Source of the DNA: Phoronis australis
Lineage: Eukaryota; Animalia; Phoronida
Length of the DNA stretch: 64,000 nt
Reading direction: 5' to 3'
Assembly (NCBI GenBank): GCA_002633005.1
Contig: NMRA01000080.1
Location: 463,291-527,290, forward strand
Positions 1-64,000 of the stretch are shown here, one piece after another. Position numbers and translations under genes: made by a program. Position 1 is the first letter of the stretch; each line of letters starts with the position of its first letter. Below the pieces are notes generated by a model. That model had not been told where the DNA came from and made no database searches. It worked only from the letters and a program-made list of their open reading frames with translations.

Positions 1-1341
1 GATCAGGTTTGACTGCAAGAGGGAAGTGATTGCGATAGGAGTGGTATTCAGTACCGGTAGTTCCTTGAAGTTCTTTTGAGTTAACGGAGTCCAGAAATTT
101 AGTCTCTGCTCTTATCTACCCGGATACGGAAATCCCGCCATTTCTAGAGCACATCCTTGTTGTTCAGTGCTGAATTTTGGCGCAAATCCAGGCACTCTCT
201 AGACAAGTGGAAATTGTCAAAAATCTGGTTGGCAATGACTCATTTTAATCTAAATTACTGGAATCTAGAGTGTAAGACGGTTCAGATTGTTGTCTCCTCT
301 CTTGTACCAGAGCTGCCTTGAATTTGTGGTCTCTAGGTACAAAATGGTCAAAATCGCAATTCTTTGGTCATTGTTTGGCATCTCAATATTTTTCTACCGG
401 TGGACGATGCAAGGCAAAAAGACATGGTTCTGTTGAATTTCTTCATCTTTCAGAAACCTCATTGAGTGTGCTTTCTATCATTTATACCTATTTTGAGGAA
501 GTGTCTTGAAACAGTTTGCAAACAAGGGCTTTCATTGACCCAGACCAGTGATAACGTTAAAATCGGCCAGTCGCCCAGCCATAACTAGCAGGCAACCTGA
601 ATCTGAATTGTTCGCAGCGCCACCAAGCGAATTAGTTTCTGATAGACAGACGGAAGAACTGGGCAGAAAACAACAATGACCAGAATGTTTTTCCTTATTT
701 AACAGTATATAAATTTCAGTACTTATTGTCGCCATTTTATATTTTCGTGAACATTCACTTTCTCATTGTCTGTGGAATGCATCGTTGAATTATTTGTTTT
801 GAAAAAGAAATGACGGTTTTGAAAACACCATCATGTTTGAGCAATATTTTAGCTTCAATCTGTTTATTATCGTGACAGCCAGTCAGTGTGTCTAAAACAA
901 TACGCCAAAGATAACGGAACGACTTCGGCGACCAATGCGAGGGTTTGTATTCAATCGGTTTGTCCTGAATGTAGTTGTGATCTCGGAGATTCCCGGATCA
1001 CAACTGGTATCCGACTGCGTGTTGTTTAAGATCAATCGTGTCATGTCCAGAAACCTTTGCTATAACAAGAAGCACCAAAGCATATTCTAAACCATACTTT
1101 TCGCTGCAGAGCTGAAATATCGTAGCTGTGTTTTGCACGGCCGACAAACAGGCGAACATGAAATCTGAGCGCGGAGTCTAATCCCGACTGAAAAACTGAC
1201 CCAATGCATGGCACGCCTCGAAAGATTTTAAATCATGCTGCGTGATTCATTCAAAAATATATGTTATTTCAAGTAACAGGGCCATATAAAATAACGCAAA
1301 TAACCTAGAAGGCAGACCATTACATCTGGGCGATTCTTTAA

Positions 1342-2481
1342 AGGCGAAGGCAACCTTTTTTCATGTCATTTTGAGCTAAAATAAGGTTGGTTGGTTATCC
1401 TAGACATATTTTCCACTTAATTACAGGTTTTCGTAATTTTGTTAATTACTCGTCCGCTACTCCGGAAGTGACGTTTTAGGAGGCAAGCATTTCGCGCCAA
1501 TTTCTTTTCATATAGTCTGACTGTGAGAGCTGCCGACTCAGTCATTGTTCCACCTCGGTTGTGTTAAGTTCCGTTGTCGCGCGCTTTGGGAGTACCTTTG
1601 CATCGCTTTCCGATGGATACACACTTCGCCGTACTTGGCTCGTTCGTGTGAAGAGCGCAGCGTTACCCGTCCACGCAACGTACAAAGCAGTCGAAAATTA
1701 CCGTGTGTGTGGCAAACACTTTCTGCCGTCCGATTACGAAAGGGATTTGTACGCTGAACTGATGAAGGTGCCTGCGAAACAACGCCTGAAGCAGGATGCC
1801 ATTCCGTCTGTGTTGATTCCCGGCAGTGCCCCGTCGCCACCCCCAAGATGTGCGTATTTGAAGCGAGAAGCCTCGCGAGCTGTAGCCAGTGCAGTGACTG
1901 GAGCCAGTGGAGGCACTTCATCTACTGTCACCCGTGCCTCCGAACGTACCCCAGAGCGTGCCATTCCTGGAACCAGTAGTGATTCGCCCTGTGCTGTTTT
2001 CTACAGCCCAGAGCCTCTAAGCAGCCCTGCAGCGATATTGAGTAGTGGGAGTGATTACAGGCCCAGTTCGACACCCAGTGAAGAGGACAGTTCGTCGTCC
2101 AGTGAACAGATCGGTGAGCCAAACTTTGATAAGTTTATTGTGGACTTGTCTAAAGTGTTGGAGCTATTTAGAAGGTGCCAGGTGTGTGGCGAGGGAGTCA
2201 CNNNNNNNNNNNNNNNNNNNNNNNNNNNNNNNNNNNNNNNNNNNNNNNNNNNNNNNNNNNNNNNNNNNNNNNNNNNNNNNNNNNNNNNNNNNNNNNNNNN
2301 NNNNNNNNNNNNNNNNNNNNNNNNNNCGCGAAATGCTTGCCTCCTAAAACGTCACTTCCGGAGTAGCGGACGAGTAATTAATAAAATTACGAAAAACTGT
2401 AATTAAGTGGAAAATATGTCTAGGATAACCAACCAACCTTATTTTAGCTCAAAATGACATGAAAAAAGGTTGCCTTCGCCT
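1342..2481 (+). mobile_element. Kolobok-like DNA transposon (THAP-bearing), interrupted by an assembly gap
   Basis: TTAA at 1338-1341 and 2482-2485; AGG...CCT termini; near-perfect TIR of at least 155 bp (1342-1496 vs 2327-2481); internal THAP and KFIV..LELF..CxxC coding remnant; N gap 2202-2326. Confidence 0.85.
1540..2201 (+). pseudogene. Frameshifted THAP-domain transposase N-terminus
   Basis: LHRFP lies in one frame; W...RVCGKHF...RLKQDAIPS (THAP C-terminal half) lies in the 1561 ORF frame, followed by a Ser/Pro-rich linker and DKFIVDLSKVLELFRRCQVC; the frame then runs into the gap. Confidence 0.75.
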
Positions 2482-2638
2482 TTAAGTATCGAGTCTGGGT
2501 CTGAGCCGAGTCTGAGTTCGGGGATTAGATCCAGGGTCTTGAAGTTGGGCCTAATAAAAACTGTTTGTTTTAAGTTGTAAAGCGTAAACAAAGTTCTTTC
2601 AACGTTGCATTATGTATTTATATATTTCATGTTACGAA

Positions 2639-3036
2639 CAGCGTTCGAAATACACGCTGGCCTGGTGGCCCGGGGCCAGCGGATTTGCGCCAGGCCTGTG
2701 GCTTTTAAAAGTTACTGGCCAGTAACTTTCAGATATAGGCCGGACCTATGTGGATGTGGTCTCTTAATAAATTAATTATAAAAAGACTTTTTGACTAATT
2801 TTGTTTGCCTCTTGAACGCCAACGAGTTAACTTTTGAACCTTGTGGGCAATAAATCCTCAACTAGAGATAATAACAAAACAATAGGGTTCTCAAGCGCAT
2901 GCGCATTTAGTGTAAATGGAAAAGATTGAGAAAAACGTAATATATACATTACAGGATTCTAAAAGCAGGGCCAGTAACTTTTCAGACTAGCTGTCCCTCC
3001 GGGCCATCTCATTTATTTGTCGAAGTTGGAACACTG
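2639..3036. mobile_element. hAT-like MITE
   Basis: Imperfect TIRs CAGCGTTCGAA / TTGGAACACTG; 8-bp flanks GTTACGAA / GTAATGAA (6/8 match); subterminal GGCCAG(TAAC) repeats. Confidence 0.55.
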
Positions 3037-6000
3037 GTAATGAATCGTTATACAAACAGACGATCCCAGTGGTAACAGGCCCTCCATTGTGCCCCCCGAT
3101 GTCCTGTCCATGTGACCTGAGATGCCCGAAGGAACATTTTGGTTCTTTCTGCAGATTTTGTGTCTATTATTTAATTGACATGTACTTACCTGGTTTGATG
3201 CTCGATTTGTTTAAGTCAGTAGGTCAGAAATTTATGGTTTTCGTAGCCTATAATGTTGCATCATAAATAGCGACATTTGAAGTTCGGGCGGCTCGAATGA
3301 AAAAAGACACTCCACTTCCAGTCGGTCAACACTACCACTTCGCCATGCGCCCGTCACCGCAGGTTACTGGAAATTTTTTAAAATCGTTTTATGTCGTCCA
3401 GTTTCTGAAGACACGCTCCGACCTTATTTAGTGGCCTCCATTCTAACTCGTATATCAAAAACAGGCCTTGTCAACTGGTAAAAGTATATATATTTTCTGA
3501 AAAAATAATGTTTTATGTGCCGTTATTATTATTACGTTAACACCTTTTTAAATCGTAATTTCCTGTTAAGAAAGGTACATTCATAGTAAAATAACGCCTG
3601 GATCGATTTTAATGAAACCTTGTTTAAATAAAAACTTCACCCAGTTACCTCAAATAATCTATTAGGAATTTTCGATTAGTCTTTTAGTTTGGTTTCTATG
3701 ACAAATTAACGCGCAAGACGTTAAGGTATTTCTGTAAAAAATAGCAGTCGTATTCGTCTTTGTAACATTACTCAAAAACTAGGCCTTTATAAAATACTAC
3801 CAGCTTTTTTAGATTGTTGAATTTAGTTTGAAAAATTTCAGTGAAATCCACCGATCCGTTTTCGAGAACTCTTGTTCCTAAGTTCAAATAAAGTCGATTT
3901 GCCGAAGCGAGAAATGGCCGATTTAGTTGAGTGACGAGAAAATCTGAAGGTCTTCGGTTAATTATTCGGTGCACAATTGTTTTCGGTCAATATAACCTAT
4001 ACATGCCTTAACCATGTTCGTTATTTCAACCTTCTCTCGCAATGTCAACTGAACTTACAGTGCCCGTAAGTAACTTAATTATCACTTAAACGTTTTAATG
4101 TTGTACGCGAGGTCTCCTTTACTTGGTGTTATCTAGGTCAGAAGGCGGAGTCAACAGTAAGTTGGACACCAGTTCATTGTATATACACATGCGGGGAGAA
4201 TGATATCAAGAATCCAAGTACGAAATGGACAATAGAAATCGAGTCGGTTATTAAAGCGCGGTGAGCGCGAGATCGAAAAGGCAAAATGTCCAATTACTGA
4301 TCAAATTAATGAATTTCGGGTAGGCTTTATCTTTTTAACTACTTGCTGTGTTAGTGAACGCGAAGTCACAGAGACTGTTCAGCGACGCGGACTCGATCAG
4401 TGCATTCTTTCTCAACGGTCGTGTGCATGCAGACGCACATATCTCTCTGGATAAAAACTACGTTTTTTCTTGGTTTTCCGCAGCATCTTTCTACACCACG
4501 TACACCTCGTTGACTCCTATTATGGCGACTCCGTGAATGAAAGGACTAAGGATACATACGAAACTGCTCTATGCCTGGCGGGAGATTCGATTTGAGTGAC
4601 AGCCCTGTAACCTTTGACTTCGGGTCGGTAAATAGTAAACACAATTCCACGCGGGTTGTGCCGTTCCAAAGTGTTTCTGCTAAATCTTTTTGTCGCTACA
4701 CGATTTTTTTCGCATTGGAAGTTCCTCGAGAATGAAGATAGGGTATTTTGCTAGTCATATGAGAAATATTGTAAAAACAGCCAAGTTTTATGAATAACAT
4801 TTGAGATACCCTTAAATAACCTTGAAATATAATGCACTCGGTGAGTTCAAACCGCTATTGCACAAAAAGGTGTGCATTCAAAGACTAAAGTGTTCATTGG
4901 CTCTCAACACACGCCACTGTCCGGTCATTAATGCCTGTACCGGCACAACGGCATTGAAAATCGGAATCTGACTGACCAACCACGTGTCAAATGATCGAAA
5001 GCCCGCTTCTGTACATAGCTGATGTAATATTAAAAAAGAAAACGCTTGTAGTTCCTATCTCCCATGATCTCGGTAGGCATAAATAACCGCCGAACTTTCA
5101 GTTTTTCTGAAGCTTCGGAATCATTTTTAATCTAAGTAAAGAACACGCACGTGCACACGATTTCATAAAGGTACGTGACTTAAATAAATAAACTGTGGGG
5201 AAATTTCTGACCCTTCATTTGCTGGGGTAACAATTTTCTCGCCGTCCACGCCATAATCACAAATCATAGTTTCCTTTCAAACCGATGGCACCTTCTATTC
5301 TGATAATCATGCAACTACAACGAAACATGGTAAAACAAACACAACCCAAGTCAAAATCAAAGTACAAGTAGGAAACATAGACGTCACGTGATCAAGGATA
5401 TCATTTATATCATTTCTCGAACAAAATTACAGCAGAAATTTACCTAGGCAGTGTTCCACACCACTTACAAGATAAATTACCGAAATCTGAGATATGATAT
5501 CTGTTTTATGAACAGCTGAACTTTCTAGTGCATGCACACTAAGTCGTGATCGAAATTTTATAGCAACCGCTAGTCACTCGATTTAGTGTCCGAGCATTCA
5601 AGCATTCTTTTCCGCCCACAAGTTACTGCTGTCATTGAATTTCATAGGACAAGGATTGTTTTTGGTTAGATTAAGACACAAAATGAGACCAATTTCATGG
5701 CGGCATCTAGTGATATTGAAATGCAATTCTTTTTTCCAACGAAAATCACCGAATGAGACTGGGGGGGGTATAAGTTTCAAATACAAAGTGAACAATGAAG
5801 AGTAGTAATAAAAGCCATACCCTTTCAATCGACACTAAAAATTACTGAATGAATTTGTGTTTCATTCATAAAATTTTCTGCGTCGTTATAACCCTTACCC
5901 TAACCCTATCCCTAACTGGAAATTCCGAAACTAATATTTGTAGCCAGGGGCCCGTTTTATGAAATGTTTCTTTACGAGGTCCAAGTCAGGAATTTCTTCT

Positions 6001-6717
6001 CGCTCTACTACTTAGCTATCACCGGACAAAGTTTTTGTCACGTAGAAATTGTTAGCAGGTCACTGTTTAGTAATGAATTGTACAAATTATCTGATAAAGG
6101 AACACCAGGTATACTATTTTCTCAAAGACTGTTTTGCTTGTATCACGTCATAATTTGGCAGAGCTGTACATTTTACCTGATTAACCACGATTGTCGGCAT
6201 ACTCTCCGAAAGTTTGTGTTTTTCTGAAGTTAAATTTAATTGTTTTTAGAACTCTTGCAGTCACCTGTGAAAACAACTTTTGCGTGCACTCAAGGGTGGA
6301 GCTGCACTAAAAGTTAAAAAATCAAGTATTTAACACGAACATGGTTCATAGCTGATGTTTATCCTTAAAATTGACTTTTTGATATCGTTACTTGAGTCAG
6401 GTGGCGTGATGCGGTTTTGTTATCGTTTTTACGCAGGAGTTCATTGGGTTATACGATAAAGTACTGAGAGCGACAGAAGGTATGCGCGCTAACAGGTTAA
6501 CGGTGTGTACGTAAATGTGTGGTTTTATTTCAATGAAACAGGACAACATTCGACTGCGCAAGTGCGAAAATGAACACACACAGTATACATTCTTTTAAAT
6601 GTCAAACATCTGCATAAGATTCGTTGTTACCAAAAGCGCATAAAGAGCGTTAATGTTAACTTTGCACTCGGTTACAATTTTTTTAATATTTACAGTTACT
6701 AAAGCAAAAGCAAAAAG

Positions 6718-6791
6718 ATGACTGAGAATGGTGGAAAAACCTTCTACGAAATGGAAAATGGTGGGGGAAGTCGCGTACAATTTGCTCGGAG
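6718..6791 (+). CDS. Neprilysin candidate N-terminal exon 1a ([24 protein letters not shown])
   Basis: Acceptor ending at 6695 (tttacag), ATG at 6718, strong GTAAGT donor at 6792; phase 2 matches the TM exon at 11267. Confidence 0.7.
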
Positions 6792-9700
6792 GTAAGTACA
6801 GGTAGACAGGAAAAAACGTGACGAGAGCAAAATGATTTTTGTACGAATGCGTGATTGCTTGTGTAGTGAGTACGCATTTTGATGACATCTTTTAAGATGT
6901 CATCAAAATGCGCCCATAACTCAATTTATTTAAAGACCACTCCATAAATTTTAGTTCGTAAATGTTCTCCATTGTTTAAATCTCCTGAAAGCATAGTAAA
7001 CGAAAATTCAGTTTCGTAAGTCATAGACTATAGTTTCATCTGCACAACGTTATTTAATGTATCTGACAACCTTCGTAACCAAGGATCAATTTTCTCGAAT
7101 ACATAAACAATATCAATTGTAACGATACATCTTTTAAGATGTCGAGGATATTTAAAAATATCCTCGACTGTAACAAAATTGTCACGTGCTACAAAGTAAT
7201 CCCAAACGTTTGTAATCACCTGACCACGATTTTGCTATGAATTATATGATTTTTCACAAAGATTGCCGTAATTTCCATAGACTTAATTTTTCGCACCAAA
7301 CTTCCAATTTCTGATCCGTTATTTAATTGTCTATGAACTTGCGTCCAGAATTATCGGTTATTGTGACTGTCAAAAATTAAGATTTCCGATTTTTTCAAGT
7401 TTATGTTTTAGAAGTTCTCAGCTATATGTAAGGGAATTCAAATGGTTTAATAGAACAAGCACTCTCAAGATAGGCTCACAATCCTGTTTAACGCGTCATT
7501 CTCGCATGTTTAGGTATCCTCAAATTAAAATCAAAACTTGACTACTTAGCCGAAGTCAAAAGTTCTCGAAATCATCCTTTCCATAACGGAGCACCATTTC
7601 CGTTACCACGGTAAACATTAAGAGCATCCAAAACTCCGGAAACGCTTCAGAATTTTATAAAACTGATCCCCGTTCCGCTGACGGAATACACTCACGAAAA
7701 TTAATATCTTCGCGACATATCGCTCATGCATTCTCGTATATACGAAACTCAACTCTGGCCAGTCTTGTTAAATTTGACCTCTTAAATTAATCGAATTTTA
7801 TTTGGCGATTCCAATTGAATGGAAATTCCTTGCAAGGGGATGTGAAGAAGTTGAACTAGCATGCTTCTGCTTAATTATCGCATCACTTGATTCCATCATA
7901 AGCAATTAGCGGAGTGTGCAGCTTTCAAGGTGTTGAATGTAGATGTTTGCAATCCCACAAAAATGACATTAGTTGTAGTAAGAACTGGCCAACACCTTTT
8001 TTAAATGACACTATCTTTTTACGGCCGAAAAACGCATTTTGGATGGAATAGACGTTTTGACATTATTAGCTTTGACCACAGCGAAAAAATAATAAAGTCC
8101 GGTGTGCCTTTATGGTGGTCAGATTGATGCTACTTTTTCGCTCGCGAAAATCTTTTTGCAGTGGCGGATTTAGAGGGGAGGGGTAAGGAGACCGTGGTCC
8201 CCCTTAAAATTCTCCCTGATTCCATTTGGCACTTCGGGGTTGTGAATGTCTGACGGGCAAAATCCTGGCTAATACTCTGGCCTGGACCCCCCTCTTACTC
8301 AAAATCCTGGATCCGCCCCTGTTTTGTACTATTTATGCACTTATACGTGTATGCAACTACGCGTCTGGGAACATGAAGCTACGTCTGAAAGAACTATCAA
8401 TTGCTTTTCCTGTTAATTATTAGTTATGTTACCAATTAAGCTTTAAGAAATAGAGAGCGGCGTGTGCACACAGTTTGTCTCAGGCACTGTTCTAGATAAT
8501 ACAAAACGGGAGAGCCGATTTTTGCCAGATCTTGAAAGGCCAAGAGGAAATCAAATAGCTGGTTGAAAGATAACTACACAAATGAAAAACTCTGGCATCG
8601 TTGCTACGCTAGGCTGGATTGAAAAAATGTAAATTTTCTAAAAGTTTAAACATTTCGATAGGAATTCTCTAACAGACGGCAGGAAAGAGTTAAGGAATTA
8701 GTGAACAAGCGACCTTTATTGATTTTTAAGTTTGAACTAAAGCCTCGACAGTTTGTAGCCTTTTGTTCAAGTTTAAATTGTTCAAACACCAGTTGATAAT
8801 TTTACATTTACACGAAATCCTACACTCTAAATGGCAAAGATAGATACTCCTGAAACTACCAGTAAAGCCATTCAATCGTTACGGGGCAGTTTCCATTTCA
8901 AGGGGACGCAAACAACTTTTACTGGGGAGCAGAGGGAATACGCGGCTGCTACTACATGATTACCTCACTGCCCCGTGTGTTTCACTCCTGTTCTCGAACT
9001 TGCAAGTATTTTGTAGACGCAGAGGTGCGGACTGTGGCAGACCTGCCATGGTGTTTCACGACCCCATTGCAGGAGGGATCCCGGTGCCGATTTCCTATTT
9101 TGCAAATGTTTCCCCTTCCGATAAGATCACACAACGCTTATCGAACCTTGAAAATGTAGATCCGTCATTGGATGCGCTAGCAGAGTTTACGTAGTGCGAC
9201 TGGTGGAATATTATAGGGCTTCACTGAAATACGTAAGCTATATGCTCGTGACTGGTGGAGGTGGAAGGTAATTTCTTTTGTATTATTTGCGAAATGATGT
9301 AGGAGAGCTAGACGGCATTTCCTCCATACTTACTGTCTAATCAGGAAAATTGTTTGAAACGTGCTCATTTGTGCCATGCGTAGAATGGTTTGCTAAGCAG
9401 TGTTACATTCTGATACCAGCTGATGTTCTGCATTGTCAGTTTATAAAACGTAAATCCTTTTCATGGAATGATTTGAGGCGTATTTTGTGTTTGCGCTACT
9501 GGTTTTGATTAATTTGCGTTCTATTTTTAAAACGAACCACCCAGCATACGGATGATATTTCTCTGTCAATTTTTGAGAAGCAAACTGACGATGATATGTT
9601 GACATCATTGAGAGCACCATTTCTCTATCATTTAAACCTAATCATCGTGTAAAATAAGCCGGGTTAATGTTTCATGTAGAGAATTTCAAAACCAAACACA

Positions 9701-12700
9701 CCGATATTATTAACTACACGTGTTGTATATCGTTGTGGCGAAGGTCAATGTGTTAACGTCGATACACAGTCTTACGTTCCATGGAAGCATGCAGTGTGTG
9801 GACGCTTTTCTGATGCTGCGATGCTCAAGTGTTAATTTATTTCCGACATCACATACTCCTTCCCAGTTTGGTACAGAAAAAAACATGGACCATGGATGGG
9901 CGTAAATCACGTAGGTTGACACATTCAATGACGTTTTGAAAACTGAAATGCGACTCGCATTAGCAGAGACTAAATAGCATCATGTTTATACTAATTTTTT
10001 TTTGATATTATACATCGAGTTATCTAACGTTTTAATTTACGCGATAATTTGCCGTAACAATTTGCCGTAGATTAATGTTAAATTTCGCTTTTTACTGCCT
10101 TTAGTTATTTCGAATCGCTTACAGTATAACTTGTTAAACATTAGTAAATTCTGTTTAGAGCATTATCCCGAAGCATTGTAGCAAAAAAATTATAGGCTAG
10201 ATAATCGTGTTTGTATTATTTCAAGGGGATCACGCGTCACAATATAACAAATGCCCCATTGTTTACCAGTTATCAAGCACGTTATCTCGAGGAACAAAAA
10301 TGCGCAAGCTTCCGTGTATGCAACGGGGGATTCATTAGATGTTTCAGTTAACTCTTGAACCAATACATATACGAGCGCAAAATTAATGAGCTCGGGTGGC
10401 GTGGAGCTCACAGTGTTTGAACAATAACCCCGGGGTTACTCGAGTATTTTCGTCGCAAGAGCACCAGGGAAATTAGGACATCCACTCATTCAGAGAGTGG
10501 ATTCGAGAAATTGGAATACCCACTCATTCAGGGAGTGGATTTAAGAAATTAGGATATCCACTCATTCAGAGAGTGGATTCGAGAAATTAGGATACCCACT
10601 CATTCAGAGAGTGGATTCGAGAAATTAGGATACCCACTCATTCAGAGAGTGGATTCGAGAAAGGGACATATTTGATGAAAGCTTCGATGAAAAAGTCATC
10701 CTTTCTTAGATTTTTGTTGCTGGAACTCTACCGTAATTGTAGGGGTTGGTTTAATCTATCACCCTTTTGAAGGAATTTTTGGACAACTAAAATGTAACCC
10801 AATAAGTATGAGATGGTACAAGAGATGACATGTTGTCAAAAACGAGTACAACTTTTACCATCAAAGTTTGGCAAATAAAAATGATATAACAAACCATGGC
10901 GTTGACATTACCGTTGCTTTGAGAAGATATTTGTTACTTTACAAATATGATTGTCTTTTCGAATGGTGTCGTAAGAAATGGCACATTATTGAAACTGAAA
11001 GACACGATTCTTAAGTCGTGTCACCGCGGTAAGCGAGACCAGCACCAGAACAGTGTGAAGATAATTAGCTATGAGTGTAAATCTTTAAAATGACTGTCGT
11101 TTAAAGGTGAACGTCCGCCATATGGTCTGGATTAAAAACAGCTTGAGCTAAAGAATCGTTGCGCTTAACTACCTGTCCCTATTTACAACTCAGATGTTAT
11201 CTGAGTCTGTGGTCATCTGTTTGGGTTGAGAAGAACATCTCAGTTAGATATGCAATTTATTTTCAGTGACTCAGAATTTAAAATGCCATGGTGGAAAAGA
11301 CGGACGAAATGCGAAATCGTCTCCACGGTTATGCTTGTGCTGTCTCTCGGCGCGTGCTTAGCTCTGCTCATAGTTCTTCTCCAACAACCTGAAAATGGCG
11401 GGACATCCGGTGAACAGGGAGGCGGGAAACCAACAGACAGCGGTGAGTCCAACCTTGTGTGCCATAGTAAGCAATGCCACCAGCAGAGAAAGATTGGATA
11501 TTTTTATGTTAAGTGTTCACGTTCATCCTTGGGTTCACTGCGCCCGACTTCCCGTGTTTCATGGTCGCGTAATGAAGCATGAAGACTACGCATGCTGGTC
11601 CCCGTTTTACGATAATGTTGGTATTGTGAAGCCTATAAAATTGTCGACCGTCCGCGTGAAAGACTAAGACTCAACTACTTTCAGAAGTTTTCAGTAGGAA
11701 CATTTCTCTTAAAATTTTTAGGCATTTACTTTGAGCCTTCGAAATCGTATTCATTGATTGTCCAGGTCCTTGATAATCACAGAAACTCACGTATTGTGCG
11801 GACAAAACGTTGTCCGGACACGTGATAGTACATTTTGAAAAACGTGTTTTGCTGCAACTTTCACAAACGCGGGCGTTACATTGCGAGATATTTTGCTTCT
11901 GTGTTCTGTTGACTTTTATTACGAGAAATTCGGCCGTCAAAAATGAACACTTCACCACCACTGTGAAAAGTTCGGAATTCTAGATTTCTCGGGCTAAGAT
12001 GCCTTGGCAGAAATTCATAGCAACCTTGAGTAGCCAATAGAAAAGGCGAAAGAGTTCGTGTGTCTCATGCAAACATTATCACGTATGTCGAAAAGACGGA
12101 CGTGTGATTACAAATGCCCGAATATTACTTACGTGTCATCACCAAAAGAAATGCACGGCTTCACGGATAGAAAGTGTTTAGAGTGGTGTCGAAAAATTCA
12201 GTGAGGTTGGGAAAGGAAGGTAGTTAGGGCCAACGAATCGTGCTATTGAGACACCTGTGCATCTTTTGTACGATGAACGGAGATTAAGTGCAGTTGCAAA
12301 AATGCTCCAACCCTGACTGTAACATGACGTCATCGCGATGGGTTCCATTTGCTAAAGAAACATTATGTTAACTGGCACCATCTGGGGATTCCTTCTATTT
12401 TCGTTACATAAACTAGAGCAATTATTAGTTTACCGTGTAACATTAACCCACTTTCAATGAAATTCCATCAACAAGGAAACAGTTAACATAGACATAACCC
12501 AGAATTTGTCACGAAAAATAAACTCATCAACAGCTCAGTGGCACAAAGGAATTAACTAGGTTAATTACACGATGACTATCGACAACTTGCATTTGAAGCC
12601 CCATTTCCAAACGTTTATGACCTCAAGTCCTTTACCTCTGGTCGGAAATCCTGGCGTCCAAACACCGGAACCAGTACGATATAAGTTGTCTAATCACTTT

Positions 12701-15700
12701 CCTTGTGTAATAATAGGTTTATTCTCCATTAGTTGAAAACATGAAGTTGTAGGAATTGCAAAAAAATAACGTTGTAATGGGACAGTCTCTGCTAATGCGA
12801 GTCGCAGAGGATCACAAAAGGGCTGCTTCTCGTGAAATTATTGATTTTGGTTGAGCTCGTGTTTTGAGATGGGATCCAATTTTAACAAGTCATAGAGACT
12901 TTATGGGAAGTATTTTGATTCTTACTAAGGTACTAAATACTTGAAGTAGTATACAACTGGAAGTTACGAAAAAAGAACTGCTCTGTTGAAAAGAAACAAC
13001 ATTATTTCCCGATTTTATTGACACTGTTACTTCAACGTCTATGTTTAGAAAAGAAAATATCAAATGCCTGACATTCTACACATCTTTATAATGAGGCGGA
13101 CCTCGGCAGTCGCCAAAGATTTCACGGCTGGTAAATGAGAAAAAATTGCTATCACTTTATAAAGTCACGTCCGCCGTAACATTTCAATGAAGGATTCTCG
13201 ATCAAATTGTTACAAAAAAGAAAGATTCCGTGTTTTTGATGAAACACGGTGTATATGGCTGACTTGACGTTTGCTTGTGTTATGTAACGTTGTCTTTGGT
13301 AACATTTCCCTTCGTGTTCATTCATTCATAATTTCGCTCACTGATTTGCAGTGCGTGTTCTCTGTAGTTATTAGAGAGGTTTCGCAAAGCGACGTGAACG
13401 TGAATTATCACGCATACTGAATTGCGCGTGCCGATTCACGTTACATTAACGAAGATGGGTGTCGCAACTGCTAGATGTTTACGTGAGCCTGAAAGTAAAC
13501 GTGAACTGAATAAGTGAGTCCGGGGTGTCCAGTTATTGTAGGCCTAGTACATGTCAGCTAGTTTACAAAAAAATAAAAGTCACTCTGCCAATGCAACTTC
13601 TTTTAGGTGAAAAAAGTCGTTTCTACGAACTCCTGCGAGAAATGGTCAAGTCTTAGAATGCGAAATTTATTAGCAGTTTAAAATAAATAGATGCATGTAA
13701 ATTAAGCATGTAAACAATTTAACAACACAGAATTATACCTGTTAAAAATCCATTCTAGTTCGATAATATCCAGCGAACCCCTGCAGAATAAGGATTTTGG
13801 AAAAGGTGCTTTCTTGCAAATAAACTTTAAGAACATTTATAGACAAAAGAATCGTGTTCATTTTATACTGAAGCAAAGAAGAAAGATTGAGAACCCTATC
13901 AAAATAAAAGTCGTTTCGATGTCTTGCCAAGTAAGAATTAAAAAGGGGCACAGGTTTCGCGTTAAAAGCGTCGCGAATCTCACTGTATTCGCGTAAAGTA
14001 CGTAGAAAATGAATCGGAAATTGAAAGAGCCGATCAAGATCCTCTAAAGGATACAATTGTTTGTTGAAAAGTAGAATAAATATACGTAAATAAAACAACA
14101 AAAATGGATCACTAAAATTTTCAGATGTAATAACATCCTTCGCCAACAGAAACAGAAATAAAGTAAAATCAAACAATATATGACAATTGGCATGTGATAT
14201 ATGGCGCATAACAGATGTCAGTTGTCATATAGTGTTATATCCGAAAATTTCAGTGGTCCATTTTTGTTGTTTTATTTTCGTAAAATACGAATATATATAG
14301 GTAAATAAAACAACAAGAATGGATCAACTGAAATTTTCGGATACAATGACATCCTTCGTCAACAGAAACAGAAGTAAAGTAAAATCAGACACTATATGAC
14401 AATTGGCATTTAAGATGTGGCGTAATGAATATGATACATTATGCAAACACAATCGGGATTACGTCACAGCCAACAATGGCTTGTATGACGCGGAATTAAG
14501 TATGCATGCGTGATAATTCAGGTTCACGTCGCTTTGCGAAACCTCTCTGTTATGAAGGAGTGAGCAGTTTCAGTCTTGAATGTGATAAATAATCTATAAT
14601 TCCAAAACAGTTACCAATCAAGTGTGGTGCCGTCAAGATCATGAGCTGCTGTCCTCATTGCTATCGCTTATTCTGTCTACGCAAGCAGTCCTCAGTTGGA
14701 GGGTAGGCATGCTGTAGACACGTTCATTGCGAGTCACAATATGTAGAAACGTGAATACTGGAAACACTCTTCGACTTTTATTTTCATTTAATGTGGAATC
14801 ATATCGCTTTGGAATCTGCAAGCTGCCAACATTTTAACTTACATTTCAAAAAATAGAAAATCAAGTTTTCAAATTTCTGAGCAATGCTCTTCAATCAGTC
14901 AATTTCACGCTGTTGCAGAAGATGTATGTCTATATGGAACGCAGTTCATAATAGGCTATAGCGAATCCATGTACCTATGGGAACTTAAATTAAGTATTAA
15001 AAATAAATACAGAATATTTATGCGGTATTTACAACTTTGACCACGTCTCATTACCGCAGGCGAAGGGTTTACGATCATACTCGTTTTCTTTTTTCAAATT
15101 GGAGTTTCGCTGTAACCGTCTTCCAACAAAAAGACGCCTGAGAACACCAAGTGCTATACACTTTGTCAGACAAAACTCTCCACTTGTCGTAACATTGTCG
15201 TTCACGTGTTTTACATGTTTATTCTTCAGGCATTGACGTCTGCACATCGCCCGATTGCGTCTCTTCAGGTAGGAGCGGAAGTGTTAACTGTACCACCATA
15301 TTATACTTACTTTAAAAGAGATCGAGATGGTAGCTCGACATTCATGATTAAAACATGGCATGGCTTAAGATATAGAAAAATGACGAATTTATAAATTGTA
15401 AATTTTTAAATAGAGAATATATTGGTTTACGAACAATGTCTTCAACTCAAGTTTCAATTGTGAGTCCTTTTCTGTGTAAAACGAGGCTTCCCATGCTATA
15501 ATTCCATAAGCTACTTCAATATTGGCAAATTTTTGCTCCCTAACATATGTTTGTTTACCCTCACTCTTTTGACTCATTGAGATGGGTTGGTAAGGCATTA
15601 GGGACTTCAGAGAAACGTGCGGAAAGGCTCTGACGCAAACAGATATATTACCGGTCTCGCCTTACTTATGAGCTCCGGAAAGTCCTTTCAGAACCCTTAG

Positions 15701-18700
15701 TGACCATGCGCTCGCCCAGGAACCCTAACAATCAAACTTGCATTTCAGCCGCCTTAATGATAGAATCCATTGACGCCACCGTGGATCCTTGCGACGATTT
15801 TTTTGAGTACGCGTGTGGTGCGTGGAACAGGAAGCACCTCATTCCAGATGACAAATCAACTTATAACACATTTTCTAAACTTCGCGACGAACNCTTCAGG
15901 CATTGACGTCTGCACATCGCCCGATTGCGTCTCTTCAGGTAGGAGCGGAAGTGTTAACTGTACCACCATATTATACTTACTTTAAAAGAGATCGAGATGG
16001 TAGCTCGACATTCATGATTAAAACAAGGCATGGCTTAAGATATAGAAAAATGACGAATTTATAAATTGCAAATTTTTAAATAGAGAATATATTGGTTTAC
16101 GAACAATGTCTTCAACTCGAGTTTCAATTGCGAGACAGTCCTTTTCTGTGTAAAATGAGGCTTCCCATGCTATAATTCCATAAGCTACTTCAATATTGGC
16201 AAATTTTTACTCAACTTTAAAACACCACGAACCGCTGTTCAGGCCGCTCCCTAACATATGTTTGTTTACCCTCACTCTTTTGACTCAGTGAGATGGGTTG
16301 GTAAGGCATTAGGGACTTCAGAGAAACGTGCGGAAAGGCTCTGACGCAAACAGATATTACCGGTCTCGCCGTACTTATGAGCTCCGGAAAGTCCTTTCAG
16401 AATCCTTAGTGACCATGCGCTCGCCCAGGAGGGGGGAGGGCTTAGGGGGCTCCAATGAACCCCCCCATTTGGCGAAGTGGGCAAAAAGGTCCGCCTCAGA
16501 GAAATAAAAAGTCCGGGAAAATGAGACAAAAGTTCACAGAAGTCGGCGCGAACGCACAAGTCATAGGTCTGAACGTAGTACCCCCTTTTTAGTCTCCGTT
16601 TTTTCAGTGAAAGGTCCACATACTGAAAATTCGAGCCCTCCTATATTTTAGGCTGTGTGCGCGCAGGCTTTCTCTAAGTGTCATAAGACCTACATTAATT
16701 CTTTGCGTTTTTTTCTCTTTATCAACACGCATAACTCAAAGTCTCTTGCTTTAAGTTTACTTCGTTCCTGTGTTGGAGCAATTTCAATTTGGTTGCATTA
16801 ATGCTTTTTTATATGAGCAACTCCGGAATTCGCTTTCGCATTATTTCCAGGTTCTCAGTCATTCCCTTGTATACAGTCACTACGAAAAGACTGAGCTCAG
16901 AGGAGCAAGCGACACCTATATGCAATGCTCGATCGGCTGCCTGTGTTAGTCGTGATTTGAACCGTGGTCTCCCAAGCGGGAGTCCGGTCGTGTATTCCGC
17001 AGACGCGAGAACCTCGAGAAGACGCAAGATCACGAAAACTTCATGAGATATCACCATGTTTTACAAACGAAGCACACTAGGTTTATTAGCGAGATTCTTG
17101 CGTCTACGGAACTCTGAGCCCTCTGATTTCAAGCGCTTTACTGTCCTCTCTGACGTTTTATTTTTAAAAGTGAAAAATGGTTTAATTTGCAGGAAACATG
17201 AAACTTCTAGCTTTGTCCTTCGTTTATGACCACCAGGTTTGTACTTCACCCTAACAATCAAACTTGCATTTCAGCCGCCTTAATGATAGAATCCATTGAC
17301 GCCACCGTGGATCCTTGCGACGATTTTTTTGAGTACGCGTGTGGTGCGTGGAACAGGAAGCACCTCATTCCAGATGACAAATCAACTTATAACACATTTT
17401 CTAAACTTCGCGACGAACTAACAGCAAGATTAAAAAGTAAGCGATGCCCGTGTTTTATATTCTGCTCAGATTATTTTCGTTGAGTCAATGGATTGGCGCC
17501 TTTGTCTTGCAAATGTACAATAAACTTGTCATTCGTTTCAAGTTTAGATAAGATCGATGAGCACCTGTGCATGCCGTAATGTCTTTCTATGCCCAGAGGC
17601 AACTTAGGTCTGGTCTTGAGCAACGGCATGACTAAACGGGAAGAACTCAAATTTAGTGCCTCCTCCAGAATCTCACATATTTCACCGTGCCTCGATATTG
17701 CCGTTAGTAGCTATACTCCACAATTGTACCAACGAGGACAACTTTCTTTGGAAGAATTGTACCTAATGAAAACGTCCACCAAAATAGAATAAAGCCGTCC
17801 CGAATCAATGTGCTACCGCCACTCTGATATTCAACGATATTTACCCATAATTCCCCGCGTTTTTCGGCCTACAGTTCCAAGGTTTCGTCGACGTTCTTTT
17901 GTCAGTGAACGTTTCGCATTGTGAGTTACTATACTGACACTAAAAAATTGCCCAGGTGCGCAATCGCTTTTCGTCTCACGTCCTGAGTGCCTGACACTTT
18001 GAATATCGAGTCAGTTATACAATACGTTTTCTACCTCCGTGAGAGAGGAGAGTTCAGTTCGGGTGGTCTTATTTGGGTATATCGGCTTTACAGGTTCGAT
18101 AACTTATGAAAAGTGTGAAATTAACATACTTTTCAGATATTTGTATGCTACGACTATTACAATAAGCTCAATGCATATATCGCTCATTTCCGAGACTTGT
18201 TTAAGCGAAATAACCTCTGTGTTTCGAATATAGTTCTGTTGGCTTCCACACACATAGGCTACAGCGTATATATGTATAAGGACATGATAACATTGGAAGT
18301 GATCGTTTCAGATTAATTTATTTTTTGCAGGTTTACTTGAGGCGCCATTAAATGACAAAGACTCGGCAACCACTACAAAGGCTAAGACTTTGTACCAGTC
18401 GTGCGTGAATGAGTGTAAGCGCTTGTTTAAACATATTTTACCATTAGTTAAGATTTAGTTCGACCCACATACACACTAGACACCAATTTTGGCAATGGTC
18501 TGATATAGCGTGCCCGAATTTTGAGAACCATTTTTTCCTCTTAAAGGAGAATGCCACCCGATTTAGTTAGTCGTTTTTACCGTCTTAATCGGTCTATGTC
18601 CACATCCCCTCTTACACGGTCGATCTCACCTTGCCGAGAGGTGTTGCGTTAACCAGTGAGGTAGGTGAGAAACGACGCAGCGACATCAGTCGTACGTCTG

Positions 18701-21700
18701 CAGAGTGAATGCCGCTATATTGCGGTGCATCGTTCCCGCTTGTCCGAACTATGAAGCTGCGAAGAAAGCGGGTATATCGTTTTTTCGACTTCTTCGAGAC
18801 CCCGAAATGCTTAGGAAGTGGCTCGCGGTAGTGAAGAATGAAAGGTACGCTGTTAATAGTAAGTATGAGGCCGTGAAACATCTCAGTGTCAGTGGCCGGC
18901 ATTTCGTCGACAGTCGGCGGCCTCGACGGGCATGATCGGGTTCGAACCACTGGACGGGATAACGAGTCAGTCCGGCCGCGACAGGCCTGATCGGGTTCCG
19001 AGCCACTGGCCGAGATAACAAGCGTTATGTGTGTTTAGACATCAAAAAATCACAAGTCTAAACAACATAGATCTAGGTTCTCCTGTCTGTATTTTATGGA
19101 AGAATACTTCGAATTTATCTCCGAAAAGACCCCAAACTCCTGCTACGGACCTTGGTAAATTGGCCTGCCGAACTTAGTAGGCTACGGTGTGTCCAAATAC
19201 CAATAAATCCGAACAGCGAAATAAAACAACACGTTTTTATAAGAACTCGGTGTATTTTTAAGGGTTTTACATCGAAGTTTGATGATTTATTGGTGTTAAA
19301 CGATGAATTCAAGCGATAAGCTGACACCAGTAACCCGTGTTGTGAACTGCTGAACAGACTGCGTGTGTAACCAATGACATCATTGGATAATTTCAACACC
19401 TCCGTCTGCCGTCAGGTGTCAGGTAACGCAACCGAACGTGCCGTTATCGAGTAGAACTGCTGGATCTATAGATACAAAATAGGTTGTTTTTTGGGTGCCA
19501 TTCTCCTTGAATAACGGGCATCAAACTGGTTCTCAAAATACGGGCACGTTATATCAGAGTATTGGCCCAATTATCACCAGTAGGCCTACCAACACAAACA
19601 GAAGTCGTTCATTTTCGTAGATTAAGACAATAAAGTGATTGATTTTCTGCAGCATGAGAGTGTGTTTCAGAAAAATCACTGTCTTTGTACAGCGTTACAG
19701 TTGTAACATTGCAAAAGTGACGAGCGTCCTGGTAACGTGTACGTCCGTGGTTTACTGCCTGTAACATACTATAGGGATAGAGAGCAGCTAATGCCTAGGT
19801 AATGTAAAGGTTCCTGTACCAACATTTTCGTGCGAATTGGGTCATACCAGCCGTCAGTTGGACGAAGATCTGGAGATTATCGACAGTCCATTTCTTCCAT
19901 GCCCTTGATTCAAATATTGATGCCACCTCCATTAACCACTGCTTACCTTATGATCAAAACAGGGCAAGTTATTAGCAACAAGATCAAATTTCTTTTGATA
20001 TAAACAATGATGGACATAAAATCTCAAAAAAACGCTTGTCACTGCTTTCTACATAGTCTTTCCTTATGAGATAAAATTTGATATTTTCGTAAAAAAAATG
20101 ATTTTTATGTAATTTTTACGAAAAGTCTATATTTGTTATAGCGCTTCATGCAAAGTGAAAATCTTAAAAAAATAACTCTTAAAAGAGATTGAGAGGGAAA
20201 TGCACGTTTCATAGCATCTGACAGTCTTATTGTTTGCCAAGTATCAATTCCTTACGTCACTCGTAAAGGTGAAGGCAATCTTTTTCGTGTCATTTTTAAG
20301 AAAAATACGGTTCGTTGATTATCCCAGAGGCATATGCTTCAGATAATCACGGCTCTTCGTAATTTTATTAATTAGTTAAATTATTTTACTCCTGATTTTT
20401 AAGATAACATTATTTTGGTACACGTTGGTTACATAGATGAGAATGTTTTTTAAGACGACAATAAATTCTTTTTTTAGCCGTTATTGAAGAGCGAAAAGAC
20501 CAACCCATCCAAGATTTTCTGAAAACGTTTGGTGGCTGGCCGATAATTGATCCCAAGTGGGATGAAAGCAGCTTTGATTTGATGAAACTTATCTCTGACC
20601 TCAGGAAATACAACAACAAAATAATCATTAACAACTGGATCAGTCCCGATGACAGAAATTCTACCGTCAACATCATTCAAGTAAGCCAACTTTGCCAGTT
20701 TATTTGTTAAAGCTGCATTTCCCCGCTGTGTAGCCGTCAGCGTTGATTTCATAATAGAACATTACAAGGCTGGTCTGATTTTGAATTATTGCCGATTGAC
20801 CTGGCAACTCAAGTCACAGGACATGCGTGTCTGCACCCTATTCATATCCGTAATTTAGGTGCTGGCCTACTCCAATGAATTCTGAAGCATTTTCTTGAAT
20901 CGCTGAAATAGACTCTTATCATTGGGAGGAATATTTTGATACCAATTTATGAAAGGGAAAAGTCTAATACGATTTTCGTTTTTAACCAGCTGAACAGGGC
21001 GAAATGCAGCATTAAATAATATTATAAAAGGGACGTTCCCGTCCTACTTATGTCCTAAACAACTATAGCACAAGCAGATCAACCTTTTTAATGCTGGTTG
21101 CATATTGTCTTCAGCAATTGACTCCTTCCATCAAAAATTAACTGTGAGTTATCCAGCGATAAACAAGGAGGGTTTGTCAATTTTGCCAACATTGATTTCG
21201 TTCAGGCACCTCTTTTTACTTGAAAATCTTCTGAAACATTTTTTGGCGATGGAAGTCAGTTTTGCTGATACAGAAAGGTTCTAGGCGCAACTTGTATCAG
21301 TTAGTAGAACAAAATTGAATTGAAATCTGAGTTTTTTTAGCGAATAAAAGGCTATAGAATGCAAGCGCGCACCCAGGGGGAGGGGGGGGGGCAATTTGAC
21401 GAAGTAGACAAAAAGATCCGCCTCAGAGAAACGGAAACTCCTAAATAAAGTAGAAAACGAGACAAAAGCCTACTAAAAAATAAGAACTACCAAAAGTTGA
21501 CGAATGCACAATTCAAAGCTCTGAATGCACCCAGTGAATCTTACTACAAGGTCGACAATCTCAAAAATTCGAGCCTGCCTAATTCCTAAGGCTGCGGGGT
21601 GCGCGCATCGTGGTATGTCTTTTTGAAATTTTCCGAACCAATAGTATCGCCCGCACCAACCTCGCCCTCACCCTAATTACAGATTTTGTAACCTAGTTAT

Positions 21701-24700
21701 TATCCTTCCCGTCGTAATCTTGATTGTGATTCAACACTGATGGTATAAATGATACTAGGGCCGTCCCGGATGTGCGTGTACATTCCAAAACGAGGCCAAA
21801 GAAAACAACGCGTTTTCTTACCTCCGAGATAAAAGAGAGTTCTTATCGCTGTGTAATGCGGGACAGCCCTATAAGGCAATACTCGGCCGCACATGTACTT
21901 TTACCTTTTTCAAAATACTGACACCTTTTCAGTTTGACCAGCCTGACCTGGGGATGCCGAGCCGCGATTACTACCTCAAGGGCAGAGTTAGCGAGAGCCT
22001 CATGGCGTACCAAAGATATGCAGAGAAGGTTGCAATAGCTCTCGGTGCAGACCCATCGAATGCGTCGAAAGACGCAAGAGATATCGTCGATTTAGAAATT
22101 CGTCTTGCAAATGTATGTTTGACTGAAAGTTACAAGCTAAATTCAGTGCAGGCATAAGACTTCATAACATGCAAATGTTTCTTTGCTTTTCGGTGCACAG
22201 TTGAATTGCCCTTCAGTTTTGCACATTATATGAATGCAGTCAACCTAGTGCTATTGTGAAAAAACACTTTTAATGCGAGACAGAAGGTTGAAGTCAGATG
22301 ACTTGGCTGAGTAATGAGCAAATGAACTGAGCAAAATACGTCGTTTTATCACGATTCATTTCTTCTTTGATTTTACGACTAGCAAAGAATCTTTCACGCG
22401 ATTATGAAATTAAATTAGTGGCAACTCAAGTAAATGCAATTAAGAAGCTGTTTACGTGCACCAAATACTGAATTCTCTGTGAAATTGTTTCTTTCATTAG
22501 GTAACCGTTCCTGCTGAAGATCGACGCGACAACGAGGCTCTTTACAACCGAATGACAGTAGCACAGTTGTACACCAACGTTACTGACAAAGTGAGTCTTA
22601 TTTTGCAATACAAAGTACAATATCGGACACGTGTAAGTCATTGTCGAGAGAAAAATGTCCTGCTGTTGGTCACAACAAACAGTTTCCACGGTGTTAGGCC
22701 TGTGCTAGGGGCGAGGGTGTTGTAGGAAACTCTAATGATTTAATGTTAAAATCACACGGATTCAACTCTCTGGAATTATAATGCCTCCTTCGTCCTCATC
22801 CGTTGAATGACTAGACCGCTTTCTTTCGGTCGTTAACTCGGTAATTTATCTATCGATAGGCCAACAGACGAGATCAAACGTGCGCTCCGTGGACGCGAAA
22901 ATACAAGATGACGTAAGACGCGAGATATCGTTATGTTTTTGCTAGCGAAACATGTGAGCACATTAGCTTCCTACGCGAGATTCTTACGTCTACGGATCGT
23001 CGCCCAGCGTTGCGTTCCCTAAACCAACTTTCTTGCGAGTCTGGGAGGTACCGCCATGCATTACTGGCGAGAGTCTACGGGACGCACCTGATGGTGTTCA
23101 GTAGCCAAACCGCAGAACTACCGAACACAACAGGAAGCTTGTATAATCGCAACTTATGTTTTACATTCCATTGCTTGGTGCAGCTAATAGGTTTTAACAC
23201 CTTTTCTCTACGGTAAGCACAGGGTCTTCAGCACAACACGGGATTTTTACATGAATTTCACGGATTTTAAACCAAAATTTACCAATGTTTACAGTTCGAC
23301 TGGAGGCGTTACTTGTCACTTGCTTTTGGACCTTTAAACATGACCATTGATGACACGGAAGATGTGATCGTATACTCGCCGGTTTACTTGAGGAAAGCAG
23401 CTGATATAGTGGAAGACACGCCCAATAGGTAACTTATGGCATTAGCACAGAACGAGGATTAATGAGCTATGTGGTGCTGTCGCACTGGAATTAAGATATT
23501 TGGTGCTGTACCACTCAGGGGCGGATCCAGGATTTTGAGTTAGGGGGGGCAGGGCAGAGTATTAACCAAGATTTTGCTCGTCAGACATTCACACCCCCTA
23601 ACTTCCAAATGGAATCTGAAAGAATTTTAAGGGGGCATGGCACCCTTGCCCCCCCCCCTCTTAAATCTGCCACTGCCACTCTCAGCAACCAGAATACACT
23701 GAGACAAGTGTTCGTTTACCACTACGTAGTTTTGATTGATGTTTTCGATTTAGCGTACGTAAACCTTAAATCCGAATTTGCATTAATCTATTTCAAAATG
23801 TCCGTCACGCAAAGAGCATAACAACTGCTTCAACTGCTAAACAGTGTGGTAACCACGTAGATTTATTGATGCGTCTATGACGTGCCATTGTTTCAAACGG
23901 CAAACCTATACAATAATATCCCTGTCACCCCAGCACCCTGTAAGAAGCCCCTAATGTTTTTCTTAAAACGTCAATTAATATGATTATATAGACCTTAAAC
24001 TGCGAATTATTCGATGATATGACGTATACTTTTTAACAGGACCCTTGCTAATTACCTGATATGGAGGATAGTTATCAACCGAATGAATAACTTGAATCGA
24101 GGACTGCGCGACCTCAAAAATGAATACAATAAGGTAAGCTCGATACTAGGGACCCTGTGACACTTTCATTTGTATCAAATCCTTATGGGTTAATTTGGAA
24201 ATTTTCCAATACGCAGTCTTACTGTTCATTCAAAATTTCGAAAAAATGGATTGCTTTGACTTGTGTGGGTCGCACATCTAACGTACGTGCGGTTTGCGTA
24301 TACAGTGCGCAACATAACATTTTCCTTGCTGCAAATAGTTATGGACATAGCACGCATGCCGAGCATTTTCCTAGCGAGCCCGATTACTTGTCCAGTAAAT
24401 ATTAATAAAATAAAGTGAAAGTTCAGAAATAAAACAAAAGGTGTTTCACAGAAAGAATACAAAAGCATTATGATTATCATTAATGATTCTAATTAACCAC
24501 GCGCTTAGTAGATGATTGAAATTTCACAATTATGACAACCTGATTTAACCGTGGTTCAGATTAGTATCTTTCTTTTCCTCTCAATACCTAGGCTGTTTAC
24601 GGCACCGACGTCCAAGGTTCTTGGTGGCGCAAATGCGTCTCCTACACCAGCGATAACGTGGGTATGGGAGTGGGAAAGATGTTTGTTGAAAAGTACTTCG

Positions 24701-27700
24701 ACGAGTCCGCCAAAAGTGACGTAAGGCAACGGCTTTTGTATTTGGGCATACTTCAACCTCTCCATTAATTTTGTTGAAATCTGGTTAAAAACATTGGACC
24801 GTTTAAAATTTTGGCTTTTTAATTAATAAAGTTGTTAGCAAAGGACTGTCTTTAAATTCTTGCCATTTATCATTTCTAAAGCTGCAGACACGTAGATGAA
24901 CAGAGACTTATCTCCAACTAGATCGAAATCGTGGTCCTTTTACACCTTTGTATAAGCGCAAGATGTTCAGTGTCACTGGTTTTGTGCTTTTACGCACAAG
25001 AGTGTCTTGACCGAAACTTAATTGAAACAGTCTGAACTGCTTTCACTTCGTTTTGTGTCGTTATGGCTCCAAAGATACTCTTTAATTAATGCTTTAGTAT
25101 CATAGCAATAACATAAGCAGCAAAAACAAAAGTGATAATTTCATTAAACCTGCTGTAAATTTCGTCAAACACTGATTTTTGGTGGAGGACACTTAATTAC
25201 CGTCACGAAACCTGTACAACACGTTCTTTACTCAAATTGGAGTTTATTCTTGGAATTGGAAAGAATTGTCTATTTACTTGAGACCGGCCTTGTCAAGGTT
25301 CTTTCCAAGACCATGGGCCACTTCTCATATTGGTTAGTATCAACGCAACTGCAATGTTTTCCAGACATTGGAAATGATAGAAAATATACGTCACGCATTT
25401 AACGAGTTACTAGGCAGCGTATCGTGGCTGGACGATGAAACTAGAGCCGTTGCCCGAGAAAAGGTATTGTATGCTAATCAACTTTTTAATCTAGACTTGT
25501 TTTATTTTTTTCCATAGATTCATTTCACTCGTTGGACTTAATAACATTGCCTATCATTTTATTATCTTATGTGCCTCATTTTATTCAAAATAAAGGCACC
25601 ATTCTATAACTTTAAGAGAGAATTATTAGTCTTCTAAACCGTCACTTGTTGGCCACCTTACGTGACCTACAGTTAAGTATGTCTCTGCCCCGATAGGATT
25701 CGAGGCCCAGTCGGGATAGAGGTCTTTTCAGACCTAATTGTAGGTCACACGATGTTACCAACATATAGCATGAAAGAAGACTAATAATTCTTTCTTATAC
25801 CACACCCACGTTCTGATTTATAACGGCACACTTATATTAATTACATTCTTTCCAGGCCGACGCCATAGGCGAGAAAATTGGATACCCGGATTACATTCTC
25901 AACGACACGTTGGTTGACGCCGACTATAGTTATGTAGGTGTCTTCTTCAGTTAAATGCAACCATTTGTTTGACGCGCACTCTAAGATCATGCTAATGCAC
26001 ACAACTGTCAATCGCAATACGAACTGAACGAGTCAATTTATAACAAATAGCCACCCGACCCACAACAAATTGCAACAAAAGGTTTTACTAGGGTTTTGTG
26101 CTCTACTGCGTAAACTTAGTAACAGGAAAAAAGTCTACAAAAATCTGACCACAGGAAATGGGCTAAAACTGCGTCATTTCCAAGATGGCTGACATGACGT
26201 TTTCGAAATCACCAAAATTAGATATAATTTCTTCAATAATTGAGACAGAGACATAATTTTTAGTTCTAGTCTATGGTTTTATGGGGTGAGAAACTCGCTG
26301 GTGTGGATAAAATTAAGATATGGTCAGTATTTGATAGGAAATTCAAGATGGCGGCTAAAATTCAAGAACGAAAAATCACTGATTTGTTCATTATATCTGG
26401 TGGTCAAAGAAACGTTTCTAACTTTAGCCTTTATTTTTTCTAAAAACATTCATTGAAATTGCACGAAAGTATGCACATGTGCATATCAATCTATTGTCAG
26501 TACACCATGAAAATATAAGGATACACTGTGTTTTCGTTCCAAGGCAGAAAAGATACTTTTATAACCCAAAAAAGCCAATGCCAAATTAGCTTACAAGATT
26601 ATACAAAGTGTTATTATCAAGAATGGTGACACTTGGCAATAAATTATAAATCAACATCAACAAGTCAGTATCCTTGCCGATTACTGTGGTGGAATGCATA
26701 TTATATTGTTTACTGCTGTTTTTGCAATGACCACACCAGCGTCCCCTTCTGCCTGAACGGCTGTGCATCCCACTTTCTGCAGCTGGTCACTTTTTAAGGC
26801 GATCAGTTGTTGCCTGTTACTACCAGTGGATAGGAATTCATCTCAATCTCTTAACCATCAAAGTCCGTTTCTCCGGCAAAGTTCACAGTCGGATAGATGC
26901 TGGTCTGTCTCCGTCTCTGTGTTATCCTTTATCGAAGGACCTGCACCATAACCATCAAAGACAACAGTGGCTGCCTCAGAGTGCTTTGCCGTGAAGTCAG
27001 CGTATGCTCCGACAATTTTTCTATAGGTATTTCTCTTTTTCCATTTGAGCTTGTGCGGAAAAGATCCCCCCATTAAGCGCATACCTTTCAGTCTGGAGAC
27101 GTACTGAAGGTGTCCTTGGAACAGCGGTCATGAACGGCTTGATCCAGTTGAGGTCTATCAGCCTTCTTCAAGATCAGGTTGTCCTCATAGAGAGACTCTG
27201 GGTGTGGACTGAGCTCGAAACTCACAACTGCCTCAAGAGACAAGTCGTCTTACCGGAGTACCACCTGGGATGGCTGGAAGAGTAAGGAAGGATCGATGGT
27301 TCTGTCAGGACCAACTTGGACTGCAACTGCATTTCCCAGGGTCTTAGCATTCTCTCTCCTCTTAAAAGAGAAAGAAAACACAGGTTGTCGAACCATTCTC
27401 TTAATGATTTTGTTCCCAACAGATTGACATCCATGCACGTTGACATTTGCGTTGGCGACAACACCATTGATGACATTGCGTAATTCAGGGTCTGAGGAGA
27501 AAGGTGAAAATGCGGTCAGCGTTGTGCTTATCTTTGCAAAGTCGCATGCATCTCTTTCAATTCTGGCAGCAATTGCCTGCGCCATTGCATTGTTATTAGT
27601 ACGACTGTGTTTGGTTTGAGCCCTTCCGATTCCGCCTCGTTGTATTGTCGGCTGCGAATTAAACTCGTTAAACTTACAACTCATTGTCTAGTTTATCTGG

Positions 27701-30700
27701 CGCTGTTTGTGTTGTTCGCTTGTTGTGTACGTGAGGTCATTGGAGTCCTGCAAGGTGATGTTCACCTCTGATGTTACGGTGACCAACATTGTCTACAATG
27801 CTTGCTGCTCCTCTGTCATCTTACTGCCATGAGTCAAGCCGCCTGTAGTAATTTTTCTCAATGGATAGATCACAGCTGAGGCCTACCCAAAACTGTTTTT
27901 GTTCGCCGAATCATACGAAAGCCCTTTTTGAAACTTCGCATACACATCTAGGTGTTTGCTCTCCATATCAGCCATTTCTTGTATGTAGAGGTACGCAGAT
28001 TTCAGGTAGTTGTGGTGTCCAGCTGCAGCAAATATTGGCAAGGCATCACCAACAGCTGGCAAGTGATCATCCAAGACCGAGTGTGATCTGCCTTGATCAT
28101 TGCCTGAGCAGTATGGAACATTTTCAGACCAGCCACAGACTTCTCAAGATTGTTGATGATCTGCACAATTGCGGTTGATTGTGGGGCACTTCATACAGAT
28201 GTTGACATTTTGCCTTGGGCTTCTAGTTTCGTTGTGTGTTTTTTTAAATAAAAACTAGTGGCAAGCAGATATACACTAGACAATTTTTGTTACTTTTATG
28301 CAAGCCAATGCTTTGGATTAAATATTAAATATTAATCCCATGTTCATATTTTAAAGTAGGTCAGTCAGAAATCAGCCAAATCTAAATGTTTTAAGATCAT
28401 TCAATCAGAAACCAGTCATATCTAATCATACTTCCGTTATAATTGATGAAGTGAAAATCACTGATTTCTGTTCTTGAATTTTAGTCTCCATCCTGAATTT
28501 CATATCAAATACTAATAACAGCTTATTATTTAAAATGACTTATTCTTATTAAAATGACATAGGCATGTCATTTTAATAAAAATAAGTCATTTTAAAGAAT
28601 AAGCTGTTTAATCATATCTTAGTTTTAACCACACCAGCGAGTTGCTCACCCCTTAAAACCATAGACTAGAACCAAAAATTATGTCTCTGTCTCAATAATT
28701 GAAGAAGTTATATGTATTTTGGTGATTTTGAAACGTCGTGGCGGCCATCTTGGAAATGACGCAGTTTTAACCCATTTCCGGTGGTCAGATTTTGGTAGAC
28801 TTTTTGTCCTGTTAATAGTAGTGCATAAAACCTACTTAACCAGTGCTTCACTTTTTTGACGTTTAATATACTGACTTCACTATAAAACGAATGTATATAT
28901 GTGAGACGTCTTTTCAAGCTATGATGAGCTCTACTTGAGCGGTCTGAAAAATGTCTGACTTCAAAGTAAGAAAAAGCAAGAATGAAGCGGTTTGTTAATC
29001 CAAGTATAAAACTTATGAGCTTCATTGCAACCACTGTAACTATAGAAAATATCAAGAGTTCACTGGCCTTATTTCACGACTTAGTGTTTGTGGTGCGTCT
29101 CAAAAGTAAATCAAAACAACAAGAGTATCTCTTGTGTGAAAGAGGATGTCCGAATGTAATAGTCATGTTACCGAACCAGCGCTCAATTAACTCTGATTAC
29201 TCAGTTTGGGCTTGGAAGAGGTAAGTGGTCCGCATAAAGGCTGGGAATTTTGCTGATAGTTAGTGTAAATCACGGGTGTCATTCACACGGCCTTTTTGAA
29301 ACTGACATGCAGGGTCAATGAAAGCAGTTATTTGTGAAGTTAACCCTTCTCTTAGTCACAGAACTGTCCCAGTTGGACTGTGCAACTAAATACAGCTTAT
29401 CAAAGGGATTATGATCCTGGTTGAGAATATAATTTTAGTACCCCTATGAATTCTGAATAACCGAGCCCAGAATGTTCTAAAACAAATGTTTTTGCCTTTT
29501 TCATCATTCGGGTTTCATAGTATTTACTATTTAGTTATTCAATGTATTTTCACAGCTTCAGTTTGAGTCTGACAAGTACTTCGAGAATGTTCTTGAAAAC
29601 CTTTCCGAAAATTCAAAAAGAGGTCTGCTGTCGCTTAGAAAACCGGTAGACAAAACAACGTAAGTACGGGAACGTTAATTTGTACCTTGAACATTTCAGT
29701 CACTAAGAACCATTTGTTTATGTTCGAAAAGTTGTTTGATGAAATATAAAACTTCTAGTTGTTCTGTATTTGAACATGACTTGAAATGGAAAACCAAGTA
29801 AAAAACTATTTAATTACAGGTGGTCTACCTACCCACAGGTTGTGAACGCGTTCTACAGTCAAAGCAAGAACATGATAAGTAAGGCTAATGATGATAAGTG
29901 GAACAGTTTTCGAATAAAATGACGCCAAACGAATTTTTGTGCATGAAAATTGGTTTAATTCACCATGTAAAATAAACTTTCTCATTCGAGTTCGATCTTC
30001 TATTCCAGTGTTTCCTGCCGGAATACTGCAACCACCATTCTACAAGAAAACTAATCTTAAGTAAGTTTAACTATGAAAGGGATCTCACATAAAATAAGTG
30101 TGACTTTCCAGCTTAAAATGCCAAATCACTTATTTTTGCAGCAGTCGTATAATTATGTCAAATCGGACTGGGTAAACTGGTGTTATGCGTTATGATCATT
30201 CGGAATCAAAAGTCGTCATTTGAGATAAGCACGTCCAGCTCTGGCTGGTACTAAAAATTGATTGACTCTTCAGATTTCTGTCCAATGGTTGTGTTCTATT
30301 TTTGGATCTTGATCATCGGACCCAACGAGGTGTGAATGGATAACGTGACGTACCAACAATGCCATTCATTGAGACGAACTCGAACGTTCTCGTCCCAGAA
30401 TATAATGTCACCGTAATCTCTGTTGGAGACATTTCAAAACATCCAGCCAATCAAAATTACCAAATGTCATCTGGGTAAAATCCATGAATCCAGTCACGAC
30501 GACACGACAAATTGACCACTCCACGACAGTCAGTCCCAGAAGACGTATTCGTGCATATAGCAGATTAAATTTCCTGATTACTGTTACAGGGCTCTGAATT
30601 ATGGCGGCATAGGCATGGTGATCGGACATGAGATTACACACGGATTTGATGACAGAGGTAGGTGAAGGAAGGCAAATAGTAATTAAAGCAAAATTGAAAA

Positions 30701-33700
30701 TGTATGTAATCAGCCATATTGTCATCACTGAAGAAAAAGTAGCCGTATGAATGCATCGCGGAATATCGATGAAGATTATCACTCATCACGTGGCGAAGTA
30801 TGGTACGAAAACATTGTGATTCTTTCCTGGACTTAATTTGATAATTGAAAGCAACGCTGATTTCGTACTTTCGGCGGCGACTTTTTTCATGCTGTTGCGA
30901 CACCTGGTGGCGTGTTCGCTAGAGAGGTAAGCGGCGATATTTGAACATTTTAAAAACTCATTACTTGGTCCCACGCATGCGATACGTTGAATCCCAGTCT
31001 ACCTCTTCTGTTCAAGGACGTATGTTCGATTCTTCGCGCTCCTTCTCACCATGTTCAAACCAACAATTAGGCTATTGATTGTGTTCATGAATCAAAACCT
31101 CTATAAAACCTGCAGGCACATTGAGACAAAAAGCTTGAGCATGATGACAAAAAAGAAAAAAAAATGTGCTTGGCGAGTGTCCAGAAACTTACATGTAGAG
31201 GTGAAACCAATCAGTTTAACTGTATCAAAGGACGGCCGTCTCAACCGCTGACCCTCCTATGTGACGGTGATAAGCTTTACATGTACCTGTCAATTATAAT
31301 CACCTAGTGTGAGAATTGTGTCAGTATTTTGGTTTAGATGATGTGATAATTCCAGACCGCCGGCGGGAAAATTGGTTTGAAATTGTTCTGGATGGGTGTT
31401 TTGGAATGAAAGCATCAAACAGCTGCCTTTAAACAGGATATGTTGGCTGAGAATCAACCTTGGCTACCCCATACGTGGGGCCGGATATTGTTCAAATCAC
31501 GCCGTTTGTCTCACAAGCGACACACGCCATCAAGTGTCGCTATAAAGTGAAAGATTCGAAAGTGAGGACCAACAAAACGTTGCTATGTGTTCTTAAATAA
31601 ATATAGTAAAGCATTGACATTTTCCGAATTTTACCACGAAATTCAGAAAAATTTGCAGTTGGAGAAAAGTCAGTAAAAGGTCGACTGAAATGAACTAATC
31701 AACTATATTTATGGTGACGCAACTTGCCAGTATTATTGTGTTGACATTACAACATTCATTGTATCGCTATATTTCGTGATGAACGTGGATTACCCACAGC
31801 ATTTTTTCAATCTCTCATTAGATTCGATTGATTGGCAGGTCATAAAGCTTCAATGGTAAGTATTCTGCCTGTATCTGGTAAGCCTGTCTCATTACATCGT
31901 CATTACTGTGTTGGAAATTCGTGTGTAGCACATCACTGATAGTTGTAGGCCTATATACAGATGTTCTTCATATGTATAACACAGGGCGACAATACAACAA
32001 GGACGGCAACCTGGTTGAGTGGTGGACACCAGAGGTTGTGTCAGGGTTCAAGAAAAAAGCGCAATGTATCGTCGAACAATATGGCAATTACACAGTGGAG
32101 GAAATCGGAATGAAGGTAAGTTGACTATATGCTTTGATATCAAGACTTTTGTTTCTGGAAGGTAATTGTTAATAAAAGCGAGTTTGGCTTTCATAAGTAA
32201 TAGTTCGGGAAACGTGATTCTCTTATGGTTCTGAAATTCTCTATCAACTAGATAGAATAGTGGGAATTGGTTTTGATGTGGGGAAATTATGTTAAAAATG
32301 TATTTGCATGCTCCTAACTATGCTACTCGCTGGTTCCCTGCGTGTCGCTAGGTGGTAACCAGCACGCAGGTATCATTTAATTTTCCTCCGGATTTTTTTT
32401 TACACCGGCGTTTCTGATTGGCTGGTCGAATTCACAGCAGGTAGCGCTTTACGCAAACAAACTGGCATAACTTATGTAGGAAATGGAAATGTGGTCTGTT
32501 GTACAGATATAGCGGTGTTTAAAATTAATGTTCAAGAAATGCGAATACCGGAATGATTGTGGTTCTGTCTTTTTGGAGTGCATCTTTCTACTGTCGCCGA
32601 CTTTTGTTCACGTTGCTGTCCTGTATTCATACAGTATGAAGTAACACACCGGTTAAACCGGCCAGATATGTGTTTACTGTACATGTATTACTCTAGAAAC
32701 AAAATAGTTGTTGCTACGCCACTTGCATGACAAGGCTAAAAATCGTTCATAGGCAGCCATCACTTTGTTGTAAAGCTAACCAATGACAGCCGAGGTTACA
32801 TGAACTAATGATAAAGCGCGTGCTACTGCGTGATACCTGCGTAGCGCACATCATGCAGTATTATCCCTCAACACTACGTCTCGAGTGATTTACAGCGGAT
32901 CACTTTGTACACACACGCTTTGACTATTGCCAAGTTCGAGATTAGCTTTACGTTCCGTTGCTGCCCCCTCATGTGACCAGAATAGCGCTGAAAATGCCAA
33001 TGACAGATAAGGAGGCACAGAACAGTTCTCACAAGGGTTTGCCTATCAGAACACACGTCAATGGACTCTTCACCCTTTCTTCACTCTCATTCTGTCAAAA
33101 ACTGTATGCAAATAAAGAAAAGTTATGAGTCATTTCACATCACAAGCCCTACAGATGAGCACAGAAACTTTATTCTTTCTTGTATTTTTGACCCTTTCAC
33201 TCCCACTGGCAACCTATCTAGACTAAGAAAAATAGGGACGAAAAATGCAAAATCGGCACTTTTCACCCCAAAACCACCACTTCGCCTGCCGATGCTCGAC
33301 TAAAGCCAACAAAAAATGTGGTCTAAAAGTACTGTCAACCAACTAGCTTTGTTTGCAAACCTGGCTTGTTTGAGGGCTACCTGAAATCGCGGCCAATTTC
33401 TCAGTTGCTACACAGCAATGCACAAATACAACAGGGGGCCACCGTCTTGAAGAAGAGTCAGTGCAGCTACAGCCGAGCAAGTACGTGACCTTTTTTATGA
33501 TCAGCATATTCACAAACACAAACAAACCACATTCACTGAGCTTACATGCAATGCCTACATACAAAATGCCCCCAAGCTTGGCCTACCCCAAAACTTTAAT
33601 ATTTTGGGAGCGCAAGTTGGCCGCGGCCTCAGCCTAACTGTTCAGTGCGACCTCAGCGTGAATTTACAGGGTGGACGCCACTGCACATTCAATATTGATG

Positions 33701-36700
33701 TTCACAACAGGAATGGGGTCACAAACATTTCCATCGGACAAGAGAGTGATGATCTTCTACTTCGCCTGAATAGCGCTTAGCAAATGACTTACATTACGGG
33801 GTTCCAGTCGGTGGCGCATAAAACACCAATCACTTCGTGACCATCATCAATCCAGCGTATTCATAGCTGTTAAATCATATCCATGGATTGGCCTCTCCTG
33901 CCCTTTGAACAATCCATCTGCAGTGGCAGATCTACGTTTTCAGTAAGGGAGGGGGGGGTTAGGATTCGAGTGAATCTGAAGCGCGTAGCGCCCAGCGGAA
34001 GGAAGGTCGGGAGGGCGTTTGGCGGGAGGGGGTTTTTCCCCCTCCCGTGTAACATTTTCTATGTTTTTTAGTTGTTGCTTTCATTTTTCTGGCAAAAATT
34101 TTTTCAATTTTTATTTTTGATCCTGTCCCGACGGGGGGGAGTTGAGCTCCCTGAACCCCCCCTGTAGATCCGCCTCTGATCTGCACTTGTTTCACCAATT
34201 TTTCGTTCGGCACTTGCTTTACGAAACGCTGCACAGATCGTTTAGTTTCTGCCATCTACGAGATCACGCGATAAGCTATACCTTTAGCCCCTCCCAGTGG
34301 TTAGATATTAACAAATATAAGCTAAGACCAAGTATGTCGTTTTGTTTCCCATGTAACTTTTCATCACTACTCAGTTGCATTTGATCAACGACATTTTTGT
34401 AGATGAACGGCGTAAACACACAAGGAGAAAATATTGCCGATAACGGTGGCATAAAACAGTCCTTCAAGGTAAGCTCAACAGTGTCGTCAAATGATTGTAC
34501 TCGTTGCGCTCATAGAGAGCAAGCATCATGTCAGAGTCAAGACCCGCAATGACATATGGATTGGGGTTTTCAAATGATTGAGTGCCAAATAGAGTTTTCA
34601 TTTTTCTACACATTTGGCTCAGTACACAGATTTGATACTAAGCCGCCCCAGAGCACTGATACATTGAACATTTATTCAAATACCACGTAACAAATGTATT
34701 CTGCATGTACGTACCCCGGCAGTAGCTACATGGCACAACCAAGTCTAGTTATTCCTGATACAAATACAAGTAGATTCAAAGATGATAGTTGCAGCGATGA
34801 CATTGGGATAAAAATATTACATTTTGCCGTGTGATTGATTCGATACGCTGTCACGTACGCATCCGTTGTCGATGCCATTAACAGTAATTTACTTACCAGG
34901 CGTACAGAGAGTGGGTGGCGAAACAAGGACGAGAGGAGCAAAGGTTACCCGGCATGCAACAGTACACGCCCAACCAACTATTCTTCCTCAATTTTGCACA
35001 GGTGAGTCACCGTTTGAATGTCCCAAAAAGAAAAGCGAATCATACACGTTGTTTATTATTGCTTTTCTGGGTCTGTTGTAGATCTGTTGTTTGCGATTTG
35101 AATATATTCATTTTCAGAGTCTCGAAGTCCATAGTATAGCACTGGAATAAACTGCAGGCATAATTTATCCCGAAACAACTATTTCTCATCAAAACTTGTC
35201 AAACCAAAGGTCTCACTTTCGATCATGTTTGCCAAAGGTATACTAAAACTCATTACCGTAGGTATGCGCGTATTTAGGCCCGTGCGCCCATATCCAAAAT
35301 AATGTTTCTGTTCAAAATAAAATCATTACATAGACTCGTGTGCTTGTGCTTTACTTCCATGAGAGGCGGTCGTACTTGACATAAGGGTATATATTAAACA
35401 CGGGGGTTTAGTTGAGTTATTCGTCCATTAGGGGCCTACTGGTATTTTGCTTTTCATTAGTTAAACCTGCATTACACCCTGTTTAGCTGGCTAAAAATGA
35501 AATTAAGTCTTTTACTCTTATCAAATCGGTCTCGTAATAATCCTTGTGGCGATAGGGTTCCATTTCTGTTACCAACTCATGTCATAGCCAATGCATACAT
35601 GCGCTATTTTGGCCGACGTCTATAGTAGGCAACTCATCCGCTAACAATATTTGCACCCAAGTGAACGAGAATGAATGCATCGTTCACCCCCACTGTCTCC
35701 AGCAAAGTTTTCAGCACGTCAAAGGCTTGATGGAGCCGACACAGATTCAAGTGATCTTGTCGCTATTCATAGGGTTCGCCAAATGTGTAGTGGGAGATAA
35801 TTGCTGTCGTAACAACGGCGTCTATTAAGCGTGCGAGTTTCAAAGTAAAAAAAACAAAAAGATAAATTAGGCACACGATCAACATGTCTGCTTTTAAAAA
35901 GTAAATATTAGCAGTCTTCGAATTTTTAAAATCGGTGCATTTTTATAGAAGTTAGCGAATAGATTTTATTCAGGAGTGCGGTTGAACCACACCCATAAAT
36001 TACATTTCATGAAAGAACCTGTAAGTCACAGTCTAGCGTATAGCGTTGGGGTGATAAAGGCCAAGTGTTAGCGTACGAGATGCCTCATGATAAACTGAAG
36101 CTTTTTCAGTAGCAATGGTTTCGATCTCCTGCTTGTTAGTTACGGAAACAGAATCCTCACGGCAGGGAATTTTGACAACCGATTTCGCAAGTCACAAAAG
36201 ATCTAATTCGATTTTCTCTTTTTTGCCAGCTAATGCAGCTTTAATGTAAAACACGTTAACTATATCTATCGTTTCGTAATCAATAAGCCAATCTTCGCTC
36301 ATATGTTTTAAATTTAGCTCCTTGGTTTTACCGTTTCAGTCACATATTAGCCAGTGCGCTTAATTCGACCGGGCGTTAGCGCAGCTTCACATCTAGGCGC
36401 ATGCGGACCAACTGAAATTGGCGAATATGCGTTGATAATACGTAAAACATTGGTTTGAACTGAAACGCACAACGCGAGTCGGTCCTCCACTGAGTAATGT
36501 TTGTATTCTGACGGGTTATCGGGTTTACCGCATTGTACTACTCATTACTAGATATGGTGTGGCAAGTCTCGACCCCAGAGACTGTTCCACAAAATAAAGA
36601 TTGAGGCTCATTCGCCAACAAAATTCAGGTATTAAGAGTCTTTTGGAGTATCTGGAACATCCCAGGCATTTTCGTAGCCTCAAATTATCCGGCAGAGGTG

Positions 36701-39700
36701 TTTCACATCTGCTCATGTGCTAACTTCAATCATTACTGCAAGTCATGTGACTCAAGACAGTGAACGTAGCCGGGATACCCTTCTGACGAACAACAGGCTG
36801 ATATCAAGCAAGAGAAGGCAGGTTAAGTATTGGGCGGATAATGAATTTTAAGACCTGCTGTGCTGAAGCCGTGATTTTAGCCGTCTCTACTTGACGACGA
36901 CTGATTTTTGCAATAACAATCGAAATTCGCTCACGCGCAAATATGAAACACCCCCGAAGGACAACTTGAGGCTACGAAAATACCTGAGGTGTTCCCGATG
37001 TTTTGGAGCATGCGAAAAAATGAGGTTGCACTGTGATCGTGAAACATGCATCGCACATTTTCTATGAAAATGCCCAATTTGACATGTACGCGTCGTACTC
37101 AGAGCCTGTTGACTTTTGAAAACTAGCGCTATGGCAAAGATCATCGCTCGATGTTGCCAATAAAAATTGCATGGTGGCTTCGTCATTCATTGCAAATGAG
37201 AACTGGGGCAGCATGCGGAGTCCAGAATGTTGCAAGCACTACGGCCACTGAATATCTTGTAGGCCTTCGCAGAGCGCACTTCGCGTCACGATAGAGTCTG
37301 TGTGTTAACTAGTTTCTGTTTCTCTTGTTAGAGTTATTGTGGAACCTCAAAACCGCAGTATAAGACAAAATCCATACTTTGGTCAAGACATACCATTGAT
37401 TACCTAAGGTTGAGTATTTTTGTAGTTCGCGTTTTGTTTTTTTGTTTAATTGTTTTCATGTGAAACCTGTCGGAATGTTATTATTATTTCAACTATCAAC
37501 CGTCAGCTTTCAATGTCGTTTTATTGCCTCGGTTGCTTTTTGTTACTTACAATTAACTAATTATCGAACGTACGGCAACTTGAATGTTCCCGTGCTTCTG
37601 TGTGTTGCTATTTCAAGAGTAGAAACAAATCCATGGTCGCGCCTCTGAATTCTAGTTACGATCTCCTAAACTAAAGTACCGAAACCCGCAGTACAAATCC
37701 CAGCCCCGCGTCCCTAAATTCCACCCTCGACTTGTGACTAGTCTCTGGGCCTGGAGTGTGGCCGTAAGAACCATATTCGGCGCACGTGCATGCGGAATTC
37801 GGGGTGGCAGGTCTAGTGGGATTTGTGCAGCGGGATTGGTGTTTTCTGATCCAGGACAGGGGTTTAGGAGATCGTGGCTGAAATTTAGAGTGGCCATGGA
37901 ATCGTTTCCATCCCCTGCATTTAGGCACCACGGTTTAGGTCTTACTTAAACTTATCGAACTGATGCAGGTAGCATGGCTATACATTTTGCTTTTACGAGT
38001 TGATAGATTTAGCTTCATTGATAATGAATTCTTGTTATTTTGAAATTGTCCCAGCGCTAACAACTTTCGAATGTGAGTAACGCCTGACAATTTTATTTCT
38101 AGTGCGTTAAAATAATTTGAGAGTACATTTAATTGTTATATCATTACAAAATACAGCAAACCAAGGGCACACAACTAAACCACATTAAACACGTGCTTTC
38201 GGTCAAGACTACTTATCGTTAGGAAACAGCTTGGGTTTTTGACAAGGAACTTGTTTACTACTGCGTCAAGTAATCTGTAACACTTTTTCACGAACGCTAA
38301 CATTGCCAATTTGGCAGTTTGGAATTCTTGAAACGAAAAAGTTTGTTCTGGTGCCCAGGATTAATTACATATATGGTTATTCAGAAAAATATGATGACTA
38401 ATAAAGTCCAGAAGTTGCCTGCCTGTCCCTCGCTGACCTTCAAACCCAATGCTTTGGGTCAACCAAATCTCTTGATTCCTGAACACTAAATCAGTGCCCA
38501 GTGTTCGAAGCTGTGGATGTGATTTATGGATGCGGTTTTATCGCCTAAGATGTCAACTCTTCAGTTTCCTAGTTTGAGTAGGTAGCAGATTTTCACCAAG
38601 TTGTTCATGTCCGCATATCCTTGCCAATAGCTCAATTATCCTATTAACGCCGTTGCTTGAGCCCCCAGGGACCTAACCTGCATGTTATTTCAGATATGGT
38701 GCGGTTCAATGAGGCCTGCCTACGCTTTGACACGCATAAGAACGGGTGTGCATAGTCCTAACGAGTTCAGGTAAACTAGACTTTGTAGCTGATCAGGGCT
38801 GCGTTCCGCAAATTTAATTTCTTGCGAGTTTGGCGAGATCACGCAAGTCGCTGCGAGTTACCGCCATGCATAAGCGACGCACGAGATCTCTATCTTTCGC
38901 TCCTGAGAACTTTTTCGAGTAATTTCAAAACGGGTCCCAGTTTACTTCAGACATCTCAGACGCACAGGTAAGTTGCCACTGATATGTGACCTCGAAATAG
39001 TAACGATCAATTATATTATCCCGAAGTCAGGCTCATTGGATTCGAGCTCTCAAAATCGGCACATGGACGACCGGTTTCCCCGTGCGACTACGACGTTAAG
39101 TTCAAATAGGCGCCAGGTGCGTATCCAGGGAGGGCGCTGGGCTACTGTTGTATTGCTGTATTGATGGAGTGTCGCAACTTTTCAATATCCCTAGTCATGG
39201 TGATTCTGGATCCGCGACTGCGCTTCAGCCACCAGTTTGAACCACTCCGATCAGTGGAAGTCGACTAAGTAGTGATTTGGTATTTAAGTGGTGATCAATG
39301 ACACGCTGCATGCACAAGCTTTTTGGTAATCATTTAGGGGTGTCCTGGATTTTGAGAGCAACAAACTGGTTACAAAATCCGGGACCCTTCTAAATGCCTA
39401 CAATTGCTAACGGTTTGACGATGAACCGTTTGTGTCTTGCAGCACTGTTTTCAATTCGTTCGTGAAACTGCATGCGGAAGTCTATATGATCGGCATCCTA
39501 GTATGAGTTGGGTACTTGTATTGGTAATTAATGTACTAGGAACATTCCCGATGTGTTTCAAAAACTTGAGTCTAAATATGTTCACAAAACATAGCCTTAG
39601 ACATGGGCTGCGCAGCATAGGGGGTTGGGGGGGGGGCTGTAACCCCCCACTTTTTCAGTGCTATGCTGCACATGGTCTATAGGCGATGCACCACAGGGGG

Positions 39701-42128
39701 GCTGAGGTGGCTTTAGCCCACCCACTTTTTCAGTGATGCGCCGCCCATGTTAGAAGATTATGGGTGTGACTACGCAACCCAGAATTTTAAATTATTGCAC
39801 ATTCCTACATGAAACTTTCGACCGGTTTAATGTTACAAATAATGTCCATTTCAATTGTGTCAATAAGAGATTCACTTTCAGTTTTTTATTCCAGGTCTTT
39901 CTGACCTTCTAAGTGACATTTGCCTCACAGATCACCGATACCGAGTGACATATGACTTGAAAACGAAGGATTTTTCGAAACCAGGGCTGAGTTCCGTAGA
40001 TCTCAAGACATATTAGCTTGTACTGGCGGCAAAGTCTTCACTAATGGAATAGAAACACAATTCAACAATCCAGTCTCACCAACCACTCACTTCAGTGGCC
40101 GTTTTTTCCTAAGGCAGGCTAGTAAGCTCCAGAGCTTACTCGCAAAATATCCGCTTTTCACTCGCGGGATTTTTCAAGGTCTTTTGCTTTGATAGCAAGA
40201 AATTAGTATGTTTACGGAATGCTCGCCAGCATGTTCCATCAATTCAGAACAAGCGCTACACGTGCTATTGTGGTGAGTCGAGCATCGTTGGTGATGTTTC
40301 GGTTTAGAGAGAAAAAAGGAATATGGGTTGCTTCCTGCAGACTCAAGAATTTCGTGTGCAAAGCTAATGTGATCACGCGCTATGCTCGTCATGCATGACG
40401 ATATCTCACGAGGTTCTTGTGTCTANGCGACTACGACGTTAAGTTCAAATAGGCGCCAGGTGCGTATCCAGGGAGGGCGCTGGGCTACTGTTGTATTGCT
40501 GTATTGATGGAGTGTCGCAACTTTTCAATATCCCTAGTCATGGTGATTCTGGATCCGCGACTGCGCTTCAGCCACCAGTTTGAACCACTCCGATCAGTGG
40601 AAGTCGACTAAGTAGTGATTTGGTATTTAAGTGGTGATCAATGACACGCTGCATGCACAAGCTTTTTGGTAATCATTTAGGGGTGTCCTGGATTTTGAGA
40701 GCAACTAACTGGTTACAAAATCCGGGACCCTTCTAAATGCCTACAATTGCTAACGGTTTGACGATGAACCGTTTGTGTCTTGCAGCACTGTTTTCAATTC
40801 GTTCGTGAAACTGCATGCGGAAGTCTATATGATCGGCATCCTAGTATGAGTTGGGTACTTGTATTCGTAATTAATGCACTAGGAACATTCCCGATGTGTT
40901 TCAAAAACTTGAGTCTAAATATGTTCACAAAACATAGTCTTAGACATGGGCTGCGCAGCATAGGGGGTTGGGGGGGGGGGCTGTAACCCCCACTTTTTCA
41001 GTGCTATGCTGCACATGGTCTATAGGCGATGCACCACAGGGGGGCTGAGGTGGCTTTAGCCCACCCACTTTTTTCAGTGATGCGCCGCCCATGTTAGAAG
41101 ATTATGGGTGTGACTACGCAACCTAGAATTTTAAATTATTGCACATTCCTACATGAAACTTTCGACCGGTTTAATGTTACAAATAATGTCCATTTCAATT
41201 GTGTCAATAAGAGATTCACTTTCAGTTTTTTATTCCAGGTCTTTCTGACCTTCTAAGTAACATTTGCCTCACAGATCACCGATACCGAGTGACATATGAC
41301 TAGAAAACGAAGGATCTTTCGAAACCAGGGCTGAGTTCCGTAGATCTCAAGACATATTAGCTTGTACTGGCGGCAAAGTCTTCACTAATGGAATAGAAAC
41401 ACAATTCAACACTTCAGTCTCACCAACCACTCACTTCAGTGGCTGTTTTTTCCTAAGGCAGGCTAGTAAGCTCCAGAGCTTACTCGCAAAATATCCGCTT
41501 TTCACTCGCCGGATTTTTCAAGGTCTTTTGCTTTGATAGCAAGAAATTAGTATGTTTACGGAATGCTCGCTAGCATGTTCCATCAATTTCGAACAAGCGC
41601 TACACGTGCTATTGTGGTGAGTCGAGCATCGTTGGTGATGTTTCGGTTTAGAGAGAAAAAAAGATTCTGGGTTGCTTCCTGCAGACTCAAGAATTTCGTG
41701 TGCAAAGCTAATGTGATCACGATGACGATATCTCACGAGGTTCTTGTGTCTAATGAACGCAAGCCTGTGGGTCAGCATGTGCTTTCCTGGCAACATTAGT
41801 GCGAAGACCGACCTACTGATACAACTAAATTCTGAAAGGGCTAGTCGCACATGATATAACAATGCGGCATGATATTGTCCTTCACGTATTTATTACCAGC
41901 CTCAATGAGAAAGCGAAATGGTTTTGAATCATCATTCGCTGCGATACATGCCTATGTGTATGTTATTTCACGAGGTAAATTGTCTCTGCGTGGGTAAAAA
42001 TTTAATGTGGAGTTTGTCTTCCAAACAGGGTGAAAGGTGCGCTGTCCAATTCCAAGGAATTTGCAGAAGCCTTCAACTGCCCGGTAGGATCTACCATGAA
42101 CCCGGCTAACAAGTGTGCGGTGTGGTAA
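6718..42128 (+). CDS. Neprilysin-like M13 zinc metallopeptidase (type II membrane protein), 22 coding exons, about 766 aa
   Basis: Phase-consistent GT-AG exons: 6718-6791 (or 9242-9267), 11267-11442, 15230-15268 (duplicate 15900-15938), 17275-17436, 18331-18414, 20478-20680, 21933-22112, 22501-22590, 23295-23428, 24040-24133, 24592-24720, 25365-25463, 25856-25933, 29556-29659, 29820-29878, 30009-30060, 30590-30657, 31985-32115, 34403-34468, 34900-35001, one of 36552-36628 / 37332-37408 / 38694-38770, and 42029-42128. Motifs: [95 protein letters not shown]. Confidence 0.95.
8159..8321. mobile_element. hAT-like MITE with 5-bp TSD
   Basis: TIRs CAGTGGCGGAT / ATCCGCCCCTG; TSD TTTTG; inverted homologue at 23516-23675. 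Confidence 0.8.
9242..9267 (+). CDS. Neprilysin candidate alternative N-terminal exon 1b (MLVTGGGG)
   Basis: ATG at 9242, AG|GTAATT donor at 9268, phase 2 matching the TM exon. It is short, so a chance match is possible. Confidence 0.4.
10468..10662. repeat. 38-bp minisatellite, about 5 copies
   Basis: Unit GAGAAATTAGGATACCCACTCATTCAGAGAGTGGATTC (copies start at 10581 and 10619); each unit has an internal CCACTC/GAGTGG stem; no spacers. Confidence 0.9.
11267..11442 (+). CDS. Neprilysin signal-anchor (transmembrane) exon
   Basis: WWKRRTKCE followed by hydrophobic [22 protein letters not shown]; tttcag acceptor and GTGAGT donor. Confidence 0.9.
13373..14548. mobile_element. Non-autonomous TIR element with internal direct/inverted duplications
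   Basis: TIR AGAGAGGTTTCGCAAAGCGACGTGAAC.TGAATTATCACGCAT of about 43 bp at both ends; flanks ATT/GTT; an internal block of about 100 bp repeated at 14091 and 14306 with a partial inverted copy between. Confidence 0.8.
15224..17418. other. Probable uncollapsed haplotype duplication (15224-15892 vs 15894-17418)
   Basis: Near-identical copies joined by a single N at 15893; the first copy ends mid-exon; the copies differ by SNPs and indels. Confidence 0.8.
16414..16667. mobile_element. MITE of the CATGCGCGCACCCA-terminal family (other copies near 21362-21609 and 61464)
   Basis: Termini CATGCGCTCGCCCAGG / GGCTGTGTGCGCGCAG; internal AAAAAGGTCCGCCTCAGAGAAA shared with the 21362 copy. Confidence 0.6.
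18545..19507 (+). mobile_element. Internally deleted Kolobok-like element with THAP remnant, nested in a hairpin MITE
   Basis: TTAA at 18541-18544 and TGAA at 19508-19511; 15-bp TIR AGGAGAATGCCACCC with 1 mismatch; ORF 18705-18935 CIVPAC...FFRLLRD...RKW...SVSGRHF (THAP with the third Cys changed to Ser). Confidence 0.8.
20264..20375 (+). mobile_element. Degenerate solo terminus related to the 1342 Kolobok-like TIR
   Basis: TAAAGGTGAAGGCAATCTTTTTCGTGTCATTTT...TTCGTAATTTTATTAATTA aligns by eye to 1339-1448. Confidence 0.65.
23516..23675. mobile_element. hAT-like MITE with 5-bp TSD
   Basis: TIRs CAGGGGCGGAT / ATCTGCCACTG; perfect TSD CCACT; reverse copy of 8159-8321. Confidence 0.85.
25613..25804. 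repeat. Fold-back element, about 185 bp
   Basis: Arms TAAGAGAGAATTATTAGTCTTCT / AGAAGACTAATAATTCTTTCTTA, inner GTGACCTACA / TGTAGGTCAC, followed by TTATACCACA. Confidence 0.7.
26089..28882 (-). mobile_element. Academ-like DNA transposon remnant in a neprilysin intron
   Basis: Imperfect TIRs of about 300 bp (about 26089-26395 vs 28440-28834). Degraded minus-strand fragments [56 protein letters not shown] and [11 protein letters not shown] resemble the transposase plus XPG-like nuclease of Academ. Exact ends are uncertain. Confidence 0.7.
28517..28608. mobile_element. 92-bp palindromic MITE inserted into the right TIR of the Academ-like element
   Basis: AACAGCTTATT...AAAATGACAT agg CATGTCATTTT...AATAAGCTGTT; absent from the corresponding left TIR; TAA on both sides. 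Confidence 0.75.
30590..30657 (+). CDS. Neprilysin zinc-binding HExxH exon
   Basis: [22 protein letters not shown]; the third ligand motif GENIADNGG is in exon 34403-34468. Confidence 0.95.
33921..34178. mobile_element. hAT-like MITE with 5-bp TSD
   Basis: TIRs CAGTGGCAGATCTAC / GTAGATCCGCCTCTG; perfect TSD ATCTG. Confidence 0.85.
36552..36628 (+). CDS. Neprilysin penultimate exon variant A ([26 protein letters not shown])
   Basis: 77 nt, phase 0/2, AG acceptor, GTATTA donor, open frame; keeps WCG and HSP..FR. Confidence 0.85.
37332..37408 (+). CDS. Neprilysin penultimate exon variant B ([26 protein letters not shown])
   Basis: 77 nt, phase 0/2, good polypyrimidine tract, GTTGAG donor; C, G, P, I, H and R are in register with variants A and C. 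Confidence 0.75.
38694..38770 (+). CDS. Neprilysin penultimate exon variant C ([26 protein letters not shown]), closest to canonical
   Basis: 77 nt, phase 0/2, tttcag acceptor, GTAAAC donor; resembles the neprilysin segment [26 protein letters not shown]. Confidence 0.9.
39084..41752. other. Probable uncollapsed haplotype duplication (39084-40425 vs 40427-41752)
   Basis: Two near-identical intronic copies of about 1.33 kb joined by a single N at 40426; SNPs and a 17-bp indel. Confidence 0.8.
39602..39749. mobile_element. Dimeric mini-MITE with 5-bp TSD
   Basis: CATGGGCTGCGCA...TGCGCCGCCCATG, two units of about 70 bp, TSD TTAGA. Confidence 0.75.
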
Positions 42129-43839
42129 TCGAGGTGTCGGGTCATATACTCTATTTGAGATCGCACGTGCACTGCGCTAGCCAACAGCGGGCAGAATTAT
42201 GAAGGCAAAAGTAAAATTACGTCTGGTGTTGGGATCATTTCCTCAAGTTATTTTGAATGATTTTTGATACCTTAAGCATTAACCTCAGTCTAATTTGCAT
42301 TTGCATGAGCGATTTTATACTTATAAGAAAGATTGAGACATGTTTTTTTATTTGTTGTCGGAATGGCTGAGCGGGTTTGTACAATTTCTTGGACAAGGTT
42401 GGAGATGTGTCTATCGGGGCCAGTGGCCAGTTTTATCAGAGGTCGTCTACACTGGCGTATTCGGAAGTGTTACAGAGGGTCAAACACAAAATTGTTCACG
42501 ACCATGGTAGGCCCTGGGAAAGGGTTTTTATGTAATGAACAAGGGGACATGGCCCGTTGTACCAAATCTCCTCGGCTACGCCAGTGGTGATACAATCGGT
42601 CGCAGCAATGACGTGGCCTTGCATTAGCGATTGATAGCACGACGAGGCACAACACACAGTTATACTTTGAGAACTATTAGTCAGCTGTTAATAAAACGGC
42701 CCTAGCTAAAAACCGTAATCTATGCCTTGTACAAAATATAACATCACCCAAAACTCAAGGTATATGTGAAGACCGGCGCTTTTCACGTTTCGTTAATTCA
42801 GAACAGGTTTATGTAATGTATTATAAAAATACCATATTGTAAATAATTTTCTTTTTAAGAAATCTCTATACTCCTATACATGTACATGTTCGTTGACAGG
42901 TGGCTGTTGACTGGCTACTCAATCAGAATCAGATAACTTTTGCACCAATCAGATTATGTAAATACATGTTTCAGTTGTGTCTTGATGAGCAAATAGTTAT
43001 GTAACTGGACTTGTTTGAATAATAACTTAAACTAATCATGTTTTCATCCTATTGAAGTGCTTGTTGTACTAAAGAAAGTCTGTTCCACTGTAACCGTGAA
43101 GGGACGATTACATCACTGAATTTCGGTGGCAGCTTTCAGCGTCATGTATGGAGCTTCGCCAAAGTCTCGTTTTGGACTTGTACTCAGTGGTTTTTAACCG
43201 AAACTATGGATGCAACTTAGTAAAGACCAACTTCAATTCATTTTCAGTGTCAAGTAAAAATCAGGAATTTATTTGATGATTACCAACTCAAGTCATTACG
43301 GCAAAATTACATCAGGCAGCAATCCTATTTCTGCCGGGAATTTCCGAAAATAGACTCATAGGCGAATATTGGACATTTCAAAAACGTCAAATGAAATGGA
43401 ATATACGCCAAGGCATATTTGCAGGAAAGAGGGGCGTATTTTTGGAAACTGTGTCATTAAAATTACTAAGTTACGAACAAAGTCGTCCAATATTTCCTTA
43501 AATGACAGTCATTTGAGTGCTATGTCTAAACGGCCTAGACAGAAGACTTCAGATGTCTTTACGATGTTGAACTCTTGCTGTGAGATACTTTCCTTCCTTC
43601 ACCTTCCTTTCACAGGAGAAAGAAGTAATCCAATGACACTAATGTTCCAAACTAGCTCACTGTCCAAGAACAATGCTGTCACTCTTTTGAAACGCAATCC
43701 AACAAAAAACGTCAATCTCTCCACAAAGTGTCCAGCAGGGTCAGACCAACGTTTTAGTTCCAACCCTGAAGAGGGAACTCCAAGAAAAGTCACCTTCCAG
43801 GTAAGTACACATCCTCAATGCAAGTGTGGAGTAACAGGG

Positions 43840-46800
43840 TCACCTTTCAAATACCAGAATCAGTTCACAGTGCCTGGTTTGTGGGAACATGTCTACAGGT
43901 AAAGTCCGCCTAAGATTAAATGATTTGCCGTGAACTTTCTCACTAGGTGGTTGACATAACCTGAAGATAAACATCCACAACTGTGAAATATACAGCAAAC
44001 GGGTAAATGTACTAAACAACTAGGACAAGAAAACATTACCAAAGTAGCCAATTATCATCCTACATCATGGGCGGTGCACCATAGGTGACTGGGGGCTATA
44101 GCCCCCCATTTTTTTCAGTGCTGCGCCTCCCATGTAGTGAGTCACATTTCTCAACCTAAATTAAGACTTGAAAGGACACCAAACCTGGATTTGACTATAA
44201 ACGGATATTAACATGGACTGAACACTAAACCTTTGAAACAAATGCCATATAAAAAATTGACAATTCTTTTAAGTTTGATTCAAGTTCCGACAGCTCCTTA
44301 CAACATCTGATCAACCAACAAGCATGACTGAGGCTTCAGGGGAGATAATGGACAATTGTGAGGACAGGCCATATGCGTCGAACCACCTAACACAATTTGT
44401 GAAACATTGAGGATTTTGTTTAAGGTGACCAGTACTTTCATCTTTCCCGAGAAGTGTAATTCAATAAGAGTTATGAGTGAAATCACCAAAACATGGTTCA
44501 GTATCCCTTTAACAAAATTGCTGATACCAAGTATGGTTCCAATGCAACATTCTTTTTGATGCGTGTATCAACTATCATATGTAAGACTAATAACCTAAAT
44601 TGGGTCTCAATATACATCAAATTTAGTATACAGATTAGCAAAAATCTCTTGAATGAGCAAAAGTCCCTAGAGGTGAGCCTCTACACCAAGTCTCAGAGCT
44701 GATGGTTCAATATTCCTATGGCTTCGTCAAAGTTTCAGATGTACATGTATGGTGTAACCCCAGAAGGGAACCAGATAAAAAATGACACAAAATCACTTGA
44801 AAATTAGTTGCCAGACTTGGCTTCAAAATTAGGAGGCAAAATTTCCGCAACTTTTTTGAAAACTACCAGTACACTACCAAGGAACACCATTCTGATGTCA
44901 CCACAGGATTCCATCCTGTTTGACAGTGACTACAGATCAATAAGGTATGAGTGCTTTAAATGATTACGAAACCTTGTGTTTCACTTTCCAATAGGCCAGC
45001 TGATTGTAAATCCCATATAACACTGCCAATAATATTTAATACTCACTTGACAAAGTTTGTTGAGAGGTAACCAAAGGGCTTACAGCTGACATAAACTATC
45101 TTGCGCACCGCTTCACACTGGCGCAAAGCATTCAAAACGGTGGTACCTGTTAAAAAGTAAGCACCACATTATATTTTTAAAAATTTTTAAAACCTTAAGT
45201 TCACATACTCCAGTACACATGCTGGGTACAATTTGAGCACATGAACATGCGGTCACATGGCAATAAAATTCAAGCCGTTTCTTTCATGCACATGACGTTT
45301 CTGTGATCATCAAGAAGTATTACACATGCAGAATTACATTTATTGAACCTAAACATGGGCGGCGCACCGTAGGGGGCAGGGGGGCTGTGGCCCCCCACTT
45401 ATTTCAGCACTGCGCTTACCATGGACTCCAAGGGCGGCGCATCATAGGGGGCTGGGGGCTATAGTGCCCTACTTATTTCAGTGCTGCGCCACCCATGCTA
45501 AATACTACTGACAGCAATAGAAAAAACATCTTGTGTTAAAAAGTTAAGAATATCATGCCCAAGAGAATCAAAATGTAAAAAAGCTGACCACTAAAGAAGA
45601 AAATTGAAAAATACAAGGCAGTCTCCTATTACTGTTAATAGTTTTCAAAAAATTTCCTCTTGTCAAAACTCGGTAAAAATTGGAAGAAAAAAATCTCCCG
45701 CCACCTAATTTTCAACAGATTTAATGTTAGTAAGTTTCACTTGGTTTCCTTCTAGGTTCTTTCATAACTTTGATAGATAAGATGAATTTCAACAAATCTT
45801 GTCAACTTTTTGAAAACTAATGTATAACAGAAAATACCAACAAGGATGCAAAACATTAATCCTTCACAAACAATATACACTGTAGACATGATACTCAGAA
45901 TGGAGGTAAGTGAAATACGCCATTACAGGAAGCTGTCCATCATGGCCAAGAATAATGGACAAATACAAGACTCAAGGAATGGTGAGTTGTAACAGCTAAA
46001 TACCTAGTGCTGTAAATGGAATTAGTTGTCCTGACAGTGAATGCACAATTTATCAAATTACTTTCGCATTCACGTTACCCAGCACCATCCTTACACACAA
46101 CGCCTGGTTCAAGCTTACCAAATCCTGCACGTCCAGGGTTTAAGATAGCCACCACATCTTTTTCAACCTTCAGTTTGTCTTCCTTCATCAATTTCTTCAG
46201 CACCTTTTCAGCACGACCACAGAAGTAAGAGGTGTTGTCCAACCCTAGAGCACACTAAGAGCATTTAATGGAAGCCTGACTTTACCTCAGCATAACACTT
46301 AACATAAGACTGATTACCCGAAAAAATCAAAAGAAAATGGAGCCCTCAGTCACACTGTTCATGAGACTCTGGAGAATTTGGCATCTTTCTGAATTAAACG
46401 GTCAGGAGATCTCTCCAGAAAATCAAGAGGACTTCACAATCTTTCACACAAAATCACTAAGACCCGAGTTTTTCAAGGTTACATGGAGCTTCCTAAAATA
46501 TACAAGCTCTACACCTAAAGCAGGGACACTGGCAACTATGATGTCTGCATGAAGCATACATCAACATGAAAACTAAAAGCAGCTTGTATCCACAGAGACA
46601 ACAATGAGGACATGTTCCATACAAGGTCTCCCATAAAATATTTTTTTGCACTTTTCTGGCATGGGAAGGTCTGTAGGTAATAGATTTTACTTAATGTTTA
46701 CTTTCCATATTCTTTTTCATAATTACTGCGACAAATGTCATACTTACAAAAGGGAAAATATATCATTTGTCAGATGTCAAAAAAATGTTTTGAATTAGGC

Positions 46801-49800
46801 ACGTATTTTCAGGGCTTGGAATGACCAATGGCGAAAAACGCGGAAATTTTTACGGCCCGAAACATGCGTGCAGCCAGCCTTGAAAAAGTCGGTGTGGACC
46901 TTTTGCTGACAAAAATCGGGAGGACTAAAAAAAAAAAACGGTACCACCTCCGGAAGCATGCGTCTGCGTCTGTCTAAGCTCATCCGCCACTCCCACCTCC
47001 AAACATTTTTTGGCTGTAGAGTCGTAGTATTTGTCACCGCGGTTTACAATCACACGAGCCGTCATTGAGGAAATCCACCACGCTATCCCAGATGCCCCGG
47101 CAATGTTGACAATTTACGTTCCTCCGATACATAAAGAGCAACTTCCGCTTTTCGAGGTGAAAGTCGTCGGCAATGCGGCTGTAAGAAAGAAATTTGCCAC
47201 GGAAATTTTATATCAAATCCGATTTTTTTTACGCAGAAATATAATAAAATACGCGGACAGAACATTTGAAAAAAGCGAAAATCCGTGTTTCCGCGGAAAA
47301 TTCCAAGCCCGGTAATTTACACAATGTCGTGAGTGGAAGTGCCTCACCATTCAACTGTGCATTATGCTTGGCATCCTCCAACGCTTCACTACAAGTCTCG
47401 ATGCCAATCACCTCTTTTACATGTCTTGCCATCGTCTGACCAATAGTACCTGGACAGAAACAAAAAACTAGTCAATAAGTAGCACAGTACATAGCCTTGA
47501 TACAAAACTGTATAAGTGGCTGTGCAACAATGTGCATGAAAAAACTAGGGAAATAAAATCCGACTCAAAAATAGTGTCATTAAAAACTACACCCTTCCTT
47601 GCGTAGACCAAATAGTTTACAGAATGCTAAAAAAGAATTGTTATATTGTTATTCTGCCACCAAATTTGTGAAGCGGTAACAAGTTTAGCATTCAGTTTCA
47701 GCTCTATCAAGAAAATGTCGCCAATTTCTTTGTTGGAGATTCTTCTATCAACTGCTCTTCTCTCACAAGGTTGTGCACAGCTCAAAACAAATTACTGGAA
47801 TTGGTTGCATTGCATTCTTAGTTTAAATTACCAGCAAACCAAATTAATGAACAAACTTTGCTTTGGCAAAGTTATCGTCACCTCCCGAAAGATATTGCCA
47901 GAGAACAATGCAAGTAAATAAAATTTAACAGTCTTTTCACAGCTGCAATGGGCAAGGTGAGTCACTGACTCTCAGATTTTGCATGTGCCACATCCGGTTG
48001 TTAGCTCTTATGTTAATATAATATTCACGACAAGGTAAGTCACAGAACTACTTGTCTGGTGTGAAATTTCGAGGCCTCCTTAAAATTTACGTGCATTCTT
48101 TCCTCACTGCATAATTCAACATCCCAATCTCAGTGACCATTCAACACTTTGCTAGGGTTCTCTAGTAATCTCCCGAGCATACTCGTGAAACACTGGCATT
48201 TGACTCCAGAGAATTTGCATGGCTTTGCATGATCTTGGTTTTTCGCTAGGTTCTTTCATCTATTGAACAGAGCCCAGTGAAGGCACTTCAGGTTATCGCT
48301 ATAGCAACTGTGACAGTGTTTTTGAGACTAAATTGAGCAGTGAATAATTGCAGCAAAAGAAATTAGGTACAAATTATAGTAACCCACTGCTTTGTTATAA
48401 ACAAACCCTTTTATTTGAGGTGTTAAAATCTCACAGTCATTTGCCTCAACAAACGGCAGATTGATATGATCTCTCAAATTAATTTCAACATGCTATCTAC
48501 TTCCAGAAAGCATCTAATTTTTATGGAGGTACATTGTGTAATCTTATTGTTTTGTCCATATTCAGCTAAATGTACATCTTTGCTGATAAGTTAACTCAGA
48601 ATGACAAGACACCGACATCTACCAACGCACCAGTACCACAGCAAACATCCAGCACAACTGTGTCTTTGCCGACATCAGCCATTTCTCTCAACTTGTTGAA
48701 CAGTACTTCAGCACAGGGAACATTGATTTGGAAGAAGGCGCCGGGAGATATGCGAAAGTCGAGTCCGCAAACGGTCTCATGCAGATACGGAGTGCCAAAA
48801 AGTGGCTGGAAAGGAGCCACACCTCCAGAACACCGTGTGTAAGGGCTAGAAAAACAGAACAACAGGTGCAAATAAAAACATTAGGAGTTTACGAAAGGGT
48901 CGTAAGAAGAGCAAGCATTGGCATGACCAAGTTTTTAAAACTTTCTTCTGAAATACATTTGTTGCAGTCGATTACACTGCATGTAAGTGATTGTGCAGTA
49001 TAAATTTCAATAAAACATAAATTTACAGGAAAAAAAATTCAATAGTAAGCATAGCACATAACTACATACTGCTGACATACAACTTTGTCTGAACCACTTC
49101 CTAAGAAATTTAGAGGTCCCTCAAATGAGCAAGTTGACAATTTCTTATTTGTTTAGAGGTTCCAGTGAGATTAAGTGGATTTTCCCGATTGTTTTTCCCA
49201 GCCAACTGCTTTTGGTTGAGAAGTAATTTCTTTCACTGGCCTTATGCATGTAACAATAATGAAACAAACCACCTCGATGTAACATAGCGCCAAAACTATC
49301 AGACTTACCATTCTTGGAACAGTAAAGATGTAAAATGACATTCATCTCTTCCAGTTCCACGGAGAAAGTAATCACTCAATTCTTTTTTTGCCTCAGCAAT
49401 CGCATCCTGGAAACACACGGTAAGAGCATGACGTGGTAACATATGACCCCAACAAAAGCCAGTTTACATCATGATGACAGAGTAACAAATGAATGACTAA
49501 CAGTACATTGCCAAGAATAATGATGGCTACGTGTAATCATTCATGACAGTAGCCTTGAGCTATGATGAGAGTTGAGTAAAGCCACTACACAATCGTGTAG
49601 TTTCAAACGAACCAGTATTTCCAGAAAGTCACTTACGACCTAATGGAGAGTTATGTGCTACAAAAATTCATTCTTCACTGACATGAATCCTCCAGGTAAA
49701 AAACACCATGGGAACAACAATGCACACACCAAGGAAAGGAAAAAATTGCAATTTTGTTTGGACCAAAGGAGGTGAATATGCGATATCAGGGATACAAAGG

Positions 49801-52800
49801 TGAGAACAACATGCAACCAGGTTTGCACTGTCTAATACTTGTGTTCTCTGTAACACATGACAGAGGGTAGTCTACCAAATGGACTCACCTGAGCCAGATT
49901 CTGAGGGTGAAATGATATGGAGACCATGGTATCCCCTTTTTGGTTGGAGCGCAGTCTCATTGGCTTCCAGTGGCCTTGGTTGGATAAGTTAATAGGGGCA
50001 AACGAGGACTGACGGATGAAGTTTTCATAAGCCTGTTGAGTGAAGTGGTCAGTACTGATGACAGCAGTTAGGCATACGTAGAAGAAAAACACATATTAGG
50101 AAAATGAAATACATGTATGGCACTTTGCTTTACGCTCGGGAAACACATGGCAGAAACATCTCGCAAACAATGTGTAAAAAATGCAATTGTATAAATACTT
50201 TTAGAATGCTCATTTTGTGGTTTGAACAACATGTTATCTCCTAGTTGTCATGACAACTAGGGGGCATCATGAAAACTAGAGGACAAGAGTGACCTCTGTA
50301 TTCACTTTAGGGTAACTGAGCAAGTACCTCATAGAGGTGTGAATAAATTTAGGCTAGCCATCAAAGAGTATTGTCATTGTCCAGCTGAATGCTAGGCATC
50401 ACTGAATGGCCACCTGGGCTGTATTAAGCTAAACCATTTGAGTGTATTTACTTGTGCTACTGGTCTCAGACTGATTTCAGTTGCTCTTCATTAGTTGTTA
50501 CCCTTTTGTGGGTGTTCGATTTCCTTGATGGTGATGGACTGATTTACCATCGAAACATTGGACATCATGTAAATACCATATGTAACAAATTAAAGGTTAA
50601 TGCGAAACAGCGATAAAATCCACCTTAAAAAGAAAACTAGCCAATAAGACATAACTATTCCTTGTCCAACTTACTTTGGCCAGCTGCTTATGTCCATCTC
50701 TAGCCGTCACCAAGTGGTCAGTGTTCACACAGTAGATAACCTCTGCAACAACCAATGTCAAGCAATCAGTCCCAATAAAGTTACGTATACGTTAGTGTCA
50801 TTTTCAAAATTGAATCCAAGCTCACAAAAGTTTGTTTCACAGCAAGTAGTGTATTTGTTCATGTCAACTCTCAACACAATACTTTCAGAGTACCTGATCA
50901 ACACTATTGTTTCTAGTGTGTTTGGCTTTATGGCTTCCTTTTGATCATTAGGCATCACAATTTTAACGTATGTGGTGTTACCCTGGGCAGATATGATGTC
51001 ATCACGCAAGGTTAAAGTAACCTGTTTGTTGCAAAACATACAGAGCATCCCAAAATTCCCCTACCATAATGGCTGAGCAGAGAAGCCTTTCCCTCATGGC
51101 CAAAAACCACGGCGAGTTAATAGCAAAGTTAGTGTAGGAGGCCAAGTCATTCTGAACAGAGAATGTTGCTGAAATGATAAGTCATTTTTGTTGTTAACAA
51201 AATTCGCTGTGAGTCATGACAGAGAAATGGTATTTTGTGCGATTTCATTTGCCTTGTACTTTAATCAACTTTTTAAAAAAGTTGCTTCCTATTTCATACA
51301 AATCTTTCCAAACATGCATTTAACATATGAACAAATCAACGTTTTTTTGACTGGTACAACCCTTATTACTGAGCGCACAGAAACGTAAAATGCATTAAAC
51401 ATAAGCTTCAACCACCTTGATAAAATGACTTCAAGAAGAATATCATAAATTGCTTACTGTGGAAACGCCCAATGAATAATCCAACAACGCCTTCTCTTCC
51501 ATCAACACCCATGCCAACAGACAGGTCCTCTTTAAATCTGTTTTGAGTTGTGATTGGCTGGAATGGTAACAAAAAGGTGCAAAAAGTTTATTATCGATGG
51601 ACACGCACAAATTATTCAGAGACACAAACAAATAGAAATTGCCTGATAGGCAGCATCTTGTCAGATTAAAACTTTTTAATACAAAACTGTAAAATGATTA
51701 TTGCCTTTAAAGTTTGGTCATTAATTAGGGCAATAGTCTGATATAACGTGCCCGTATTTTGAGAACCAGTTTGATGCCTGTTATTTAATGGAGGAAACTG
51801 GTTATCAAAATTCGGGCACACTGTATCAGACCATTACCAATTTAGAATGCATTACAGTCAAATGAAGCTTAAAGCTGGCACTTCTTTTAACACAGACGTG
51901 TTTCATGAAAAATTCATTCATCCGCATAACTGAAGTGAACTTCTTGGCTGTAGTTTTGGTCATATATACAATGTTTTTAAAAATCCACAAATCATAATGA
52001 GCTGAGTTTGAATAGTATAAAATGAAAATTAAATTTGCAACCAGCGAGAAATAATGAAAACAGCCACAGAAAGACGTCTGCCAAGGTACAAATCTTTACA
52101 AGCATACAATGCACACCATTGCATGATGGCATTTTAGACCAAAACTATGCCACAAAAAATTGTAACGCAGATGTCTCTCCATGGATATATTAACTAAACT
52201 TTGCTTTGCGCTCAATATGCCTTACATAAAACCATCGGAACCTACTTACAGACGCCACTACTGGCTCCAATGGGCACAGCAAGCCATCGTTGTTCTCGAC
52301 TTGATGTTGTAGTTCAGGTGGAAATGTCTGTCTTGGATATGTCATTCGAAGTCCATTGGCTACTTTGGTCATGTAACGTTTCAATAAGTTGGACTTCAGC
52401 TGAAAGAAAAGAGGTCACATGAGTAAAACGACAGGAAACAGGACAAAAAGAAGCTGGAACCAAAAACAACCATAAGTGTTCTACCACTTAGTAGAACAAA
52501 ATTAATCCAATTAGTTCAACAATGACACATGAGAAAAAGGGTTACAAGTCGCAGATTCTCCCGGCACACAAATTCAAACAAGCTGCAAACTGCATGTTAT
52601 GTTCTTGCACAGTAATCTTTCTTTTTGTTAATTCACAAAAACATCTATAGTTACACAATATTTGCACTTGCTGGCCATGTTAGTCATTTGTACTGCTAAA
52701 TAACAAAGACGTACCCCCTGAAACACTATTTCAAACACAGATAAGGATTTTAAACATGGCTCAAACGAGATACAAAACACTAAAATATGGGGCTGCCGCA

Positions 52801-55570
52801 GATATTGTCACCCTCTTACACTGACCAATAAGAATTTCAAAAAATTTGCCTTCCCTTTCAACAAGTATTCAAATGAGGAGAATATCACACAACTGGAAAA
52901 GAATGAGCACTGTATCTTGTTCTCTTTGCTTTTGGTATTTTTTGCTCAATATTATGTTTTGCTTATTATAAGTAAGTCATTGTTTTATAGTTGAAAACCT
53001 GGATATAACGGTTCCCTTTCCATGCTAAATATTTGTATTTAATGTATTGTTATTTATTTTTTTAGCAATAAAAAGAATGAGCGCTTCCTTCTCCTGGATT
53101 GATAAAAGTCCCCAACGCATATGTCCAGCGCACTAATTGTAACAACAGGACGAGCCCAAGACCGAATGTACTCGGTCTAAGAGCAAACAGAACAGATTTT
53201 AGATTTGCACTAATTATGGACGTCAAATTCAAATATGTGAACAAACTTACGACTAACTGGTCCTCATATGGTTTTCTTACAAAACGTTCAACTGTCCACC
53301 TAAGGCTGAAAAACATCAAGCAGACATGATCTATCAGTATCAATCTCAGCATACCTATGACTACATCTTCTATATACTTCAAGTGGCTATAAACTCATGT
53401 TGTCTCTAAGAAACTAACTTTTAATTTAGATCAATTACAAAAAATAATCTTCCTAATTCAAGCAAGAAATTGACACTGGGCTTGGAAAAAAATGACTGTT
53501 TGTTATTTTTAGAGATCATCCTTAGCACATAATCAATCCATCAGAGGCCAACATGTAGAGCCTGGTCTTAAGAAAAAAATGACAAATGTTCTTTCCAAGT
53601 CCAGAAATCCCCTCTAATTTGACTAAGGAATTCTTTGAAACTAATTTCATCGGTAAGTGCATGGCCTAAATCAAAAGTAAGTACTTGTGACAGCAGGCGG
53701 AATTATAGCCACTTTACTGTGCATAGCTATCCAAATAACCAAATTCAGAAGTAGAGACTTAAGTCTTCAAAATCTATATAATGTTGCCACGTCAAGAATA
53801 GACTCGGACTAAAGATATCTGTAATGCAACTTGGATTGACAACTTAGGATAACAGCTATCAGAATTTTTTAGAAGCCTTTGAAAAATGAAAAAGGATTAA
53901 TATAGGTAATTGGTTTTAACTACTGCAGTATTATCCAGAACAAAAAGTTCAAACTCATCCCCAATTTCAAAATCTGTGTCCACAATGAGCAGCAACTGTA
54001 CAGAGGACTGGTGTAACAAGAGATAGTTTAAAGACATGGCAATAAATTTCCAATGGGGCTTTCACTCCTCTTAGGGGTCAGGTGCGTATGCCTTAGATTT
54101 TTTGGCTTGGTGAGAATTTAGAGCAATTTTTAAACAATTATTTTCAGAGTCAAATGAGGTCAATGTTCAGCTCAAAAATTAGGCATCAAATGCATTTCAA
54201 TAATTTATGCAGTACGCATAATTACATAATTTACGGGGTTATGAACTCATCTTCCGATGAAGAAATTAACTTTTGATTTACACCATTTACCCCACGTCTC
54301 AAATCTCAACTTGTTCATTACTTAACTGAGAAGTGATTTCTGGTCTTGCAAAGAAATGTCAGTTCCTCACTGCTTGAGACCAAACTCAGCAAATAACATG
54401 ACACGCGGTGACAAGCGTGACACGCGGTGACCAAACTCAGCAAATAACATGACACGCGGTGACAAGCGTGACACGCGGTGACCAAACTCAGCAAATAAAA
54501 TGACACGCGGTGACAAGCCAGCTTGTATAGCATGCGTTGACACAAGTAATAACGAACTGTCAGTTATTTCCAAGCCCTGAAATCACATCTAATTTCACTA
54601 AGAAACAATTTTAGACTGATTTCATGATAGTGAGTGGTCTATATCAAAAGTTTTCCGTGACAAGGGGGGTTTGTAGTAATTTTAATCAACACATTAACTA
54701 CTAGTATTGAATGGCTAAATTACATGGGGTTGATTTTTTTACTTAAGAACATCACAAGAAGGTCCGTTTGTACTCACAGATCATGTTGATTCTCCACAGT
54801 AGGGGCGAAATGTCCAGACAGCTTAACCCGATACTTGAAGTGTCGCCTAAGTAGCAGATCAAACGATATGAAGCAATTGTACCGAGTAAATGCACAACGC
54901 GATTTAGCCAGGTGAGCACAGCTTGCAATGACTGTCAGCACAAAGGTCAGTGAATTATCTTGGATTCACATATCATTACATATAAACTTCCAATTTTGTA
55001 CTAGCAGCAGATACAGTATATCTAGGAGAGAAAGTGGATGCACTGTTCCTGGTACTCATGACATGTATTTAAGTAGCCCAGAGAACCAGTTACTTCCATT
55101 GAATAACCCACATTGTTCAGTGGAAGTCTCTGGTTCTCAAATCAGGCATCAGGCAGCGTTACATCTGCAATTAGGCAAAATGTCCATGGATGCAATCTAA
55201 GGGATTTTACTATTTAGGGGGCATAACCATAAGCATAAGCTGGACATGTCTTTGACTTCAGAAGTTCAGTACCGTATATAATAACTACAAGGCTACCTAA
55301 CAAAATGTGAAAACTACCTTCATGCTCAGAATTGTAAAATGACGCTTAGTTTACCTTGTCTAAAAACATTGCCAATTACATCACAGGCACTGTCAGATGC
55401 TCGCCGTTATAATAATATATTGTGTATCGTGACTATTCAAGGTGCCTGTGTCAGTGTGTGAAACACATACCTGGTGTCTTTAACAAGTTTTACCAGCTCA
55501 AGTAATGTTTTGTCGAAAACGTTTTTCATCGGAAATGACTGCAGATTGCCCACCATTCGAGAATACCGGT
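43840..55570 (-). CDS. TRMT2B: tRNA (uracil-5-)-methyltransferase homolog, TRMT2B-like; 12 exons recovered, 5' end unresolved
   Basis: Phase-consistent exons 55570-55471, 53305-53251, 52399-52250, 51557-51458, 50742-50675, 50032-49889, 49406-49309, 48845-48631, 47449-47348, 46244-46119, 45146-45047, 43960-43840. Motifs: PYEDQL, FRISPGAFFQIN, LDVCCGTG (SAM binding), NPGRAG, YVSCK (catalytic Cys), VDMFPQTRHCE..FER*. NPxRAG and VSCK favour TRMT2B over TRMT2A (DPPRAG). Confidence 0.88.
45354..45497. mobile_element. Dimeric mini-MITE with 5-bp TSD (monomer at 44066-44134)
   Basis: CATGGGCGGCGCA...TGCGCCACCCATG, two units, TSD CTAAA. Confidence 0.75.
46810..47312. mobile_element. hAT-like MITE
   Basis: TIRs CAGGGCTTGGAAT / ATTCCAAGCCCGG; repeated (A)CGCGGAAA subterminal motifs; TSD unclear. 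Confidence 0.6.
51723..51842. mobile_element. 120-bp hairpin MITE (uninterrupted homologue of 18485-18544 + 19512-19572)
   Basis: GTCTGATATAACGTGCCCGTATTTTGAGAACCAGTTT ... AAACTGGTTATCAAAATTCGGGCACACTGTATCAGAC; a single TTAA at 51785-51788. Confidence 0.8.
54379..54518. repeat. 51-bp tandem repeat, about 2.7 copies
   Basis: ACCAAACTCAGCAAATAACATGACACGCGGTGACAAGCGTGACACGCGGTG starting at 54379, 54430 and 54481. Confidence 0.9.
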
Positions 55571-57033
55571 CTGAAACCAAAGATATTATAGTTATAGGAA
55601 ACTATAGTATCTTTGCTGAAACTTCAGCTTTTCAGTTGAGCCTGATGCCTATGGGCGCAGCCATGTTTAATGATTACCCGCACCACCTGGCGTGAAAACT
55701 TGACGTCTGTCACTTGAGATCCAGCAGAGACTCTAAACGGCTGCTTCAATGCCTTCCGTCTCGTGACGAAGGCCTGATGAACCACGATCCGCGCAGTGCT
55801 GTAGTGGAGCGTAGGCGCACGTAGGGGCAGCCAACCACGTTTTGGCATTTAAACGTAGCGCCTACTCACCGTAAGTTACGTTCAGTGCTCAAAGTGTTGC
55901 TCTGGGGGCGCCTACTTAACCTCTAATTTTCAGTTACCGGCACAATGTACAGCACAGGATCTGCGTACAGTGCGCTTATCACTTCGTACTAGGAGGCTCA
56001 ATGTACATGACCATAGGCGGCCCCCCCCCCCCNCCCCCCCCCCCCTTGGCTGCCGCAAAAAAAAACAGCAACAACGTGGGGGAAATGTTGAGTTTATTAA
56101 TTAATCCCGGTAATTAACATTGTACGGCTGAAACAAGATTTAAATGTGTGCACTAGTTTTAGTGTGTTTGGGGGGAGGGTTCAGATCCAATTTCAAGTGT
56201 CAAATTCGGAACACGGCGCAATCGTAACGGAACTATGGCTAAGTATAGGCTCTCCCGCGATATCCCAGGCGACCGGCAGTGGCACTACGACTCCGTGTCC
56301 GTCGTCTGCTTCCGCTGTGCAATATGAAGAAAATGGAATCTGAGTGACAATGAAAAAACAGAAGCTGCTGGTAAGATGTCAATTTTAATCGAAGCCTTAG
56401 TGAATCACTCAGAAACTGATAATTCTCTCTTTGTCAAACTTTAACTTAAGACGATTTCCAAAGCGGCGTCATTAATGGCAACACAAAAAACGGATTTGGT
56501 CTTTTGGGCAATTGAAGACTATTTTAAATACAACAAATTTGGATACGAACTGATTGCACAAAATATAAAAAGTATAATTAGCATTACAAAAAGAAGTAGC
56601 TTTCGCTCGCAAGCGCTTTGGACCATAAACAAGTACTGAGGTCTCTTAGTATCAAAGTTACGAGTGAACTCGTGGTGGTGCAGTGGTAAAGCACTCGCGC
56701 TCTATCCGCAATGTCGTAAGTTTGATTCTGGGGTAATATCAGTATTTCAATTTTTACACGTTCTCCGTGTTTTTTATTCTTGGATATTACTTCAGGAATC
56801 AAGGAAAATTCTTGATTTTTAGAGGAAAAAACGGAAAAATTTTCCTGGGCGGGAGGGGGACAAACCCCGCCCCTCCCGACCTCCCCCCAATCGGTACTAT
56901 GCGCATCTACAATCGTGCTTTGAGCAAATGTTTACAGACAAAATGTTGCCCCCCTTGTGATATCCTAGATCCGCCACTGATGACTGATACCAACAGCTGG
57001 CCGGCCGGTGCGTTCAGTTCGTATTTTGAGGGG

Positions 57034-57480
57034 GCCTCTCGGCCGAATGGTTTACTCTTGGTCGTCGCACGTGCAACCAGGGTTCAAGTGCAACCGGAGA
57101 CACTGAAAGTTTGGACATTGGCGCCCAACTAAGGAAAAATCCACGATTAACCCTGTGATGTAAAGCGGCGGATGGAGAGCCAGGGGCCGACCTGCCGGGT
57201 AGTCGGGTGCATTCAGAACACAAAGAGAGCGTTGCTGAAGTCAAATTCCAGGACGCCGGGGGTGTTGCTGAGATCTAAAAGCCAAGAAGCGCGCCTGTTT
57301 CGCGGAAGGGGTAGTAGTGTTGTGAAACGTGACTTCCGGTTGTGACGACATGCACAGTCAGATAAAGCCTCCCTAAGCCGGTTGCCAAGTGGCAATTGCC
57401 TCTTGGCCGAATGGTTTGAGGGCTTGGTCGTCGTACGTGCAAGCTGGGTTCAAGTGCCACCGGAGACACTGAAACTTTCT
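57034..57480 (+). mobile_element. TRIM-like element with tRNA-like direct repeats, tRNA-Lys PBS and PPT (Helenus-like)
   Basis: Repeats of about 80 bp at 57034-57112 and 57398-57478 with A-box (GGCCGAATGG) and B-box (GGTTCAAGTGC); ...CA at 57116-57117, PBS TGGCGCCCAAC at 57119-57129; PPT GGAAGGGGTAGTAG at 57304-57317 followed by TGT. Confidence 0.7.
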
Positions 57481-59225
57481 ACCCTTTGAATGAAGGCCCA
57501 GGTTCAGAAATCCCAGTCTCGCGAAACCGCGGCACCGACTAGTAGGCATTTTTCAGCTCTTTGCGCAAATTGGATTCATCAGCTGTGGGGGTGCATTAAA
57601 TGTTTTTACATAAAAGAAAGGTCAAGTTTTCACTTTCTGGACGAAGAAATAATTTCGCCCTTAAGCATTATGATTTTGTCACTTTTCAACTTTAGAGCAA
57701 AATAATTACAATTTATATTTTTTTCAAAATTCATCGTCAACAACCCCCCCCCCCACCCGGCCTTAAAATATTGGACTGAACTGCATTCAAGAGTCACATG
57801 CCCCCGAAGTGCGCAAAAGCGTTATGTGAATGTATCTAAAACCGCTTTTGAAATCTTCGCTTGTGACGTCACTTCCGCGTGTCGGTGAATTTGCCGTGTT
57901 AAACATCAAAGTTCAAAATTTTTTAACGCGCGTGAACATTTAATCTATCAATCAAAAATCGCATTAACAGATCCAGAAACACTCAGTATCCTATTTCCAA
58001 ATCGGACTTCAATTGCATTTTCATACTTCACGGGACGTTTGTTTCGGACCTTGAGTTCAAAATTCACCGACCACGCAAAATGAACCTGCAAGTGACCGAG
58101 TTTGCTGTCTTTGCCCCACATAGGATAGTCCTTACCAAGGGGTGAAAATAAGGCCAAATTTTTGAAAATCTGGTCGAAGAATTTTTATTTTTTGTTAGAG
58201 GTCCTATTTTTTGTAAAATTTAAACTTAAATTTCAAATTTCTACATCATGAAAAAAAAAATCTTCGTCAGGTTTTATGATCAACCAAGTCCATTTAATAA
58301 TGCACCAATCGTTATACAAACGTAACCAGAGTTGAGTGCGCAAAAGATACAAAGTTTGATGAATGAAATCTATGGATTTTTCCGCTGCCCCACGTCACTT
58401 CCGCGTGGTTAGTCATGGCAGCGAAATAAACAAATAATGCGAGTGTCTTTGTATCACTTCATATCTATTTTTGCGCAATTGTGCACAGCGAAGGCAAGTT
58501 TCATTTCACGTAGAGTAAAGAAATGAATTTTCATGAATTTTAACAAGTTACTAGAGTACTTTTAAAGACTAACTGTATGATTTTTAAGCTTATTTTAGCG
58601 CCTTCAACTGAGGAATTGGTTTTCTATTTCAGTACAGATTACTTGTCGCCTTCTTCAGTGGTACATCTTACCCTGTACTGCCGAAATGAAGTCGCATTGT
58701 ACTGAATTGCTGTGCCAAGCTGAAGTTTTCATTTTTTCTGTTCAGTTATAATATAACTAAAAGATCAGAGAAATAAATGTGAAACATGACGAGAAAAAGT
58801 TTCCTTGATGGTAATGCATCTCATTTAAAAGAGGTCTTTACTTCTATCTCAGTCAAACGCAGTCACATTACATCTAATTCTGTTGTGGCTAACTACTTTT
58901 ACTTTTACTATGTTCCGCCTTGATTGGCAACAATCTATCATAGCCGTTATGTGTATATGTCACTGATATTATCAGTCATATATAGTGTCTCAAACTTCCC
59001 AAACAGTGACATTTTTATCTTATTCGAGCAGATCATCCAAGGCACCGACAAGAAAAGATATTCAACGAAAAGCCTTCAGTTTTTGATAACATCGGTCAGC
59101 CTTCCAACATTTTGCTTCTTTCATGACAATTAATCTCTGGTATTCTTTCAATACCATTTATTAGCATAGCTCAATTGCCAAGGACATGTTGAGACTAGTG
59201 TCAAATATGACAAAGTGCAATACAT

Positions 59226-60093
59226 ATAGATTATTACATGGCGAAGTCGTTATCCCCCGTTATCTAGAGCCCGAGTGGATTTTGGAGAATTATCGCCCGA
59301 GGGGCGTTAGCCCCGAGGGTGATAATTCTCCAAAATCCACGAGGGCTCTAGATAAGGGGGATAACGGCTGAGAACATGTAATAATCTATTTATACCACAT
59401 ACTAAACGAGAAACATTGCAATGAATCGATTTACCTTTTCTGACTCTCCACGGCTTTGTAACTACTTTCTAGGTCAGAGGCCCTGGGTCGGAGGTCGTGG
59501 CCTTTTAAGAAAAGCCGGGCTATTTTTGTCAAATAATGCTTTTACTCAAAACCAATTGAAAACTTAAATATAATAGAAATAAACTGAATTTATAAATTAA
59601 GGTTTACCAACTATTATAGCTTAAAACACGTTTTCACGCTAAGCTTTGACCGGGAAATTATCGTCTGCTAAAGTAGGTTACCACTGGTAACTGAATATAA
59701 TTCTCAAGCCAAAGATCCTGACGACACGATACCCGCATTCAAACTGGAGATCGGTGATTTACAAGTAAGAGGACATGAGAGAAATATTTCATTGAATTAA
59801 GATGTCATTTTTATGGAAATTATGTGTCTTATTTTTCGCAGCGTATAAGTACAGTACAATGTGGTTTGTTGAACGTGCGATTATTGCGCGTGCTCATTTA
59901 AGTATTCTATTTTCACTCTTGATGACGACAGTCGCTGCGTGGTGTAGTGGTTAAAGTCGGCGATCAGCAATACCAAGGTCCTGGGTTCGACTCCGTCCTC
60001 GGTTTCCCGCCAAATCGTTATCTCGCTAGTGAGATAACTTTATGGGTTATTACACGGTTTTATCTGCCATTTGACGCTAATATTGTGGTATTA
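59226..60093. mobile_element. Element with a 164-bp terminal fold-back and an asymmetric short IR
   Basis: Near-perfect palindrome 59226-59389; TTATACCACA at 59390-59399 vs TGTGGTATTA at 60084-60093; small hairpin GTTATCTCGCTAGTGAGATAAC near 60017. Confidence 0.6.
59934..60003 (+). pseudogene. tRNA-derived sequence (pseudo-tRNA or SINE head)
   Basis: A-box TGGTGTAGTGG and B-box GGTTCGACTCC at tRNA-like spacing; acceptor and anticodon stems pair poorly. Confidence 0.55.
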
Positions 60094-63000
60094 AAAATGT
60101 TATCATTTTTATTTAAGCAGTGAGTACGAAGGAAGTGATTTTACAATTGAACCATATCTATAATTGTAATTTGAGTGGAGTTGGCAATCTCAATGACAGA
60201 ATTGCAAGAGCCCATGAAATGAAAGACTTCCAGTGAACTTGCTTTTCAACTGTACACTGTTTTTTTAAATTTATGTATTAATCTATTGAAATAATAGTAA
60301 ACCCAGGCATCAAGAAGATGCTAGTGAACATATTATTTATGACAAGATAATTATATCATGCTTTTGTCACTCAATCATTGAAATAAAGAACAAATCAGAG
60401 GACCATTATGATTTAATCATTTAGATATTCCAAAGTTCAAATCGAAATCAAGTACTTTAAGTCGGAACATTATATTTGGTTTCGGGTCCTTCACGGAGTC
60501 TCCATCAGCATTAACTTGTACTAATTGTATTTTTGTCTTAATGTGAATAAAGTGTATTACAACTGAAAGATTTCCAAGATAGTTGACATTTATATCTACT
60601 GTACATCAGTCAAAACTGAAATAATTTCAGTATAGGAAAAGCTAAAATGTAAACTAAAATGATTAAACATTTTACCATAATAAGTAACTTAGAATGCACA
60701 GTACTTTAGAACTTTTAAGCATTACAAACATTATCCAACAGCAGAAATTTTCATGATATGAAAGCGGACATGCATGTAACTATTACCATGGTGACCGAAT
60801 AGTGTTCCTCTACACCAGAATTTGACAAACATGATATAAAAAATATGAAGTTGCAAGGAAAAAGAATTGGAGGCTTGAAGCTTCACGATCCAACATGGCC
60901 TATTTCTCTAATTAAGATTCTTCATACTGTTGCCTTGATAACCTTAAGTAAGAAAGCAGCAAGTTACAAAACATGACTTCAAAGCAATTTAGACTTAAAA
61001 TTCAGAAAAATATGAATCATTTTGTGACACACAATCAAGCCTTGAACAGCAGTTGACAGTCAAACAAAAAACCATTTCAAAAATATTTCAACTATTTTAA
61101 GCTGAGTGTAAGAACATCTGACTGGAAAATTCACCGTAAAATAATTAAAATACTTCTTATAGTTTTTCACAAAAACACGAAAATTGAATAGTGTTCTTTT
61201 TTTGTAGCAACGTTTGTCAAAATATATCAACGTTAAATCTTCACAAATTACAAAGTAGCCGGTTGAACATGCCTTTCACTTTTCAGTTCAGCAAAAGTCG
61301 CCATGTTGTCGGTACCGCCGTGAATTCCGAGCACATTTATCACTCAATAAGTAAGAACTGAGAGGCTAAAATTTGGTGAAAGCTGTTGAATCGCGCAGAA
61401 TTGTAAGTAAAGATATATCTCACTAAATTTCACAGTAAATTATTTGCGAAAATAATTTATACGCATGCGCGCACCCAAGGGGGCTCGTGGGGCTTGAACG
61501 AGCCCCCCATTTGCCTCAAAACAACGAACAGTCCGAGAAAACGAGACCCAAATTTCGCCACAAAAATTTCAATAACTTTGCATTGCTTTCCCTGATTTTG
61601 ATACTATTTCGATTTTTATTGAGTAGCATGCATTATCTTTCCGATGATAGCAAAGTATTTTTTCAGAAAGAAAAAAAGATTTGGTTCGACCTCCCTAATC
61701 TCAGTGTCCGATTTAGACAGGGGGTCAAAATGGTTCATGATCCTCTAAACTTGACAAACTTACTCCTAAAATTGGCATGGTCACACCAAGTATTGACGGC
61801 ATATTGTAATTTTCTTTCTATGTGATGCAGTGGTGCGCCGGTAACCCCTGTCCCGGGGGTCAGGCACCATATCACATGCGCACAACCAACATTTTAAATG
61901 GGGAGTTCGAATTGCACATTTTCCTTGAGGGGAGGTCGAATTTCAAAGGTTTGGACCTTAATTGCCAGCGGCGGCGTTCTTCCCTAGTTAGCCGGTTGCC
62001 CACGTCAGCCAATATGCCACTCAACGTTCCTGGTCAACCCCTGTACTTGCTCTTTCATATAGAACCCACTGCTGAGTAGGCTTACGCTGATTGTCAAAAC
62101 TTTGATATTGTATCTTTGCGCTTTACCGGAATGTATCAAGTCAGTTGACATTTTGGCACGTGAGTCAAAAAAACACTAGCCTACACGTACGGGCATTCAG
62201 AGTTCATCAGTGAACGGGACGAGACGTCTACCTAGAAATCGGCAGACAAAATCCAGAATACCATTCGGAGATTGAGGAATTATCGACGACTGAATTGTGA
62301 TGCGAACTGTTTTTTAACTTAGCTTGCCTCCTCGTCTTTGAGAATCCTATAAACCGTTGGCACAGTGCATCTACTGCAATCAGGGCAGCACAAACTTCTT
62401 ACACGGCTTTCCCCACAGCTGCTTTTGGCACTTGTTTTAAATGACTCGCCGACAAGGGATTAGAATACGCCTGTTGCCGGGAATCGTAGAGTAAGGAGTT
62501 CATAAGTTGGCGGCGATGGAATGCGGTGATACGGCGGGTTTATAAGATGAAGAAGATTTAAAATGAAAACTGTTTCTCTGCACTGAAACTGAAGCGCCGA
62601 AATATGGTATGAGGACTTATTTTTTTAGATTTGCTGTGTCTCACAGTGGCCATTCAATTCTTGTCTCGCTCGTATTTATTTTCGAGTACGATTTCGATCA
62701 CACTGCCAAACGAAACTTGAAATTCGAAGCATATACTCGGAATTTTTACTCAAAATCGTACTCGAAATACAGATGAGATACACTTCACTTCGAGTATACT
62801 CGAAAAGTGAGTATGTGTTCGAAATTTCAAGTACAGATTTTTCGAGTATGACATTGATCAATACACCCCAAAGATGAGACTATACTCGAGTTGAGTATGA
62901 AGTGTGAGTTTGAGTCTGAGTCGAGTCTGAGTACGGAGATTGGATACCGGGCCTAGCATATGACAGGTAGCTACTTGTCTTTGCTTGCCAAATATGCTAT

Positions 63001-64000
63001 GCGCTTCGAACCAAACGGACAAGTTTCGTTTTGAAAGAGGGCAGGCGACAATAATTTTTCTGCATTTACAATTTCGTGGTACGAGATCAACCCGCGAGGG
63101 TAGTTGGTTGTGTGGGACGGATTGCAAACTGTTACTGGAAGGATAGTCAAACTTTGTGTACAATCGAACATACACTATCTGTTGAGACACCCACCAAGAT
63201 TTGGCTTCGTATTGCTCATTGTAAGGCAATAGCTTGTCGATGGCATGCCTGTGAAAACAGCAACGTCAGGTGTAATTGTAAGACAACTAACGGGAAATGC
63301 TCCGCTAATTTGTGCTTATCGCGAACCACAAGCATACTTTCTCATCAATTGTTCCATGTCGTATTTGATGCTGCTGTTACAAGATCCCGCGGTTTGAACG
63401 TAAAACGGACTGCCGTAAACGGGTAGATTTTGTAACAAAAATTGTTCGTATGCCCGCACTGGACATAAGTTTGATTGATTGACATTATCATCAAAGCGTG
63501 GCTATTCAGACCAATTCCAAAGCATTTCTTCGTCCATGAAGTTGTGGTAGGTTTACTGATTATAACCGCCCATCACTATTTTCGCTCTTCTGTACAACAG
63601 GTTTTGATCCCGGCGTAGTCTCAGTCGTTCTGTTAGAGAATATATACCTGAAATCGAATGTACAAATTGTTCGTAGAATTAAAAAATAATTATCGTAGAG
63701 CACCGGTAATAACCTTTTCATTATCCTATCTGTGGGAATTTTATCTCTGATAATAGTATACCGCCTAAATGGTTTGTACGCTGCTTTTAAGAGTATTAGA
63801 ATATCGATTGGACAGTCTCTACTCACAATCAGCTCCTCTAAGACCAGGGTTCTGGATTTATTTAATCTTTTTATTGAGAATAGAACTCCGAAACTGTTTT
63901 TAACAGTATCCGTTCTACTTTAATGCGGCATTTGCAGTACTTGTACATCTACAGAGATGACCAGGGGAAAAGTTTCCGAGTTGAGACACAGGAGGGGCAG

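What the first reader, a model, noticed from the sequence alone, without database searches (positions are those of the whole stretch)
36552..38770. Three-way mutually exclusive exon cassette that swaps the active-site segment of a neprilysin
Seen: between the LFFLNFAQ exon and the last exon lie three 77-nt AG..GT exons of identical phase (0/2): [82 protein letters not shown]3, G4, P8, I15, H20 and R26 are invariant while synonymous sites differ (Gly ggc/gga/ggt, Pro ccc/ccg/cct), there are no stops or indels, and I see no similarity in the flanking introns. Including 0, 2 or 3 exons breaks the frame. Known: in human neprilysin this segment carries S1' pocket residues Val692/Trp693, disulfide Cys694, transition-state His711 and substrate-binding Arg717. 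Inference: these are old duplicates under purifying selection, letting one gene make three peptidases with different specificity by splicing. I do not know of such a cassette described for M13 peptidases, but I could not search the literature.
Basis: partly seen in the sequence, partly recalled or inferred. Interest (0 to 1): 0.9.

Follow-up and report, generated by a model that had tools for sequence, protein, structure and literature searches.

The report
Three swappable active-site exons in neprilysin
An animal gene for a neprilysin-type peptide-cutting enzyme carries three alternative copies of an exon that helps form its substrate pocket; RNA reads show each copy spliced to the preceding exon, database gene models of a lamp shell, a ribbon worm and an acorn worm swap the same piece, and the enzyme versions likely differ in which peptides they cut.

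Summary
Confirmed and extended. Three 77-nt, phase 0/2 exons (A, B, C) lie before the last exon of an M13 peptidase gene of the Nep4/neprilysin group. Only single inclusion keeps the frame. RNA reads join the upstream exon to C (82 of 97), A (10) and B (5); A and C run on to the last exon. No cassette-to-cassette or skip-all joint was listed, and B's exit was not seen, both at a 3-read threshold. RefSeq isoforms swap exactly this 26-residue segment in Lingula (2 versions), Lineus (4) and a Ptychodera paralog (2); 3 of 24 multi-member clusters show a swap. Exon A and Lingula's alternative exon are reciprocal best matches (0 of 3000 shuffles reach the score), so the cassette is probably inherited and very old. 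The segment matches human neprilysin 692-717, with the S1'/S2' residues, His711 and Arg717. Its variants change Trp693, Val692 and the selectivity residue Gly714. Different specificity is inferred, not tested. Mutually exclusive exons are a known kind; ten paper searches found none described for M13 peptidases.

The parts
34900..35001 (+). Constitutive exon upstream of the cassette (ends ...LFFLNFAQ); donor GTGAGT at 35002
   Evidence: RNA joints 34468>34900 and 35001>A/B/C; Pfam M13 115-148
36552..36628 (+). Cassette exon [27 protein letters not shown]; likely orthologue of the Lingula isoform X2 exon
   Evidence: Upstream junction reads 5/4/1 in X2/X3/X4; exits to the last exon 4/5/not listed; reciprocal best match to Lingula X2, score 27.9 against next 13.4
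37332..37408 (+). Cassette exon [27 protein letters not shown]; most divergent (Ser692, Tyr693, Arg710, Ile713, Asp714 in human numbering)
   Evidence: Upstream junction reads 0/2/3; exit to the last exon not listed; weakest donor score of the gene, -0.7
38694..38770 (+). Cassette exon [27 protein letters not shown]; family-typical and dominant
   Evidence: Upstream junction reads 43/37/2; exits 38/19/not listed; the only version in the X1 contig; 19 of 26 identical to Lingula X1
42029..42128 (+). Last coding exon (…KCAVW, stop)
   Evidence: Loose read ends behind A and C match it; Pfam M13 176-205
30590..30657 (+). HEXXH (zinc-motif) exon; single copy here, whereas Lineus isoform X3 swaps the matching segment
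   Evidence: RNA joints; tblastn finds one copy; Lineus X3 differs at residues 593-614
11267..42128 (+). Whole gene as modelled: 21 exons counting one cassette exon, open frame of 741 residues, transmembrane stretch in the first modelled exon; the N-terminus is not found
   Evidence: Exons from 29556 on are RNA-supported; earlier exons rest on homology and GT-AG fit only. Best full-length hit Lingula, 57.7% over 728 columns

Best explanation
The three exons are old tandem duplicates of one active-site exon that are spliced as alternatives, one per message in the reads seen, so the gene makes three forms of a membrane neprilysin-like peptidase that likely differ in substrate and inhibitor preference. 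Shown: each exon is spliced to the upstream exon, A and C to the last exon, and only single inclusion keeps the frame. Shown by alignment: the segment is human neprilysin 692-717; all versions keep Cys694, His711 and Arg717 and vary 692-693 (S1' wall), 697 and 709-714 (S2' wall). Inferred: C is the default enzyme with a hydrophobic S1' pocket; A keeps S1' (Ile, Trp) and changes the S2' side (Glu709, Thr714); B opens and polarises S1' (Ser, Tyr) and changes S2' (Arg710, Ile713, Asp714). Inferred: choice is set by competition among weak splice donors, and wrong combinations are lost through the frameshift, with nonsense-mediated decay for some. Inferred: at least the A/C pair predates the split between this animal and Lingula.
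For: Junction reads for all three exons, on the sense strand only; A's entries (5, 4) balance its exits to the last exon (4, 5) in X2 and X3; no A>B, A>C, B>C or skip-all joint listed. Frame test. The same 26-residue swap with identical flanks appears in RefSeq isoforms of Lineus (4 versions), Lingula (2) and Ptychodera (2). Window A and Lingula X2 are reciprocal best matches among 151 distinct segments and share rare residues Arg701, Phe703 and Ala710; 0 of 3000 column-shuffled sets reach the score. Gly714 stands in 131 of 140 non-cassette segments but in only 3 of 11 cassette versions; Trp693 in 139 of 140 against 8 of 11. PMC4908401 (passages) ties residue 714 and Trp693 movement to inhibitor selectivity among NEP, NEP2 and ECE-1. 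PMC11997989 (passages) places Trp693, Tyr697, Asp709, His711, Ser712 and Gly714 at the S2' pocket in docking poses. PMC2259306 (section 10) names S1' and S2' as the main specificity determinants. Donor scores of A (2.1) and B (-0.7) lie at or below the low end of 19 constitutive donors (2.0-12.1); C scores 5.6.
Against: B's exit to the last exon was not listed, and sense-strand reads lie in the intron behind B (37510-37789) in all three runs, so B could be a minor, read-through or partly spliced form. Counts are small (97 junction reads, one study, 18-19% of each run read), and joints under 3 reads are hidden. B has no clear counterpart elsewhere (best score 14.7) and no Pfam match. Of 24 multi-member clusters, 21 showed no swap, among them the nemertean Tubulanus and the annelid Owenia. 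No docking/selector RNA pairing beat shuffles. Skip-all and A+B products would escape the 50-nt decay rule. No enzyme data exist; RefSeq isoforms are automated models whose exon structure I could not view.
Confidence: 0.72

Rival explanations
1. Only A and C are working alternatives. B is a decaying or non-catalytic copy that is spliced at a low rate or read through into the intron, giving an inactive or truncated product.
For: B's exit not listed; intronic reads behind B; lowest donor score; loses Trp693 and hydrophobic 692, which stand in 139 and 138 of 140 non-cassette segments; no clear orthologue.
Against: B keeps exact length, phase, both splice sites, Cys694, His711 and Arg717 although its third codon positions are randomised against A and C. 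It carries 3 of 6 junction reads in X4 against 2 of 91 in X2+X3 (Fisher p 0.0013, post hoc). Lineus X5 shows a similar polar-692/aromatic-693 version.
Confidence: 0.15
2. The isoforms are real but tune turnover, stability, pH optimum or resistance to natural inhibitors rather than cleavage-site specificity.
For: Many differing residues (700-708) are not among the pocket residues named in the papers read. A and C keep the same Ile/Trp at 692-693. The other named pocket residues (Arg102, Phe106, Arg110, Phe563, Met579) lie in shared exons.
Against: All three versions differ at 709 and 714, and B also at 692-693; residue 714 is a published selectivity position.
Confidence: 0.1
3. The cassettes in this animal, Lingula and Lineus arose independently by repeated duplication of a small exon, and the resemblance of the A-type exons is convergence.
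For: The Ptychodera cassette sits in a paralog outside the starred group that holds the other three, so independent origin can happen. Cassette-bearing rows do not group in the tree, and Tubulanus and Owenia show one version. Lineus X4 scores about equally with Lingula X2 (18.9), Lineus X1 (17.8) and window C (17.7).
Against: Window A and Lingula X2 share the run Gln700-Phe703 and Ala710, with residues seen in only 2-5 of 151 segments.
Confidence: 0.2
4. Assembly artefact or dead pseudo-exons.
For: The assembly holds two near-identical duplications that flank single-N joins (15224-15892 against 15894-16430 and 17248-17418; 39084-40425 against 40427-41752).
Against: A, B and C are only 29-34 of 77 nt identical, lie in N-free sequence, and all carry spliced reads.
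Confidence: 0.02

Closest known systems
Human neprilysin (MME; PDB 1DMT, 5JMY) and the M13 family, Drosophila Nep4-like branch
   Same: HEXXH, GENIAD and VNAFY motifs; Peptidase_M13 and M13_N matches; exon C aligns to chain residues 637-664 of 1DMT at E 2.9e-06; tree places the gene with lophotrochozoan neprilysins and vertebrate NEP (98/99), sister to ecdysozoan Nep4.
   Different: No tandem-exon substitution is listed for MME, MMEL1, ECE1, ECE2, ECEL1 or PHEX in the human catalogue PMC8373072 (supplement searched; positive controls found). Vertebrates vary this segment between paralogous genes (NEP Gly714, ECE-1 Ser735, NEP2 Leu744); here one gene does it by splicing.
Tandem-duplicated mutually exclusive exons in enzymes (human KHK, PKM, ATE1)
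   Same: Homologous, equal-length, same-phase exons used as alternatives; KHK, PKM and ATE1 are rows of the PMC8373072 table.
   Different: Here three versions (four in Lineus) carry two catalytic or substrate-binding residues (His711, Arg717) and walls of both prime-side pockets. Length is not a multiple of three, so wrong combinations shift the frame. No competing-RNA-structure signal was found, unlike ATE1 (abstract in listing).
Insect serpin reactive-loop exon cassettes (Manduca serpin-1, Drosophila Spn42Da; recalled, from no call)
   Same: One gene changes protease-related specificity by swapping duplicated exons.
   Different: Those swap the terminal bait loop of an inhibitor; this swaps an internal wall of the catalytic pocket of a protease.
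Undescribed RefSeq isoform sets: Lineus longissimus XP_064642717-29, Lingula anatina XP_023930211-14, Ptychodera flava XP_070561875-78
   Same: Same 26-residue segment swapped with identical flanks.
   Different: Automated annotations; Lineus has four versions and a second swap at the HEXXH exon; the Ptychodera gene is a different paralog and only 565 residues long.

Membership tests
M13 (neprilysin) peptidases | Peptidase_M13_N and Peptidase_M13 domains | tested here: met
   three exons pass the M13_N cut-off, two pass the M13 cut-off; others match below cut-off
M13 (neprilysin) peptidases | HEXXH, GENIAD zinc ligands and VNAFY motif | tested here: met
   HEITH, GENIAD and VNAFY in the RNA-supported frame
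M13 (neprilysin) peptidases | His711 and Arg717 equivalents | tested here: met
   present in A, B and C
M13 (neprilysin) peptidases | Type II membrane anchor | tested here: inconclusive
   Hydrophobic stretch in exon 11267-11442 aligns with the Lineus anchor region; start codon not found; no predictor run
M13 (neprilysin) peptidases | Zinc endopeptidase activity with hydrophobic P1' preference | not testable with these tools
   Needs enzyme assay; B lacks the usual hydrophobic 692 and Trp693
Tandem-duplicated mutually exclusive exons | Homologous exons of equal length and phase in tandem | tested here: met
Tandem-duplicated mutually exclusive exons | Each exon joined to the upstream constitutive exon in RNA | tested here: met
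   C 82, A 10, B 5 of 97
Tandem-duplicated mutually exclusive exons | Each exon joined to the downstream constitutive exon | tested here: inconclusive
   met for A and C; B not listed at the 3-read threshold
Tandem-duplicated mutually exclusive exons | No joints between cassette exons and no skipping of all | tested here: met
   none listed, but joints under 3 reads are hidden; weak for B
Dscam/ATE1-type competing RNA structure control | One docking site that pairs with a selector beside each exon | tested here: not met
   best 24-nt docking windows (-17.4 and -14.7 kcal/mol) were no better than 12 shuffles each; only 150 nt beside each exon was tested and no orthologous introns were available
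Ancient conserved cassette (shared with Lingula) | One-to-one orthology of alternative exons | tested here: met
   for A and Lingula X2; C and Lingula X1 share 19 of 26 but both are family-typical; B has no match; exon order in Lingula DNA not testable

The most novel reading that the evidence does not exclude
The penultimate exon of neprilysin is a recurrent specificity-switch module. An early lophotrochozoan already held a multi-exon cassette: window, brachiopod and ribbon worm kept several members, molluscs fixed the C type, and annelids fixed a type like Lineus X2, whose four best matches fall in the annelid-containing group. A hemichordate paralog invented the same cassette independently. 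B-type exons (Ser/Tyr here, Asp/Phe in Lineus) would break the family's near-invariant hydrophobic S1' rule, letting one gene switch tissue by tissue between enzymes that cut neuropeptides at different bonds.
Probability: 0.3. Interest if true: 0.82.

Novelty: new variant of a known kind. Interest (0 to 1): 0.65.

Why it matters
M13 peptidases end or shape peptide signals, and the family is known to diversify by gene duplication (PMC2259306). This locus shows a second route: swapping one wall of the catalytic pocket by splicing, kept across phyla. The isoforms are natural chimeras identical except for 26 residues, so they test directly how much residues 692-717 set P1'/P2' preference and inhibitor selectivity, a question that also bears on drugs that must tell NEP from NEP2 and ECE-1. 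Eleven natural versions in four genes are now on the table. The finding also warns that single-isoform annotations of invertebrate neprilysins can hide active-site variants.

Tried and rejected
No genome is held for the window, so paralogs and orthologous introns could not be searched. A word-based protein search with a 68-residue exon found nothing among 14 candidates. The run search listed no indexed RNA holder; the raw-read runs were added by species label and then laid. The X1 contig holds only C, but contigs drop rare variants, so this is no evidence against A or B. Docking/selector scan: negative; the short inverted repeats were not tested singly and are taken as chance. No fourth cassette copy and no duplicate of another exon, apart from the likely assembly duplication. 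dN/dS between orthologous exons could not be computed; between paralogous exons synonymous sites are saturated. The Physella cluster holds two slightly different segments under separate accessions; I did not count it as a cassette and did not test it further. The Cyprideis protein with two segments is a fused double model. Supplements of PMC5740500 gave no hit for M13 genes but also none for the control KHK, so that search is uninformative. The Drosophila mutually exclusive exome paper is not held. The ESM Atlas call did not complete. No structure was predicted: alignments A1 and A2 were built but not used, since a model would not tell specificity. The tree does not place the organism: it sits in an unresolved group.
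Full report
Observation. The three exons are in the sequence as described: A 36552-36628, B 37332-37408 and C 38694-38770, each 77 nt between AG and GT, phase 0/2. Joined singly between the exon ending at 35001 and the last exon starting at 42029, each gives the same 92-residue C-terminal stretch; none, two or three copies end early in another frame. Of 43 stop-free 77-nt AG..GT stretches on the + strand of the window, only these three carry all six shared residues; the next best carries two. The copies are old: 29-34 of 77 nt and 7-12 of 26 residues are identical, and third codon positions match at chance level (6-7 of 26).

The gene. tblastn with relatives and splice-site fitting give 21 exons from 11267 to 42128 with an open frame of 741 residues; the first coding exon is missing. 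Exons from 29556 on are joined by RNA reads; earlier ones rest on homology. The best full-length hit among the proteins fetched is Lingula anatina neprilysin (57.7% over 728 columns). In a 58-row tree built without the cassette segment, the gene falls in a group of 41 rows (98/99) with lophotrochozoan neprilysins and vertebrate NEP, sister to ecdysozoan Nep4. The rows were chosen by hand from about 450 fetched proteins. The organism's phylum is not resolved.

RNA evidence. Three stranded RNA runs of one study, added by species label, were laid on 34850-39030, with 18-19% of each run read. Reads from the upstream exon go to C (43, 37, 2 in X2, X3, X4), to A (5, 4, 1) and to B (0, 2, 3): 82, 10 and 5 of 97. 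Loose ends that match the last exon follow A (4, 5, not listed) and C (38, 19, not listed). No such end is listed for B, and no A>B, A>C, B>C or skip-all joint is listed; the tool hides anything under 3 reads. For A, entries and exits balance, so A is not being joined to C. For B, exclusivity and completion are unproven, and sense reads lie in the intron behind it at depth 1.5-3.5. B carries 3 of 6 junction reads in X4 against 2 of 91 in X2 and X3 (Fisher p 0.0013); this is post hoc, on few reads from samples of unknown kind.

Relatives. Thirty protein clusters were opened, 24 of them with several members. Three show a swap of exactly this segment with identical flanks: Lineus longissimus with four versions, Lingula anatina with two and Ptychodera flava with two. 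Lineus isoform X3 also swaps the HEXXH-bearing segment (residues 593-614), which is single-copy in the window. The other 21 show no such swap, including Tubulanus, Owenia, molluscs, Pieris and Nymphon. In Physella two slightly different segments stand under separate accessions and were not counted. Absence from automated isoform lists is weak evidence. These are database models; I could not see their DNA.

History. With a score that weights residues rare in the family, window A and Lingula X2 are each other's best match among 151 distinct segments (27.9; A's next is 13.4), and 0 of 3000 best-of-150 column-shuffled sets reach it. They share Gln700-Arg-Leu-Phe703 and Ala710. Lingula X2's second match is Lineus X4 (18.9), but X4 scores nearly as well with Lineus X1 and window C, so that link is weak. 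B has no counterpart; Lineus X5 resembles it only in having a polar 692, an aromatic non-Trp 693 and Arg710 (5 of 26 identical). The Ptychodera gene groups with Glandiceps outside the 50-row group (97/96), so starred branches force at least two origins or many losses.

What the segment does. Exon C aligns to chain residues 637-664 of human neprilysin (1DMT, E 2.9e-06). The spacing of Trp, His, Gly and Arg fixes it as residues 692-717 in the numbering of the papers read. PMC4908401 (passages) shows Arg717 binding the inhibitor backbone, and Trp693 swinging between S1' and S2' into space left by Gly714, whose larger counterparts in ECE-1 and NEP2 are invoked for selectivity. PMC11997989 (passages) lists Trp693, Tyr697, Asp709, His711, Ser712 and Gly714 at S2' in docking poses. 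PMC2259306 (abstract passage and section 10) describes S1' as nearly invariant and hydrophobic and S2' as the variable determinant; 'splic' and 'exon' do not occur in its text. That Val692 lines S1', His711 stabilises the transition state and Cys694 forms a disulfide is recalled, from no call. Among 140 non-cassette segments Trp693 stands in 139, a hydrophobic 692 in 138 and Gly714 in 131; among 11 cassette versions Trp693 stands in 8 and Gly714 in 3. That survey covers near relatives only and was picked by a Cys-His-Arg pattern, so those three residues are invariant by construction. The window's versions have Thr, Asp and Asn at 714 and Glu, Ser and Gly at 709; B has Ser692 and Tyr693. Different specificity is the likely outcome but is an inference.

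How the choice is made. The introns between the copies (703 and 1285 nt) are too long for simple steric blocking (inference). Donor scores of A (2.1) and B (-0.7) lie at or under the low end of 19 constitutive donors, C scores 5.6, and acceptors are ordinary; the order follows the pooled read counts. No docking site beat shuffles. A+C, B+C and A+B+C would stop 58-78 nt before the last junction and should be decay substrates, whereas A+B and skip-all would not. I therefore favour competition among weak sites under trans-acting control, with the frameshift as a backstop.

Literature. Ten full-text searches, of which 6, 17, 30, 31, 48, 58 and 68 asked for alternative or duplicated exons with neprilysin, peptidases, Lineus or Lingula, returned no description of such a cassette; most were seen as listings only. 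PMC8791509 uses both terms in unrelated places (passages). The human tandem-exon catalogue PMC8373072 lists no M13 gene among six names searched, while four of five control names were found (supplement). PMC4165533 and PMC9013439 hold no peptidase term in their main text. Subscription papers and the Drosophila catalogue were not available, so absence from print is not proven. Earlier AI notes of this scan report similar duplicated pocket exons in ACE, M3 and GCPII-like peptidases; none concerns M13, and I did not test them.

Verdict. This is a real, expressed, ancient cassette over catalytic and pocket residues, present in at least three other phyla's gene models and apparently undescribed for this family. 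It is a new variant of a known kind. Confidence that A and C are true alternatives is about 0.95, that B gives a full-length isoform about 0.8, and in the whole reading including changed specificity 0.72. Interest 0.65.

Noticed in passing
window 39084-40425 and 40427-41752: 1.34-kb direct duplication, 97% identical, flanking a single N at 40426; likely two haplotypes joined in tandem by the assembly.
   Followed up: partly
window 15224-15892, 15894-16430, 17248-17418: Duplicated stretch around the N at 15893 that repeats parts of two neprilysin exons, with 171 nt 100% identical; the extra exon copy is cut at the N. Likely an assembly artefact.
   Followed up: partly
Lineus longissimus P0295 (XP_064642721.1) residues 593-614: A second swapped segment covering the HEXXH exon; it changes the residue matching human Met579, named as an S1' residue. 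Lineus may thus combine two active-site cassettes.
   Followed up: partly
Ptychodera flava P0421/P0353 residues 508-532: The same segment is swapped in a different M13 paralog; version X2 resembles Nep2-type segments and has Leu at 693.
   Followed up: partly
window 37510-37789: Sense-strand intronic reads just behind exon B in all three runs; no AATAAA or ATTAAA until 38184. Nascent RNA or B read-through.
   Followed up: partly
window 36650-36741 and 36908-36999: 92-nt inverted repeat, 77% complementary, starting 21 nt behind exon A's donor; reads at 90% likeness fall on both strands, so it is probably a small repeated element, but it could affect A's donor.
   Followed up: no
window 1516-2199 (+): THAP domain (E 3.5e-06) inside an element with inverted ends (1338-1496 and 2327-2485); likely a DNA transposon.
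   Followed up: partly
window 26117-28817: Intronic element with about 200-nt inverted ends (91%) and minus-strand open frames at 27253-28143 without Pfam match; likely a decayed transposon.
   Followed up: partly
window about 46000-47500 (-): Minus-strand frames that look like exons of a TRMT2A-type RNA methyltransferase (resemblance recalled; no Pfam match at E 0.01).
   Followed up: no
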